Assembly (NCBI GenBank): GCA_977017645.1
Contig: OZ360225.1
Coordinates: forward strand, 115,692,001 to 115,756,000
Origin: Torpedo marmorata
Lineage: Eukaryota
Direction: 5' to 3'
DNA: 64,000 nucleotides
Made by a program: the position numbers and the translations under genes. How positions within the stretch are numbered: position 1 is the stretch's first letter; the number at the start of each line of letters is the position of its first letter. The notes beneath the pieces were generated by a model. It did not search any database. It saw only the letters and a list, made by a program, of their open reading frames with translations, and was not told the DNA's origin. Positions 1-64,000 of this stretch are shown here, one piece after another.

Positions 1-3000
1 TTATTCTTGAATAGACATGTTTTGCTGTCAGCACAATTACAAGATAGGGTGACTCAAGTACAATATAAGGCGAGATTAATTTCTGACCATTCGCCTTTAT
101 TAATGTCATGCATAATTCCGGAAAAAGAAAAAATTATATATAGATGGAGGTTTAACTCTTCTTTACTAAAAAGAGCGGATTTTTGTAAATATATAAGAAG
201 AGAAATCCAAGAATTCTTACAGATCAACTCGGATTCGATTAAAAATAAATTTATTATTTGGGATGCTTTGAAAGCTTATTTAAGAGGTCAGATAATAAGT
301 TATTCAGCAAAAGTTAAGAAGGAAAATATTCAGGAATTGGATAACTTGGAGAAGGAGATTGAGTTTATGGAGAAGGATTTACGAAGAAAGAGATCAGAAG
401 AAAAGAACAAGGATTTAATTGAGAAAAAATTATATTATAATACGTTACAAACATATAAATTGGAAAAACTCATTGAAAGAACTAAGCAAAGGTTTTATGA
501 ATTGGGAGAAAGAGCTCATAAGGTTTTAGCCTGGCAATTAAAGAAGGAACAAACCTCTAGAACTATAACAGCTATAAAAAAGAATTCTAAGAAAATAACT
601 TATAAACCGCGAGAAATAAATGATTCTTTCAAAGATTTTTATTTGAATTTATATACATCTCAAGTCGATAAAGATGATTCTAAGATTAACAAATTTTTAT
701 CCAAAATTAAGATGCCCAGGTTAGATACACTTAGTAAAGAATCTTTAGATTCACCATTTACGATGAGGGAAGTTAATGAGGTTCATAGTTCTTTAACAAG
801 TGGGAAATCTCAGGGGGAGGATGGTTTCCCATCAGAATTTTATAAGAAATTTAAGGACTTATTGATACCTCCTTATATGGAGGTGTTAAAACAAATAACG
901 GAAACTCATTCTCTACCGGAAACCTTCTCAAATGCAATAATAACAGTCATACCGAAAAAAGATAGAGACTTGTTGAAAACAGAATCATATAGACCAATAT
1001 CATTGTTAAATGTGGACTATAAAATAATGGTGAAAATTTTAGCAAATAGAGTGGCTAAGTATTTACCAGATTTAGTTCATGTAGATCAAGCAGGCTTTAT
1101 TAAGAACAGATATTCAAAAGATAATATCGCTAGATTAATTAGTTTAATAAACGTGGCACAAAAGAGAGAGGAACTGGCATTAGTATTAACATTAGATGCC
1201 AAAAAGGCTTTTGATAGATTAGAGTGGAATTATTTATTTAAGGTACTGGAAAAATTCGGTTTTGGAAATACATTTATTAATTGGATTAAAACTATATATA
1301 AAGAACCTTCTGCTAGAGTGGTCACAAATGGACAAATATCTTCAAAATTCTCCTTAACTAGGTCTACTAGACAAGGTTGTCTGTCCTTTATCGCCAGCAT
1401 TGTTTATTTTAGCAATAGAACCTTTAGCTGAATTAATTAGACAAGATATTAAGATTGCAGGTATTAAAGTTGGTAATGAAGAACACAAAATTAGTTTATT
1501 TGCAGATGATGTATTGATATATATGACAAAACCTATTAATTCTTTAGTGCAATTGTCTGTTTTATAGAAAGAATATGGGGAAATATCTGGTTATAAGATT
1601 AATTCGGATAAAAGTGAAATTATGCCTTTAACACAAGGGGATTATAGTAAATGTAAAGAAATTACACAATTTAAATGGTCAGAGAAAGGAATTAAATATT
1701 TGGGAATAAAGATTGATACAAAATTAACTAATCTGTATAAATTAAACTATTTACCATTATTTGTGAATATAAAAAAAGATCTGGAGAGTTGGAAGGATTT
1801 ATCTATAACTCTAATGGGAAGGGTAAATTGTATTAAAATGAATGTTTTTCCGAGAATTCAATATCTTTTTCAATCAATTCCTTATGAAATTCCTCAGAAT
1901 TTTTTTAAAGATTTAAATTTAATTATTAGAGATTTTTGTGGAAAGGAAAGTTGGCTAGAGTAGGTATGGAGAAATTAACCTGGAATTATGAAATGGGTGG
2001 TCTACAACTTCCTAATTTTCAATATTACTATAAAGCAGCCCAACTAAAATTTATTAACAAACTGTTTGATTTAGGGAAACTCTCTGCTTGGATTAGAATA
2101 GAATTAAATAATATAGGAGAGGATTTGAAAGAAGAAGTTATTTATAAATGGAATTCTAAATTATTATTAACTAAAGGGAAAAATTCTCCTATTTTTAGGC
2201 ATTTGTTAGAAATATGGAATAGAGTGGATAGAGAAATAGGAGCGAAAGGGTCAATCTCTCGAAGAATGCCTCTGTATCAAAATAATCTTATCCCATTTAC
2301 TGTTGATAATCAATTATTTAAAATTTGGTTCCAAAAGGGAATTAAGGAAATAAATGATTGTTTTGAAGCTGGTAAATTTATTACGTTTCAAAGAATGAAG
2401 GATAAGTTTAATGTAGCAAATAATACAATCCTTGCTTACTATCAAATCAGAGTATTTTTAGTTGAAAGGTTGGGCCATAGTTTGATTTTACCAAGACAGA
2501 CGGAATTGGAATTATTAGTTACTACTGGAGGTGTTCCTAAATTTATTTCTCAAATGTATAGATTGTTACAGAAAAAATTGCCTAAACCATGAATTCACAA
2601 ATCAAGATTAAAGTGGGAAGCAGATTTGAATGTAACAATAGATGAAGAACACTGGAGGGAATTATGTAAACAAAGTATGACGAAGATTATTAATGTTAGA
2701 TATAGATTGGTGCAATATAATTTTTTTCATCAATTATATTTAACACCAAAAAGACTAAAGAAATTTAATCCGACATTATCTGCTTTATGTTTTAGATGTA
2801 ATAGTGAGGAAGGTTCCTTTGTACATTCTGCATGGCTTTGTCCAAAGATGCAGGATTTCTGGTTGAAAGTTAAAAAGTTTTTGGACAAAGTATTAAGAAT
2901 TACACTCCCAATGGATCCTATGATATTTTTGTTTGGAGATATTAAAGGAACCAGTGTTAAAATGAAATTAGATATGTATCAAACAGAATTTTTACGTATT

Positions 3001-3446
3001 GCTTTGGCCGTTTCTAAGAAATGTATTGCCATTACATGGAAATCAGATGTAGATTTAGGGTTAGAAAGATGGCATGCTGAATTGCGTTCATGTATACCAC
3101 TTGAAAAAATTACTTATAATTTACGTAATAAATATCATTTCTTTTTGAAAATATGGAGCCCATATATAAAAACTGTTGGTTTAAGGATTTGAGGATCTCC
3201 ACATATTTGATCTGACTGGCGGACCTGTGTTCCACTATAAAATTAGGTTATAGTAGTTTGTTTAGAGTGACATTCTCCTTACTTTATCTTTTTCTTCTCT
3301 CTTTCTTTCTTTTCGGGAGGGTTAGGGAGGGCAGGGAGGGAGGGAGGGAGGAAGGGGGGGTGAAAATGTATCACATGTAATTTGATAACATTGCAGTTTA
3401 AGCTATGTACTGTGTGATTTAAAATTTTAAATAAAATATATTTTTT
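1..3446 (+). mobile_element. L1-clade LINE, ORF2 (frameshifted) plus 3' UTR; 5' part lies outside the window
   Basis: ORF pieces 7-1431, 1622-1963, 1936-2592 and 2626-3192 give the APE C-terminus (ISDHSP), RT motifs (YRPISLLNVDYK, LDAKKAFD, RQGC, FADD near 1500) and the C-terminal CxxC..H....C motif. G-rich tract at 3315-3361 and AATAAA near 3430. Confidence 0.93.
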
Positions 3447-3800
3447 TAAAAATGGAAAAGCAGGGTGACTCCGGGGTGGCAGAGGTCGCAGTGGATTTTA
3501 CCCCGCTGCTGGTTGCTGAATATGAATGCGACTGAGCGTTGGTCAGTCAGCAGGGTAAACCTTTTGCCGGCGAGATAGTGCCTCCAGTGCCTGATAGCTT
3601 CCACTATGGCCTGGGCCTCTTTCTCCACCGCTGAGTGCTGAATTTCTGGGCCTTGAAGGGTACGGGAGAAGAACACCACCGGTCTTTCCGCCTGGTTGAG
3701 GGTAGCAGCCAGTGCGAAGTCGGACGCATCGCTCTCTACTTGGAAGGGAGTGGACTTGTCCACCGTGTGCATTGCTGCTCTGGCAATGTCCTTTTTATCA
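3447..3800 (-). mobile_element. Gypsy pol fragment (RNase H to start of integrase) with an internal deletion; same family as 10525-15008
   Basis: ORF 3446-3772 (ESDASDFALAA...EKEAQA...TDQRS) is near-identical to the intact element; GKI is joined directly to HCDLCHPG. Confidence 0.92.
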
Positions 3801-4113
3801 GGTCCCCAATGGCCTGCGCCGTGTCCGCGGGAGTACTCATCAACTCCCCTTCATCTTCCTTTTCTTCAGTACAATTAATGAGGGCTCCATGTCCCTGCTC
3901 CCATGTGGGGCCTCGCCTGATGAATCCGTTGAATTTGTTGAATTCGGAGGCCCTCCTACTGCCAGGGGTTGAGATCTACCCTTCTTCCCCATTCTGCTAA
4001 AGTTTCTCCTCTTTTAAATTCAAAAAATCAATATTTATCTTGTTTTAAATCAATGATGTAGAGAGAGCCCAGGAATCCACTTCTGCTCAGCTCCTCTGCA
4101 TCACATGACCTCC
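3801..4113 (-). mobile_element. Probable L1 5' UTR and start of ORF1
   Basis: Minus strand begins GGAGGTCATGTGATGC, resembling fish L1 5' ends; AT-rich UTR then ATG MGKKGRSQP... Confidence 0.55.
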
Positions 4114-4800
4114 TAAAACTGCTAGTTTTGATCAATGACGCATATTATATTAGCTCATGAATAAACTATCAAAATTTACTTGTTCATCTTTTCTTTATTC
4201 CTCCTTAAATTTGAATTTTAAAAGTACTGCCCGAGAATCCCGAAAATCCGTACTGACCTAATCTCCGAGCAGTCTGGAATTTTAGGACTTAAACAGTATT
4301 CAAGTGAAATGAATACAAGGTTAATGGAAACTTCCTCAAGGTGGAAAACCATCTCTGGTTATACAGTGCAAATGATGTGCTGACTTGTTCCTCCACACAA
4401 ACAATCCACAGTCAACCTACAATAACCACAAAGACTGTCAATTCCCTATTAAGGGGAAGATAACCTCTAACTTCTTGCAAAATTGAATAAACCTTGGAGC
4501 ACCCTAATCATTCTGTTGAGAATTGATCCAGTACATTATTAGAGAGTCCAGATTTCAGCACTCTCTGCAGCTTATGTGATGTGCAACATTTTATGCATAT
4601 CAGGTTTTTTTAAATCTCTGGGTGTCACTTTTAGCTATGCTTCTAATATGTCCAGACTAATTGTAATAAGAATTCCATTCTGGCAGATAACAAAATGTCA
4701 TTCATTAAGAATCATGTCTGATCAAAGGAAAATGACAATTGGTTGCTGCATTTTGAAATGTAATTTTTCTTTTCTTTAGTCATTAATTATTTTAAACCAA

Positions 4801-5016
4801 TTTTTTAGACATACAGCATGGTAACAGGCCCTCCTGGCCTAAGAGACCGTGTTGCCCAAATACACCAATTAACCTACAAACCCTGTAGGTATTTGGAAGA
4901 TGGAAGGAAACCGGAGCACGTGGAGGAAACCCACGCAGATACGGGGAGAATGTATAAACTCCTTACAAATAGTGCCGGATTTGAACCCTGGTCACTGGTG
5001 CTGTATTAGCGTTGCG
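4801..5016 (-). mobile_element. tRNA-derived V-SINE (HE1-like)
   Basis: B box GGTTCAAATCC, V-domain core GTGGGTTTCCTCC...GCTCCGGTTTCC, CR1-like tail. Confidence 0.82.
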
Positions 5017-5272
5017 ATTTTTATTCATTGCAGTTATAAAGCTCATTTGTGGCAAAACACTGATTTAATTAGGATATTGAAAATATTTTATTCAATTTAA
5101 TGCCAATTTGTTTAAATATTGTCTCCTTGCTGATTGAAAACAGAATTAATTTTGAAAAGAACCAAGCAATTTGAGTAAATTAATTCAAAACCAATAAAGT
5201 TTCTCTTCTCAGAGTTGTTACAATATTATTTTTGAGGCTCTATTGTATTAAAAATCTGAATTTATATTACAG

Positions 5273-5310
5273 AAAAATGTAACAGATTCAAGCAACCAAT
5301 TCGACGGAAG
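5273..5310 (+). CDS. Candidate 38-nt internal exon of an unidentified gene (KNVTDSSNQFDG+AG)
   Basis: Acceptor TTATATTACAG, donor AAG|GTAAAA; splice phase is compatible with the candidate exon at 9518. Confidence 0.35.
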
Positions 5311-7635
5311 GTAAAATATAAACTAAGATTTTGTCTCATTAAGGTTCAGTACTTGGAGATAAACTTCCTTTTCAAATATTCTCACCAAATATGGAAAGAG
5401 GTTTGGTGTCACAGAAATAATTACCTGCAGAATGCACAAAGGAAAGCATACTCAACAGTTCTGAACATTGTACAAAAAAACTTGACAGAGTGGAGTCCTT
5501 ATGATGTAACTATACATATTTTATCAGAATGTGAAATTTGTGATGTTGTATGGCCTTTTGTTCACACAACATAACAAGCATAAATGCAAGACCCTGATCA
5601 TGAATATCAGTAGAAAGTACTGACAATGCTTTGGAGATCAGTCAATATATGCAGAGAGAGAAATTGAGAAATATGTTCAGGTCAGTGACCTTCCATCAAA
5701 ATGAGGAATAGTTCAAATAACTTTCAAGATGTCATGAAAGAGAAAGTGAGCACAAGACAAGATCAGTGATAGGGTAGAAGCTAGAGAGATTGAATTTCGA
5801 AAATAGATGACAATGTTTTCCAGGAGAATTGTATATTTAGTCATAATTATGACTTTACAATATCTATGACACTAAAAAACTATTATTCTTCAAATGAGTG
5901 GAAAAGAATTCCCCCATTTTAAAATTCCCATGAGCTTTCTTTATTTTTAAAAAATTGCCCTACCTTAATCTAATTTCTCCTTACTTTTATCTCATTCTCT
6001 GTAAAATGTTTCAAAAAAGTTAGTTGAAAGATTGAGTTTCTCCCCTATTAACTGATTGTCAGGGACTTTGCATTATGATTGGTGCTCAGCTTGTTTGATA
6101 AATCCCAATTGCTGAATGCCAGAGATGACTTATAGCTAATTGTTATAAATGTTGTAATGAATACAAATGGTTGCTACTTTAAAGTTTCAGCTTCTGTTGC
6201 ATTGCTGCTTAACTGTCATTGTGTTGCTACATCATTTGTGGAAAAGCTACTGAAGGCCATCTCTGAAACCACTATGATCACTATGATTAACATTCATTCA
6301 CTCACCTTGGTCAGTCAATCTGTAATGGAGCAAAGTAAAAGCTAGGGATTGAAAGTGGGAGGAGAAATCCATGATTCACAGAAAACTTGGCACAAATACT
6401 AAAATGGAGGAAAAGAACAGACAACCAAATGAAAGAATAATGCAAGACGAGATGAAAAGTAGATAGGAGTATCAGAAACCACACTCCACCAGAAAAAAGT
6501 TGTCACTGTGTAAAGGTCATGAACCACAATGAGGGTAGAGTAGACAGTGGAGAAGCTGCTGTGAAACTTGAGGCAGCAACATTGGATACCGAATCCCATT
6601 CAAGGAAAAGGGAAGCTGTCATATGCAAGTTGATGACGATAAGAAACCCGAATGTTATGATTGCCAAAGGACAGAACTGATGATTGTATATTTTTCCACA
6701 ATCTATTTGAAACTTGATCTCTGGAAAGAAACTTGATGAACTGAAGGAGGTACTGAATGACTTCTATATTCAAAAGAAACTTCCCGTTGTTAATGTCCAG
6801 ATTGAAATTTGGTTACATGGACTTTGAAACTGAGGAACAATGAGGAAAGAACCTGGAGATCAATGGAAACAAAATAGTGAGAGAAGCAGTGACATTTGAC
6901 AAAGTACAAAGAAGCAATCCAGGTCACTCAAGAAGAATGAATTGCAGAACATTGTTTGTCAAGTCGAAGAGTTGGGAAATGTTGACTGACCATTACTCTC
7001 CATGAATGCTCCCGACCCACTGAGTTCCTCCAGCAGCTCTTTGTTTGCTCATAGATTCCAGCATCTGCAGTTAAAAAGGTAAAGGTTCGTCAAGAACCTT
7101 CTTTACAAAATAGGCAGACAAGTCTCAAAGAAATTTTCAAAGATGCTGTTGCATTAGAATTTATGATTTTTGTAATTGTCTGGGAACTCGAGGCACTGCA
7201 TCTATAAAATGTGAATGTACAGAGCTGTAGAAAAAGCACTGAAATAGAAATAAAACATGAAGGTAAAAGGTCCATTGTTTTCGATTTCCCGGGAAACAAG
7301 GGTCCAGGCAACACAAAAATGGAGATGAAAAGAGCATTCACATGTTAAACAACCCAGAACATTGTATCATAGAAATATTTCTTCAGAATATTCTTAAAAG
7401 TACATCATGGATCAAAATATGAAGGAGGAGTTTGAAGAAATTCCATCCATTGAGGATGCTGAGATTCTATAGATTTTACAACAATACCCAAATTGAAAGA
7501 TGCACAACATCGAGGGCCGAAGGGCCTATACTGTGCTGTAGTGTTCTATGTTCTATGTCTATTACTGGAAATTCCTCAGTCTTGGATGAAGAGGTGATAG
7601 TGGACCCAGTGACACTGTGGCTATTTGTGATTTTT

Positions 7636-8840
7636 ATCAAGTTTGCAGATGATACAACGGTAGTTGGCCTCATCAGCAACAACAATGAGTCACACTGCAG
7701 AGAAGAGGTGGGAAATCTCGTGATATGGTGCGAGAATAACAAGCTGTGTTTCAATGTAGACAAGGCAAAGGAGATGATTGTGGACTTCAGGAGGACCAGG
7801 AATGATCACCCTCCACTACACATTAATAGCTTGGTAGTAGAGAGAGTAGAGAGCACCAAGTTCCTCGGAGTCCGCTTAACAAGTGAACTATCCTGGATAC
7901 ACTTGTCAAGAAGGCGCAACAGCGACTGCACTTCCTCAGAAGACTGAGGCGGGCAAGGCTACCGGCCACCGTCCTTTCAACTTTCTACAGGAGCTCTATC
8001 GAGAGTGTCCTGGCCGGATGCATCACAGTATGGTACAGTTGCTGTAGAGCATTGGATCGGAGGTCAATCCATAGAACCACAAGAGCGGTAGAGAGGATCA
8101 CTGGAGTCTCCCTCCTCCCCCTCCCCCACCCATCGATGTGATCTACTGGGATCATTGTTTGAAGAGGGCGCACAAAATCGTTGAGGACCCCTACCATCCC
8201 GCACACAGGATCTCTCAGCTACTCCTGTCAGGAAAGAGACACAGGAGTATCAGATCCAGCACCACCAGGCTGAGAAACAGCTTCCCACGGGCAGTGAGAC
8301 TGCTGAACGACTGAATGAACTGCTCATACTAATCCTCCGAGACTCTCCTATTTATTAAACATTATTTACTTATTATTATATATGTATATTTGTTCTGCAT
8401 ATGTATCGCTTGTCTGTATGTGTGTTATGTCCAACTCTCAGGACAAGAAAAAACTCCAGAGGGTTGTTAACTCAGCCTGCGACATCACAGGCACCAGCCT
8501 TCACTCCATCGAGGACATCTACATGAGGCGGTGTCTTAAAAAAGCAGCCTCCATCCTCAAAGACCCCCACCACCCAGGCCATGCCCTCTTCACTCTGCTA
8601 CCATCGGGAAAAAGGTACAGGAGCCTGAAGACGAGCACTCAGCTGCACAAGGACAGCTTCTTCCCCGCTGCCATCAGATTCCTAAATAATCAATGAACCA
8701 AAGACACTGCCTTACTTTGACTTTTTGTGCACTATTTTTATTTATTTTTGTAAGGTGGTTTATATAAATGTTTGCACTGTGATGCTGCTGCAAAACAACG
8801 AATTTCGTTACTTGTTCATGACAATAAATTCTGATTCTGA
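7636..8840 (+). mobile_element. Two tandem Rex1/Babar LINE 3' fragments (junction near 8430)
   Basis: [12 protein letters not shown]...KEMIVDFRR; second fragment LPSGKRYRS...SFFPAAIRFLN; tail AATAAA(TTCTGA)n. Confidence 0.88.
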
Positions 8841-8907
8841 CCTCTAAATTTAAATTTTAAAAAAAATCTCAAAAGAAGAAAATGTGCTGAAAGACAATAT
8901 TGTAGAC

Positions 8908-9035
8908 CAGTGGTTTTCAAATTCTTTCCACTCACATACCACCTTAAGTAATCCCTATGCTAAGTAATCCCTGTGATTAGTAACGGATTACTTTAGGTGG
9001 TATGTGAGAGGAAAGAAAAAGTTTAAAAATCATTG
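8908..9035. mobile_element. hAT (Charlie-like) palindromic MITE
   Basis: Termini CAGTGGTTTTCAAA / TTTAAAAATCATTG with an internal palindrome. Confidence 0.7.
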
Positions 9036-9189
9036 TGTACACCATAAAACTACAGTGGAAATGGCAACAGAGAGCCCAAAAGAAATTTTGGTGAAAGATT
9101 AAGTGTAAATTCAAAGAAACACTTGTGGATTTGTAATGACACTGTTATGGCTGTTCAAGAGAAAGAAAAGGTAACATCCAAGGTAACAA

Positions 9190-9385
9190 TGGAATGTGTT
9201 GCTGGCAACGGTGGTGGAGGCAGGTACAATAGGATTCTTTTATGAGACGACAGTATTAGATAGGTACATGGAACCGAGAAAAAACAGTGGGGACATTCTT
9301 GGGAGTTGTTAGAGTAGGTTATTATGTCGGCTCAACACTGTGGGCCGAAGGGCCTGTACTGTGCTGTAGATTTCTATATTCTTAA
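9190..9385 (+). mobile_element. CR1 LINE 3' end
   Basis: Tail GTGGGCCGAAGGGCCTGTACTGTGCTGTA; the same tail occurs at about 7500-7560. Confidence 0.7.
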
Positions 9386-9517
9386 TCTAATCTGTAGTAC
9401 AGTAAATACATTGATTTTTTTCCTTAAATGGAAGTAATGTGATATATGTAATACTCTGAAAAATAATGGTTGTCACTTTAAGGCTGTGGCTTTTATATGT
9501 ATTGCTCTTTGTTCCAG

Positions 9518-9617
9518 TCTTCGGAAATCCACTAATAAAAAAGGTTTGAAACCCCGAAGTCTGTATTATGAGCCCTATGGTTTGGATAGCTGTAGAAAAA
9601 ACACATTTCTCACTTAA
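9518..9617 (+). CDS. Candidate terminal coding exon of an unidentified gene (LRKSTNKKGLKPRSLYYEPYGLDSCRKNTFLT*)
   Basis: Acceptor GCTCTTTGTTCCAG, open frame to TAA 9615-9617, AATAAA at 9751 and 9811, non-repetitive context. Confidence 0.42.
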
Positions 9618-10027
9618 GGGAAAAACAGCTCAAGGACAGTTGTCAGGAATAGAATGCTTATGTAACCCAGAGACCGCCTGTATATGTTTTCACAGAGACT
9701 TCCTGTATATGTTGAGTTCTATAGGCAAGAAATTTGTCTTTGTTGTTTGTAATAAAAATGCATAAATAATAGCAATGTATCTGGTTATAAAAGTCAGCTG
9801 CCCTGAAATCAATAAAAGCCAATTGCAGAAACAAGGCATGCAGAGTATAACCTGCTGGCATTATTAAATATGTATGTTCCCTGCAAGCAATCAATTAATT
9901 TTTACCCCGAGCATATGTGGTTCCATAAATAATGGGCTTGAATCTCTTGTTATTTTTGTTACTTTATTCTTGATTATGAAACTTCATGGAATGTATGTTC
10001 ATGCACTTAACAAACTCTTTGTATTTC

Positions 10028-10250
10028 CACAAAAATGCTGGAGAAACTCGGCAAGTCACGCAGCGTTCTTTATGTCGCAAAGCTAAAGATACATAACCAA
10101 CGTTTCGGGCCTGAGACCTTCATCAAGGTTTCAAAACGTTGGTTATGTATCATTATCTTTGCGACATAAAGAACGCTGCATGACTTGTCGCGTTTCTCCA
10201 GCATTTTTGTGTAAACTACAATCACAGCGTCTGCAGATTTTCTTGTTAAA
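10028..10250. mobile_element. Penelope-derived palindromic short element with a hammerhead-like core in the loop
   Basis: 78-bp inverted arms 10028-10105 / 10134-10211 (5 mismatches); minus strand reads TTGATGAAGGTCTCAGGCCCGAAAC. Confidence 0.75.
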
Positions 10251-10524
10251 CTCTTTCTTTGGTTTATTACATAGTATTGACCAAACTTAATGATTAACAT
10301 TTTATTGTCCAAACAATATATTGAATTGGAATTATCTGTATCTGCAGTAAATATTAATGTAAAATATCAATTTTACCACTCAGTATTCAAAGCCTAAATT
10401 GCTGAGAATATAAATGATTCAGTAAGCATTTTCTGCAGTTTTAGCCTCATGACGATCATGTGTAGAAAATGAGTACCTCAAAAGCAATTGCAATCCATCA
10501 GTGAAGCAACTTCACAGTTGTCAC

Positions 10525-10759
10525 TGATGAGCCCATCAATAACTCCAAAAAGACTAGAAGTTATACAAGGATTGAAAGGCTTTTATTAGCAAAAGAATGG
10601 AGCTGCATTCGTGCTGATGATCTGTCCCGGACTGGGGGAGGAGCCGTGGCACAATGGCCTTTATTCAAGGGGGTTTGTGGGAGGAGCCACCGGGACAGTC
10701 AGCAGGGCATGTCCAGACCTATCACCTAGCCCACAATGCATATACAGTGGTTTACCACA
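10525..10759 (-). repeat. 3' LTR of the Gypsy element
   Basis: 235 bp, 5 substitutions relative to 14774-15008; PPT adjacent at 10760-10774. Confidence 0.97.
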
Positions 10760-10832
10760 TTCACCCCTCCTTTTAAAAGAGTCCAGCGGGGTGAAGTGTA
10801 TAATAACAATTACATTAACATTAACATTAACA

Positions 10833-13800
10833 TTACAGATCAAGTCGATCAGGCGGTCGAGTCTGCCGTTGTGATCGGCGCAGTACTTGTGGTGATGGGG
10901 CAGGTGGCGGAGCTACCTCCTGCCTGATCTGGGGTACTGCAGGTGGCGGAGCTGCTTCCTGCCTGATCTGGGGTTCTGCCACGTCTGGTGATCGCGAAAA
11001 TGCTGGTGAGTGTAGTGTCGTGCTGGAATTGAGTGGTGCCTCTTGTGTTTCCTCAATGGTAGGCAAGGGGGTAACCGTAACAAGGGGGTGTTCGAGGGCA
11101 GGTTCCAGTGCTCCTGCGGGCGCCAGGTCCTGGATGGAGACCGTGTCTTCCCGCTCATCAGGAAAAACCACGTAGGCGTACTGGGGGTTTGCATGTGATA
11201 ATTGGACCCTCTCGACCATTGGGGCGTATTTATTGCTCCTGACATGTTTGCGGAGCAGCACTGGCCCTGGGGACGTCAGCCATGCTGGTAGGGTTGTCCC
11301 GGTGGTCGACTTCCTAGGGAAAGAAAAGAGTCTCTCATGAGGTGTAGCATTGGTGGATGTACATAGAAGGGATCGGATAGAGTGGAGTGCCTCGGGAAGG
11401 ACTTCTTGCCAGCGGGAGACTGGTAATCCCTTAGACCTGAGGGCTAAGAGTGTGGCCTTCCAGACTGTGGCGTTCTCCCTTTCTACTTGTCCGTTACCCC
11501 GTGGATTATAGCTCGTGGTCCTGCTAGTGGCGATACCCTTGGCCAGCAGATATTGTCGCAGCTCGTCACTCATAAATGAGGACCCCCTGTCGCTATGGAT
11601 ATAGCAGGGGAATCCAAACAACGTGAAGAGTTTGTGGAAAGCCTTTATGACTGAGGTGGCCGAGGTATCAGGGCAGGGAATGGCGAAAGGGAACTGCGAG
11701 TACTCATCAATAACGTTGAGGAAGTACACGTTGCGGTCGGTGGAGGGGAGGGGGCCCTTAAAGTCGACACTGAGTCGCTCAAAAGGGCGGGTTGCCTTTA
11801 TTAACTGTGCCCTGTCAGGGCGGTAGAAGTGCGGTTTGCACTCTGCGCAGACTTGGCAGCTACTGGTCATCATCCTGACCTCTTCCAGGGAGTACAGTAG
11901 ATTACGGGCTTTCACAAAGTGAAAAAGCCTGGTGACTCCGGGGTGGCAGAGGTCACAGTGGAGGGCATATAACCGGTCGATCTGTGCGCTAGCGCATGTC
12001 CCCCGGGATAGAGCATCGGAGGGCTCATTGAGCTTCCCGGGCCGGTACATTATATCATAGTTATAGGTGGAGAGTTCGATTCTCCACCTCAGGATTTTAT
12101 CATTTTTGATTTTACCCCGCTGCTGGTTGCTGAATATGAATGCGACTGAGCGTTGGTCAGTCAGCAGGGTAAACCTTTTCCCGGCGAGATAGTGCCTCCA
12201 GTGCCTGATAGCTTCCACTATGGCTTGGGCCTCTTTCTCCACCGCTGAGTGCCGAATTTCTGGGCCTTGAAGGGTACGGGAGAAGAACGCCACCGGTCTT
12301 CCCGCCTGGTTGAGGGTAGCAGCCAGTGCGAAGTCGGACGCGTCACTCTCTACTTGAAAGGGAGTGGACTCGTCCACCGCATGCATTGCTGCTCTGGCAA
12401 TGTCCCCTTTTATGAGGCTGAAAGCCTCACGTGCCTCCGTTGCAAGGGGAAAAGTGGTGGACTTGACTAGGGGGCGGGCCTTGTCTGCATAATTAGGGAC
12501 CCATTGAGCATAGTACGAAAAGAAGCCCAAGCACCTTTTGAGGGCTTTGAGGGTGTGGGGAAGCGGTAATTCCAACAGGGGGCGCATGCGGTCGGGGTCG
12601 GGGCCGATGACCCCGTTCTCCACAACACACCCCAGGATAGCGAGTCGGGTGGTTCCGAACACGCACTTGTCCTTGTTATAAGTTAGATTGAGCGCTTTGG
12701 CCGCCTGGAGGAACCTCCGAAGGTTGTTGTCGTGGTCCTGGCGGTCGTGACCGCAGATGGTGATATTATCTAAGTACGGGAAAGTGGCCTTTAAATTGCA
12801 TTGGTCCACCATCCTGTCCATCTCCCTCTGGAAGACGGATACCCCATTTGTGACCCCAAAGGGGACGCGCAGGAAATGATAGAGTCTGCCGTCCGCCTCG
12901 AAGGCGGTGTAAGCGCGGTCCTCCCTGCGAATGGGGAGCTGGTGGTAGGCAGATTTGAGGTCTATGGTGGAGAAAAGCTTATATTGGGCTATCTGATTTA
13001 CCATATCTGCAATGCGTGGTAGGGGGTACGCGTCAAGCTGCGTGAACCTATTGATGGTCTGACTATAATCTACCACCATCCTGTTTTTGTTCCCGTTCTT
13101 GACGACAACCACCTGGGCCCTCCAGGGACTTGTGCTCGCCTCGATGATCCCTTCCCCAAGTAATCGCCTCACCTCTGACTTAATGAATGCCCTGTCCCCT
13201 GTGCTATATCTCCTGCTTTTGGTCGCCACAGGTTTACAATCAGGGGTCAGGTTGGCGAATAGTGATGGGGGCGAGATCTTGAGGGTGAATAGATCACAAG
13301 TAGTATGGGGTGTGTTTTTAAGGAATTGGTGATTACCGACAGTAATCGGTGGGAGGGGCCCGTCATATTCCATAGTAACACTTTGGAGGTGACTCTGGAA
13401 GTCGAGTCCTAGTAGTACAGGTGCACACAGTCGGGGCATGACCAATAGCGTGAAGTCCCGGTATTCCGTGCCCTGTACCACGAGCGTCGCTACACAACTC
13501 CCCCAGATGTCTGTTGTGTGCGACCCGGAAGCCATGGCAACCCTCTGGCTTACCGGCTGTGTCGTGAGACCACATCGCTGTACCGTGTCAGGGTGGATGA
13601 AGCTTTCTGTGCTGCCTGTGTCGAACAGGCAGTTTGTCCTGTGTCCCTCGACCAGAATGTCCATCATTGACCTCGAAAGTTGATGGGGTGCACTCTGGTC
13701 GAGTGTCACTGACGCCAACGTTGGGTTGCTGTCGTGCTCCGACGTCGCGATGGAGTGCCTGCTGTCCCGGGATTGCGGCACCCTGTGTCGGCTCGCCGGC

Positions 13801-14750
13801 GTGGAACAAAATGGCCGCTCCCATGATTCGCACGTGTTGGCGGCGGGTAGGTAAGATGGCGGTGCCGGAAGTGACAAAACCCAAGATGGCTGCTCCCATC
13901 CCTCGCACGTGTTGGCCGCGGTGGCGGGTAGGTAGGATGGTGGCGCCGGAAGTGACGACACACAAGATGGCAGCCCCCGAGTCTCGCACGTGGCGCTGCT
14001 CGAACCCGCTCGCGGCTTTGATCGGCAGACCTTAGCGAAGTGGCCTTTCTTTCCGCAGCTGGAGCAGGTCGCTTCGCGAGCCGGGCAACGTTTTCGGGGG
14101 TGCTTCCCAAGCCCGCAGAAATAGCATTTCTTGGGCTCGCGGCTGATGGTGGCAGTGGTCGATTCACTAGCATGGTGGGGGGTCGGCGGCATCCACGGAG
14201 CCTGCTGGAGATCGCGCGCTTGAATAGCATCCGAGTTCTGTAGCGCGGCCTCCAGCGTGTCGGCCAGTTCGATCGCGGAATGGAAAGTGAGATCAGCTTG
14301 TTCCAGCAGCCGCTGGCGCACATACACTGACCTGATCCCTGTGACAAAAGCGTCTCTTCCTAGGAGCTCAGCGTCCTGTTCAGCCGTCAGTCCCCGGCAG
14401 TCGCACGCCCGCACGAGTGTTTGTATGGCCCGTACGAACTCCGCGTTCGACTCCCCGGGCCGCTGCTGCCGCGTCGCTAGCCTGTGCCTCGCGTATACGG
14501 AATTCACAGGCCGTATGTACTGTCTTTTGAGGGTATTCATCGCCTCCTCATAAGTCTGCAGATCGCGGATCATCGAGTAAACTCGTGGGCTTACCCTAGA
14601 GAGGAGGACCTTGCGTTTTTCAGCGTCTTCTTGCACTTTGATCTCCTCTAGGAACGATTCGAAGCAGACTAGCCAGAGTTCGAAGGCATTGCCGGCGTCC
14701 GGTGCTTGTGGGTCGATGTCCAGTTTGTCTGGCCTCAAGATGTTCTCCAT
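10833..14750 (-). CDS. Gag-Pol polyprotein, 1305 aa, single frame (Gag with zinc knuckles, PR, RT, RNase H, IN)
   Basis: CYFCG..H....CP / CSSCGKKGHFAKVC; LFDTGS; IDLKSAYHQ, PFG, YLDN; ESDAS..EKEA..TDQ..DALS; H....H..CQVC; SVDFKG, HSDRG, GQVER; C-terminal RRSxRxxRPPxRL. Confidence 0.97.
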   Translation of the reverse strand: MENILRPDKLDIDPQAPDAGNAFELWLVCFESFLEEIKVQEDAEKRKVLLSRVSPRVYSMIRDLQTYEEAMNTLKRQYIRPVNSVYARHRLATRQQRPGESNAEFVRAIQTLVRACDCRGLTAEQDAELLGRDAFVTGIRSVYVRQRLLEQADLTFHSAIELADTLEAALQNSDAIQARDLQQAPWMPPTPHHASESTTATISREPKKCYFCGLGKHPRKRCPAREATCSSCGKKGHFAKVCRSKPRAGSSSATCETRGLPSCVSSLPAPPSYLPATAANTCEGWEQPSWVLSLPAPPSYLPAANTCESWERPFCSTPASRHRVPQSRDSRHSIATSEHDSNPTLASVTLDQSAPHQLSRSMMDILVEGHRTNCLFDTGSTESFIHPDTVQRCGLTTQPVSQRVAMASGSHTTDIWGSCVATLVVQGTEYRDFTLLVMPRLCAPVLLGLDFQSHLQSVTMEYDGPLPPITVGNHQFLKNTPHTTCDLFTLKISPPSLFANLTPDCKPVATKSRRYSTGDRAFIKSEVRRLLGEGIIEASTSPWRAQVVVVKNGNKNRMVVDYSQTINRFTQLDAYPLPRIADMVNQIAQYKLFSTIDLKSAYHQLPIRREDRAYTAFEADGRLYHFLRVPFGVTNGVSVFQREMDRMVDQCNLKATFPYLDNITICGHDRQDHDNNLRRFLQAAKALNLTYNKDKCVFGTTRLAILGCVVENGVIGPDPDRMRPLLELPLPHTLKALKRCLGFFSYYAQWVPNYADKARPLVKSTTFPLATEAREAFSLIKGDIARAAMHAVDESTPFQVESDASDFALAATLNQAGRPVAFFSRTLQGPEIRHSAVEKEAQAIVEAIRHWRHYLAGKRFTLLTDQRSVAFIFSNQQRGKIKNDKILRWRIELSTYNYDIMYRPGKLNEPSDALSRGTCASAQIDRLYALHCDLCHPGVTRLFHFVKARNLLYSLEEVRMMTSSCQVCAECKPHFYRPDRAQLIKATRPFERLSVDFKGPLPSTDRNVYFLNVIDEYSQFPFAIPCPDTSATSVIKAFHKLFTLFGFPCYIHSDRGSSFMSDELRQYLLAKGIATSRTTSYNPRGNGQVERENATVWKATLLALRSKGLPVSRWQEVLPEALHSIRSLLCTSTNATPHERLFSFPRKSTTGTTLPAWLTSPGPVLLRKHVRSNKYAPMVERVQLSHANPQYAYVVFPDEREDTVSIQDLAPAGALEPALEHPLVTVTPLPTIEETQEAPLNSSTTLHSPAFSRSPDVAEPQIRQEAAPPPAVPQIRQEVAPPPAPSPQVLRRSQRQTRPPDRLDL

Positions 14751-14773
14751 GTTTACAGTTTTGCTAATAAAAT

Positions 14774-15008
14774 TGATGAGCCCATCAATAACTCCAAAAA
14801 GACTAGAAGTTACACAAGAACTGAAAGGCTTTTATTAGCAAAAGAATGGAGCTGCATTCGTGCTGATGATCTGTCCCGGACTGGGGGAGGAGCCGTGGCA
14901 CAATGGCCTTTATTCAAGGGGGTTTGTGGGAGGAGCCACCGGGACAGTCAGCAGGGCATGTCCAGACCTATCGCCTAGCCCACAATACATATACAGTGGT
15001 TTACCACA
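14774..15008 (-). repeat. 5' LTR of the Gypsy element
   Basis: Sense strand TGTGGTAAACC...CTCATCA with a TATA-like GAATAAAG and a downstream AATAAA. Confidence 0.97.
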
Positions 15009-15299
15009 GTCACATCATTAGCTATTTGAGGACTTGATCAGTGACTGAATGTGATAGATAATTATGTTCAAAGAGAGGAAATGTAGGCAATTAGTTTACA
15101 AAATTTCATCAGTTCTTGTAGGGAAAACCATTCAGAGATAACGGATCAAATGTCGCTACTAGTCCTTTTGGGACTGAAGTCTGCTATTCCCATGATAGGG
15201 ACATCAAAAATCCCAAGCTACAACTGTGATACTGCGTAAAAAGCATCCAAGTAAAACAACTGTCTTGCTGAGACTACCCTTTGAAAAACCCACAATGAA

Positions 15300-15680
15300 G
15301 ATAGAAAAGGAGATTTGTACTCTTCAGGTGGAAGGCGTTCATTTCCCTGTCACAGTAGGGGAAAATAGCTGGACCACAGAAAGACCCTCTTTTGGAGCTA
15401 GTGTACATACATTGATTGAATACATGGGCTTTCAAAAGCATTCTCAGGGTCCATATTGAATATTCTGAAAGAGAAGTGAATGATTTTGGATTTCTAACTT
15501 AAAGCCAATTAAAATGGCTAGAGGTTAACCTTCCAGTATTGTGTTCTACCACAGAATGGAAAGGTTAAAATCTGCCCTTGCCTCACATGGACCTCCCGAA
15601 ATGATATCAGGTACTGGTCCACATTTTAGATTAGTTCAGTTTGAAGAAGTCCATGTGAGACAAAAGCAATGGTGTAACAA
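15300..15680 (+). pseudogene. Highly decayed Gypsy-type integrase relic
   Basis: Sequence near 15585-15630 reads as a broken HGxPE..SxxGPxF motif. Confidence 0.35.
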
Positions 15681-15894
15681 TTTGACTCAAAACGTTGACT
15701 GACTATTTCTACCCAAAGATGCTGTCTGACCTGCTGAGTGCCTTCAGAAATTCTTTGTTTGCTCGAGATTACAGCATCTGCAGCTTTTGTGTTTCACCAT
15801 CTTTCTTCTCCTGACCACCCAACTTCAAATGGGGAAACAGTAACGGAGGTTTTGTAGAAACAAATTGGGAAAGCTTAATTGAAATTCAAATTCA

Positions 15895-16270
15895 AAACTT
15901 ATCAACACACTCCAAGACCTGGGCCTCAATACCTCAATACTGTGAAATTGGATCCTGGATTTCCTCACCTCCACACCCCAATCAGTGCGGATTGGCAAGA
16001 ATGTCTCCTCCACAATCTCCATCAGCACCTGAGCATCACAGGGCTGCGCACTTAGCCCCCTGATCTACTCGCTTTACACCTACAACTGTGTGGCTCGGTA
16101 CGACATCATTTACAAATTTGCTGACGATACCACGATAGTGGGTTGTATAAAAAGAGGCGATGAGTCAGCATACAGGAGGGAGATTGAAAACTTGTCTGAA
16201 TGGTGTAAAAAAACAACCTCTCACTCAATGTCACCAAAACCAAGGAGTTGATTGTAGACTTTGGGAAGAG
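15895..16270 (+). mobile_element. Rex1/Babar RT fragment
   Basis: WILDFLT...QGCALSPLIYS...KFADDT...KTKELIVDF with frameshifts. Confidence 0.85.
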
Positions 16271-16411
16271 ATTAAAACAAAACCTTTTAGGTCTTATTTC
16301 CATCAGCGCAAGGCAGTATCCAAACTGCTGGATCAAATTACCATAACAATAACTGCCAATCATAATGCTTAAATTACGGAGACTTATTTTCATTTCCACC
16401 AACTGGCCACA

Positions 16412-16947
16412 CTTGCTTTCATACAGCCGTCGTGCATCAGGGAAGTTTTCACCTGTGGGTAATCGCATAAAATAGGGACAAATTAACATATGTAGCTGCT
16501 TAATGAGACACTAAACCTCCACTCCATACCGATTATGATAAAGAAAGGTTTGTTTACCTCGCAAATTCAGGAAATCCATAGAAGAGAACATTTATGTTTT
16601 TTAGACAGAAGTACCGAGATTTTCCCGTTATCAATACCCTCCAGAGTGGCCGTTCAGACAAAATGGACGATTACACTAACTTCCTGCGTTGCGGTGATTC
16701 CGGAGGGTGGACATGGGTCGACGTAGATTCGGACGTACACAGGTACGTCGTATTCCTTAACCCATTTTTGCGGACTGCTTGCAGTTCAGTTTAGACTGCA
16801 GGCAGTCTGCAAAAATGTCTAGGGCTGCTGCAGGAAAAATGTCGGGATGGAAATTAGTTACTAATTTCCGTCACGACATTTTTACACAACCAGCATAACG
16901 GGAAATTTCCGAGATTTTCCCCTTATGCTGCGGCTGTGTAAAAGTCA
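16412..16947. mobile_element. Probable Harbinger-type non-autonomous DNA transposon end with serial hairpins
   Basis: Right end ...GCGGCTGTGTAAAAGTCA followed by TAA; related inverted motif GCTTTCATACAGCCG near 16415; three consecutive palindromes at 16765-16943. Confidence 0.5.
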
Positions 16948-17049
16948 TAATTGAAACAGCTGCTATAATGCATAAAGTTCCCTCCATCGGGATGGAAAAA
17001 AGGCGAGAAATATTTTTAAGATCTAATATTTAATTTGCAATGGAAATGT

Positions 17050-17470
17050 TTTCTCGCTTGGGGTCTGAATTTTTGGCAGCAAAGCACAACTGCAAAAAGC
17101 AAACGCGAAAGAAATCCTTCAGCAATACAACCCTTGCTCTTCAGTCTGTCAGCGAAGTGCGCATGTCAGGGACGTGTTTTCCAGCCCGGCGGAGCACGTA
17201 ACCCCGAGCGAGGTGGCGCTGTTCTGAGCCACGGCGGTTGGATACGGGATGGGAAGGAACCGCCCACTTCGTGCAGCGATTCTGAAAACTCATCCCCTGT
17301 CCAGAGACATTGTGAGTTAACTTTCATTGGAAGTATTTGTAGCATTCATGTCAATTTTGTTTTTGAATTACCAGCTACGTTTGTTACCTAAAGCCAAGTT
17401 TTGGTTGTTTTACCCCATCCCGAGCTGAAAGTGTGAAGTTGCAAATTTTACCGCTTATGTGATAGGTAAA
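17050..17470 (+). promoter_or_regulatory. CpG-rich promoter/first-exon-like patch with no assigned gene
   Basis: Many CpGs in non-repeat DNA, NRF1-like TGCGCATG near 17158, GC-box-like CCGCCC near 17260, partial CTCF motif AGGTGGCGCT, donor-like GTGAGT at 17312. Confidence 0.5.
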
Positions 17471-17649
17471 TTGTTGAAGTTTATTTTAAGAATATCATAT
17501 TTTTTGTAGAGAACTATAATCGGATCACATTACGTAAAATTGGCCCAGACATTCGATGAAAGCTTTTGAAAACAATTATGTGTATGACTTTTGCAAGTTG
17601 AACACAAAAACTTTTATTTTCAATAAAATGTTCAGATTTAAGGCGACAT

Positions 17650-17892
17650 AAAAGTAAAGGTTCCATTATTGTCATGTAATACTACATTTAGAATGTAACA
17701 TACATGAAATTGTTTAATTTTTGTCTACCGTAAGGTAGACAGAGAGTTCCTACTTTATCCAGCGCCCCTCACAGAAACCTACAAGCACCTGACCTGGTGT
17801 TCCTAGGCGGTCTCCCCTCCAAGTACTGACCAGTCCTGTGCCTGCTTAGCTTCCAAGATAAGACAATCCCAGTCATATTCAGGCTATTGGTA
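17650..17892 (-). mobile_element. 5S rRNA-derived SINE (SINE3 type) with a Rex1-like tail
   Basis: GGAAGCTAAGCAGG...TGGTCAGTACTTGGAGGGGAGACCGCC matches 5S boxes A/IE/C; second copy at 35473-35716. Confidence 0.88.
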
Positions 17893-19514
17893 CTGTCAAT
17901 AGTTAATGAACATTTATTTCACAAACTCTTTACCTTATTTAGTGAAATAGTTTGTGTAAAATCTTGCAGCAATCAACCGGTTTCAATTGCATTGGTTAAT
18001 ACTTTACAACAGTAGGAAACAAATATATATTTCACATAAAATTAATACCAACTTGTTTCAAGGAACAATTTCTATGTTATTTCCCTATTTGCCTTTCCTC
18101 TATGTTTAAACCTTTCCTATAGTTCACATAGTGGTAGGTGTTTTATGTTAATTTTAGATGTAAGAAACATTGATCACGGGTTTTATGAATAAATTCAAGA
18201 AAAACAGTATAGATATTTATGGATCCACACAGAGTAATTATTCAACTAAATGTGAGATACAAAAATTGTAAATGCTTGAAATGTCGGTCTTAATCTCATG
18301 TTTCAGGGCTCCTGAAAATCGGATTAGACACAAAAGTATTACATTTATAAATTTCTGGTTCAGCTCATTGTTGACTCTTAGTAGTGAATCAAATGAAGAA
18401 CAACATCCTTGGAAATTCATCAGGATGATATCTAAAGCAGAAATTTAATTTAAAATATTCTTGACATTTAGCTGACATACATTCAACACTTGAGAGGGTC
18501 CTGAATTGCCAATATTTTGATGAGGTGTTAAACCAAGATCTAATCTGCCCTCTGGTAATATGAAAGATGTTTCAGCACTATTTCAGGCCATGAGAGTTAC
18601 CGGTATCTCTGAGAGGAGCCAATATTTTTCCTGCAACCAACAGTTTAAAAACAATGTCTAGCTATTATCCTGTTGACAATTGTGAGTAGACTCCAATGTG
18701 AATAATTCATTGAAAAGCTCTTGGATATCTTGAGATGAGGAGAGATTCCACATGTATCTAACCCTTATTTTCCAAAAGGGGTTTAAGCTGGGATGAGAAT
18801 TGAGTGTAGGAGATTGAGGTACTCTGGTTGAGATGATTAATGTGATTTTTAAACGATGGCTGGAAAGATACTACAGTATTTCCTTGGGGCATAATATTAG
18901 ATTTAGAGCTAATTGTGAAGGAGTGATGTGAGAAACACATCTTCACATAAAAGATAGTGAAAAGCTGGCACTCTTCAAAAAGCAATTGAAATTAGAACTG
19001 AAAATTTCAGAACTAAGATTTGAAATTTGTATTAAATTATGTGGAATAAAGATAGGTAGTTTAGTTGTTTTTATAGTTTTTTTTTACAGTGCCTGTTCAG
19101 CTGCAGCAAGTAAGGATTTTTGTGCATATGTACATTATGCAACGCATATGACAATCTACTCATTATCATTGTATCATGGTACACATGACAATAAACAATT
19201 CAATTAAAAAAATATACTTCTTGGCACCACTGGTATGAGAAATTGGAAAATTGCTATAATAGGTATATGCTTATTAGTATGTGGTTGCCCAACACTTTAT
19301 AAAACCTGTGCAAATTAGCTGACTGCTATCTGCAACCCAAAGGGAGTGCTCCAAATCAGAGAATTGGCAAGACTGTGGGTAATTTTCCATTTTGGAATTC
19401 TGGTGTGACATTATCTCCGGAAGGAAAATAACAGGTTGTGCCTGTGCAACTTTCCAATAAATATGTGCAGTAGGTGAGAGTGTAAGCAGAATGCAGAAGT
19501 GTAAAATTTAGTTA

Positions 19515-19719
19515 CAGTAAAACCCCTGTTATCTGCAATTCAAGCAACCGGCAAAAAAAAATCGTGGAAAATAAATAGGTAAAAAATACAAAGGCTTAAA
19601 GTTGGCGCATCTCGCTATAAGTTCACCAATCACACAACATGCAATCTCAAGCAACTGGAAAATTCACTGATCCGGTATCTACCAATCCCCATAGGTGCAG
19701 GATACCAGGGGTTTTACTG
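19515..19719. mobile_element. Tc1/mariner-pogo type MITE
   Basis: TIRs CAGTAAAACCCCTG / CAGGGGTTTTACTG flanked by TA on both sides. Confidence 0.85.
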
Positions 19720-20735
19720 TATTTTAACATCAGCTTTGGCAAACATTCCAATTGGCAGAGGTTATATTTTATCTGTCAAGTATTTTTTGATGACTTGGAT
19801 TAAGTACTTGCAATCAGCAATATAAACACAATTCTATTTAGTTCTGCATTGTATTTCTTCCTGACATCATTTACAGAGGAAGTTTCAGAAATGCATTCCG
19901 TTTTCCAGGAATTTTGTGTTATTCCAGTGTATAATTTGTTTACAGATGCTACTGACAGGAATGTTTTATTTCACCAGTAGTCTTGCACTGTAGTCTTTCG
20001 TATTGATAACCAAGCAGAATTTTCTGAGTGCTGCTGTGTTCCGGAACTAACTCTGCCACCGGCTTTTCATCCAGTTCTTCTGCAGTTGGCACAAAAACTT
20101 ATCTGAAAATCCTCAGATAGGCTAATGAAATAAGAGCATTCTGACACTGAAAATTCAAATACCCTGAGACAAAATAAGCAAAATAAATGTTCAAAATGCA
20201 GTACTGAAAATACTCAACAGATTAAACACAATCAGAGAGGGAATATCCATTTTTGTTCCTTTATGGTCTTTTCACCATCCTATACAGCACAGAAACAGGC
20301 CATTCAGCCCAATTCATCAATGCCGACCATGTTGTCTACTTGAGCTATGTTTGGCCCATAAACCTTTTCCATCAGTGTACCTGTCTAAATGCCCTTTAAA
20401 CACTGCAATCTTACATGTCTCCACATCTTCCTCTGGCAGCTCATTCCATATACCCACCCACTTCCTGAGTGGAACATGTTGTCACTCAGGTCCCCTTTAA
20501 ATCTTTCACCTTCAATATAAACCTGTACTCTCTAGTTTTCTACTCTACTGCCCTGGGGGAAAGTAGAGTAGAAAAAACTCTCTACTCGACTAGAGAAACA
20601 TCATTATCGACTTACAGCACAGGGAACAAAACACAGCTAAAAGGCATGTACCTTTTTGAAAAGGAAGTTTAACGTTTATTTCCAACAGAAACTTGGTTCA
20701 CAATCTTAGAACACAGAGTAAGGCATTTAAGATTT

Positions 20736-20864
20736 CTGCTTATTCATTGAAGAAGGGCTCAGGCCCGAAACGTCAGCAATATATCTTTGTCTCCTATGGA
20801 CGCTGAAAGACCGGCTGAGTTCTTCCAGCATTTCGGTGTATTTTTACTACAATCACAACATCTT
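20736..20864 (+). mobile_element. Penelope-derived short retroelement with a hammerhead-like core, inserted in a CR1 fragment
   Basis: 12-bp TSD CATTTAAGATTT (20724-20735 and 20865-20876); TTGAAGA-A-GGGC-TCAG-GCCC-GAAAC at 20747-20771. Confidence 0.78.
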
Positions 20865-20904
20865 CATTTAAGATTTAGATGAGGAGAGATTTCTTAATTT
20901 CGAG

Positions 20905-21143
20905 CAGCCATTCTCAACAGGGGCCATATGCTCCCCACACCATCCCCCCCCTCACCACCCCCCACCCCCACCGGACCACATAACATTTAAAGGGGGCCAT
21001 GGACTGAAATCCTAAATATGTTTTGTGTTGTCGGTAGGAGAGAAGTACAGAAGAAATCAACTAAACTTGACTGCTTCACCGGGAAGGGGGCCCATAAACA
21101 GAGTCCTCTGGGGGCTATAGCCAAAAAATGTTGAGAATGGCTG
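20905..21143. mobile_element. hAT (Charlie-like) MITE
   Basis: TIR CAGCCATTCTCAAC; 8-bp TSD ATTTCGAG/ATTTAGAG (7/8); sister copy at 52115-52337. Confidence 0.85.
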
Positions 21144-21206
21144 ATTTAGAGGATAATGAATCTGTGGAATTCTCAAACACTGAAGAGTTGCTGAATATAT
21201 TTAAGA

Positions 21207-22516
21207 GTGAGGCCCAAGAAGAGCAGTGTGAGCTGCCTCAACGAATATCGCCCAGTAGCACTAACTTCTACTGTGATGAAATGCTTTGAGAGGCTGGTCA
21301 TGGCCAGAATTAACACGTACCTAAGCAAAGGTCTGGGCCCACTGCAATTCGCCTATCGTCACAATCGCTCCACAGCAGACGCAATATCGCTGGCTCTCCA
21401 CTCAGCACTGGATCACCTCGAAAACAGCAACTCATACATACGGCTGCTCTTCATTGACTACAGCTCAGCCTTCAACACCATTATTCCCTCAGTGCTGGTC
21501 AAGAAGCTACAAACTCTAGGCCTCTGCACCCCCCTCTGCAACTGGATCCTTGACTTTCTCATCGGAAGACCACAGTCAGTACGAATTAGAAACAACGTCT
21601 CCTCCTCACTGATTATCAACACAGGCGCACCCCAAGGATGCGTGCTTAGCCCACTGCTCTACTCATTATACACCCATGACTCTGTGGCCAGGCACAATTC
21701 CAATGCTATCTACAAATTTGCCGATGACACCACAGTTGTCGGCAGAATCACAAATTGCAATGAGGAAGCATACAGGAGGGAGATAGATCAGCTCGTTGAG
21801 TGGTGTCAAGCCAACAAACTTGCGTTCAACGTCAGCAAAACCAAGGAGATGATTATGGACTTCAGGAGGAAGTCAGGGGAACAAGACCCAGTCCTCATCA
21901 AGGGCTCAGTAGTGCAGAGGGTCAAGAACTTCAAATTCCTGGGTGTTATCATCCCGAGGATCTGTCCTGGAGCATCCATGTCAGCGGCTATATTTTGTGA
22001 GGTGTTTTGGTAGATTCGGTATGATACCGAAGACTCTCGAAAACTTCTACAGGTGTACCATGGAGAGCATTCTGGCTGGTTGCATCACTGTCTGGTATGG
22101 AGGCGCCAACTCTCAGGACAAGAAAAAACTCCAGAGGGTTGTTAACTTGGCCTGCGACATTACAGACACCAGAATTCACTCCATCGAGGACATCTACAAG
22201 AGGCGGTGTATTAAAAAAGCAGCCTCTATCCTCAAAGACTCACACCACCCAGGCCATACCCTCTTCACTCTACTACCATCGGGAAAAAGGTACAGGAGCC
22301 TAAAGACGAGCACTCAACGGCACAAGGACAACTTCTTCCCCACTGCCATCAGATTCCTGAATAATCAATGAACCAAAGACACTGCCTTACTTTTTGTGCA
22401 CTAATTTTAAAATTTATTGTTGTAAGGTGGTTTATATGAATGTTTGCACTGTGATTCTGCCGCAAAGCACAGAATTTTGTGACTTGTTCATAACAATAAA
22501 TTCTGATTCTGATTCT
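21207..22516 (+). mobile_element. 5'-truncated Rex1/Babar LINE
   Basis: [29 protein letters not shown]; tail AATAAA(TTCTGA)n. Confidence 0.93.
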
Positions 22517-22635
22517 TATATTTCTTGACACAGTCCATTAACAAGTATGGGACGAGAGCAGGAATACACTATATAGATAAAAATTGAGCCTGCTCCACCA
22601 CTTTATATTGAGTGGGGAGAATGTTAAGAGAACTA

Positions 22636-24577
22636 AATGGGTCCCTAATTACACGGACAATGCTCGCCCCCTAGTCAAGTCCACCACTTTTCCTCTCTCA
22701 GCTGAGACCCGTGCAGCCTTCAGCCTCATCAAAGAGGACATTGCCAGAGCAGCAATGCACGGGGTGGACGAGTCCATTCCCTTCCAAGTAGAGAGCGACG
22801 CGTCCGACTTCGCACCGGCTGCTACCCTCAACCAGGCGGGAAGACCGGTGGCATTCTTCTCCCGTACCCTTCAAGGCCCAAAAATTCGGCACTCAGCGGT
22901 GGAGAAAGAGGCCCAGGCCATAGTGGAAGCTATCAGACACTGGAGGCACTATCTTGCCGGCAAAAGGTTTACCCTGCTGACTGACCAGCGCTCAGTCGCA
23001 TTTATGTTCAGCAATCAGCAGCGGGGTAAAATCAAAAATGATAAAATTCTGAGGTGGAGAATCGAACTCTCCACCTACAACTATGACATCATGTACCAGC
23101 CTGGGAAGCTCTGATGCCCTATCCTGGCGGACGTGCGCCAGCACGCAGATCGACCGGTTATACGCCCTCCACTGAGACCTTTGCCACCCCAGGATCACCC
23201 GGCTTTTCCACTTTGTAAAAGCCCGTAACCTGCCGTACTCACTTGAGGAGGGCAGGACGATGACCGGGGACTGCCAAGTCTGCGCGGAGTGCAAACAGCA
23301 TTTCTACCGACCCAAAAAGGCGCAGCTGATCAAGGCTTCCCTCCCCTTTGAGCGACCGATCGCAATGTGTACTTTCTTAACGTCATTGACGAGTACTCGC
23401 GGTTCCCTTTCGCCATTCCCTGCCCCGATACCACGACCACCTCGGTCATAAAAGCCCTACGCAAACTCTTCACGTTGTTTGGATACCCCTACTATATTCA
23501 TAGTGACTGAGGGTCCTCTTTTATGAGCGACGAGCTGCGCCAATACCTGATGGCCAGGGGTATCGTGACTAGCAGGACCACGAGCTATAACCCCCGGGGG
23601 AATGGACAAGTGGAGAGGGAGAACGCCACGGTCTGGAAGGCCACACTCTTAGCCCTCAGGTCTAAAGGACTACCAGTCTCCCGCTGGCAGGAAGTCCTTC
23701 CCGAGGCACTCCACTCCATCCGCTCCCTGCTACGCACATCCACCAATGCCACCCCTCATGAGCAACTCTTTTCCTTCCCCAGGAAGTCGACCACCGGCAC
23801 TACCCTACCAGCATGGCTGACGTCCTCAGGGCCAGTGCTGCTCCAGAAACATGTGAGGAGCAATAAATATGCCCCGATGGTTGAGAGGGTTCACCTACTA
23901 CACGCGAACCCCCAGTACGCCTACGTGGTTTTTCCTGATTGGCGGGAAGACACGGTCTCCATCCGGGACATGGCATCCGCAGGAGCACTGGGGCCTGCCC
24001 CCGAACACTCCATGGTTACTGTCACCCCCGCACCGACTGCTAGATACACACAGGAGACAACACGTAATCCAAACCTGACACAGACACCAAACGAGACCCC
24101 CGTACCGGCGGCGGCATACCCACACGAAGTCTTGCCGACGCCAGACGTGCTGCTACCTCCAACCAGGCAGGAGGCAGCACAAGCACCGCCGCCTGCCCCA
24201 TCACCACAAGTACTGCACCGATCACAGCGGCGGACTCGACCGCCTGATAGTCTCGACCTGTAAATATACTCATTTGTACATTTTCTTTTGTAAATATGGT
24301 TACACCCTTCACCCTGCGGGATTCTTTTAAAAGGAGGGGTGAATGTGGTAAACCACTATGTATAGTTTGTGGCTGGGTGAGATGTCTGGACATGCCCTCT
24401 GCTGACTGTTCCTGTGGCTCCTCCCACAGACCCCCTGAATAAAGGTGATTGTGCCACTGCTCCTCCCCCAGTCCAGGACAGATAACCAACATGGATGTGT
24501 CTCCATTCTATTGCTAATAAAAGCCTTTCAGTTCAAGTACAACTTCTAGTCTTCTGAAGTTATTGATGGGCTCATCA
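22636..24577 (+). mobile_element. 5'-truncated Gypsy of a sister subfamily (RNase H, IN, PPT, 3' LTR 24344-24577)
   Basis: ORFs 22584-23114 and 23523-24263 align to the 1305-aa ORF; same PPT; 234-bp LTR TGTGG...CATCA. Confidence 0.95.
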
Positions 24578-25997
24578 AAAGTGCAAAAGTAAGAGTCCTT
24601 GAATGAGTCTGATTGAGTTTGTTGTTGAGGAGTCTGATGGTGGAGGGGTAGCAGCTGTTCCTGATCCTGATGGTACGAATGTTGTAGCCCCTATACCTCT
24701 TTCCTGATGGTAGCAGCGAGAACAGAGCATGTGCTGGGTGATGTGGATCCTTGATGATTGCTGCTGCTCTCCGACGGCAGCGTTCCCTGTAGATGTTCTC
24801 GATGATGGGAAGGGTTTTGCCTGTGATGTCCTGGGCTGTGTACACTACCTGTTGCAAGGCTTTCTGCTCAGGGGTATTGGTGTCCCCATACCAGACAGTG
24901 ATGCAGCCTGTCAGCACACTTTCCACCACACATCTTTAGAAATTTGCCAGGATTTCCGATGTCATACCAAAGCTCCGCAAACTCCTGAGGAAGTAGGGGC
25001 GCTGATGTGCTTTCTTCACGATACCATTAGTGTGTTAGGTCCAGGAAAGATCCTCCAAGATAGTGACTCCCAAGAACTTAAATTTTCTCACCCTCTCCAC
25101 CTCTGATCCCCCAATGATCACTAGATCGTACACCTCTAGTTTTCCCTTCCTGAAGTCAATAATCATCTCCTTGGTTATGGTGACATTGAGTGTAAAGTGG
25201 TTGTTGGTGCACCATTTGGCCGTTTTCAATCTCTCTCCTGAATACTGACTCATTGCCCCTTTTTATACAAACCACTACTATGCTTTCGTCAGTGAATTTG
25301 TAAATGTTATTGTCATACCGAGCCACACAGTCATAGGTGTACAGCGAGTTGAGCAGGGGGCTAAGAACACAGCCCTATGGTGCTCCCATACTAATGGAGA
25401 TTGTGGAGGAGATGTTCTTACCAATCCTCACTGATTGTGGTCTGGAGGGGAGGAAATCCATGATCCAATTACACAGTGGGGTGTTGAGTCCCAGGTCTTG
25501 GAGTTTGCTGATCAGTTTTGAGGGGATGATGGTGTTGAATGCTGAACTTTAGTCGATAAAGAGCATCCTGATGTATGCATCTTTGCTGTCCAGGTGTTCC
25601 AGGGCTATGTGTAGAGCCAGTGAGATAGCATCTACTGCAGACCCGTTGTTGCAGTAGGCAAATTGGTATGGGTCCATGCCGCCGCTCAGACCGGAGCTGA
25701 TATGCTTCAACACCAGCCTTTCATAACACTTCATCACTGTTGATGTGAGTGCCACTGGTCGATAGTCATTTAGGCAGGTTACCACACTCTGCTTGGGCAC
25801 CGGTATGTTTGAGGCCTGTTTGAAACAGGTGGGAACCACACCCTGCCAGAGTGAGATGTTGAAGGTATCCGTGAATACATTGGCAGTTGGTCAGCAGATA
25901 TTTTTAATACTCAGCCGAGTACTCCATCCGGGCTGGATGCTTTCCTCAGATTCACTCTCCTGAAGGCAGCCTTCACGTCATCCTCGGATACGGACAT
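24578..25997 (-). mobile_element. Rex1/Babar LINE, truncated and decayed
   Basis: Minus-strand ORF fragments with [25 protein letters not shown]. Confidence 0.9.
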
Positions 25998-26703
25998 ATG
26001 TGGTTAAAAGCACCTTTGCATCATCCTCCCTCTCTGGAAAAAACAATACTACAGCTGGAACTGAAACAGTGGTCATACTGTGATTAGGGCAGATGTTCTG
26101 AAACAACGTCAACATTTGAAGGAGCTCTCCAAAACAAGCCACAGTGAATTTCCCACATTAAGGTAGTGCAATTAATCTGCAAAATTAACCATCTATAAAT
26201 TATCGGCTATAAGGAAGTGGCATTACCTAAATAAGAAAGGGGCAAATTTCAACTACAAGCACTGAAGACAACTCCATTAATAGCACTCACATGAAGATGA
26301 GGATACTGGAAATAATTGTGTAAGAGACCTACTGCAGTAATGCATTTTAGCATATGTCAAGGAAACGTGGCCCAAGTGATTTGGTGAGTCCTTTGTTGCC
26401 ATTCGATAATGGTGTGATTAGACCACAGCAATACTCTCATTCCAAAAAAGCTATAATATCCTTGTTTACCAGGTTCTCCAGGGTATCCTGTTCCATGGTA
26501 GACATGTTGACAGGTAGCACTCCTCTGCTCATTTCCTCCGATTCATCAAATCCAGGAGAAAGAAGGGCAATATTTTAGTTTGTGAAGCATGCTAATGTGT
26601 TCACAATAAATGCGCTATAGGTGCTTGGTGTGCATTAAGAAGTAGGTTTTGTTAATATGGCTGATAGTAGGAGAGTAGTAGTAGGAATTATGGATTAGAG
26701 TAG

Positions 26704-28265
26704 GGAGAGTGAATCCGAGGAAACCATCCGGTCCGGATGGAGTACCCAGCCGAGTTTCAAAAACCTGTGCTGACCAACTTGTCAATGTATTCACGGATAT
26801 CTTCTACATCTCACTCTGGCACGGCGTGGTACCCACCTGTTTTAAACAGGCCTCAATTGTACTGGTGCCCAAGGAGAGTGTGGTAACTTGCTGAAATGAT
26901 TATCGACCCGTGGCACTCAAATCAACAGTGATGAAGTGTTTTGAAAGGCTGGTGTTGAAGCACATCAGTTCCTGACTGAGTTGCGACATGGATCCGTTCC
27001 AATTCGCCTACTGTAGCAACAACGGCAGGTCTACGGCGGATGCCATCTCACTGGCTCAACACAAAGCCCTGGAACACCTGGACAGGAAAGATGCATACAT
27101 CAGGATGCTCTTTATCGACTACAGTTCAGCATTCAACACCATCATCCCCTCAAAATTGATCAGTAAACACTAAGACAAAGGACTCAACACCCCACTGTGT
27201 TATTGGATCCTGGATTTTCTCACCTTCAGACCACAATCAGTGAGGATCGGCCAGAACATCTCCACAATCTCCATCAATACTAGAGCATCACAAGGCTGTG
27301 TTCTTCGCTCCCTGCTCTACTCGCAATATATCTATGATTGTGTGGCTCGATATGACAACAACACCATCCACAAATTTGTCGATAATACCACAGTAGTGGG
27401 TTGTATAAAAAAGGGGATGATTCAGCATACAGGAGGGAGATTGAAAACTTGGCTAAATGGTGCACCAACAACAACCTTGCACTCAATGTCACCAAAACCA
27501 AGGAGCTGATTGTTGACTTCAGGAAGGGAAAACCAGAGGTATACAACCCAGTGATTATTGGGAGATCAGAGGTGGAGAGGGTGAGCAAATTTAAGTTCTT
27601 GGGAGTCACTATCTCAGAGGATCTTTCCTGGACCCAACACACTAATGGCACTGTGAAGAAAGCACATCAGCGCCTCTACTTCCTCAGGAGTTTGCAGAGG
27701 TTTGGTATAATATCAGAAACCCTGGCAAATTTCTACAGATGTGTGGTGTAAAGCGTGCTGACCGGCTGCATCACAGTCTGATATGGGGACACCAATACCC
27801 TCAGCGGAAAGCCCTGCAAAAGGTAGTGGACACAGCCCAGGACATCACAGGCGAAACCCTCCCCACCATCAAGAACATCTACAAGGAACGCTGCCGTCGG
27901 AGAGCAGCAGCAATCATCAAGGATTCACACCACCCAGCACACGCTTTGTTCTCGCTGCTACCATCAGGAAAGAGGTATAGGTGCCACAAGACTCGCATCA
28001 CCAGGTTCAGGAACAGCTGCTACCCCTCCACCATCAGAGTCCTCAATAACAAACTCGATCAGGGACTCATTTAAGGACTTTTACTTTTGCATTTTATTGA
28101 TTTTTAAAAATTTCTCTCTGTATTGCACAGTCAGTTTATTTACATTTTTTTATTTGTTTACATGTGTACGTTGAGTACAGTTTTTTTTTGCACTACCAGG
28201 AAGTGGTAATTCTGCCTTGCCTGCAGGAAAAAGAATCATGTACTCTTGACAATAAATCTAAAATG
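26704..28265 (+). mobile_element. Rex1/Babar LINE, 5'-truncated and decayed
   Basis: NPRKPSGPDGVP through RFRNSCYPSTIR; 3' UTR ends TGACAATAAA. Confidence 0.9.
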
Positions 28266-29564
28266 AAAATCAACCAGTTAAGGGAACTGTGAGTGCAAGG
28301 GGTAGGCAACTACACAAAAGAAGTAACTTTTCCCTTGTCTGAAAACTTCATGTCACTAAATTTCTCATGGCATTGTTTCTATGATGGGTGATCATGTTAA
28401 TTTGCATGGTATTTCCATTAGTGCCTCTGCAATGCCAGCCTCAACATTTAATTTATCCAGGATTGGGAGAGGACAACATTACACACCCTCTTGGCTACAA
28501 CAAAACTGTGTGCATCATGTTTACAATTTTCAACATCTTTGTGCTATCAAGATTCTCTATTTTCTTTCCTCATTCTAAGATAAATGCAAGGGTATTCCTG
28601 TTTAAATTTGTTTCAAGAGATAGAAATGTTGCTTTGTAGATGGTAAGTTGCACTTATGCCAAAAACCATGTAGACATGCTGGGGAAATCTGACCTCTGAC
28701 CCCATCCAACAGATGTAGAAATCAAACCTGGAATTAAAATCTACTCAGTTGTTCCCTGGATAAGTTCTTTGTTTACATCCACATTACATTTATGACTCCT
28801 CTATTTTAGCATCTATGTTATCGCCTATATTAGATCTATTTCTCCTGATATATGAGAACATTCAGGAGATGGAGGTTTATGATCACTATTCAGTCAGTTC
28901 CTCCTGTGACTGCTTATGCCATTAAAATATGGTTTCCTATTCCTAACATTTTTCTAATCATATTGCAATTATTTCCCCAGTGTTGTTGCCATTGTCTATT
29001 AACTGGCCTCCCATCAGAATCAATTGTATCTTCTATCAGCAGATGTAAAACAAAGCCACCTGCGCGCTTCACCATCCAGACGACAAAAGCAGATATTGGA
29101 ATTATTTTCCAGTAAACTAATTGTGGGATCCAGATGCTCGTTATGAAGCACTTCAACTCTATCCGTGTAGTTTATGAAATCATGAATGCCCCTTAATGAA
29201 AGTATTGCAGTGCAGTTTGTCGCCTATCCATTATCTCTAACATATCTGGCTTCAATTTCTGACTGACCTTCACTGCATTTCAGTTTGAATGTATTTATAA
29301 TTTGTTTTGCATCCTGTTAAGTTGTACTTTGGAGACAATGTACATTACTTAACTAGAAATAATTACAACTTTGTCTTTGGAATGCTGAGCTAGTATGAAA
29401 GGAGGTAGAATAGCAATTGACTTCAGTTTAATGACCAGAGTATTGACATTTGGAATTTTAGTTACTGAGGCCAAGATCTAGAAACTACTGCTTTCTTTTA
29501 ATTTCTTAAATTTCACTGATTATTTGAATTAGACATCAATTTTTAAATTTAAACGTATAAAATG

Positions 29565-29818
29565 TTAAATTTAAATTTAAATTTAAATTTAGACATACAG
29601 CATGGTAACAGGCCTTCCGGCCCACGAGCCTGTGCCACTGAAATACCCCAATTAACCTACAACCCCTGTATGTTTTGAAGGGTGGGAGGAAACCGGAATG
29701 CCCGGAGGAAACCCATGCAGACACGGGAAGAACGGACAAACTCTTTACAGACAGCACTGGATTCGAACCCGGGTTGCTGGCACTATAATAGCATTGAGCT
29801 AACCACTACGCTAACTGT
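29565..29818 (-). mobile_element. tRNA-derived V-SINE (HE1-like)
   Basis: B box GGTTCGAATCC, V core, (TTTAAA)n tail. Confidence 0.85.
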
Positions 29819-30503
29819 AAATAAGAAACCTACGTTATTAAAAGTTGTTACATTTGACTATTTAAAAGAATATGGTTACAGATATTAATTTTACAAGCAG
29901 AGACACTAAGAACATATTATAAACATAGAACATTACAGCACAGTACAGGCCCTTCAGCCCACGATGTTGTTCTGACCCATGTAAACCTACTCCACAACAA
30001 TCTAATTTTTCCCTACCTCACACCCATAATCTCTATTTTTCTTATAATTTGTCAGAAGCTTCTAAAGTGCACATGTGTACAATGAAATTCAGATTAAAAT
30101 TTAAACCTACAAAATGCTTCAGTGCCATGTACCTCCTTTACAGGGAATACTTGCAGTACGTAAATTGATGCATTCGAGATATTATGTACTATTTGCTGAA
30201 AAAGTGCTGAAAATGTCTTGTAGATTAAGAAGTGTGTTCTTAACAATGTATTCAGAAATAATTGCTTCTAATCAATCTTTCTGGTTTTGTACAAGTTACT
30301 TTATTTCTGTAGGTTCTAACTTCTGAGAATTTCAAAATTTCATGGATTTTGTTTGTTCATAACATTTCAGATTCAATTTTAATCCATATGCATGGCAAAC
30401 GTTTATTGAAAATATTTACAAATTATTATTGCAACAGTTGGATAAGAATGTCAGCCCTTAATGCTGCTCTTTCTAATGCAGTCTCAAAGCAAACACGTAC
30501 ACC

Positions 30504-31900
30504 ATGGCTGCAGCAGAAGAAATAAAGGCTGCAGGAGAGAGGGAGAAGGCTCCACGTTTCACACAAAGAGACATTAAAGTCCTGCTGCATTTAATAGAGG
30601 CTAGGAGGGATGTATTGTGCTCCCAAGGGTGCATGATTAGAAACAACCTACCAGAGCCACCGTCAGAAGACCTTAGCAGGAGGTAGTCTAGTTGTGTCCT
30701 CTAATATTGAGAATCCCTGCAGCATGAGTAATACTGCTAGAAATCTTACAACATGACTGGATTTGATAAAGTGAGCTCTGTAAATACTGGTATTTCATGC
30801 TGATCCTCACACGCACACACACCTGTACATATTTCACCCTCTTCTACGCCACCTCTTCCAGAAGAAAGGGACACAGAGCAAGAGGGGAGGGAGGGAGATG
30901 ATGATGATGATCACAATATGTATGTGACCAATAGCCAGCCACATTGTCTCTGTTGCAGTGACAGTCTCTGAGGGAGGTGGGGTACACATAGATTGCAATT
31001 TGGCTGTAGGAGTTTGATGAGGGAGCTCATTGGGAGGAGAGAAAGAGGAGAAATCGGGGTCCATGTATTATTGACTCCCCCAGAAGTTCCACAAGGACCA
31101 CATTTGGGATACTGCCATGAGGGCTCATGCAGATTTATAGTGAGCTGAGCACATTGTCAGACTTGACCCACCAAATGCAAAAGATGGCAAGAACGTGTCC
31201 ACATCTATGCTCTTGCAGGAGGAGATTATGAGCTCCACAGGATCTTGTGCTCCCTCTTTGTTGGGGATCAGTGACAATCCTGTCACACAGCATTGACTGG
31301 TTCACATGACAGTTGCAGTGGAGGCACTGAAGGAAGTCATAGGGAGCCCTTCTGCTTCTCACGCTGAGTGGTCTCAATGGGAGACACTTGAGGCTCTTCA
31401 GGAACAGCAGTATGCCACCAGGGTGCATTTTTATGTCCTGGCTGAGCAGGGAGATGCTACTCACAAGAAATTGCTTTTCTCAAGAGACAGGTGGATGCCA
31501 TCCATCACGACCTGTGGTTCCACTGGAGAAAAAGATGATACATGGCAGCTGTTTGTTCTACCAAACAGAAAGATGACAAATATGAGCAGATCATTCACCT
31601 AAAGGAGCAGGGAGCTGGCACATGGGAACTCGTCTCTCCTGCAGAAATAGTAAAATGGCATCTCCTCTCCTTCACCACAAGCAGAATCCTATTCAGATTG
31701 CTCAGAGGACAGACTTCAAAGAGGATTTCAAAGACAGCAGAGAGCAGACACGTGCCATTCAGAATCTGTCATCTGAAGCAACTATGTCTAGAGGTTGAAA
31801 CAATGATTACGAATCTGCATGCCAGCAGATTTGTTTGACAATTGGTTTCCAGACCTTTGAAAAGTCATTAAGTTATGCCCCTGTCATAAGGGCACCAAAT
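30504..31900 (+). pseudogene. Decayed Myb/SANT-like DNA-binding gene, probably from a Harbinger transposon
   Basis: ACCATGG start; KAPRFTQRDIKVLLHLIEARRDVL resembles the Myb/SANT-like N-terminus; donor GTGAG at 30771; frames broken afterwards; 3' limit uncertain. Confidence 0.55.
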
Positions 31901-33062
31901 TTACATGCATACTCACCCCTGTTCCACAGCCAGCCTTACGAGACTGCTCTTTCAATTAATTTTGGACACCACCTTGGTCATCAAAAACATTAGTGTAACA
32001 GAGCAACTCGATTGCAACAACAACAAATCACACATATACGTACATTGTGAACAGGCAAAACAGATCCAAAAGTTTTGTTTTTTTTTGTTTTAAATTATTG
32101 TAAGAATGCTAGAACTATTCAAATGGATAAGTGACGGTGGAGTGGACTTAATATTGAATTCCACAACTTCAGGCAACTCAAGTTTTCTGTTTGTATCAAT
32201 ACTGTCTACTTCTGCTGCAGGTCATCCATCTGTAATATTGGCACAGTTTTTTCTCTCTTCACTAGCATGACACAACCTGCTGGGCATTTCCCAAGTGCTG
32301 CATTTCCTAGCTTTTGTGCTCCTTTGTTCACATTTTCTCTCCAAATAGCACAATTAACCTACCAACCAGAAAGCTTCATTAACAGCCCATTTCCACAACA
32401 ACCCCCGGCTTCACCCTATCAGAGATATTCCCCCTGTCCTATCCACCCTCACCCTTTTTCCATAGATGCTGTCACACCCTATGAGTGTTTACAGCATTTT
32501 CTTTTGGAAAAAAAAATAGTTTGGAATAAATCAAAGGAGATTACTTTGGTAACCTTCCAATTTTAATACATTACTTAGATTTCTTGCAACTTTATTCATT
32601 GTTCATTTTTCACAATGTGGACATCATTGGCAAGGGCGACATTTATTGTCCTTAGAAAGATCTGGTGAGTTATCCTGTTAAACTGCTGCAATCATTCTGG
32701 TGAAATACGTCTCACAAAACTGTTGGGTTGAGAGTTCCTCTGTTTCTTGAGAAACTGTTTTAACTCTCTGGTTTGATGCAACTGAATGCCTTGACCATTT
32801 TTGAGGGAATGGTTAAGAGCAAAACATATTACTCTTGGTCTGAAATCTCAACCAGATAAGGACAAGAAGAACTCTTCCTTTGAAGAACATTAATGAACCT
32901 GATGGGATTTAATGATATTCCTGTATTTTTATAACAACCGTTAATGAGAATAGTAATTTTTAAATTAAAATAATCACAGATTATTTAATCAACCAAATTT
33001 AGTTTACACAGCTTCCATTAGTGGGATTTAATTTACATCCCTGGATTGTTCATTATTCTTTA

Positions 33063-33827
33063 CTAGCAGGATACCCGGCATTGCCCGGGAAATAAAACAC
33101 TCAGTTGTTGACTACATGGTTGAAATAAAATACCCAAAAAACTTCATGGTAATTCTGCATAAATATATTTTTTCAAACACAACATTTATATTCTTTGTAA
33201 CAGAGATACATGGTTCAAACAAACTTGACTTCGCTGTCTCTTGCTTTCTCCTTTGTCTAACTCTACGGGCTTGTGAAGAGCTTCTGCCAATGTTACTTTG
33301 CTTTTTTGGGCCCATATTGAACTGGGTTTGGCCACTTGTTTTTATTCTGAATGTACATTGATGCACAGCACTGTAACTAATTGAGGTGTCCCTGGTGCTA
33401 GTTAAAAAATTTTTTTGAACTTTTGAACTTCATATGACCTTAAAGGTTAAATTCAATGTGGTCATGACATTCAGCATCAAATGTCACCACAATTATAGTA
33501 AACAGTAATGCAAATCAGTGCATAGTAAATACTTGTATAATAAACAGTAATGCAAGTCAGTGGAAACTGGTCAAAAAACACTTTTGAACTTCATATGACC
33601 TTAAAGGTTAAATTCAATGTATATCGATTCCCTGAGGCTGTACAGTCATTTTCACCATTTTGTCCTCCTGCCACTTCAGGTGACCTTAAAGGTTAAATTC
33701 AATGTGGCCATGACATTCAGCATCAAATGTTACCTCTATTGAACCTCCTTGGACATTTCTAGAGTGCTCCATATTGATTTGCATGGAGAATAGACAAACA
33801 GACATACATGCACAAATATATATTAGA
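33063..33827 (-). mobile_element. Non-autonomous Helitron, 765 bp
   Basis: 5' A|TCTAATATATAT; 3' hairpin CCCGGGCAATGCCGGG then CTAG|T; residual MGPKKQSNIGRSSSQARR; three internal TGACCTTAAAGGTTAAATTCAATGT repeats. Confidence 0.85.
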
Positions 33828-33859
33828 TTAGTTCACTAATTTACAGTTGCACCATCATA

Positions 33860-34127
33860 GTAACAACAACCTCACACTCAAGGTCCCCAAAACCAAGGAG
33901 CTGATTGTTGACTTCAGGAAGGGAAAACCAGAGGTGTATGATCCAGCGATCATGGAGGATCAGAGGTGGAGAGGGTGAGCAAATTTAAGTTCTTGGGAAT
34001 CACTATCTCGGAGGATCTTTCCTGGACCCAACACACAAATGGCATCATGAAGAAAGCACGTCAGCGCCTCTATTTCCTCGGGCGTTTGCAGAGGTCTGGT
34101 ATGACATCGGAAACTCTGGCAAATTTC
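33860..34127 (+). mobile_element. Rex1/Babar fragment cut by an L1 insertion
   Basis: [12 protein letters not shown]...FKFLG...RQRLYFL. Confidence 0.85.
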
Positions 34128-35472
34128 TTTTCTTTTTAAAATATTTTCATTGAGTTTAACATATATATAAAATGAAACAAATAACAGGTCATATCATATA
34201 CATGTAGATATAAAATGAGTAGAACTACATTAGACTATTCCTCGATCTAAACAAAGGGTAAATTCTGTCTAATTTATTGAAATGAACAATGACAACCATA
34301 TTTAAACCCATATTTAACCAATTAATCAAAATAAAAGAAAACAACAAAAAAAACCTAAAACTAAATCTAATCTATCCCCTCCCTCTAATCAAGGTTACCT
34401 TGTAGAAAGGATGTAAAGATATGGATCAAATAGCGACCTTCAGACACTAGACAGAGAATCTCTGGAGCATCCAAACTTCTTAAATCTTCCAATCATGATA
34501 GTATTCTATGAATGGGCCCCACATCTTTTCAAATTGAAACTTACTATCTTTAATATTGTATCTAATCTTCTCCAAGCTTAAATAGGACATTACGTCATGT
34601 AACCTCTGTGTATGAGTAGGTGAAGAATCATCTTTCCATTTCAATAAAATTGCTCGTCTGGCTATCAACGTGGTAAAAGCTAAAACTTTCTCCTGGGTTG
34701 CAAATAGAGGTATATCCGGTTCGCGAGAAAAACCAAACAAAGCAATTAATGGGCATGGTTCTAATTTGATCTTAAAAATCGTTGATAAAGTTTGGAAAAT
34801 GTTTTCCCAGAATCTTCCTAAATTGGGGCACTCCCAAAACATATGAATCAATGAAGCTTCAAAAATTTTACACTTCTCACATAATGGGTCAACATCTGCA
34901 TAAAAACGAGATAATTTAAGTTTGGACATATGTACTCTATGTACCACCTTAAACTGTAATAAAAAATGCCTTGCACAAAATGAGGAATCATTGATCAAAC
35001 TAAGAGTAGAGTAACAATCTTCATCTGAAAATGTTATATTCAAATCACGTTCCCAATCATTCTTAATCCCAGCCATTGAGGCTGATCTTAAATCCAATAG
35101 CTCGCTATAAATACATGTTACTAATCTACCATGAACGAACTGTAAATTAAACAATAAATCAAGAATATTTATATTTGAGATTCGAGGAAAATCAGAAAGC
35201 TTAGACTGAACAAAATGCCTAACTTGTAAATATCTAAAAAAATGTCTATTAGGAAGATTAAATTTAGCTGATAATTCTTCAAAAGAGGCAAAGTTATCTC
35301 GAATAAAAAGATCTTTATAATTTTTAATACCTAATCTATACCATTCATTAAAACCTACGTCTAACACAGACGGCTGAAAAAGATGGTTATCTATAATGGG
35401 ACTAGCAAGAGAAAAACTATTATAACCAAAAATTTTTCTAAATTAAACCCATATTCTCAACCTATTTCTCAT

Positions 35473-35716
35473 TACCAATAGCCTGAATATGACTGGGATT
35501 GTCTGATCTCGGAAGCTAAGCAGGCACAGGACTGGTCAATACTTGGAGGGGAGACCGCCAAGGAATACCAGGCGCTGTATGTTTCTGTGAGGGGCGCTGG
35601 ACAAAGTAGCGACCCTCTGTCTGCCTTACGGTAGACAAAAATTAAAGAATTTCATGTATGTTACATTCTAAATGTAGTATTACGTGACAATAATGGAACC
35701 TTTACCTTTACCTTTA
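35473..35716 (+). mobile_element. 5S rRNA-derived SINE (SINE3 type) inserted in L1
   Basis: GTCTGATCTCGGAAGCTAAGCAGG...TACTTGGAGGGGAGACCGCC; stem-loop TGTCTGCC-TTAC-GGTAGACA; (CCTTTA)n tail. Confidence 0.9.
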
Positions 35717-37469
35717 TTATTGGATTATGTGTCAATTTAGAAAAGGAAAAGGGTAAAAAGGAACCTAAAGTTGCCAACATAGATGATTTTTTGGAAAACT
35801 TCAGTTCCATTTCTACCCAAGAAGGGCGATTCATTAATTTATCAAAATGTAATAATAAAAGTATATTACGTATAATAATCGCCCAATAATAGAATCTAAA
35901 ATTTGGAAGTGATAATCCCCCATTCCTTTTAGTCTTTTGAAGATGGACTTTATTTATACGTGGTTGTTTTCCCTGCCATATGTATGAAGAAATAACTGAG
36001 TCAAATGAGTTAAAGAAGGATTTAGGAATGAAAATTGGTAAAGCTTGAAAAAGGTCCAAACATTGTGGTAAAATGTTCATTTTAATCGAATTGATACGTC
36101 CAATCATTGTAATAGATAAGGGTGACCATCCCGATAGTCGTACTTTAAACTGATTAAGTAATACCAAAAATTTTTATAACTTCATAATTGTAATTCCTAA
36201 ATATTGGAATTTGTCTTTCACTATTTTAAACGGGAAATTAGGATACCTTGAAAAGGATCCTTTTGGGGTAATAGTTCACTTTTGTGCAAATTGAATTTAT
36301 AACCTGAAAACTGGCTAAATTGAGCAAGCAAAGATAATATATTTGGTATAGAAACCTTAGGATTTGAAATAAAAAGCAATAGATCATCTGCGTAAAGAGA
36401 TACTTTATGTTCAACTCCACTTCTAGTTATTCCTTTAAATTCTCTACACTGTCGGAGAGCAACAGCTAGAGGTTCCAGTATTATATCAAAAAGCAAAGGA
36501 CTTAAAGAGCATCCTTGCCGCGTTCCCCTATTAAGCCTAAACATTTTCGATTGTTGTGAATTATAACTAATTGAAGCCATAGGATATAAATATAGTAATT
36601 TAGTCCATTTAATAAAATCTGGATCAAATTAAATTTTCCTAAAATAGAAAATAGATATTCCCATTCCACCCGATCAAACGCTTTCTCAGCATCTAATGAA
36701 AGAACACATTCCATCGCTGGGGTAGAGGGTAAATATAAGATATTCAATAATCGATGTATGTTATAATAAGAATAACGATATTTAATAAAACCAGTTTTAT
36801 TGGTAGAATATTATCTAATCTATGCACTAGAACTTTAGATAAAATCTTCATATCTACATTAAGTAGATGCCCATTCTGTTGATTCTTTCCCTTTTTTCAA
36901 AATAAGAGATATACTGGCCTCATTAAAAGATGAGGGAAGCTTCTCAACCTTAAATGAGTTATCAAGCACAGAGCTTAAGTTAGGTACAAGCCATTTGGAG
37001 AAAATAGCAAGAGATATTTCCTCCTGAGAAATAGATGCCTCCAGACTTGTACGCTTATCCTGAGATAGGGTGGGTAAGTTAATTCGATCTAAAAACTCTG
37101 ACATTGAAGTGAAATTATTATTAAAATCGGAGCTATAGAGGTTAGAGTAAAATTCTCTAAAAGTCTCATTAATTTTAAAATGATCTGTTGTCATTCTATC
37201 ATCTCTCATCCGAATCTTGTTAATTTGTTTTTTAACTGAAAATCCCTTCAATTGTCCTGCCAGTAGCTTACCAGATTTTTCACCATGAATATAAAAATGA
37301 CTCTTACTTCTCAACAATTGTTGTTCAATAGGGTATGTAGAGAGAAGATCGAATTTGGTTTTAAGTTCAACAATGTAAGCTTATTTGAGATGACAAATTA
37401 TTTCTTATACAGCAAATATTAAGAAGAAGACTAATAAAGAAAGATTGGAATTAATTAATCAGATTAAGC

Positions 37470-38350
37470 AAATGGTATATCAATTTGCTTTGTTATGGAC
37501 CATGACTGACCATTTGGACTGCGGACGGTCAGCAGGAAGGATGAAGTCTTTTGGAGTACACACTGGGACCTGGTACTGAAAGAGTTAACTTGCCCAAGAC
37601 TTGTTGTACTCACAGAGAGAGAGACACCAGAGGGAGACAGACTGTGGAGAGATACTTTGTTGCACTTTTGCAAAAGCAGGTGCAAACCTCTGCAAAAAGC
37701 ATTCAGTAGCAGTTTGGAGTTGCAAAGGCTGGAGAACACAGCAAAATCCAGGCTTGTGCATCCCAGGGGAAAAGGCTGGGAGAATAGCACATGGCCTCCT
37801 GTATCAGCAAAATCCTGAGTTAAAAACAACTTTTGTGAAGAACATGCGTGAGATCAGCGAGAATGGCTGTGAGATTCAAGTACATGCCTCAATCAGTGGT
37901 ATACTGATTTGGAGTCGCAATCCTCGTGAATCTACCAAAAGGGAAAGTCATCAGAGAAGAAAAGCAGGCCAAGCATTCGTAAGCATAAACAGTCATTGTC
38001 TCTCTTTCCAACGTTCACTAAGAAGTCCTTCGTGCCAGCACACAGAGCTGAATTTGGACCCTGAACATAGAGAGTGAATTTTTGTGGACTGACTTATTTT
38101 ATGACTGACCTGGGGGTTTTGGGGAAGGTTTTCCATTTTTACATGAGGGTTGGGCACAGACTGTAATGGTCTGGGCTATACACACACACATACACACACA
38201 CACTCTTTAGATAAGAATAGTGTTTATAGACGTTTATAGTGGGGTTAATTGTTGTGAAATTATATGTTTAATTGTCTTTAATAAATATAAATTTCAATTT
38301 TACCCCTTTTGCATTGCGTCTTCTGTCGTTGCTGGTTTGAATTTGTAACA
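37470..38350 (+). mobile_element. 5'-truncated solo LTR
   Basis: Interrupts L1 ORF2; AATAAA near 38280 followed by a U5-like segment ending GTAACA; internal (CA)n. Confidence 0.65.
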
Positions 38351-39254
38351 GCTTAATCTGATTAATTAATTCCAATCTTTCTTTATTAGTCTTCTTCTTA
38401 ATATTTGCTGTATAAGAAATAATTTGTCATCTCAAATAAGCTTTCATTGTATCCCAAACAATCAAATTAGACATTAATGGGGAGGAATTAATAGAAAAGA
38501 AAAACTGTATTTGCTTCTCCAAAAAAATTTAAAATTCTTTGTCTGCAAGTAAAGTGGTATTAAATCTCCATATTAAATCTCCATTGTCTTTTTGAAAAAG
38601 GGATGTCTAATCACATGATTTAGTCCAAGAAATCAATTGATTGTGAATTAGAAAATAATCAATTCTAGAGTAAGAACGATGTACTAATGAGGATTTAAAA
38701 AACGGCATACATCTGAAACACCAAAATTTGACAAAAAAGAGTGAATTAAAGCTTCTGATTTAAAAAGAGTGCCTGATCTTGGAGAAGAACGATCTAAAAC
38801 CACATTTAAACAGCAGTTAAGGTCACCACCCAAGATCAATAAGTATTGATTTAAATCAGGTAAAGCTGAAAAAAAAATTCAAAAAATGCAGGCTCATCAA
38901 TATTTGGGGCGTAAACGTTGGCCAATACAACCATTTTGTTATATATTTTGCCTGTAAGAATAATAAAATGACCTTGTTTATCTAAAGTACTATTACGAAG
39001 TACAAATGGAATATTCTGATTAATTAAAATAGAAACTCCTCTAATTTTTGCTTCGGAACAGGAATGGAAAAATTATCCTTTCCATCAAAACATTAACCTA
39101 TCTTTATCAGAATTCTATATGAGTCTCTTGGAAAAAGACAATATCTGCCTTTAAATGTTTAACATGTGCCATTACCCTACGCTGTTTAATCAGTCCATTC
39201 GTGCCTTTGACGTTCCAAGATATAATATTAATAGAAGAAATCATTAAATTAATT

Positions 39255-39585
39255 GATTTTTTTATTTTTTAAATATTTTATTTAACATTTTAAATCACAA
39301 AATACACAAGGTAAAATATGAAATTATCAAAATACGTGATACATTTTCACCTCCCTTCCCTCCCTCCCCTCCCTAACCCTCCCATCCCTACTAATCTACT
39401 AAAATAAAAATAAAAAGGAAAGAGAAAGATAGAATAAGGAGAATGTCAATTTAAAAAACACATCTATAAACTAATTTTATTGTGGAGGATAGGTTCGCCA
39501 GTCAGATCCGATGTCCAGAGATCTTCAAATCCTTAAACCAACAACCTTCATATATGGGCTCCATATTTTCAAAAATAAATGATTC
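39255..39585 (-). mobile_element. Short L1 3' end related to the L1 at 1-3446
   Basis: Minus strand encodes LFLKIWSPYMKVVGLRI* followed by the same G-rich UTR and A tail. Confidence 0.88.
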
Positions 39586-40687
39586 AATTAAATGATTAAT
39601 ATTAATTATTGGATGCTCCGGATCCATCTGTCATTGTCCCAAAAGTCGCCACTCTCGATCCAAACTGCAAAACCAAAGAAACCAAAACATAGATATAAGT
39701 AACCTTGCTAACCCTACTATAACCTAAATAAAGCCCCCCCTTCCAGCCCTCCTTAAACTGAAGGTCAAAAAACAAAGTTGTGACCTGCTCAAACAAAAAC
39801 ATTTTAACCCAAAATACTTCGCTGTTGTTCTTATCGCTCCTTATTTATGCATCCAAAATTGTTTATAACTTTCCACATCTAAACAATTATACAAAAAAGT
39901 TTTAACAACAAGATAACTTCCAACCTTTTCATAAACAAGCTTTAAACATCTGCGCCGATAGTCATTTCTGACTTCCACGCCTTTAATATAATTGTCTGTT
40001 GTAACACTTATTATAATAATTGATATATAGATAAATAAAACTGGCATTAAATCAATTAACTATAAAATATAAAATACATATGACGCGTAAACCAATATAA
40101 AACTGAATCAGAAAGAAAATTCAACATATATTAAAAAAAGGGGGGAGAGGGAAGAAGCCCTCCCCAAACAGTGGCATTTATATGCACATGTGCATGCGCA
40201 ATAGGAATTATCCCATGCGCTTGCGTCATACAAAAATGCTCATTATTGTACATTGATAACAAAAAAAAGGGTGAGCAAATTTAAGTTCTTGGGAGTCACT
40301 ATCTTGGAGGGTCTTTCCTGGACCCAACACACTAATGGTATCGTGAAGAAAGCATGTCAGCACCCCTACTTCATCAGGAGTTTGCGGAACTTTGGTATGA
40401 CACCGGAAATTTGGCAAATTTCTACAGATGTATGGTGGAAAGTGTGCTGACTGGCTGCATCACGGTCAGGTATGGGGACATCAATACCCCTGAGCAGAAA
40501 GCTCTGCAAAAGGTATTGGACACAGCGCAGAATATCACAGGAAAAACCCTTCCTACCATCAATAACATCTACAGGGACCGCTGCCATTGGGGAGCAGCAG
40601 GAATCATCAAGGATCCACATCACCCAGCACATGCTCTGTTCTCACTGCTACCATCAGGAAAGTGGTATAGGTGCCACAAGACTTGCA

Positions 40688-43600
40688 GAATCAGAATCAG
40701 AATTTATCAGAATCAGAATTAGAATTTATTAACGTGAACAAGTCATGAAATTCGGTGTTTTGTGGCAGCATCATAGTGCAAACATTCATATTATTACCAT
40801 TTTATGACATTACTATAAAAAATATATAAATAAAAGTGCACGAAAAGTAAGTCAGTGTCTTTGGTTCATTGATTATTCAGGAATCTGATGGCAGAGGGGA
40901 AGAAGCTGTTCTGGTCAAGTCAAGTCAAGTCACCTTTATTTGTCGTTCATTACCATATACACAGTAAGACGAGATAGCGTTTCTCCAGGACCATGGGCAG
41001 ATGTACATAAATATCATAATACAATAGAAAAAAAACTATAACATGCTAATACACATATATATCTAGGAATTGAGGAGCCTGATTGCTTGGGGGAAAAAAC
41101 TGTTGCACAGTCTGGACGCACGAGCCCGAGTGCTTCGGTACCTCCTTCCAGATGGCAAAGGGGAAAACAGTTTACCAAAGGGGTGTGAGAAGTCCTTCAC
41201 AATGTTTTTAGCCTTCCTCATGCATCGTGTGTTGTAGATGTCTGTCATGGTGGGGAGAGAGACTCCAATAATTTTCTCCACTGACCTCACTATCCTCTGC
41301 AGGGTCTTTCGGTCCGAGATGGTACAGTTACCAAACCAAGCGGTGATGCAATTGCTCAGAATACTCTCAATACATCCCCTGTAGAATGTAGTAAGGATAG
41401 GGGCTGGGAGATGAACTTTCCTCAGCCTTCGCAGGAAGTAAAGACGCTGCTGAGCTTTCTTAACTATGGATCGACTTTAGGCTCCTGTACCTTTTTCCCG
41501 ATGGTAGCAAAGTGAAGAGGGCATAGCCTGGGTGGTGGGGGTCTTTGAGGACAGAGGCTGCTTTTTTAAGACACCATCTCGTGTAGATGTCCTCGATGCA
41601 GTGAAGTCTGGTGCCTGTGATGTCACAGGCCGAGTTAACAACCCTCTGGAGTTTATTCTTGTCCTGAGAGTTGGCACCTCCATACCAGGCAGTAATGCAA
41701 CCAGCCAGAATGCTCTCCACGGTACACCCGTAGAAGGTTAAGAGAGTCTTCGATGACATACCGAATCTCCTCAGACACCTCCAAAGTATAGCCGCTTGCG
41801 AGCCTTCTTTGTGATTGCATCAACGTGGAGGCTCCAGGACAGATCCTCGGAGATGTTGACACCCAGGAATTTGAAGTTCTTGACCCTCTCCACTACTGAG
41901 CCCTCGATGAGGACTGGGTCGTGTTCCCCTGACTTCCTCCTGAAGTCCACAACCATCTCTTTGGTTTTGCTGACGTTGAGCTCAAGGTTGTTGTCATTAC
42001 ACCATTCAACGAGCTGATCTATCTCCCTCCTGTACGCTTCCTCATTGCCGTTTGTGATTCTGCCGACAACTGTGGTGTCATCGGCAAACTTGTAGATGGC
42101 ATTGGAATTGTGCCTGGCCACACAGTCATGGGTGTATAACGAGTAGAGCAGTGGACTAAGTACGCAACCTTGGGGTGTGCCTGTGTTGATAATCAGTGAG
42201 GAGGAGACGTTGTTTCCAATTCGTACTGACTGTGGTCTTCCGATGAGAAAGTCAAGGATCCAGTTGCAGATTGGGGTACAGAGTCCTAGAGTTTGAAGCT
42301 TCTTGACCAGCACCGAGGGAATAATAGTATTGAAGGCTGAGCTGTAGTCGATGAAGAGCAGCCGTATGTATGAATTGCTGTTTTCAAGGTGATCCAGAGA
42401 TGAAGGGAGAGCCAGCGATATTGCATCTTCTGTGGAGCGATTGTGACGATAGTCGAATTGCAGTGGGTCCAGATCTTTGCTTTGGTACGTGTTAATTCTG
42501 GCCATGACCAGCCTCTCAAAGCATTTCATCACAGTAGAAGTTAGTGCTACTGGGCGGTAGTCATTGAGGCAGCTCACACTACTCTTCTTGGGTACTTGGA
42601 TGATTGATGCCCTTTTGAAGCAGGTGGGAACCTCTGACTGCCGCAATGAGAGGTTGAAAATGTCCATGAATACTCCGGCTAGTTGGTTGGCACAGATTTT
42701 CAGTACCCTGCCAGGTACGCCGACAGGGCCTGACGCCTTGCGAGGGTTCACCCTCTTGAATGATGTTCTGACGTTGCCGTCAGAGACAGATATCACAGGG
42801 TCCTCAGCCTTTTCAGGGATTCTAGTAGGCACTGTTTAGTTCTTCTTCTCAAAGCGGGCATAGAAGGTTTTCAGCTCATTGGGTAGTGAAGCATCACAGC
42901 CGTTTATAGTGTTCGCCCTCGCTTTGTAGGCTGTAATGGCCTGCACTCCCTGCCATAGCTGGCGTGCATCTGTCTCTCTCTTTATCTTCCTCTGGAGTTG
43001 CCACTTTGCTTCAGAGATGGCCTTCCGCAAGTCGTGCCTAGACTTCTTGTAAAGATCCAGGTCCCCGGCCTTAAACACCCTTGTTCTCGCCCTCAGCAGG
43101 TTGCGAATTTTCTGATTCATCCAGGGCTTCTGGTTGGGGAACACCCGGTATTTGCGCGTGGGCACACACTCATCCACGCAGGTCTTGATGAAGTCAGTGA
43201 CACCTGTTGCATATTCATTCAGGTCTATGGATGAGTTCTTGAATATGTTCCAGTCCACCGATTCAAAGCAGTCCTGCAGACGCTCCTCCGCCCCCCTCGA
43301 CCATACTTTCGCCGACTTCACCACTGGTGCTGTGGTCTTCAGTCTCTGCTTGTACGCTGGGAGTAGAAGTACAGCCAGGTGATCAGACTTGCCAAAGTGC
43401 GGTCGTGGTATGGCTCGGTATGCGTTCTTCACGGTGGTGTGTCAGTGGTCGAGTGTGTTGGTTCCCCTGGTCTTGCATGTGATGTGTTGGTGGTAGTTTG
43501 TCAGTGACTTCTTCAGATTGGCCTGATTGAAGTCTCCCACGATGATCAGGAAGGCATCAGGATGTGCTGTCTCATGGCTGTTTATCACAGTGCTCAGTCC

Positions 43601-44158
43601 CTCCAGTGCCAGCCTGATGTTAGCCTGGGGCGGAATGTACACTGCGACCAGGATGATGGCGGTGAACTCCCTCGGCAGGTAGAATGGGCGATACTTGATC
43701 GCCAGATGTTCCAGGTCGGGGGAGCAGGACGGGGACATGACCATCACTTCTGTGCACCACGATGAATTGATGATGGCACAAACGCTGCCTCCCCTGGTTT
43801 TTCCAGATGCCGGTGTTCGGTCAGCGTGATGGAGGGTGTAGCCCTTGGGCTGCAGCGCCGTGTCTGGAATGTCCGCATTTAGCCACGTTTCTGTAAAGCA
43901 CATCACGCAGCACTCCCTGATGACTCTCTGATGTTGAAGTCTGGCTTGGAGTTCATCAAGTTTGTTCTCCAAGGATTGTACGTTGGCCAGGAGGATGGTA
44001 GGGAGCGGAAGCTTCAGGTCCCCGTGTCTCAGTTTGACCTGTAGCCCCCCTCTGCGTCCACGTGGTTGGGTCTACTTTACCTGGCCCGTGGGTCCGCTGC
44101 TGGTAGTTCCCTCTGTGTTTAAATGGTCCGTGCGCTGTCCCTTTAAATCCTCCGTGAT
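40688..44158 (-). mobile_element. Near-full-length Rex1/Babar LINE (APE + RT), itself split at 40912/41475
   Basis: APE (CFTETWL, VYIPP, GDFN, LDH, SDH) at 43370-43972; RT at 41771-42832; (TTCTGA)n tail at 40688. Confidence 0.94.
40913..41474 (-). mobile_element. Rex1/Babar 3' fragment of a third subfamily
   Basis: LPSGRRYRS...NSFFPQAIRLLN; (CTTGA)n tail. Confidence 0.88.
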
Positions 44159-47100
44159 GTTTAGGAACAGCTGCTATCCCTCCACCATCAGACTCCTCAA
44201 CAACAAACTCAATCAGTGACTTATTTAAGGACTCTTACTTTTGCACTTTATTGATTTTTTCTCTGTATTGCACAGTTATTTTGTTTACGTTTCTTTATTT
44301 GTTTACATGTGTGAGTTGAGTCAGTTTTTGTTTTACACTACCAATAAGTGGTAATTCTGCCTCGCCCACAGGAGAATTAATCTCAGGGTTGTATGTGATG
44401 TCATGTATGTACTCTGACAATAAATTTGAAATCTGAATCTGATCATAGGAAAAGAAATATTGTGTCAGAATCACCCATTAACTTCTGGAAATGCTGCTTC
44501 AACGTAAAAGTATTTGAATTAAGCTGCAATGGTGGAATCTTCAGCAACTGGCCCTAGTTTTCATGTGATGAGTGAGGAAGGCAATTAATCTCCAATACAA
44601 AGAGAAGGGTTCTGGAATCTTCTTTGAGGAACTTGTACTGTGGTATCTCAGGGCCAAAATAACTGGCTTCTGAGGACCAAAATCATTGCCTTTTTCTTGC
44701 TAATTATGTCTTTAGTCACTGAGGCTGCAGGGCCTGAAATACCATTTCTCTAGTGGCTGAGGTGGATTGTCGCAATTCTTAACAATTCTGCCCCAATATC
44801 TGAATCAAAGCTACAACCAAGTGACTTTGACCGAACCTGGTCCAAATCGGTGACTGATGATATACAATGATGCTTTGTTCCTTGATTGTGAAAATACTGA
44901 CTACAACGTTGATAGGACAGAGAGAATGCAGATGACCACTGACGGGTAAATCAAGATCAAGAGGGCAAGGATACAAAATTAAACCTAAAATAATTGGGAT
45001 TGAAAATACCAATGCAAAATTGCAGAATAAAAACGGTGGCTGAAGAAAATTAAACAACTAGATTTGGTAAGACCCCAGGCACATGGAATCATAGTCACTG
45101 TTAATGCACGGGATAACACCTACTTGGATCGGATGGGCTGAATGGCTCTTTTCCATGTTGTGATTTTAGTGCAATTCTTTCTTCATTCATCTGTTTAAAA
45201 AACGATTTTCTGGTGCTATAACTTCAAGGTTACCGTAGAAAATATTGAAGCACTGACATTCATCTTTATTTTTGGGTCAGTTAAACGCTTCCCCTTCCAA
45301 TTCTGAGGGTTCTGAGGTGGACACTCACAGGCGGAGATTAATGGGGCGGATGGGTTGGTTTACTGCAGTAATCACAGACATTTTAATCATCAAAAAACTC
45401 GCAAGACTGAAAACCATTGCAATTATCCACGATGGTAGCGTCAAATACAAACAGTTATTTAAAGATTATGGGGTGAGATTGTCAGAATTTGGAATTAGAT
45501 TGCTTGAGTTATTTTTAAATGAACCTGAAACATCTTTTTGCCAGTATCCAGTTATCCCCGCACCACACACGCGCACACACACACAGTGTACGGCATCAGT
45601 CGACAGTTCTCATCTTCCAGTTTAGAGCCATTCAGAATTTGAATTGAACAGGACCGACCAAAGTTGTCAAAAGTGCGAATAGAATCGCGTTCGGTTCGAT
45701 TAAATCACTCGATTCCGCCATCTAGCGCACCACATTAATATTTCTAATGAAAACGAAATACTGGAAATAGAAGGGAAATGTATCTTAAAGGGTTTTGTTT
45801 TGTGAACCTTGCGTGGTATTGACAGTTTACTTACATCAAAAACATGGTGATTAATTTGCATGCTTGTTATGCCTTTGAACATGTTATTCTCTGTGCATCT
45901 ATTCATCTAAAACAGGAGATTCGGGTTCATGTGCCATTCCGTTTTCAATACAGAAGCAAACAAGAAAGACTGCAGATGCTGGAAAACGGGAACAACATAC
46001 AAAATGCTTGAAACATCGACCATTCTTCTTCTCCCACTGATGCTGCTCGACCCGCCGAGTTCCTGCAGCAGGTTGTTAGCGTCAAATTCCAGCATCTGCA
46101 GTCTCCGGTTCTTCTTGACTTTTTTTGTTTCTGTTTACAACAACACATCTGAAAGGATAGTATTTGAAAAGTAACGATCTTAATTGTAAAATCTAATCTT
46201 ATGAATGTTTTGAAAATTTAAGGATGTTCAAGAAAAACACTGAAAAAATCGGAGAACCCGATGTCCATCGTGCCCGCCGGCTCTTGCAAAGTGCTTTCCA
46301 ACTGCGCTCACTCTCCTTCTCGCAGTAACATTTCTCCATTTCAGGCAGATCACCTAATTTCTTTATGATTATTGCTTTTATTCTCCGAATCACTCGGCAT
46401 AAACTTGGTGCATTACACATGTTTCCTTCCTTTTGTTCTTTTGCCAAATACTTTATTTGGTTTTCCAACTGAACACATTAGTAGCATGAACTCTTTGCTT
46501 AGCGAAAGATAACATTAATTTTCGTAAATTACTTAGTACAAATCAAGACATTATAAATTTCATAAAAATACTGGCATTTTCCAGTTAATATGCGGCAAGG
46601 ATTAAGCCAAAACCGTGATCAGATTTTGAGTGAACGTTCTGGGTAGCAAGGATGTGTTCGCGATGTTCATGGTATTTGTAAAGAAGTGTCCGCTTTGAGT
46701 GATGAACGAACAAAGAGGAATTAGAAGGACTCAGCGGGTCAGGGCAGCATCCACGTTTCGGGTGGGAACTCTTTTGGTTTTGAGTGATAGTTGTGTAGAT
46801 GTGTGGCTCGACACAGTTTCTCAGATTGTTTACCTTTTCCCTTTCCTGATTCTGGTGGGGGTCGAAGTATTTGATGAATGGGCAGACAAGCAGTTCCCAC
46901 ACTTTATTCCATTTGGTTGCCGCCTGCAGCATACAGTCAACACGACAGCCCGCTCTCCTTGGCCTCTCCTGCCCTCCCATCTCCACTGCTGCCTTGATTT
47001 ATTGGAGTTGTCCAGCTGACTGGAAGCCAGCCCCCTCCCCCTCACCTCTTAAACATTCAGCTGAAACTCTCGCCGAAATCCTAGGAAAACAATGCTCCCT

Positions 47101-47208
47101 TTCCCTCGTGTTGACCATTTGATCCCTCTGAAGTAAGGGGGAGGGGGTCTGTGAATAGGGGAAGTGGTGTATCTAATACATTTAATACAAACGTACCGCT
47201 GAAGTAAG

Positions 47209-47352
47209 ATGACCGAGGAGGGAAAGTCGGAGAGTAAAGGAGAAATTAGCGGCAAAGATTTGGAAAAACAGCTTCGTCTTCGAGTTTGTGTTTTGACTGA
47301 AATTCTGAAGACTGAGCGAGATTACGTAGAGACCCTGGAGTTCCTCGTCTCC
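47209..47352 (+). CDS. PREX2: First coding exon of P-Rex2 (PIP3-dependent Rac GEF; start of the DH domain)
   Basis: [48 protein letters not shown] matches the remembered PREX2 N-terminus ([29 protein letters not shown]); phase-0 donor GTAAGT at 47353; exon 2 not found in the window. Confidence 0.94.
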
Positions 47353-47821
47353 GTAAGTTTATTTTCTCATCTCTCTCCAATTTTGAGACGTTTCAGGGAC
47401 CTGCTTAAATTGCAGCTGAATTCATGTGTCCATTTAATCTCGGCGTCAATAACTGAAAACCCACAGTGAGTTGAGTTTCCCGTTGAATGATAAGGTTTAA
47501 GAACATGGAGGGTTATTAATATTTGTTTTACACGAAACCACGAATCCCGTCGGACGGCAGTCACGTTATATATAAAAGTTTGAAGATTAACCATATTTCG
47601 GTACAACAGAGTAAAATAAAACTCTGAATGAGAGCACCTTTTGATTACATATCATCCCTCTCCACCCCCGTTAACTGGTTTTGATTTAGGTTAAAGTCCC
47701 AACGAGTTTCTCGTGTCAGTGATACATGTAAACTTCAACCTCTGCCAAGACAGACAATAGCACACATATCTTTCAGAGCGCCTGTAAAAAAACGCATGGT
47801 CCAGATCTTCTCGCTGCGATA

Positions 47822-47930
47822 AAAACACAGACATGCTGGTGGAACTCAGCAGGTCTCAGGTAAAGATAAACAACCGACGTTTCGGGCCTGAGCCCTTCTA
47901 CAACCACAGCGTCTGCAGACTTTCGTGTTT
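47822..47930. mobile_element. Penelope-derived short inverted element
   Basis: ATGCTGGTGGAACTCAGCAGGTC...GACGTTTCGGGCCTGAGCCCTTC; related pieces near 6985, 15690, 45960 and 54260. Confidence 0.65.
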
Positions 47931-48624
47931 CATTTCTTGCTGCGATAGTTAAGATTGACACTTTCAGGGGCTACATTTTGGATCGCTGTTGCTAACGTGG
48001 TGCACAGCTTTTCCCGTGTGGTTGGTTGTCTTGGTCTCTGTAATTGAGCAGAGTAGTTCTGCGGTTCCACGCTCCGGCCGTGGTCCCAAAATAAACATCC
48101 AGGTGCCTTTTGTGAAAGACCGAAAATCCCTCCCACAGTTTACCAGTAGATGTTGTGCAGATGGTGGGAAACTTCGCCGAGAGGAACCCTGCGGGAAATG
48201 TTTGGAAAATGCGATGTGGTTTTTTTTCTGTGATTAGGGAGGAAATGACGCGAATCCCGGGAATTTAGAATCTATTTTTATGAATTTATTTCCTGATTTA
48301 AGGGCACTCAGAGGGAGTCCAGACAATGGGCTATGAAACGGTCGATATCCTGAAGGAAAACACAACATATATGTGGAAGCGTCTGACTATTTTGTAAATT
48401 TCAGAGAAGCATTTGAGTGATATCTTGTAACAGTACAATTTAGAAAGTAATGTGTGTTTAAGGGTTTCAACAAGAACTTACAATAATTCCGAAAAGAACC
48501 GACTGTGTAATATCTGACCGTTTAGGAATTGTGAGTTGAAACTTTAAACTGGATAATTCACAAACTTACCATTAAGACTTGCAAGTTGATATTGGCTGCG
48601 CAAAGCTGGGCTCTTCTAAGTCCA

Positions 48625-48765
48625 ATACACAAACGTGTTGGAGAAACTCAGCAGGTCACGCAGCTGTAAAGGGTAGTAAAATTACCAACGTTTCGGGCCT
48701 GGCTGAGTTTCTCCAACACGTTTGTGTATCGCACTCGACCTCAGCATCTGCTATCTCTCTTGTTT
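48625..48765. mobile_element. Penelope-derived palindromic short element
   Basis: Perfect 28-bp arms at 48625-48652 / 48702-48729. Confidence 0.72.
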
Positions 48766-49107
48766 AATTACACAATTTCTCAGCTTCCCTATATTCACAG
48801 ATGTCTTGCTTTTTAGCTATAACTAAAATAAAAATGTATGAAATAAAAGCTCCTTAGGAATTTAAAGTGGGCCATACATCATGTGAATAACACTGCATAC
48901 GTCCGTTCAGTTATCCAATTCCCTCAAACCCTGCCTCACTTGAACAAAGGCTACGTTGATCTTGAAGATGTGAACAGCAGTGAGTGATACATTACAAACG
49001 TTGTGTCAGTACTATGACAGTTAATTGTCATATACATAACTCCAATGCATTTCATATCTGTTAAACTTTAAATTCTCACATTTGGATTAAGCTATTGGGT
49101 CAGCACT

Positions 49108-49812
49108 TCCAAGATCCAAGATTCAATTTATTATCATAGTAATAAAACAGTGTCATATTACATGAAATTTCTTTTTGCCTGCTGCAAGGCAGACAGATTC
49201 GCCACCGGCAGAAATTGCCTAAGCGCCTCTTACATTTCTTACAGTCTGACTTACAGTCAGAGAAGCAAAAGAGAGTCCCCCAGAGTCACCGAGTGTCCAT
49301 AGATTCGCCTCCAGCGCTTCCGCAGCCTCCACAGCCACACAGAGTCCAGTCCAAACCATTGGCAACACAAGCTCCAGATCCGAACCTCCAACACGTTCAG
49401 GAACCCCCTCGCATCCCGGTTCCGATACCTGGTACTCCTCCAGCCAGATCAACCCAGCCTCCAGCAGTCCGCAGCCTGGCGTGAGTCCCCCGACAGCAGT
49501 CTCCAGCAGCCCTCAGCTTCCGCGGGTTCCTCACCTCGAGTCGCCAGCTGCCCGCCGCATGCACTGGTCCCTCAGCGTCAGAGCCCCTCACTGTTCCGCC
49601 GCCGTGGTCACCGTCCCGTGGGTCGTCTCTCCGCTTCTCCTTCTCAGATGGGGGGGGAGTGATCTTCCCGTCCTCTGGTGCCCTGCTCCAGTCTTCCGCT
49701 TCCCTGGAGTCTGCAGCCCCTCGTGGCTGCTGCGATTAATAGGCTCCACCATCTTGGGTGCAGACCCCGCGGTCGCGGGATCTCAAAAACCACCGTCGAT
49801 GGTTCAAGTGCA
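49108..49812 (-). mobile_element. GC-rich non-autonomous retroelement with a Rex1-type 3' tail
   Basis: No coding homology seen; tail CTGTCTGCCTTGCAGCAGGCAAAAAGAAATTTCATGT...AATAAA then (ATCTTGG)n. Confidence 0.65.
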
Positions 49813-51359
49813 CCAAAGCTTATACACACAGAGTATAAAGTTGTGACAATGTGGGAAAATAATGTCAATTCAGTGTGGGATGGGGAAATTTGTGAATGAA
49901 AAAAATTACTCTGAATAAAATAAATTACTTAAGGGATGAGCGACCAGGTAGCCACAAAACTAAATTTAACCATAGTTGTCGGAAAGTTACCAAAGCTGTA
50001 ATTAGTGATTTAAAAAAAATGAAAGCGAGTTTATTTACAATAATATATTTATGGTGAAAGGTCTTTCCATGTCCGTAGTGTCGTTTTCATATATACACAA
50101 AGGAAATCAGTGCAATTTTTAAACATTCATTGTGTCATATTTGTTTTTACATTCAAATGATGATGTTTATTGTCATACATATTGCACAGTGTACATACGT
50201 TAGCAACAAATTTCTTACTCGGTTCTGCAACCGAACTGGTACTATACAAAAATCATAATAGTATGCTAATTGAATTAAATTTAAGAGACAATAAATACAT
50301 AATACATAAATATTCACTGTAATCCTGGTGCAAAAAAAGTCACTTGCAATAGTGCAGAAGTCCATTCTGTTATTGAACATTGTAGTGTTGGCCATTTATA
50401 GTACCATTGCCACTAACGTGGCCCCTTCAAGGTTATTATCCCTTCTTGTTTGAGGAGCTTCCCCACCAATCTTAGCTGTAAATTAATGATGGGCTAGTTG
50501 AATACTTGGACTAGTATGTGCTGATCAGAGAGAATCATCATGTAATTGAGAAGGGTAGGCCATGCCTGGTTAATTGAGAGTTGCTTTTGAGGAGGTCACG
50601 AGCATGGTGAATAGGAAAGCAGTGGTTGTGGATGTCCAAAAGGCTCTGCACAAACACAAAAAAAGCACTTGGAATTAGAAGTAATCTTATGATATAGATT
50701 GGCAATAGGCAAAGAGAATAAGATTACAGGAATGCATTTACTTGGCCTTTGGTTTTCCACCCTATCTATCAATAAATGAGATTAAGATAACTATGTTGAT
50801 AGTGTACTGTTGGGAGGAATTGTTAGTTATTTGAATGTGAGTCGGAAGCTGTAATTGAACATGCCCCTGAGATGGGCTTTGAGAGGAAACATGGATAGAT
50901 TGAATTGGCAAATTGAAATAAAATGTATTTAAGAACATTAGAGTCTAAGAAATAGTGGGTTCTAAGAAAGAAGAATTGCATTTATAGCTCCACCAGTCTC
51001 TTCCACCATTCAATAAAATCATATCTGATCTTCACCTTACCTCCACTTTACTGTCAGTTTCTTATAACACTTTATTCCCCTTTTGTCCAACAGATGTCTG
51101 CCTCAGCCTTGAATATATTGAATGAATTAGATTGCACAGGTCCCTGGAGTGGAGAATTCAAAGTATTTGTGACCCTCAATTACTTCTCATCTCCTAAAAT
51201 ACAAATTTCCTCCTCCACTGTATTCTGAAACAATGCCACTAGTCCTAGACTTCCCCACATTGTGGAACATCCTTTCACTATTTATACGATCAAACCCATT
51301 CAGAATCTTCTGTGTTTCAATGAGATCACTGAGCTAGTCCATCCTGCTCAACTTTATTT

Positions 51360-52090
51360 TGTTTCCAAAAATAAACTATATTCACAATAAAAATATATAC
51401 CATGCAAAGACTTTTCACATTCTAAGTGTTATATTCCAATATATATTTTGTTTCTGTACATTGCAGCATTAACCATCAATTATACTACATAGCACCATTG
51501 CCATTAATGCACCCCCTGGGATTACACCCTCTTCATTTATTTGAGGAGCTTTCCCACAATTCCCAGTAGCAGAAGGTCACAAGACTGTGTCCCTTCCCCA
51601 CAAAGTCTTTGCATTGGCTGCACTAAGCTTCAGTGTGTTCCAACTTCCTCAACATGTACACTTGCAGCCTGGGTTGTGCCAGTCAGCAGCAATCTTTCAC
51701 TGACATCTCACTGTGCTGGAAGACCAACAAGTTTCAGGCAGACCAAAGGGTTTTGAATCGAGTTGATGATCTTCTGGCAGCACTGGATGTCTATCTCTGC
51801 GTGCATCCCTGGGAACAGCCCGTAGGTCAGAGAGCCCTCCATTTCACTGCTTCTGGGGATGAACCATGACAATGGCTCTCATATCATCCTTCTTTACACA
51901 TTCTTAGCAAATCCACAGACTGCAAAGCGGTGGACAACTGTCTCCTCTCCATCACAGTCATTTTGATGGTAATGTGTATTGGGGGCAATATTCTGGCTGC
52001 ACAGGAAGTACCTCTCACTGCCAGCCAGCTCAGGTTCTTTTAGTGTTAGATGCAAAATAATTATTCAAAGTCTCTGCCATTTCCATATTT
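51360..52090 (-). mobile_element. Tx1-type LINE 3' end, decayed
   Basis: Minus strand gives LWSA*NLLVFQHSEMSVKDCC, a Tx1 ORF2 C-terminal pattern; related piece at about 50340-50460. Confidence 0.6.
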
Positions 52091-52114
52091 CTTTTCTTAA
52101 TGAATTCCCTAGTG

Positions 52115-52337
52115 CAGTCATTCTCAACCTTTTTTGGCTATGGCCCCCTAAGGACACTGCTCAAAGTTTATGGGCCCCCTTTCCGGTGAAGCAGTCATGT
52201 TTAGTTGGTTTCTTTCATACTTCTCTCCTATCGACTACATAAAAACATAAAAGATATATTATGATTTCAGTCTGTGGCCCCCTTAAATGTGCTGGGGCCC
52301 CAGAGGGGGGTCATGTGGCCCCCATTGAGAATGGCTG
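52115..52337. mobile_element. hAT (Charlie-like) MITE, same family as 20905-21143 in opposite orientation
   Basis: TIRs CAGTCATTCTCAA / TTGAGAATGGCTG and shared internal sequence. Confidence 0.82.
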
Positions 52338-52534
52338 TGGCCTTGTGTTTACTTCAGCTGCTCTTCCTTTTTGTATACTCGCAAAAGTTCTTACTATGTT
52401 TTTTATGTTTCTTGCTAGTTTCTTGCTAGTTTAATCTCACAATTTATTTTCTTCCACTTCTATTTTTAGTCCTTAGCTGGTTTCTAACATTTTTCCAGAC
52501 TTATTTTATAATTTGATTTTAATTTAATTTTTAA

Positions 52535-52685
52535 TTTAGAGATACATCACGACCTATGAGCCTGCGCTGCCCAAATACATCCATGTGACGAATTAACCCA
52601 CCAACCCATTGTCTTTGGAACGTGGGAGGAAACCGGAGCAGCTGGAGGAAACCCGTGCGGTCATGGGGAGAACATACAAGCTCCT
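52535..52685 (-). mobile_element. V-SINE fragment
   Basis: GTGGGAGGAAACCGGAGCAGCTGGAGGAAACCC core. Confidence 0.72.
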
Positions 52686-55600
52686 TCTGGCCTATCATAA
52701 AACCTCTCATTGCATGCCTTTTCTTTCAATTAGATACTGCCCTTAATTTATTTAGTCTAAAATGGTTTGTCCTTCTCATCGAGGCTTCAAGTCTTAGTTT
52801 TAAGTAAAGACATATTCCACTATGAATTACCCCCTTCAATGTCTGTCATTGACTATCTATCATCTTTCTTTTTAAAAAGAGAAGGAGAGAGAAATTAGAT
52901 AACCAGACTACCTATTTTATTGTGGGGAGCTATGATATCTTCTAGTTTGGATCTAAGAACAACAAATCAGAACATTTTCTAAATAATGAGGAACTACCAG
53001 AATGTTGGCCTTAACCTTCAGGAAATGATAATAAAGAAGTATGGTCGACAGTTATCCAGAGCCTGCATTCAGTTTGGATACAAGTTGATCCTAAAGATGT
53101 TTCATCTTGGAGGACAGTGTCCATTCCAGAATGAGTGGAGTTAAAAGGATTAAATTATGAAGAGAGGTCACAATGAAAACTTGGCTTCCACTTCTTTGTA
53201 TTTAGTTGGTTAATGAGCGAGGAAATCAAGATCTTAATATTGATAAGAGAATTTGAAAGAGTTCAAACATAGAAACTATTTTGTCTAGAGAAGCATTGAT
53301 GAGGATGATCTTAAAATTAGAAGTGAAATCAGGAAATACTTTGTCAAGGTATTGGTAAAGGAAATCCAAAAGTCTTGCTTAAAAAGTTATTGATGCTGTA
53401 GCAATTGACCTCTTCAAAACTTGATCAATATACTTTTATGTATTAGAGCAAAATATAAAACATGCATTGATGGATCTTGGTAAAATATTGGATGATAAGA
53501 TAGAATAATTGTTCCTGGAACTAACATGTAAATGATGGAACTGATCTGATAATAAGCAGCACTGAAATGGCAACGTTGGGTTTTTAGTAGAAAAGGGAAT
53601 TATTACAAATATAAGCTGATTTTTTAGGGAAAGGAAAAGTAATTGAAATGAATTGACTCAAAGGCATTTTGAGGGATTAAACACACGAATGAAATGTGTA
53701 TCATCTTTGGAAATACCATGCAGAGTACAGAGCTGTAACATACCACAGGGGAAAGGGATTGCAGAGAAATTTCTAATGCAGGAGATTGTGAAAATAATGC
53801 AGGAATGAGAGGGGAAGAATACTTTTAAAGTTCTTTATATCAATAATGTGGGGTCATGGCCTGGCATAAGCAGCATAATAAAAAACAACATAAATAAATA
53901 GCTTAAAATGGCTAAAGATACATTTCTTTTTTTTGTTCCCAGGTTCACATTTCAGTACTAACAGAATTTCTCCAGTAAGTGGAATCAGACAAATTCATGA
54001 AATAAATATATTTACCAGCAAAGAAATCCTGACAAACAAAGGAACAAGGCTGGGATGGCTGGCAAAATCAATCTATGGTGAATCAGTGAAAAAGGCAATC
54101 AAAGGAGACTGTGTAGATTTGATACAATATTTACAGCGAGTGATAGGTAACTGTCAGTTTTGGAGATTAGGTGAACAGCCGAGATCATAATATCCTGCAC
54201 TTTCCCATGTTTTTGTCCACAATTTTTGAAGTGATGGCTTTAAGTCCACGAGACCTGGAATGTAAAGAGCAAACTGCTGCAGGAACTCAGCGAGTCAAGC
54301 AGCAAAGGTCTAGTTAACATTTCAGGTTGAGATGCTGCATGAGTACTGCTTGACCTGCTGAGTTCCTCCATTGATATTTTGCCACATATTACAGCACCTG
54401 CAGTCTCTTGTGTCTCCAATCCTGGAATGTAGGCCATTTAAGGAATAGGCTGACTATCAGGAAGTTTTCCTGTACATTTTGTGGAGATGGGCTCTCATTT
54501 TTAACTGATAATTAGCAATGCAAATTATGAAACATATCTTATGCTAGGTAGATGCCTCACATACCAGGGAATAGTTGATTAATAGTTTGGTGCTCAGTCT
54601 GAGAAATAATTGGGATCATCTTGTTGTTCTATTAATGTAGAAGTGAGTATTTTAAAGCTCTTTATTGCAAGACTCAACCTCACTAAGTTTGTATTGCTCC
54701 ATGTTCAGTGCTATCAGGAAAATTAGTGAAGAAATATGCAAGTTATTATGTGAATTGTGAAGCTTGGTTATTTAATTCAGTTGTGCAGATCTCCTGCAAA
54801 AGCTTAATTTATACATTTTAATAGGATTGATTCTAAATGTTTAGCCTTAGAAATGCAGCACAAGGGCTGTTATTCTTTACCTATCCAAAGATCCACTAGA
54901 ACTAGATGACTAACTCTCCATAAAGATTAGTTGAACAGATTGTGAAATTTCTAGTTATGAAATAAGAATAGATTTTATTTCCATTGGCTTAGGCAATGCT
55001 TCACTTGCAAATGTGTCCACAAGGTGAGATTTTAGTTTTGAAAATGAATTCACACACAGCTTGGAGCTGAATATAAGTGAATTACCTGGTAGGATTCTGA
55101 AAATAATATCTACTTTCTATGTATCCTCCTGGTAACTTGGGTTCAACCTTTCACTATTTCATGGTTCATTGTAATTTCTCAGACCACCAAATAGCCTAAG
55201 CTGATTCTTCTCAAACTGATGGAGTACTGGGAGGTAGCTGTGTATAGTTCTGGAAGGTCAAACAGTTTTAGACATCAGGTGATATGATAACACATTATTG
55301 AGATAAGGACAACAATCTCTGTAATTGTAGAAATATATACCGTACTCAACCACTTTGACTCAATACTGCTCTCTTATGTGTACTGCACAAATATCTGATG
55401 GGTTTGTATGAAGACATAAAGCATTGGAAGAAGGAGAGGTGCCTCCAGCAATCAAATCTAGTTTTCTGGTACAGCATGCTTGACGCAATAGAAAAAGAAG
55501 CCAAGTATTGCCAGATATTGGTCAGCAGGATTAAGATTGATAACATAAGAAGATAAGAAATAGGAGCGAGAGTTGGCCATCTGGCCCATTGAGCCTTCTC

Positions 55601-55878
55601 TGCCATTTAATAAGACCATAGCTGATCTGGCCATGGACTCAGCTCCACCTACTCCATTTCTATAAGGCTACTAAATCATACCCCTTTGTACTGATTTGTG
55701 CCATAAGTTCATTGACTTTGTTTTGAATACTCAGGGCCTTCAGATAAACTGCCCTTACACTCATTGCCCTTTTACAATCCAATAATCTATGTTCCTTTTA
55801 CATTTGACATTTCTGTATCTTTTTCTTTTTTAACATTTGCTTTTGTCTCTGCATTGCTTCCCTCTGTCTTTCTGCATA

Positions 55879-56584
55879 CCGTATATTTCGGCGTATAAGT
55901 CGACCCTTGAAACCCTCAAAAATGTCTCAAAAAACGGGGGTCGACTTATACACCGGATATACTTTTGAGACCTTAAAATCAGCTCAAAATCCAGTTCACG
56001 CCGATTCGGCGTATAAGTCGACCCATGAAAAACCGATTCGGCGTATAGGTCGACGCTGGAAGCACCTCCCCACCGCCGGCGCCGCCGCTCCCCGACACCT
56101 CCCCAATGCCGGGCACCGCCATAAACCACCCAGACATTCTACAATTGTAGAGTCCGAGGTCCCCGCTCCTGCCCGGGAGAAAGACGTCCCCGCTCCTGCT
56201 CGGGAGAACGAGCTCCCCGCTACTGCTCGGGAGAACGAGCTCCCCGCTCCTGCTCGGGAGAACGAGCTCCCCGCTCCTGCTCGGGAGAAAGACGTCGCCG
56301 CACCTGCTCGGGAGAAAGACGTCGCCACACCTGCATCTTCCCGGCCAGAAGCAAAGGTTTTTTTTACTGTTTTTTTTTTAACTTACCGGTACTTGCTTAA
56401 TTTACAGCTTTGTTACTTGGCGATTGGGGTGTTGTAACAAATTTTGGGTTGTTGCTGGGAGGCCCGGACAGCCTGAAAATTGGGGGTCGACTTATACGCC
56501 GGATATACCATAAAACCATTAAAATGAGGCTGAAAAAGGGGGGTCGACTTATCTGCCGGTCGACTTATACGCCGAAATATACGG
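55879..56584. mobile_element. MITE derived from the pogo element at 59725
   Basis: Identical 27-bp TIR CCGTATATTTCGGCGTATAAGTCGACC, TA TSD, shared subterminal repeats. Confidence 0.95.
56159..56335 (+). repeat. 27-bp GC-rich minisatellite, about 6.5 units, inside the MITE
   Basis: Unit (G/C)TCCCCGCTCCTGCTCGGGAGAA(C/A)GA(G/C). Confidence 0.92.
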
Positions 56585-57257
56585 TAGATTTCCATCCCCC
56601 TGCTATATTAGTTTAAACCCTCTCCAACAACACTAACAGTTTCTGTAGTTCAATCTCATTAATATAAAATGTAATTACTCAGTCTTTCCATTTTAATTTT
56701 CATCTCACCCTGTTTTTTGGTAAATGCTTTAAATTTTTATGTTTCAGTTGTAGTCATCTGTTTAGTGAGTGTAACATCCACAAATAATTACGGTAATAAA
56801 AACTGGGAATTTTCCTGCTGCTGAATTTAAAACAATATCATCTGTTCTTTCTTGTTTGAAACAGAAACTGGAAAACATGTCACCACTGTCTTCAGGAAAA
56901 AAAAACATTCACAATTGAAACTATTACACTAATGCAGAATATACACAAAGTTTTGACTTTGCAAATTATTGGTAACGTTTCTTAACTTTCTGACCATCCA
57001 TTTGTTTCCTGAAACTTGGAATTGGATTGGAAAGTTGTGTATTTTTGATGGTCTGTCTTAAATTCCATCCCATCTGGATTTTGCACTGATAGGTGTCCTT
57101 TTCCAACCTGGATTTTTGGGATATCAGCTTAATTAATTAATTTTATTTGTTGTTTACAGCCCTGATTTTTTAAAATATTAATGATGAAAGATATTAATGC
57201 TGACATGTGCATAGAGGTTGGTTTTTTTTTTTACCATTATCATGTTCAGTATTTAAA

Positions 57258-58500
57258 TGATAGGTGGAGAAGGGAGGGAGGGGACAGCAGTGATCAGGGG
57301 GAGGAAGGATGGCTGGGTGGGTGGAGGGGGAAGGGAGGGGGAGAACTGGAAAAACGGGAAAGGGGGAGGGGAAAAAAAGGCGAGCAGGTTAGCAGAAAGC
57401 AGAGAAGTCAATGTTAATGCCATCTGGCTGGAGAGTGCCCTGACGGAAAATAAGGTGTTGTTCCTCCAATCTACGCCTGCCTGTTTGTGGGCTTTGTGGA
57501 GCAATCCATGCTACAAGCCTACACAGGCAAGACCCCTCAACTCTTCCTCCAGTATATCGACGACTACATCGGGACTTCGTCATGCACCCGCGATGAGTTT
57601 GTCAACTTTATCCACTTCGCGGCCAACTTCCACCCCGATCTCAAACTCACCTGGTCCATCTCTGACAACACTCTCCCCTTCCTGGATCTCTCTGTCTTCA
57701 TCTCAGGAGACAAGCTTTCCACCGACATTTACTACAAACCCTCCAACTCACACAACTACCTTGACTACACTTCCTCACACTCTGTCCCCTGCAAGGATTC
57801 CATCTCCTTCTCTCAATTTCTCCGTCTCCGCCGCATCTGTTCCCAAGATGAGGCCTTCCAGTCCAGATCTTCCAAAATGTCTGCCTTCTTCCACAAACGT
57901 GGCTTCCCCTTCACCACCATCGACTCAGCCCTCACCCGCATCTCCTCCATTTACCGCTCATCTGCCCTGGCCCCCTCTGCCCCCAGACGCAACACACATA
58001 GAATCCCCCTCATCCTCACCTACCACCCCTCCAGCCTCCGCATCCAACACATTATCCGCCGGAATTTCCGGCACTTACTGCAGGATCCCACTACCAGACA
58101 CATTTTCCCTTCTCCTCCCCTCTCAGCCTTCCACAGGGACTGCTCCCTCCGTGATTCCCTCGTGCACTCATCCCTCCCTACCCATCGCACCCCCGGCACC
58201 TTCCCCTGTGGCCACAGGAGGTGCAACACTTGCGCCCACATCTCCTCCCTCACCACGGTTCAGGGCCCCAAACAGGCCTTTCAAGTGAAGCAACACTTCA
58301 CTTGTATATCCACAGGACTGATTTACTGCATCCGGTGCTCCCTTTGTGGCCTTCTCTACATCGGAGAGACCGGTCGCAGATTGGGAGATCGCTTTGCTGA
58401 GCACCTCCTCTCTGTCCGCAACAACAGCGACCTCCCAGTAGCCAACCATTTCAATTCTGAGTCACACTCCCACACTCACATGTCTGTCCATGGCCTTATG
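57258..58500 (+). mobile_element. Penelope-like element: 5'-truncated RT/GIY-YIG body (from about 57470) preceded by an inverted 3' end
   Basis: YIDD, LPFLD, IYYKP, LIYCIRC..C.LLYIGET.R.L..RF.EH; minus strand at 57389-57475 gives RRLEEQHLIFR.GTLQPDGIN. Confidence 0.93.
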
Positions 58501-59724
58501 CAACTACTGAAGTAGATTAGCTGATCATTCTAATGGTACTATTTGTGGAATTTGACTTCTGCATTTCCTTCATTATATAGTGACTCTTGTAAAGTACTTT
58601 GTGACTTCCTAAGAGAGACGTAAATGAATGCAATTTTTCACCAATATCTTCCCCTTCATAGTTTTAGTTACCTTGATTGAATTAAACCTCCTCCCTCTGT
58701 CCCTGCTTAACTTAAAGACCATGCTTTATCTTGACACGCTGTCTGCATTGCCACAGGAAATCGTATTTATGTGTCTTGAATATACTATTACAAGTAATTG
58801 TTTATATACCATTAATAGTTGGAATTTTGATCAAGTTTTACGTTCAATCTGATTTTATTTATGCCTGTTTGGTATTTGCTCCATTGTTTATTTTCAGCTT
58901 AAATATTTAAAATTTAAATTTATTTCTTAACAGTGTTTGCACATTTATGTAAGCATCTGGTCACATCATGTCTTTTTTCTTCTGTTTTGGATGCACTACA
59001 CGCTTGTGAAACCTTGTCCATGTCCAGTTGACTCAAGTTTTCCATGACAAATCCATTTATTTGGAACATTTGAGCTTATTTTATGGTTAGAACTTTTATA
59101 TGATTTAACCACAAGCCAATCTATGTATAAAGCCTTCTGTTTGAACAAATAATTTACAAAATGTTGTTAGTTCTATGCCATATCTCCAAAGTCCTCATTC
59201 CCCTGATCTTTCAAAACTTTATCTACCTTTACTTTAGATATTTATAATGAGCTACCCTCCACAACTCTCTGTGCCAGACAATTCCAGAGATTCACCACTC
59301 TTTGTGAGAAGAAATTTCCAAGTACCTCATATGTAGATGACTAGCTTTTCATCTTGAAACCATTCCAACCCCCCCCACCCACCCCCTGTTCAAGATTTTC
59401 TCTCTCTCATGAAAACATCTCATCTACCCTTAAGACCTTGCATGTTTCAATAAGATCACCCCTCATTCTTCAAAACTTCAAAGAATATAGACCTCACCGT
59501 TTAACCTCTGTTGATAGAACAATCCTTTCATCCCAGGAACTAGCCTGGTGAATCTCTTTTGGTCTACCTCCAATACTGCTATATCCTTTTTTAGTTCCTC
59601 AAGTATTTGTGTGTTTCTGCAGTATTCCATATGCAGCTTCACCAAAAATTATAACAAAATGTCCCTATTTTTAAACTCCAAAGCTTTGCAATGAAAGTCA
59701 TTATGCTACTTGCCCTCCTAACTA

Positions 59725-61592
59725 CCGTATATTTCGGCGTATAAGTCGACCCTTGAAACCCTCAAAAATGTCTCAAAAAACGGGGGTCGACTTATACGCC
59801 GGATATACTTTTGAGACCTTAAAATCAGCTCAAAATCCAGTCCACGCCGATTCGGCGTATAAGTCGACCCTTGAAAACACGATTCGGCGTATAAGTCGAC
59901 CCTTGAAAACACAATTCGGCGTATAAGTCGACCCTTGAAAAACCAAAAAAAAACCCGACTGCAACAAATTTTCATTGACATTTTTATTGAAAACAACAAG
60001 ACATTTAGAACCCTTCAAAATCACTTTCGCTATCATCGTCTGAGGCAAAGATCTCGGCAAGCACATCCGGGGTCTCACTGTTTAAACAGTCATCGTACGG
60101 GTCCCAGTCTGTATCTGATGAGGCGGCTTCAGCTTCGTCGTCAGTGTCCCACAATAAATCATCTTCCGTACCATCAATTGCACAAGAGATACCACACTTT
60201 TTAAATGATTTTATTATAGTCTCTACTTTCACTTTGTCCCATGCCTTGAGCACGAAGTCACACAGCACATCAAGCGATGCAGCACGCATTGCCCCGCCTT
60301 TTGTAAATGATTTTTCTGCACTCGACATCCATGTATTCCACTCTTCACGCACGTGGTCTTTGAATGGCTTGTTCAAGCAGACATCGAGAGGTTGCAATAT
60401 AGACGTCAAACCACCTGGGATAACCGCCATGTAAGTATTATATTATGCTAATCTACTTTTAGTGTTCTCAGTTAAGTGGCTACGAAACATATCCCAGACC
60501 AGCAGACTCCGTTCCTTGCGTAAACCGCCTGGCCGCCTGTTCCACACATTGTCTATCCATAGTTTTACACCATTTTCATCCATCCATCCTTTTTCATGAA
60601 AATGTACAAAAATACCTGCTGGGAAATTTATTTTAGGTTTAAGTTTGCGTTTGAAGATTACCATGGGTCTTAACTTTGTCCCGTCGGCCATGCACGATAA
60701 CACCACGGTAAACCTGGTCCTTTCATGTCCTGTACTCCTCGTTTGCACAGTTTTCACACCTTTCCATTCCACTGTTCTATTGCCTATCATGTCAAAATTC
60801 ATGGGGGTTTCGTCCATGTTTCCAATATTTGCCAATGCAAACTTGTGTTTCTGCGGTTACGTATAATAAACTAGTGAAAACTTACAACTTTATGATCAAG
60901 ATCTTTTGGTAGTTTCTGAGCAATTTTAGTTTTTTGTCGTAATACCAGATTTTTCCTGTTCATGAAACGGTTGCACCAGCCTACTGTAGCTTCAAAATCA
61001 TTACTGAGTTCTGGGTGTGACTTTGCCCACTTCAGTGCAAATGTTCTTATTTTATTTTGGGTGATGATGTAGCAATCTTGCCTCTGTTCACGTACCCATG
61101 CTGCAACATGATTTTCCAACTCTGGCCAACGAGTGATTCCTCTTCTCTTCGAACATTGCCTTTTTGGTATTTTTCTTAAAGTATCTTCTTTCTTCCTCCA
61201 ATCTCTTACCAACTTCTCATATATATCAAATTTTCTTGCAGCAGCTCAGTTGTTGGTTTTCTTGGCCATTTCTATAACTTTTAATTTAAAACTCGCCTCA
61301 TACTTTCGTCGTTTCAATTGAGCCTCCATGATAACAATCACCTCCAGCCAACGCCCAGCAGCTCAATCAGCGTGATCGTTGTGGGTCGACCTATACGCCG
61401 GTCAACACCCAGTAGCTCAATCCTCGCGATTTTTGGGGGTTGACTTATACGCCGGTCAATGCGCAACATCTCAGGCATCGCGATTTTTTTGGGATCGACT
61501 TATACACCGGATATACCATAAAACCATTAAAATGAGGCTGAAAAAGGGGGGTCGACTTATCTGCCGGTCGACTTATACGCCGAAATATACGG
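59725..61592 (-). mobile_element. Full-length pogo (POGK/Passer-like) DNA transposon
   Basis: 27-bp TIRs, TA TSD at 59723-59724 and 61593-61594, repeated GTCGACTTATACGCCG subterminal motifs. Confidence 0.96.
60005..61329 (-). pseudogene. pogo transposase (HTH + CENP-B-type HTH + DDD) with stops and frameshifts
   Basis: MEAQLKRRKYEASFKLKV..., WPELE, GWCNRFM, NMDETP, LVWDMF, LQPLDV, acidic tail ending DFEGF. Confidence 0.92.
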
Positions 61593-62999
61593 TATGTGCT
61601 GTACCTGCCTGCTAACGTTTTGTGATTCATGCACAAAAATACTTGGATCCCTCTGAATTGCATTGTTTATTGTTACATGTAGCGAGTGTGGTGAAAATCT
61701 GTTTTCTGTGCAATCCAGGCAAGTCAACGTACTGAAGTACAGCAGGTACTGCAATGATAAAACAAAAGTGCTGGTTATATTGTTACAGTAAGTCACAAAG
61801 TGCAGGGTACAGTGTTACAAAGCACAGGGTATAGTGAAAAGAACAGTTAAAACAGTGCAATGCATCATCTTTTAACAATGAGACGTCCGTTTAAGAGTCT
61901 GATGGCAGCAAGAAAGAAACTGTCCTTGAATCTAGATATTCATGTTTTCAAGCTCATGGATCTTCAGCCCAATAGAAGGGGGGATAAGAGACTATGACCA
62001 GCATGGGATGTGTCCTTTAATATGTTGGCAGCTTTCACGAGACAGTGGGAGGTACAGACGGAGTTGGTGGATTGGAGGTTTGTTTGTGTGATGACCCGAG
62101 CTGTGTTCTGCAGTGCACTCATTTGCAACCTTGGTTCATTTTGAAAATAAACTGCCCTTTGATTCCTTCTCCAATGTACATGACCTCGCACATTTCCCAC
62201 AATAAACTCCATTTGCCAGTTTGTGCCCTTCACTCAATCTATCTAAAACTCATCACAATATCTTCAGGACTGTTTTGAGACCACGGACTGGAGCTGATTC
62301 AGGGAGGCGGCCACTTACAACGGTCATGTAAACATCGAGGAGTAAATGAGCTCAGTGACTGGCTATATCAGCAAGTGCATTGAGGATGTCACCGAGATCA
62401 AATGCTTCACAACCAGGGCTAACCAGAAACCATGGTTGGATGCAGAGGTTTGGGCACTTCTCAGAGCTCGTGATGCTGCCTTCAGGACAGGAGACAAGAT
62501 GGCACTAAGATCAGCCAGGGCTGAACTCTCCTATGAAACCTGGAAGGCAAAGCGTGGGTACGCGGAGAAGATCCACAGAGAGCTGTGTACCACTGGCCAC
62601 GTGAGGCGCAAGAGGCAAGGGATCAAAACAATAACAGATCACAAGACAACCTTGCGAGTCAAAGACAATGACGCCTCCCTTCTGGACAGACCGAACATCT
62701 TCTACGCACGGTTCGATGAGAAGAACAGGCTGACGCCGAAGAAAGCTCCATGTCCCCCTGATGAACGGGCCCCCTGCATAGCCGCGGCCAAGGTGAGGAG
62801 AACCCTATCCAAGGTGAACCCACACAAGGCAGCGGGACCAGAAACATACCTGGTCGGGTACTGAAGGACTGCGCAGTCCAACTGACGGAGATCTTCAACA
62901 CCTCACTGCAGTCGTCCATTGTCCCCGAGAGTTTCAAGACAGCCACCATTATCCTGGTACCAAAGAGGGCGACAATAACAGGTCTTAACGACTACTGCC

Positions 63000-63122
63000 T
63001 GTGATGAAGAGAACAAGTTCGAAGGGTCCAAGAAGTGACCAGTCTGAACACCGTTTAACCACAAACAACGTTTTTTATTTACATGCTGTGGGTGGGGTGG
63101 TGGAGAGAGTCGCAATAGGGAT

Positions 63123-63199
<77 letters not shown>

Positions 63200-63413
63200 A
63201 CTTCATGCAATTCGGACGCAGCAAAGCAACCGATACTCGCTACTCCTGATAGATCGCTACTAATCGTAGTTTCCACAGTTAAACATGCAGATCGCTGCTA
63301 CTTGCAGTTCCCATGGCTAAATGTGAGGACGAAAAAAACAGTACCCGCCACCCCTCGCTAACTAACAGGCACAGTATCCCGATTAGCTACAGAATGTAAT
63401 TACACTAATAACA
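63000..63413 (-). mobile_element. Probable solo LTR containing a (CA)n tract
   Basis: Minus strand runs TGTTA...TCACA with AATAAA near 63075; interrupts Rex1; no TSD seen. Confidence 0.45.
63125..63197. repeat. (CA)n microsatellite
   Basis: About 36 perfect CA units. Confidence 0.98.
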
Positions 63414-64000
63414 ACAAATAATAACTCTGTAGTGGAGAGAGAAGAGAACACCAAGTTCCTCGGAGTCCACTTAACAAGTGACCTATCCTGGACACATAAC
63501 ATCTCCTCACTTGTCGGGAAGACGCAACAGTGAACTTCCTGAAACACTTCCTGAGAAGACTGAGGCGGGCAAGGCAACCGCCACCATCTTGTCAGCTTTC
63601 TGCAGGAGCTCTATTGAGAGCGTCCTGGCTGGCTGCATCATAGTGTGGTACGGTTGCTGTAGAGAATTGGATCGGAGGTCAATCCACAGGACCATAAGAC
63701 AGGTAGAGAAGAAAGTTTTGGGTCTCCCTCCCCCCTCTCCTCCCCCCCCCCACCCATCGATGTGATATATTGGGATTGTTGTCTGAAGAGGGTACGCAAA
63801 ATAGTTGAAGACCCCTACCACCCCACACACAGCATCTTTCAGTTACTCCCATTGGGAGTATGTGTGTTAAGTCTGGTTGTGTGTTTGCATATCCATTCCC
63901 TGCATACTCTGATGAGTTACACCTTTGCAACCTGAAAAAGACCCAGTTATACCAACTCTGTATGATAACTAATTTTCAGTTGATGCTAATGCACTTCCTC

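Follow-up and report, generated by a model that had tools for sequence, protein, structure and literature searches.

How does a retrotransposon start reverse transcription when the site behind its 5' LTR lacks the TGG that a tRNA primer would need? The question is raised by a young Ty3/Gypsy element on the minus strand of the window, that is, the whole 64,000-nt stretch of DNA analysed, which belongs to a 6.2-Gb animal genome. The 5' end of this element holds a 14-bp pairing of the PBS, or primer-binding site, with the LTR. The element has the protease-RT-RNase H-integrase order, the TG...CA LTRs, the polypurine tract and the target duplication of Ty3/Gypsy, and its two LTRs are 97.5% identical (Table 1). 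Ty3 Gag-Pol and RT are the best solved relatives of its protein. The nearest named proteins are from rays and catshark, followed by those from corals, sea cucumber, nematodes and insects (best 120 of 915 matches).

Table 1. Features of the element and of its sister copy, in window positions; LTR nt are counted from the start of the 5' LTR.
Feature	Position	Strand	Remarks
5' LTR	14774..15008	-	235 nt, TG...CA; LTR nt 1 = 15008
3' LTR	10525..10759	-	235 nt; arm and AATAAA as in 5' LTR; without PBS behind
Target-site duplication GTGAC, upstream copy	15009..15013	-	
Target-site duplication GTGAC, downstream copy	10520..10524	-	
TATA-like GAATAAAG, LTR nt 94-101	14908..14915	-	candidate core promoter (putative function); conserved across 153 LTRs
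Initiator-like CCAGTCC	14878..14884	-	A at 14882 = LTR nt 127 = predicted transcription start and primer 5' end
CCATTCT, invariant, second initiator-like motif	14843..14849	-	rival start site; unpaired except last T = first base of arm
14-nt arm, LTR nt 166-179	14830..14843	-	PBS complement; ends in AATAAAA; predicted self-primer 3' end
Predicted cut site A/GCC, between LTR nt 179 and 180	14827..14830	-	putative cleavage
Spacer A, LTR end to PBS	14773	-	one base
Primer-binding site	14759..14772	-	14 nt, no TGG
Single gag-pol frame	10833..14750	-	1305 aa; two CX2CX4HX4C knuckles, protease, RT (YLDN), RNase H, integrase
Polypurine tract	10760..10774	-	
Sister-subfamily 3' LTR, 5'-truncated copy	24344..24577	+	arm differs at position 2

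Other repeats were also observed in the window. A sister-subfamily copy at 22640-24577 (+) runs from the RT end to the 3' LTR; it is 5'-truncated and carries stops and frameshifts. Fragments of non-LTR retrotransposon RT frames are at 21195-22371, 25322-25878 and 41771-44071, with several related copies across the window. The region 55808-59944 has 185-nt direct repeats at a distance of 3846 nt, palindromic units of 32 nt inside it and a 27-nt tandem array, and includes a weak GIY-YIG match (57454-58512, E 1e-4); by these features it seems to be Penelope-like. Short elements with inverted arms of 18-28 bp, MITE- or SINE-like, are found at 10028-10211, 45967-46104 and 48625-48729. A weak Pfam CysS_C match (62346-62861 (+), E 4e-5) is possibly an exon of a host cysteinyl-tRNA ligase-like gene.

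The PBS and the LTR arm (plus 14759-14772 and plus 14830-14843) form a perfect inverted repeat of 14 bp whose arms are 57 nt apart. The claim of the earlier note, that the PBS has no TGG and is the exact 14-nt complement of its own LTR arm, is confirmed at these positions, and the sister LTR does keep the 12-nt core, at 24511-24522. An inverted repeat alone is ordinary here: 20 perfect ones of at least 12 bp within 200 nt are present in the 64-kb window, and the z-score of the fold is only -2.9 (2/200 shuffles). The PBS-arm repeat stands above chance because of its position and covariation, and not on account of the inverted repeat by itself. In the 30 copies nearest to this one, 29 junctions were read; both arms are unchanged in 26 and show one change in three.

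The exact 17-nt junction of LTR, A and PBS, a pattern that fixes the first 7 bases of the PBS, occurs at least 9030 times in the genome. In ten arm types, which were hand-picked, all 140 of 140 cells pair with their own PBS by strict Watson-Crick swaps. Five of the 14 pairs change on both sides, with 23 double changes and zero one-sided changes, and the next pairs outside the 14 bp hold in only 1/20. In the sister subfamily, arm position 2 and PBS position 13 change together, the 5' junctions carrying the compensating base; in other subfamilies up to five positions change jointly in arm and PBS. A position-ordered sample of 30 junctions from one contig contained 27 scorable ones, of which 18 are perfect, in nine arm types. 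The remaining nine have 1-3 mismatches: eight differ at one or two positions, and one is an arm/PBS chimera (L253). Where an arm is mismatched, the change mostly affects just one of the two LTRs, which is the expectation for changes that followed insertion. The inter-subfamily chimeras L253, L208 and L213 (arm vs PBS, or LTR vs LTR) point to co-packaging and recombination. One further locus, L073, has a tandem pair of PBS copies ahead of gag.

The pairing is found in other families as well. The foreign set comprised 89 loci from metagenome and MAG contigs whose host is not known, 48 of which matched the Gag N-terminal query; a search of viral contigs returned no related loci. L141-L149 are bacterial MAG records containing an animal-type Gypsy element, most likely through host contamination of the bins. 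An unguided search for the longest inverted repeat ahead of gag gave 11-18 bp in 30/35 loci. In 27 of these 30, the right arm begins exactly one base behind a CA, and in 17 loci the LTR end was fixed independently via the second LTR. For junction scoring 40 loci were used (7 own, 33 foreign), six near-duplicates and six loci without a true gag start being left out. Thirty-eight were scorable, and 31 of them pair over at least 11 nt by a rule written after the data were seen; the controls gave 8/1392 for cross-pairs and 1/7600 for shuffles. Among the foreign junctions, 24 of the 31 scored pair over at least 11 nt, with unrelated letters. The misses are either mismatched (L064, L085, L126, L082) or short on upstream sequence (L069, L071, L129), and L120 (17 bp in the unguided search) and L122 were unscored in this test. 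RCC directly follows the arm in 18/20 representative families. AWTAAA overlaps the arm end in 12 of these 20 and is absent from the other eight, and the AATAAAA end of the arm is invariant across the subfamilies of this genome. Judged from these alignments of arm and PBS, the pairing is clade-wide, across distant families. The earlier note had named covariation as one check on its proposal; arm and PBS covary both in the subfamilies of this genome and in the foreign families.

Further information on priming comes from copies in which synthesis appears to have run on past the PBS. Searching for a PBS that is followed by the complement of the bases lying upstream of the arm yielded 63 + 60 overlapping matches, all of which were fetched. 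They correspond to 76 genomic places with the LTR end, spacer A, the PBS and then the inverted LTR from nt 165 upstream. These run-on copies are aberrant products chosen by pattern, and the native spacer A in all 76 was built into that pattern; a few extend merely 5-12 nt and may be due to chance. A 5-bp target duplication is present in 9 of the 16 run-ons with both ends in view, which means that they were integrated as rearranged cDNA. Fifty of the 76 reach far U3 or the LTR start (nt 1), and five, namely L225, L322, L341, L345 (by flank) and L246 (by alignment), pass through the polypurine tract. There is no excess of one-base run-ons (G 8, A 4). The feature is a real one: what the sequence shows is the pairing, its register one base behind the LTR, its covariation and these integrated copies.

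Several rearranged copies should be described in addition. L224, L233, L248, L300, L319, L323, L335 and L346 have recurrent small insertions, assigned to minus-strand fold-back via a 5-bp inverted repeat between LTR nt 176-180 and 209-213; both orientations of the loop are seen, and target duplications flank several of the insertions. In L235 and L244 the 3' LTR with polypurine tract is followed by spacer A and the PBS, as if plus-strand synthesis had entered the primer; a tandem array would look no different. L228 is an ordinary copy, but the five bases behind its PBS match the LTR upstream of the arm, possibly by partial conversion from a run-on flap. One rearranged left junction is common to L305, L347 and L349-L351, so that one run-on product has apparently been copied or has moved a second time.

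The positions at which the run-ons change template are not evenly distributed. Twenty-six run-ons switch template (one place counted twice), and 23 distinct switches lie at or below nt 158; five places that share identical 85-mers and reach the LTR start were merged for these analyses. In 10 of the 23, the interval includes LTR nt 126-128 (permutation p 0.0004-0.0008, also under a null restricted to nt 100-158), and those jumps go to about nine different acceptors. When two jumps inside the inverted LTR are set aside, the peak becomes 8/21 (p 0.006, narrow null); two further removals bring it to 6/19 (p 0.004 under the wide null, 0.09 under the narrow null). Only six switches fall in nt 2-125, though about 50 copies cross that stretch. 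The second C-run, at nt ~87-91, has no switches (10/62 vs 0/48, p 0.005), which speaks against a mere pause at nt 126-128. Nucleotide 127 is the A of CCAGTCC, which we take to fit the initiator consensus, and lies 33 nt behind the TATA-like GAATAAAG; both motifs, like much of the LTR sequence, are conserved across 153 LTRs. The peak at nt 127 was noticed earlier than the motif.

For minus strands leaving the LTR, 9/30 switches include nt 179-181 (expected 2.4, p 0.0003). The count drops to 3/18 (p 0.09) without events that could use the 5-bp inverted repeat or PBS homology, and a maximum-over-positions permutation was not significant (9/32; null mean 6.2, max 12). A two-template signature was looked for as mismatches between the left LTR and the run-on, nt 127-179 against nt 1-126, and was seen neither overall (41/1209 vs 58/2060, p 0.40) nor at polymorphic columns (12/228 vs 11/347, p 0.28). 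The earlier note had suggested that the paired segment lies inside R rather than at the cap, and that a cut could fall just 3' of the arm. The switches at nt 126-128 favour the former indirectly, but the second initiator-like motif 4 nt before the arm does not. The latter is suggestive only: the unfiltered count agrees with it, and the filtered one weakens it.

These observations can be set against explanations in which the LTR does not provide the primer. If the primer were a host RNA, e.g. a tRNA fragment, the helix would only hide the 5' poly(A) signal or shape the leader. The invariance of AATAAAA in this genome and the AWTAAA at the arm end in 12/20 families fit this idea, and the host tRNA set was sampled only in part. 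However, the 25 distinct host tRNAs (Lys, Thr, Cys, Arg and Ala only) match the four arm types compared over no more than 5 nt. A complementary host tRNA, which the earlier note had named as a refutation of its own proposal, was not found beyond these matches within this partial sample of five kinds, and a search of Rfam gave no match. None of the 38 junctions has the TGG with which a tRNA-type PBS, complementary to a tRNA 3' end, begins. Dozens of PBS sequences are unrelated to each other, and therefore no single host RNA can follow them. Moreover, if the helix were purely structural, G-U pairs should be tolerated and nothing would require a place exactly one base behind the LTR, and 8/20 families are without AWTAAA. 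A host-RNA primer is already disfavoured, and we consider it very improbable. Alternatively, DNA-level correction of a chromosomal near-palindrome might keep the match without any role in priming; short inverted repeats are known to be made perfect through template switching. Against this, the register is fixed at CA+1 across distant families, the run-ons carry target duplications of their own (9/16), and no other primer site is present in a family with at least 9030 junctions. This explanation is hardly credible. The element very probably self-primes: priming without a tRNA, as put forward in the earlier note, is strongly supported by the covariation and by the run-ons from the PBS into the inverted LTR.

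As to the primer itself, the sequence evidence suggests that it is probably a 5' fragment of the element's own RNA of about 53 nt, LTR nt 127-179, cut at AAAA/GCC and paired by its last 14 nt only. Transcription would start at the initiator-like A127, and the arm would pair with the PBS. The RNA would then be cut 3' of the arm, probably by the RNase H of the element, by analogy with Tf1. Minus-strand DNA might be made from spacer A to nt 180, followed by a jump to the 3' R. Plus-strand synthesis would copy the primer and rewrite the PBS from the arm, which would explain why only Watson-Crick swaps are fixed, without G-U steps. Occasionally the copy might reach the primer 5' end and be kept; it would then jump by microhomology (the switches at nt 126-128), or anneal to the LTR and continue to nt 1. 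The long-primer model does not explain how a 39-nt overhang would be dealt with in normal second-strand transfer, flap trimming being a guess. A cap-proximal primer would be the simpler explanation for the sharp end of the duplex at 14 bp, and the run-ons to far U3, the LTR start and the polypurine tract are also predicted by plus-strand DNA fold-back.

The predicted fold of the long leader is unremarkable (z -1.5). Its CUCCAU/AUGGAG helix includes the start codon and is indistinguishable from coding constraint. As regards a three-duplex 'pretzel' leader as in the Tf1/sushi group, a stem after the arm, where RCC stands in 18/20 families, is found in 12/20, compared with 230/600 shuffled loops, and no covariation was seen by eye in a duplex downstream of the PBS. 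Contigs of one run (X1, guessed to be RNA) show an about fourfold drop in depth near LTR nt 187-190, where 6/8 listed pieces stop, and those of a second run (X2) show no drop there; both are from one study, as contigs only, and were not used as evidence. No poly(A)-tailed retrocopy was found. Masking of the 5' poly(A) signal by the PBS-arm helix is plausible as a secondary side benefit. It is possible because the 5' LTR alone is followed by a PBS. AWTAAA is present in only 12/20 families, and poly(A) masking therefore cannot be the main reason for the pairing.

The chief rival of the long primer is a Tf1-type arrangement with plus-strand fold-back. Here, the start of the RNA would lie at the arm or immediately ahead of it (CCATTCT, A162, or nt 166), the length of the primer would be 14-18 nt, and the run-ons would be plus-strand strong-stop DNA folded back via the PBS-arm match. 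The sharp 14-bp boundary fits, as does the invariant initiator-like CCATTCT next to the arm, which begins before it and ends on its first base. In addition, most run-ons reach LTR nt 1, and the two-template signature is missing. In the Tf1 group the self-primer begins at the start site, according to the available part of 10.1101/2022.12.06.519325. Fold-back, however, predicts switches spread over nt 165-1, not 10/23 at nt 126-128; the element has no TATA-like box about 30 nt before the arm; and the foreign families, with flanks read by eye, have no common initiator there. We regard this arrangement as rather unlikely. The arm might instead come from a 3' R, that of the same RNA or of a co-packaged one, shortened to AAAA by trimming or cutting, with U3 hanging on the 5' side of the primer. 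Run-ons into U3, five of them through the polypurine tract, would agree with this, but the switches at nt 127 are left unexplained, and cutting at nt 127 would presumably remove the R needed for the first strand transfer; such a primer seems quite improbable.

Self-priming itself is already known. Tf1, Tf2, Tj1, Tosmo/Tcry and the Tf1/sushi chromoviruses are self-primed Ty3/Gypsy elements, as described in the accessible parts of PMC4600332, PMC5341516 and 10.1101/2022.12.06.519325. The element resembles them, as far as those parts go, in that it has no tRNA site, the PBS behind its 5' LTR complements its own LTR, and its primer is predicted to come from an RNA cut. The available text of PMC11042837 states that Tf1 cDNA keeps a DNA copy of its primer, and that of PMC7472051 that retroviruses copy the primer into the PBS. 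The Tf1/sushi elements have a chromodomain, whereas the element has two zinc knuckles and none at the integrase C-terminus. The earlier note was right on this point: no Chromo domain is found by Pfam in the 1305-aa frame, and PF00385 is absent from the precomputed domains of the relatives (120 listed of 915). In the Tf1/sushi elements, so far as described in the parts available, the primer is the very 5' end of the RNA, whereas a ~39-nt unpaired 5' part is likely here. Here the duplex of 11-18 bp also ends on the poly(A) hexamer, which is not kept in 8/20 families. The element therefore works like Tf1 self-priming and is not a Tf1/sushi member by the chromodomain test.

Two CCHC knuckles in Gag are a hallmark of the Mag clade. 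The element shares these with Mag, together with short LTRs, a 5-bp target duplication and one or two frames (Table 1 of PMC3286476, seen in part). Mosquito Mag elements differ in their use of tRNA-Ser, -Leu or -Arg, according to the same partial source. The Mag-like label of the earlier note holds for the two CX2CX4HX4C knuckles, on which it rests, and not for the PBS. A search with PF24626 gave other Gypsy groups at ~30% identity. Retroviruses occlude their 5' poly(A) signal by base-pairing. The likeness here is an AAUAAA inside a helix at the 5' end only; the difference is that the partner is the PBS, 57 nt downstream, and that the hexamer is missing in 8/20 families.

For plant Tcn1 chromoviruses and TAR (Houba/Osr-1) copia elements, self-priming was predicted from sequence by the same criterion, at least 10 nt starting 0-5 nt behind the 5' LTR and complementary to the LTR (PMC6317226, available part), which shows that it arose more than once. 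Those are plant lineages, and the available part of PMC6317226 names no animal non-chromovirus Gypsy. Motif look-ups in the supplement files of PMC6238403 and PMC8556966, four files aside, found nothing, and the available parts of PMC3601003, PMC6934838, PMC3587641, PMC2871265 and PMC13524379 do not mention priming in this lineage. In a literature search outside Repbase and most subscription papers, self-priming in an animal non-chromovirus Gypsy was not found, and neither was an internally cut primer, Repbase Reports being aside as well. For some insect Gypsy families, self-priming may have been mentioned in work related to Repbase. What is new here is the run-on copies and the predicted long, internally cut primer.

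Put together, the data might describe a widespread animal Gypsy lineage without chromodomain and with its own form of self-priming, in which an internal cut releases a long capped leader where the poly(A) hexamer ends, a single helix serves to hide the 5' poly(A) signal as well as to set the primer, and genomic fossils of failed reverse transcription map both primer ends (nt 127 and nt 179/180) with no need of RNA experiments. This full picture is tentative, and we give it slightly less than an even chance.

So far, the fission-yeast Tf1 group is the only one in which self-priming has been shown; for a few plant lineages it has been predicted. If the proposal is true, a large animal Gypsy lineage replicating without a tRNA would escape control via tRNA supply or tRNA fragments; annotation tools seeking TGG miss such a lineage. 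An internal cut and a long unpaired leader would also mean that the primer need not be the first nucleotides of the RNA. The long leader raises the question of what would stop second-strand transfer after 14 nt in the absence of a modified base. Exact, testable positions are supplied by the mis-copied insertions, and the run-on approach could map the primers of other high-copy families from genome sequence alone.
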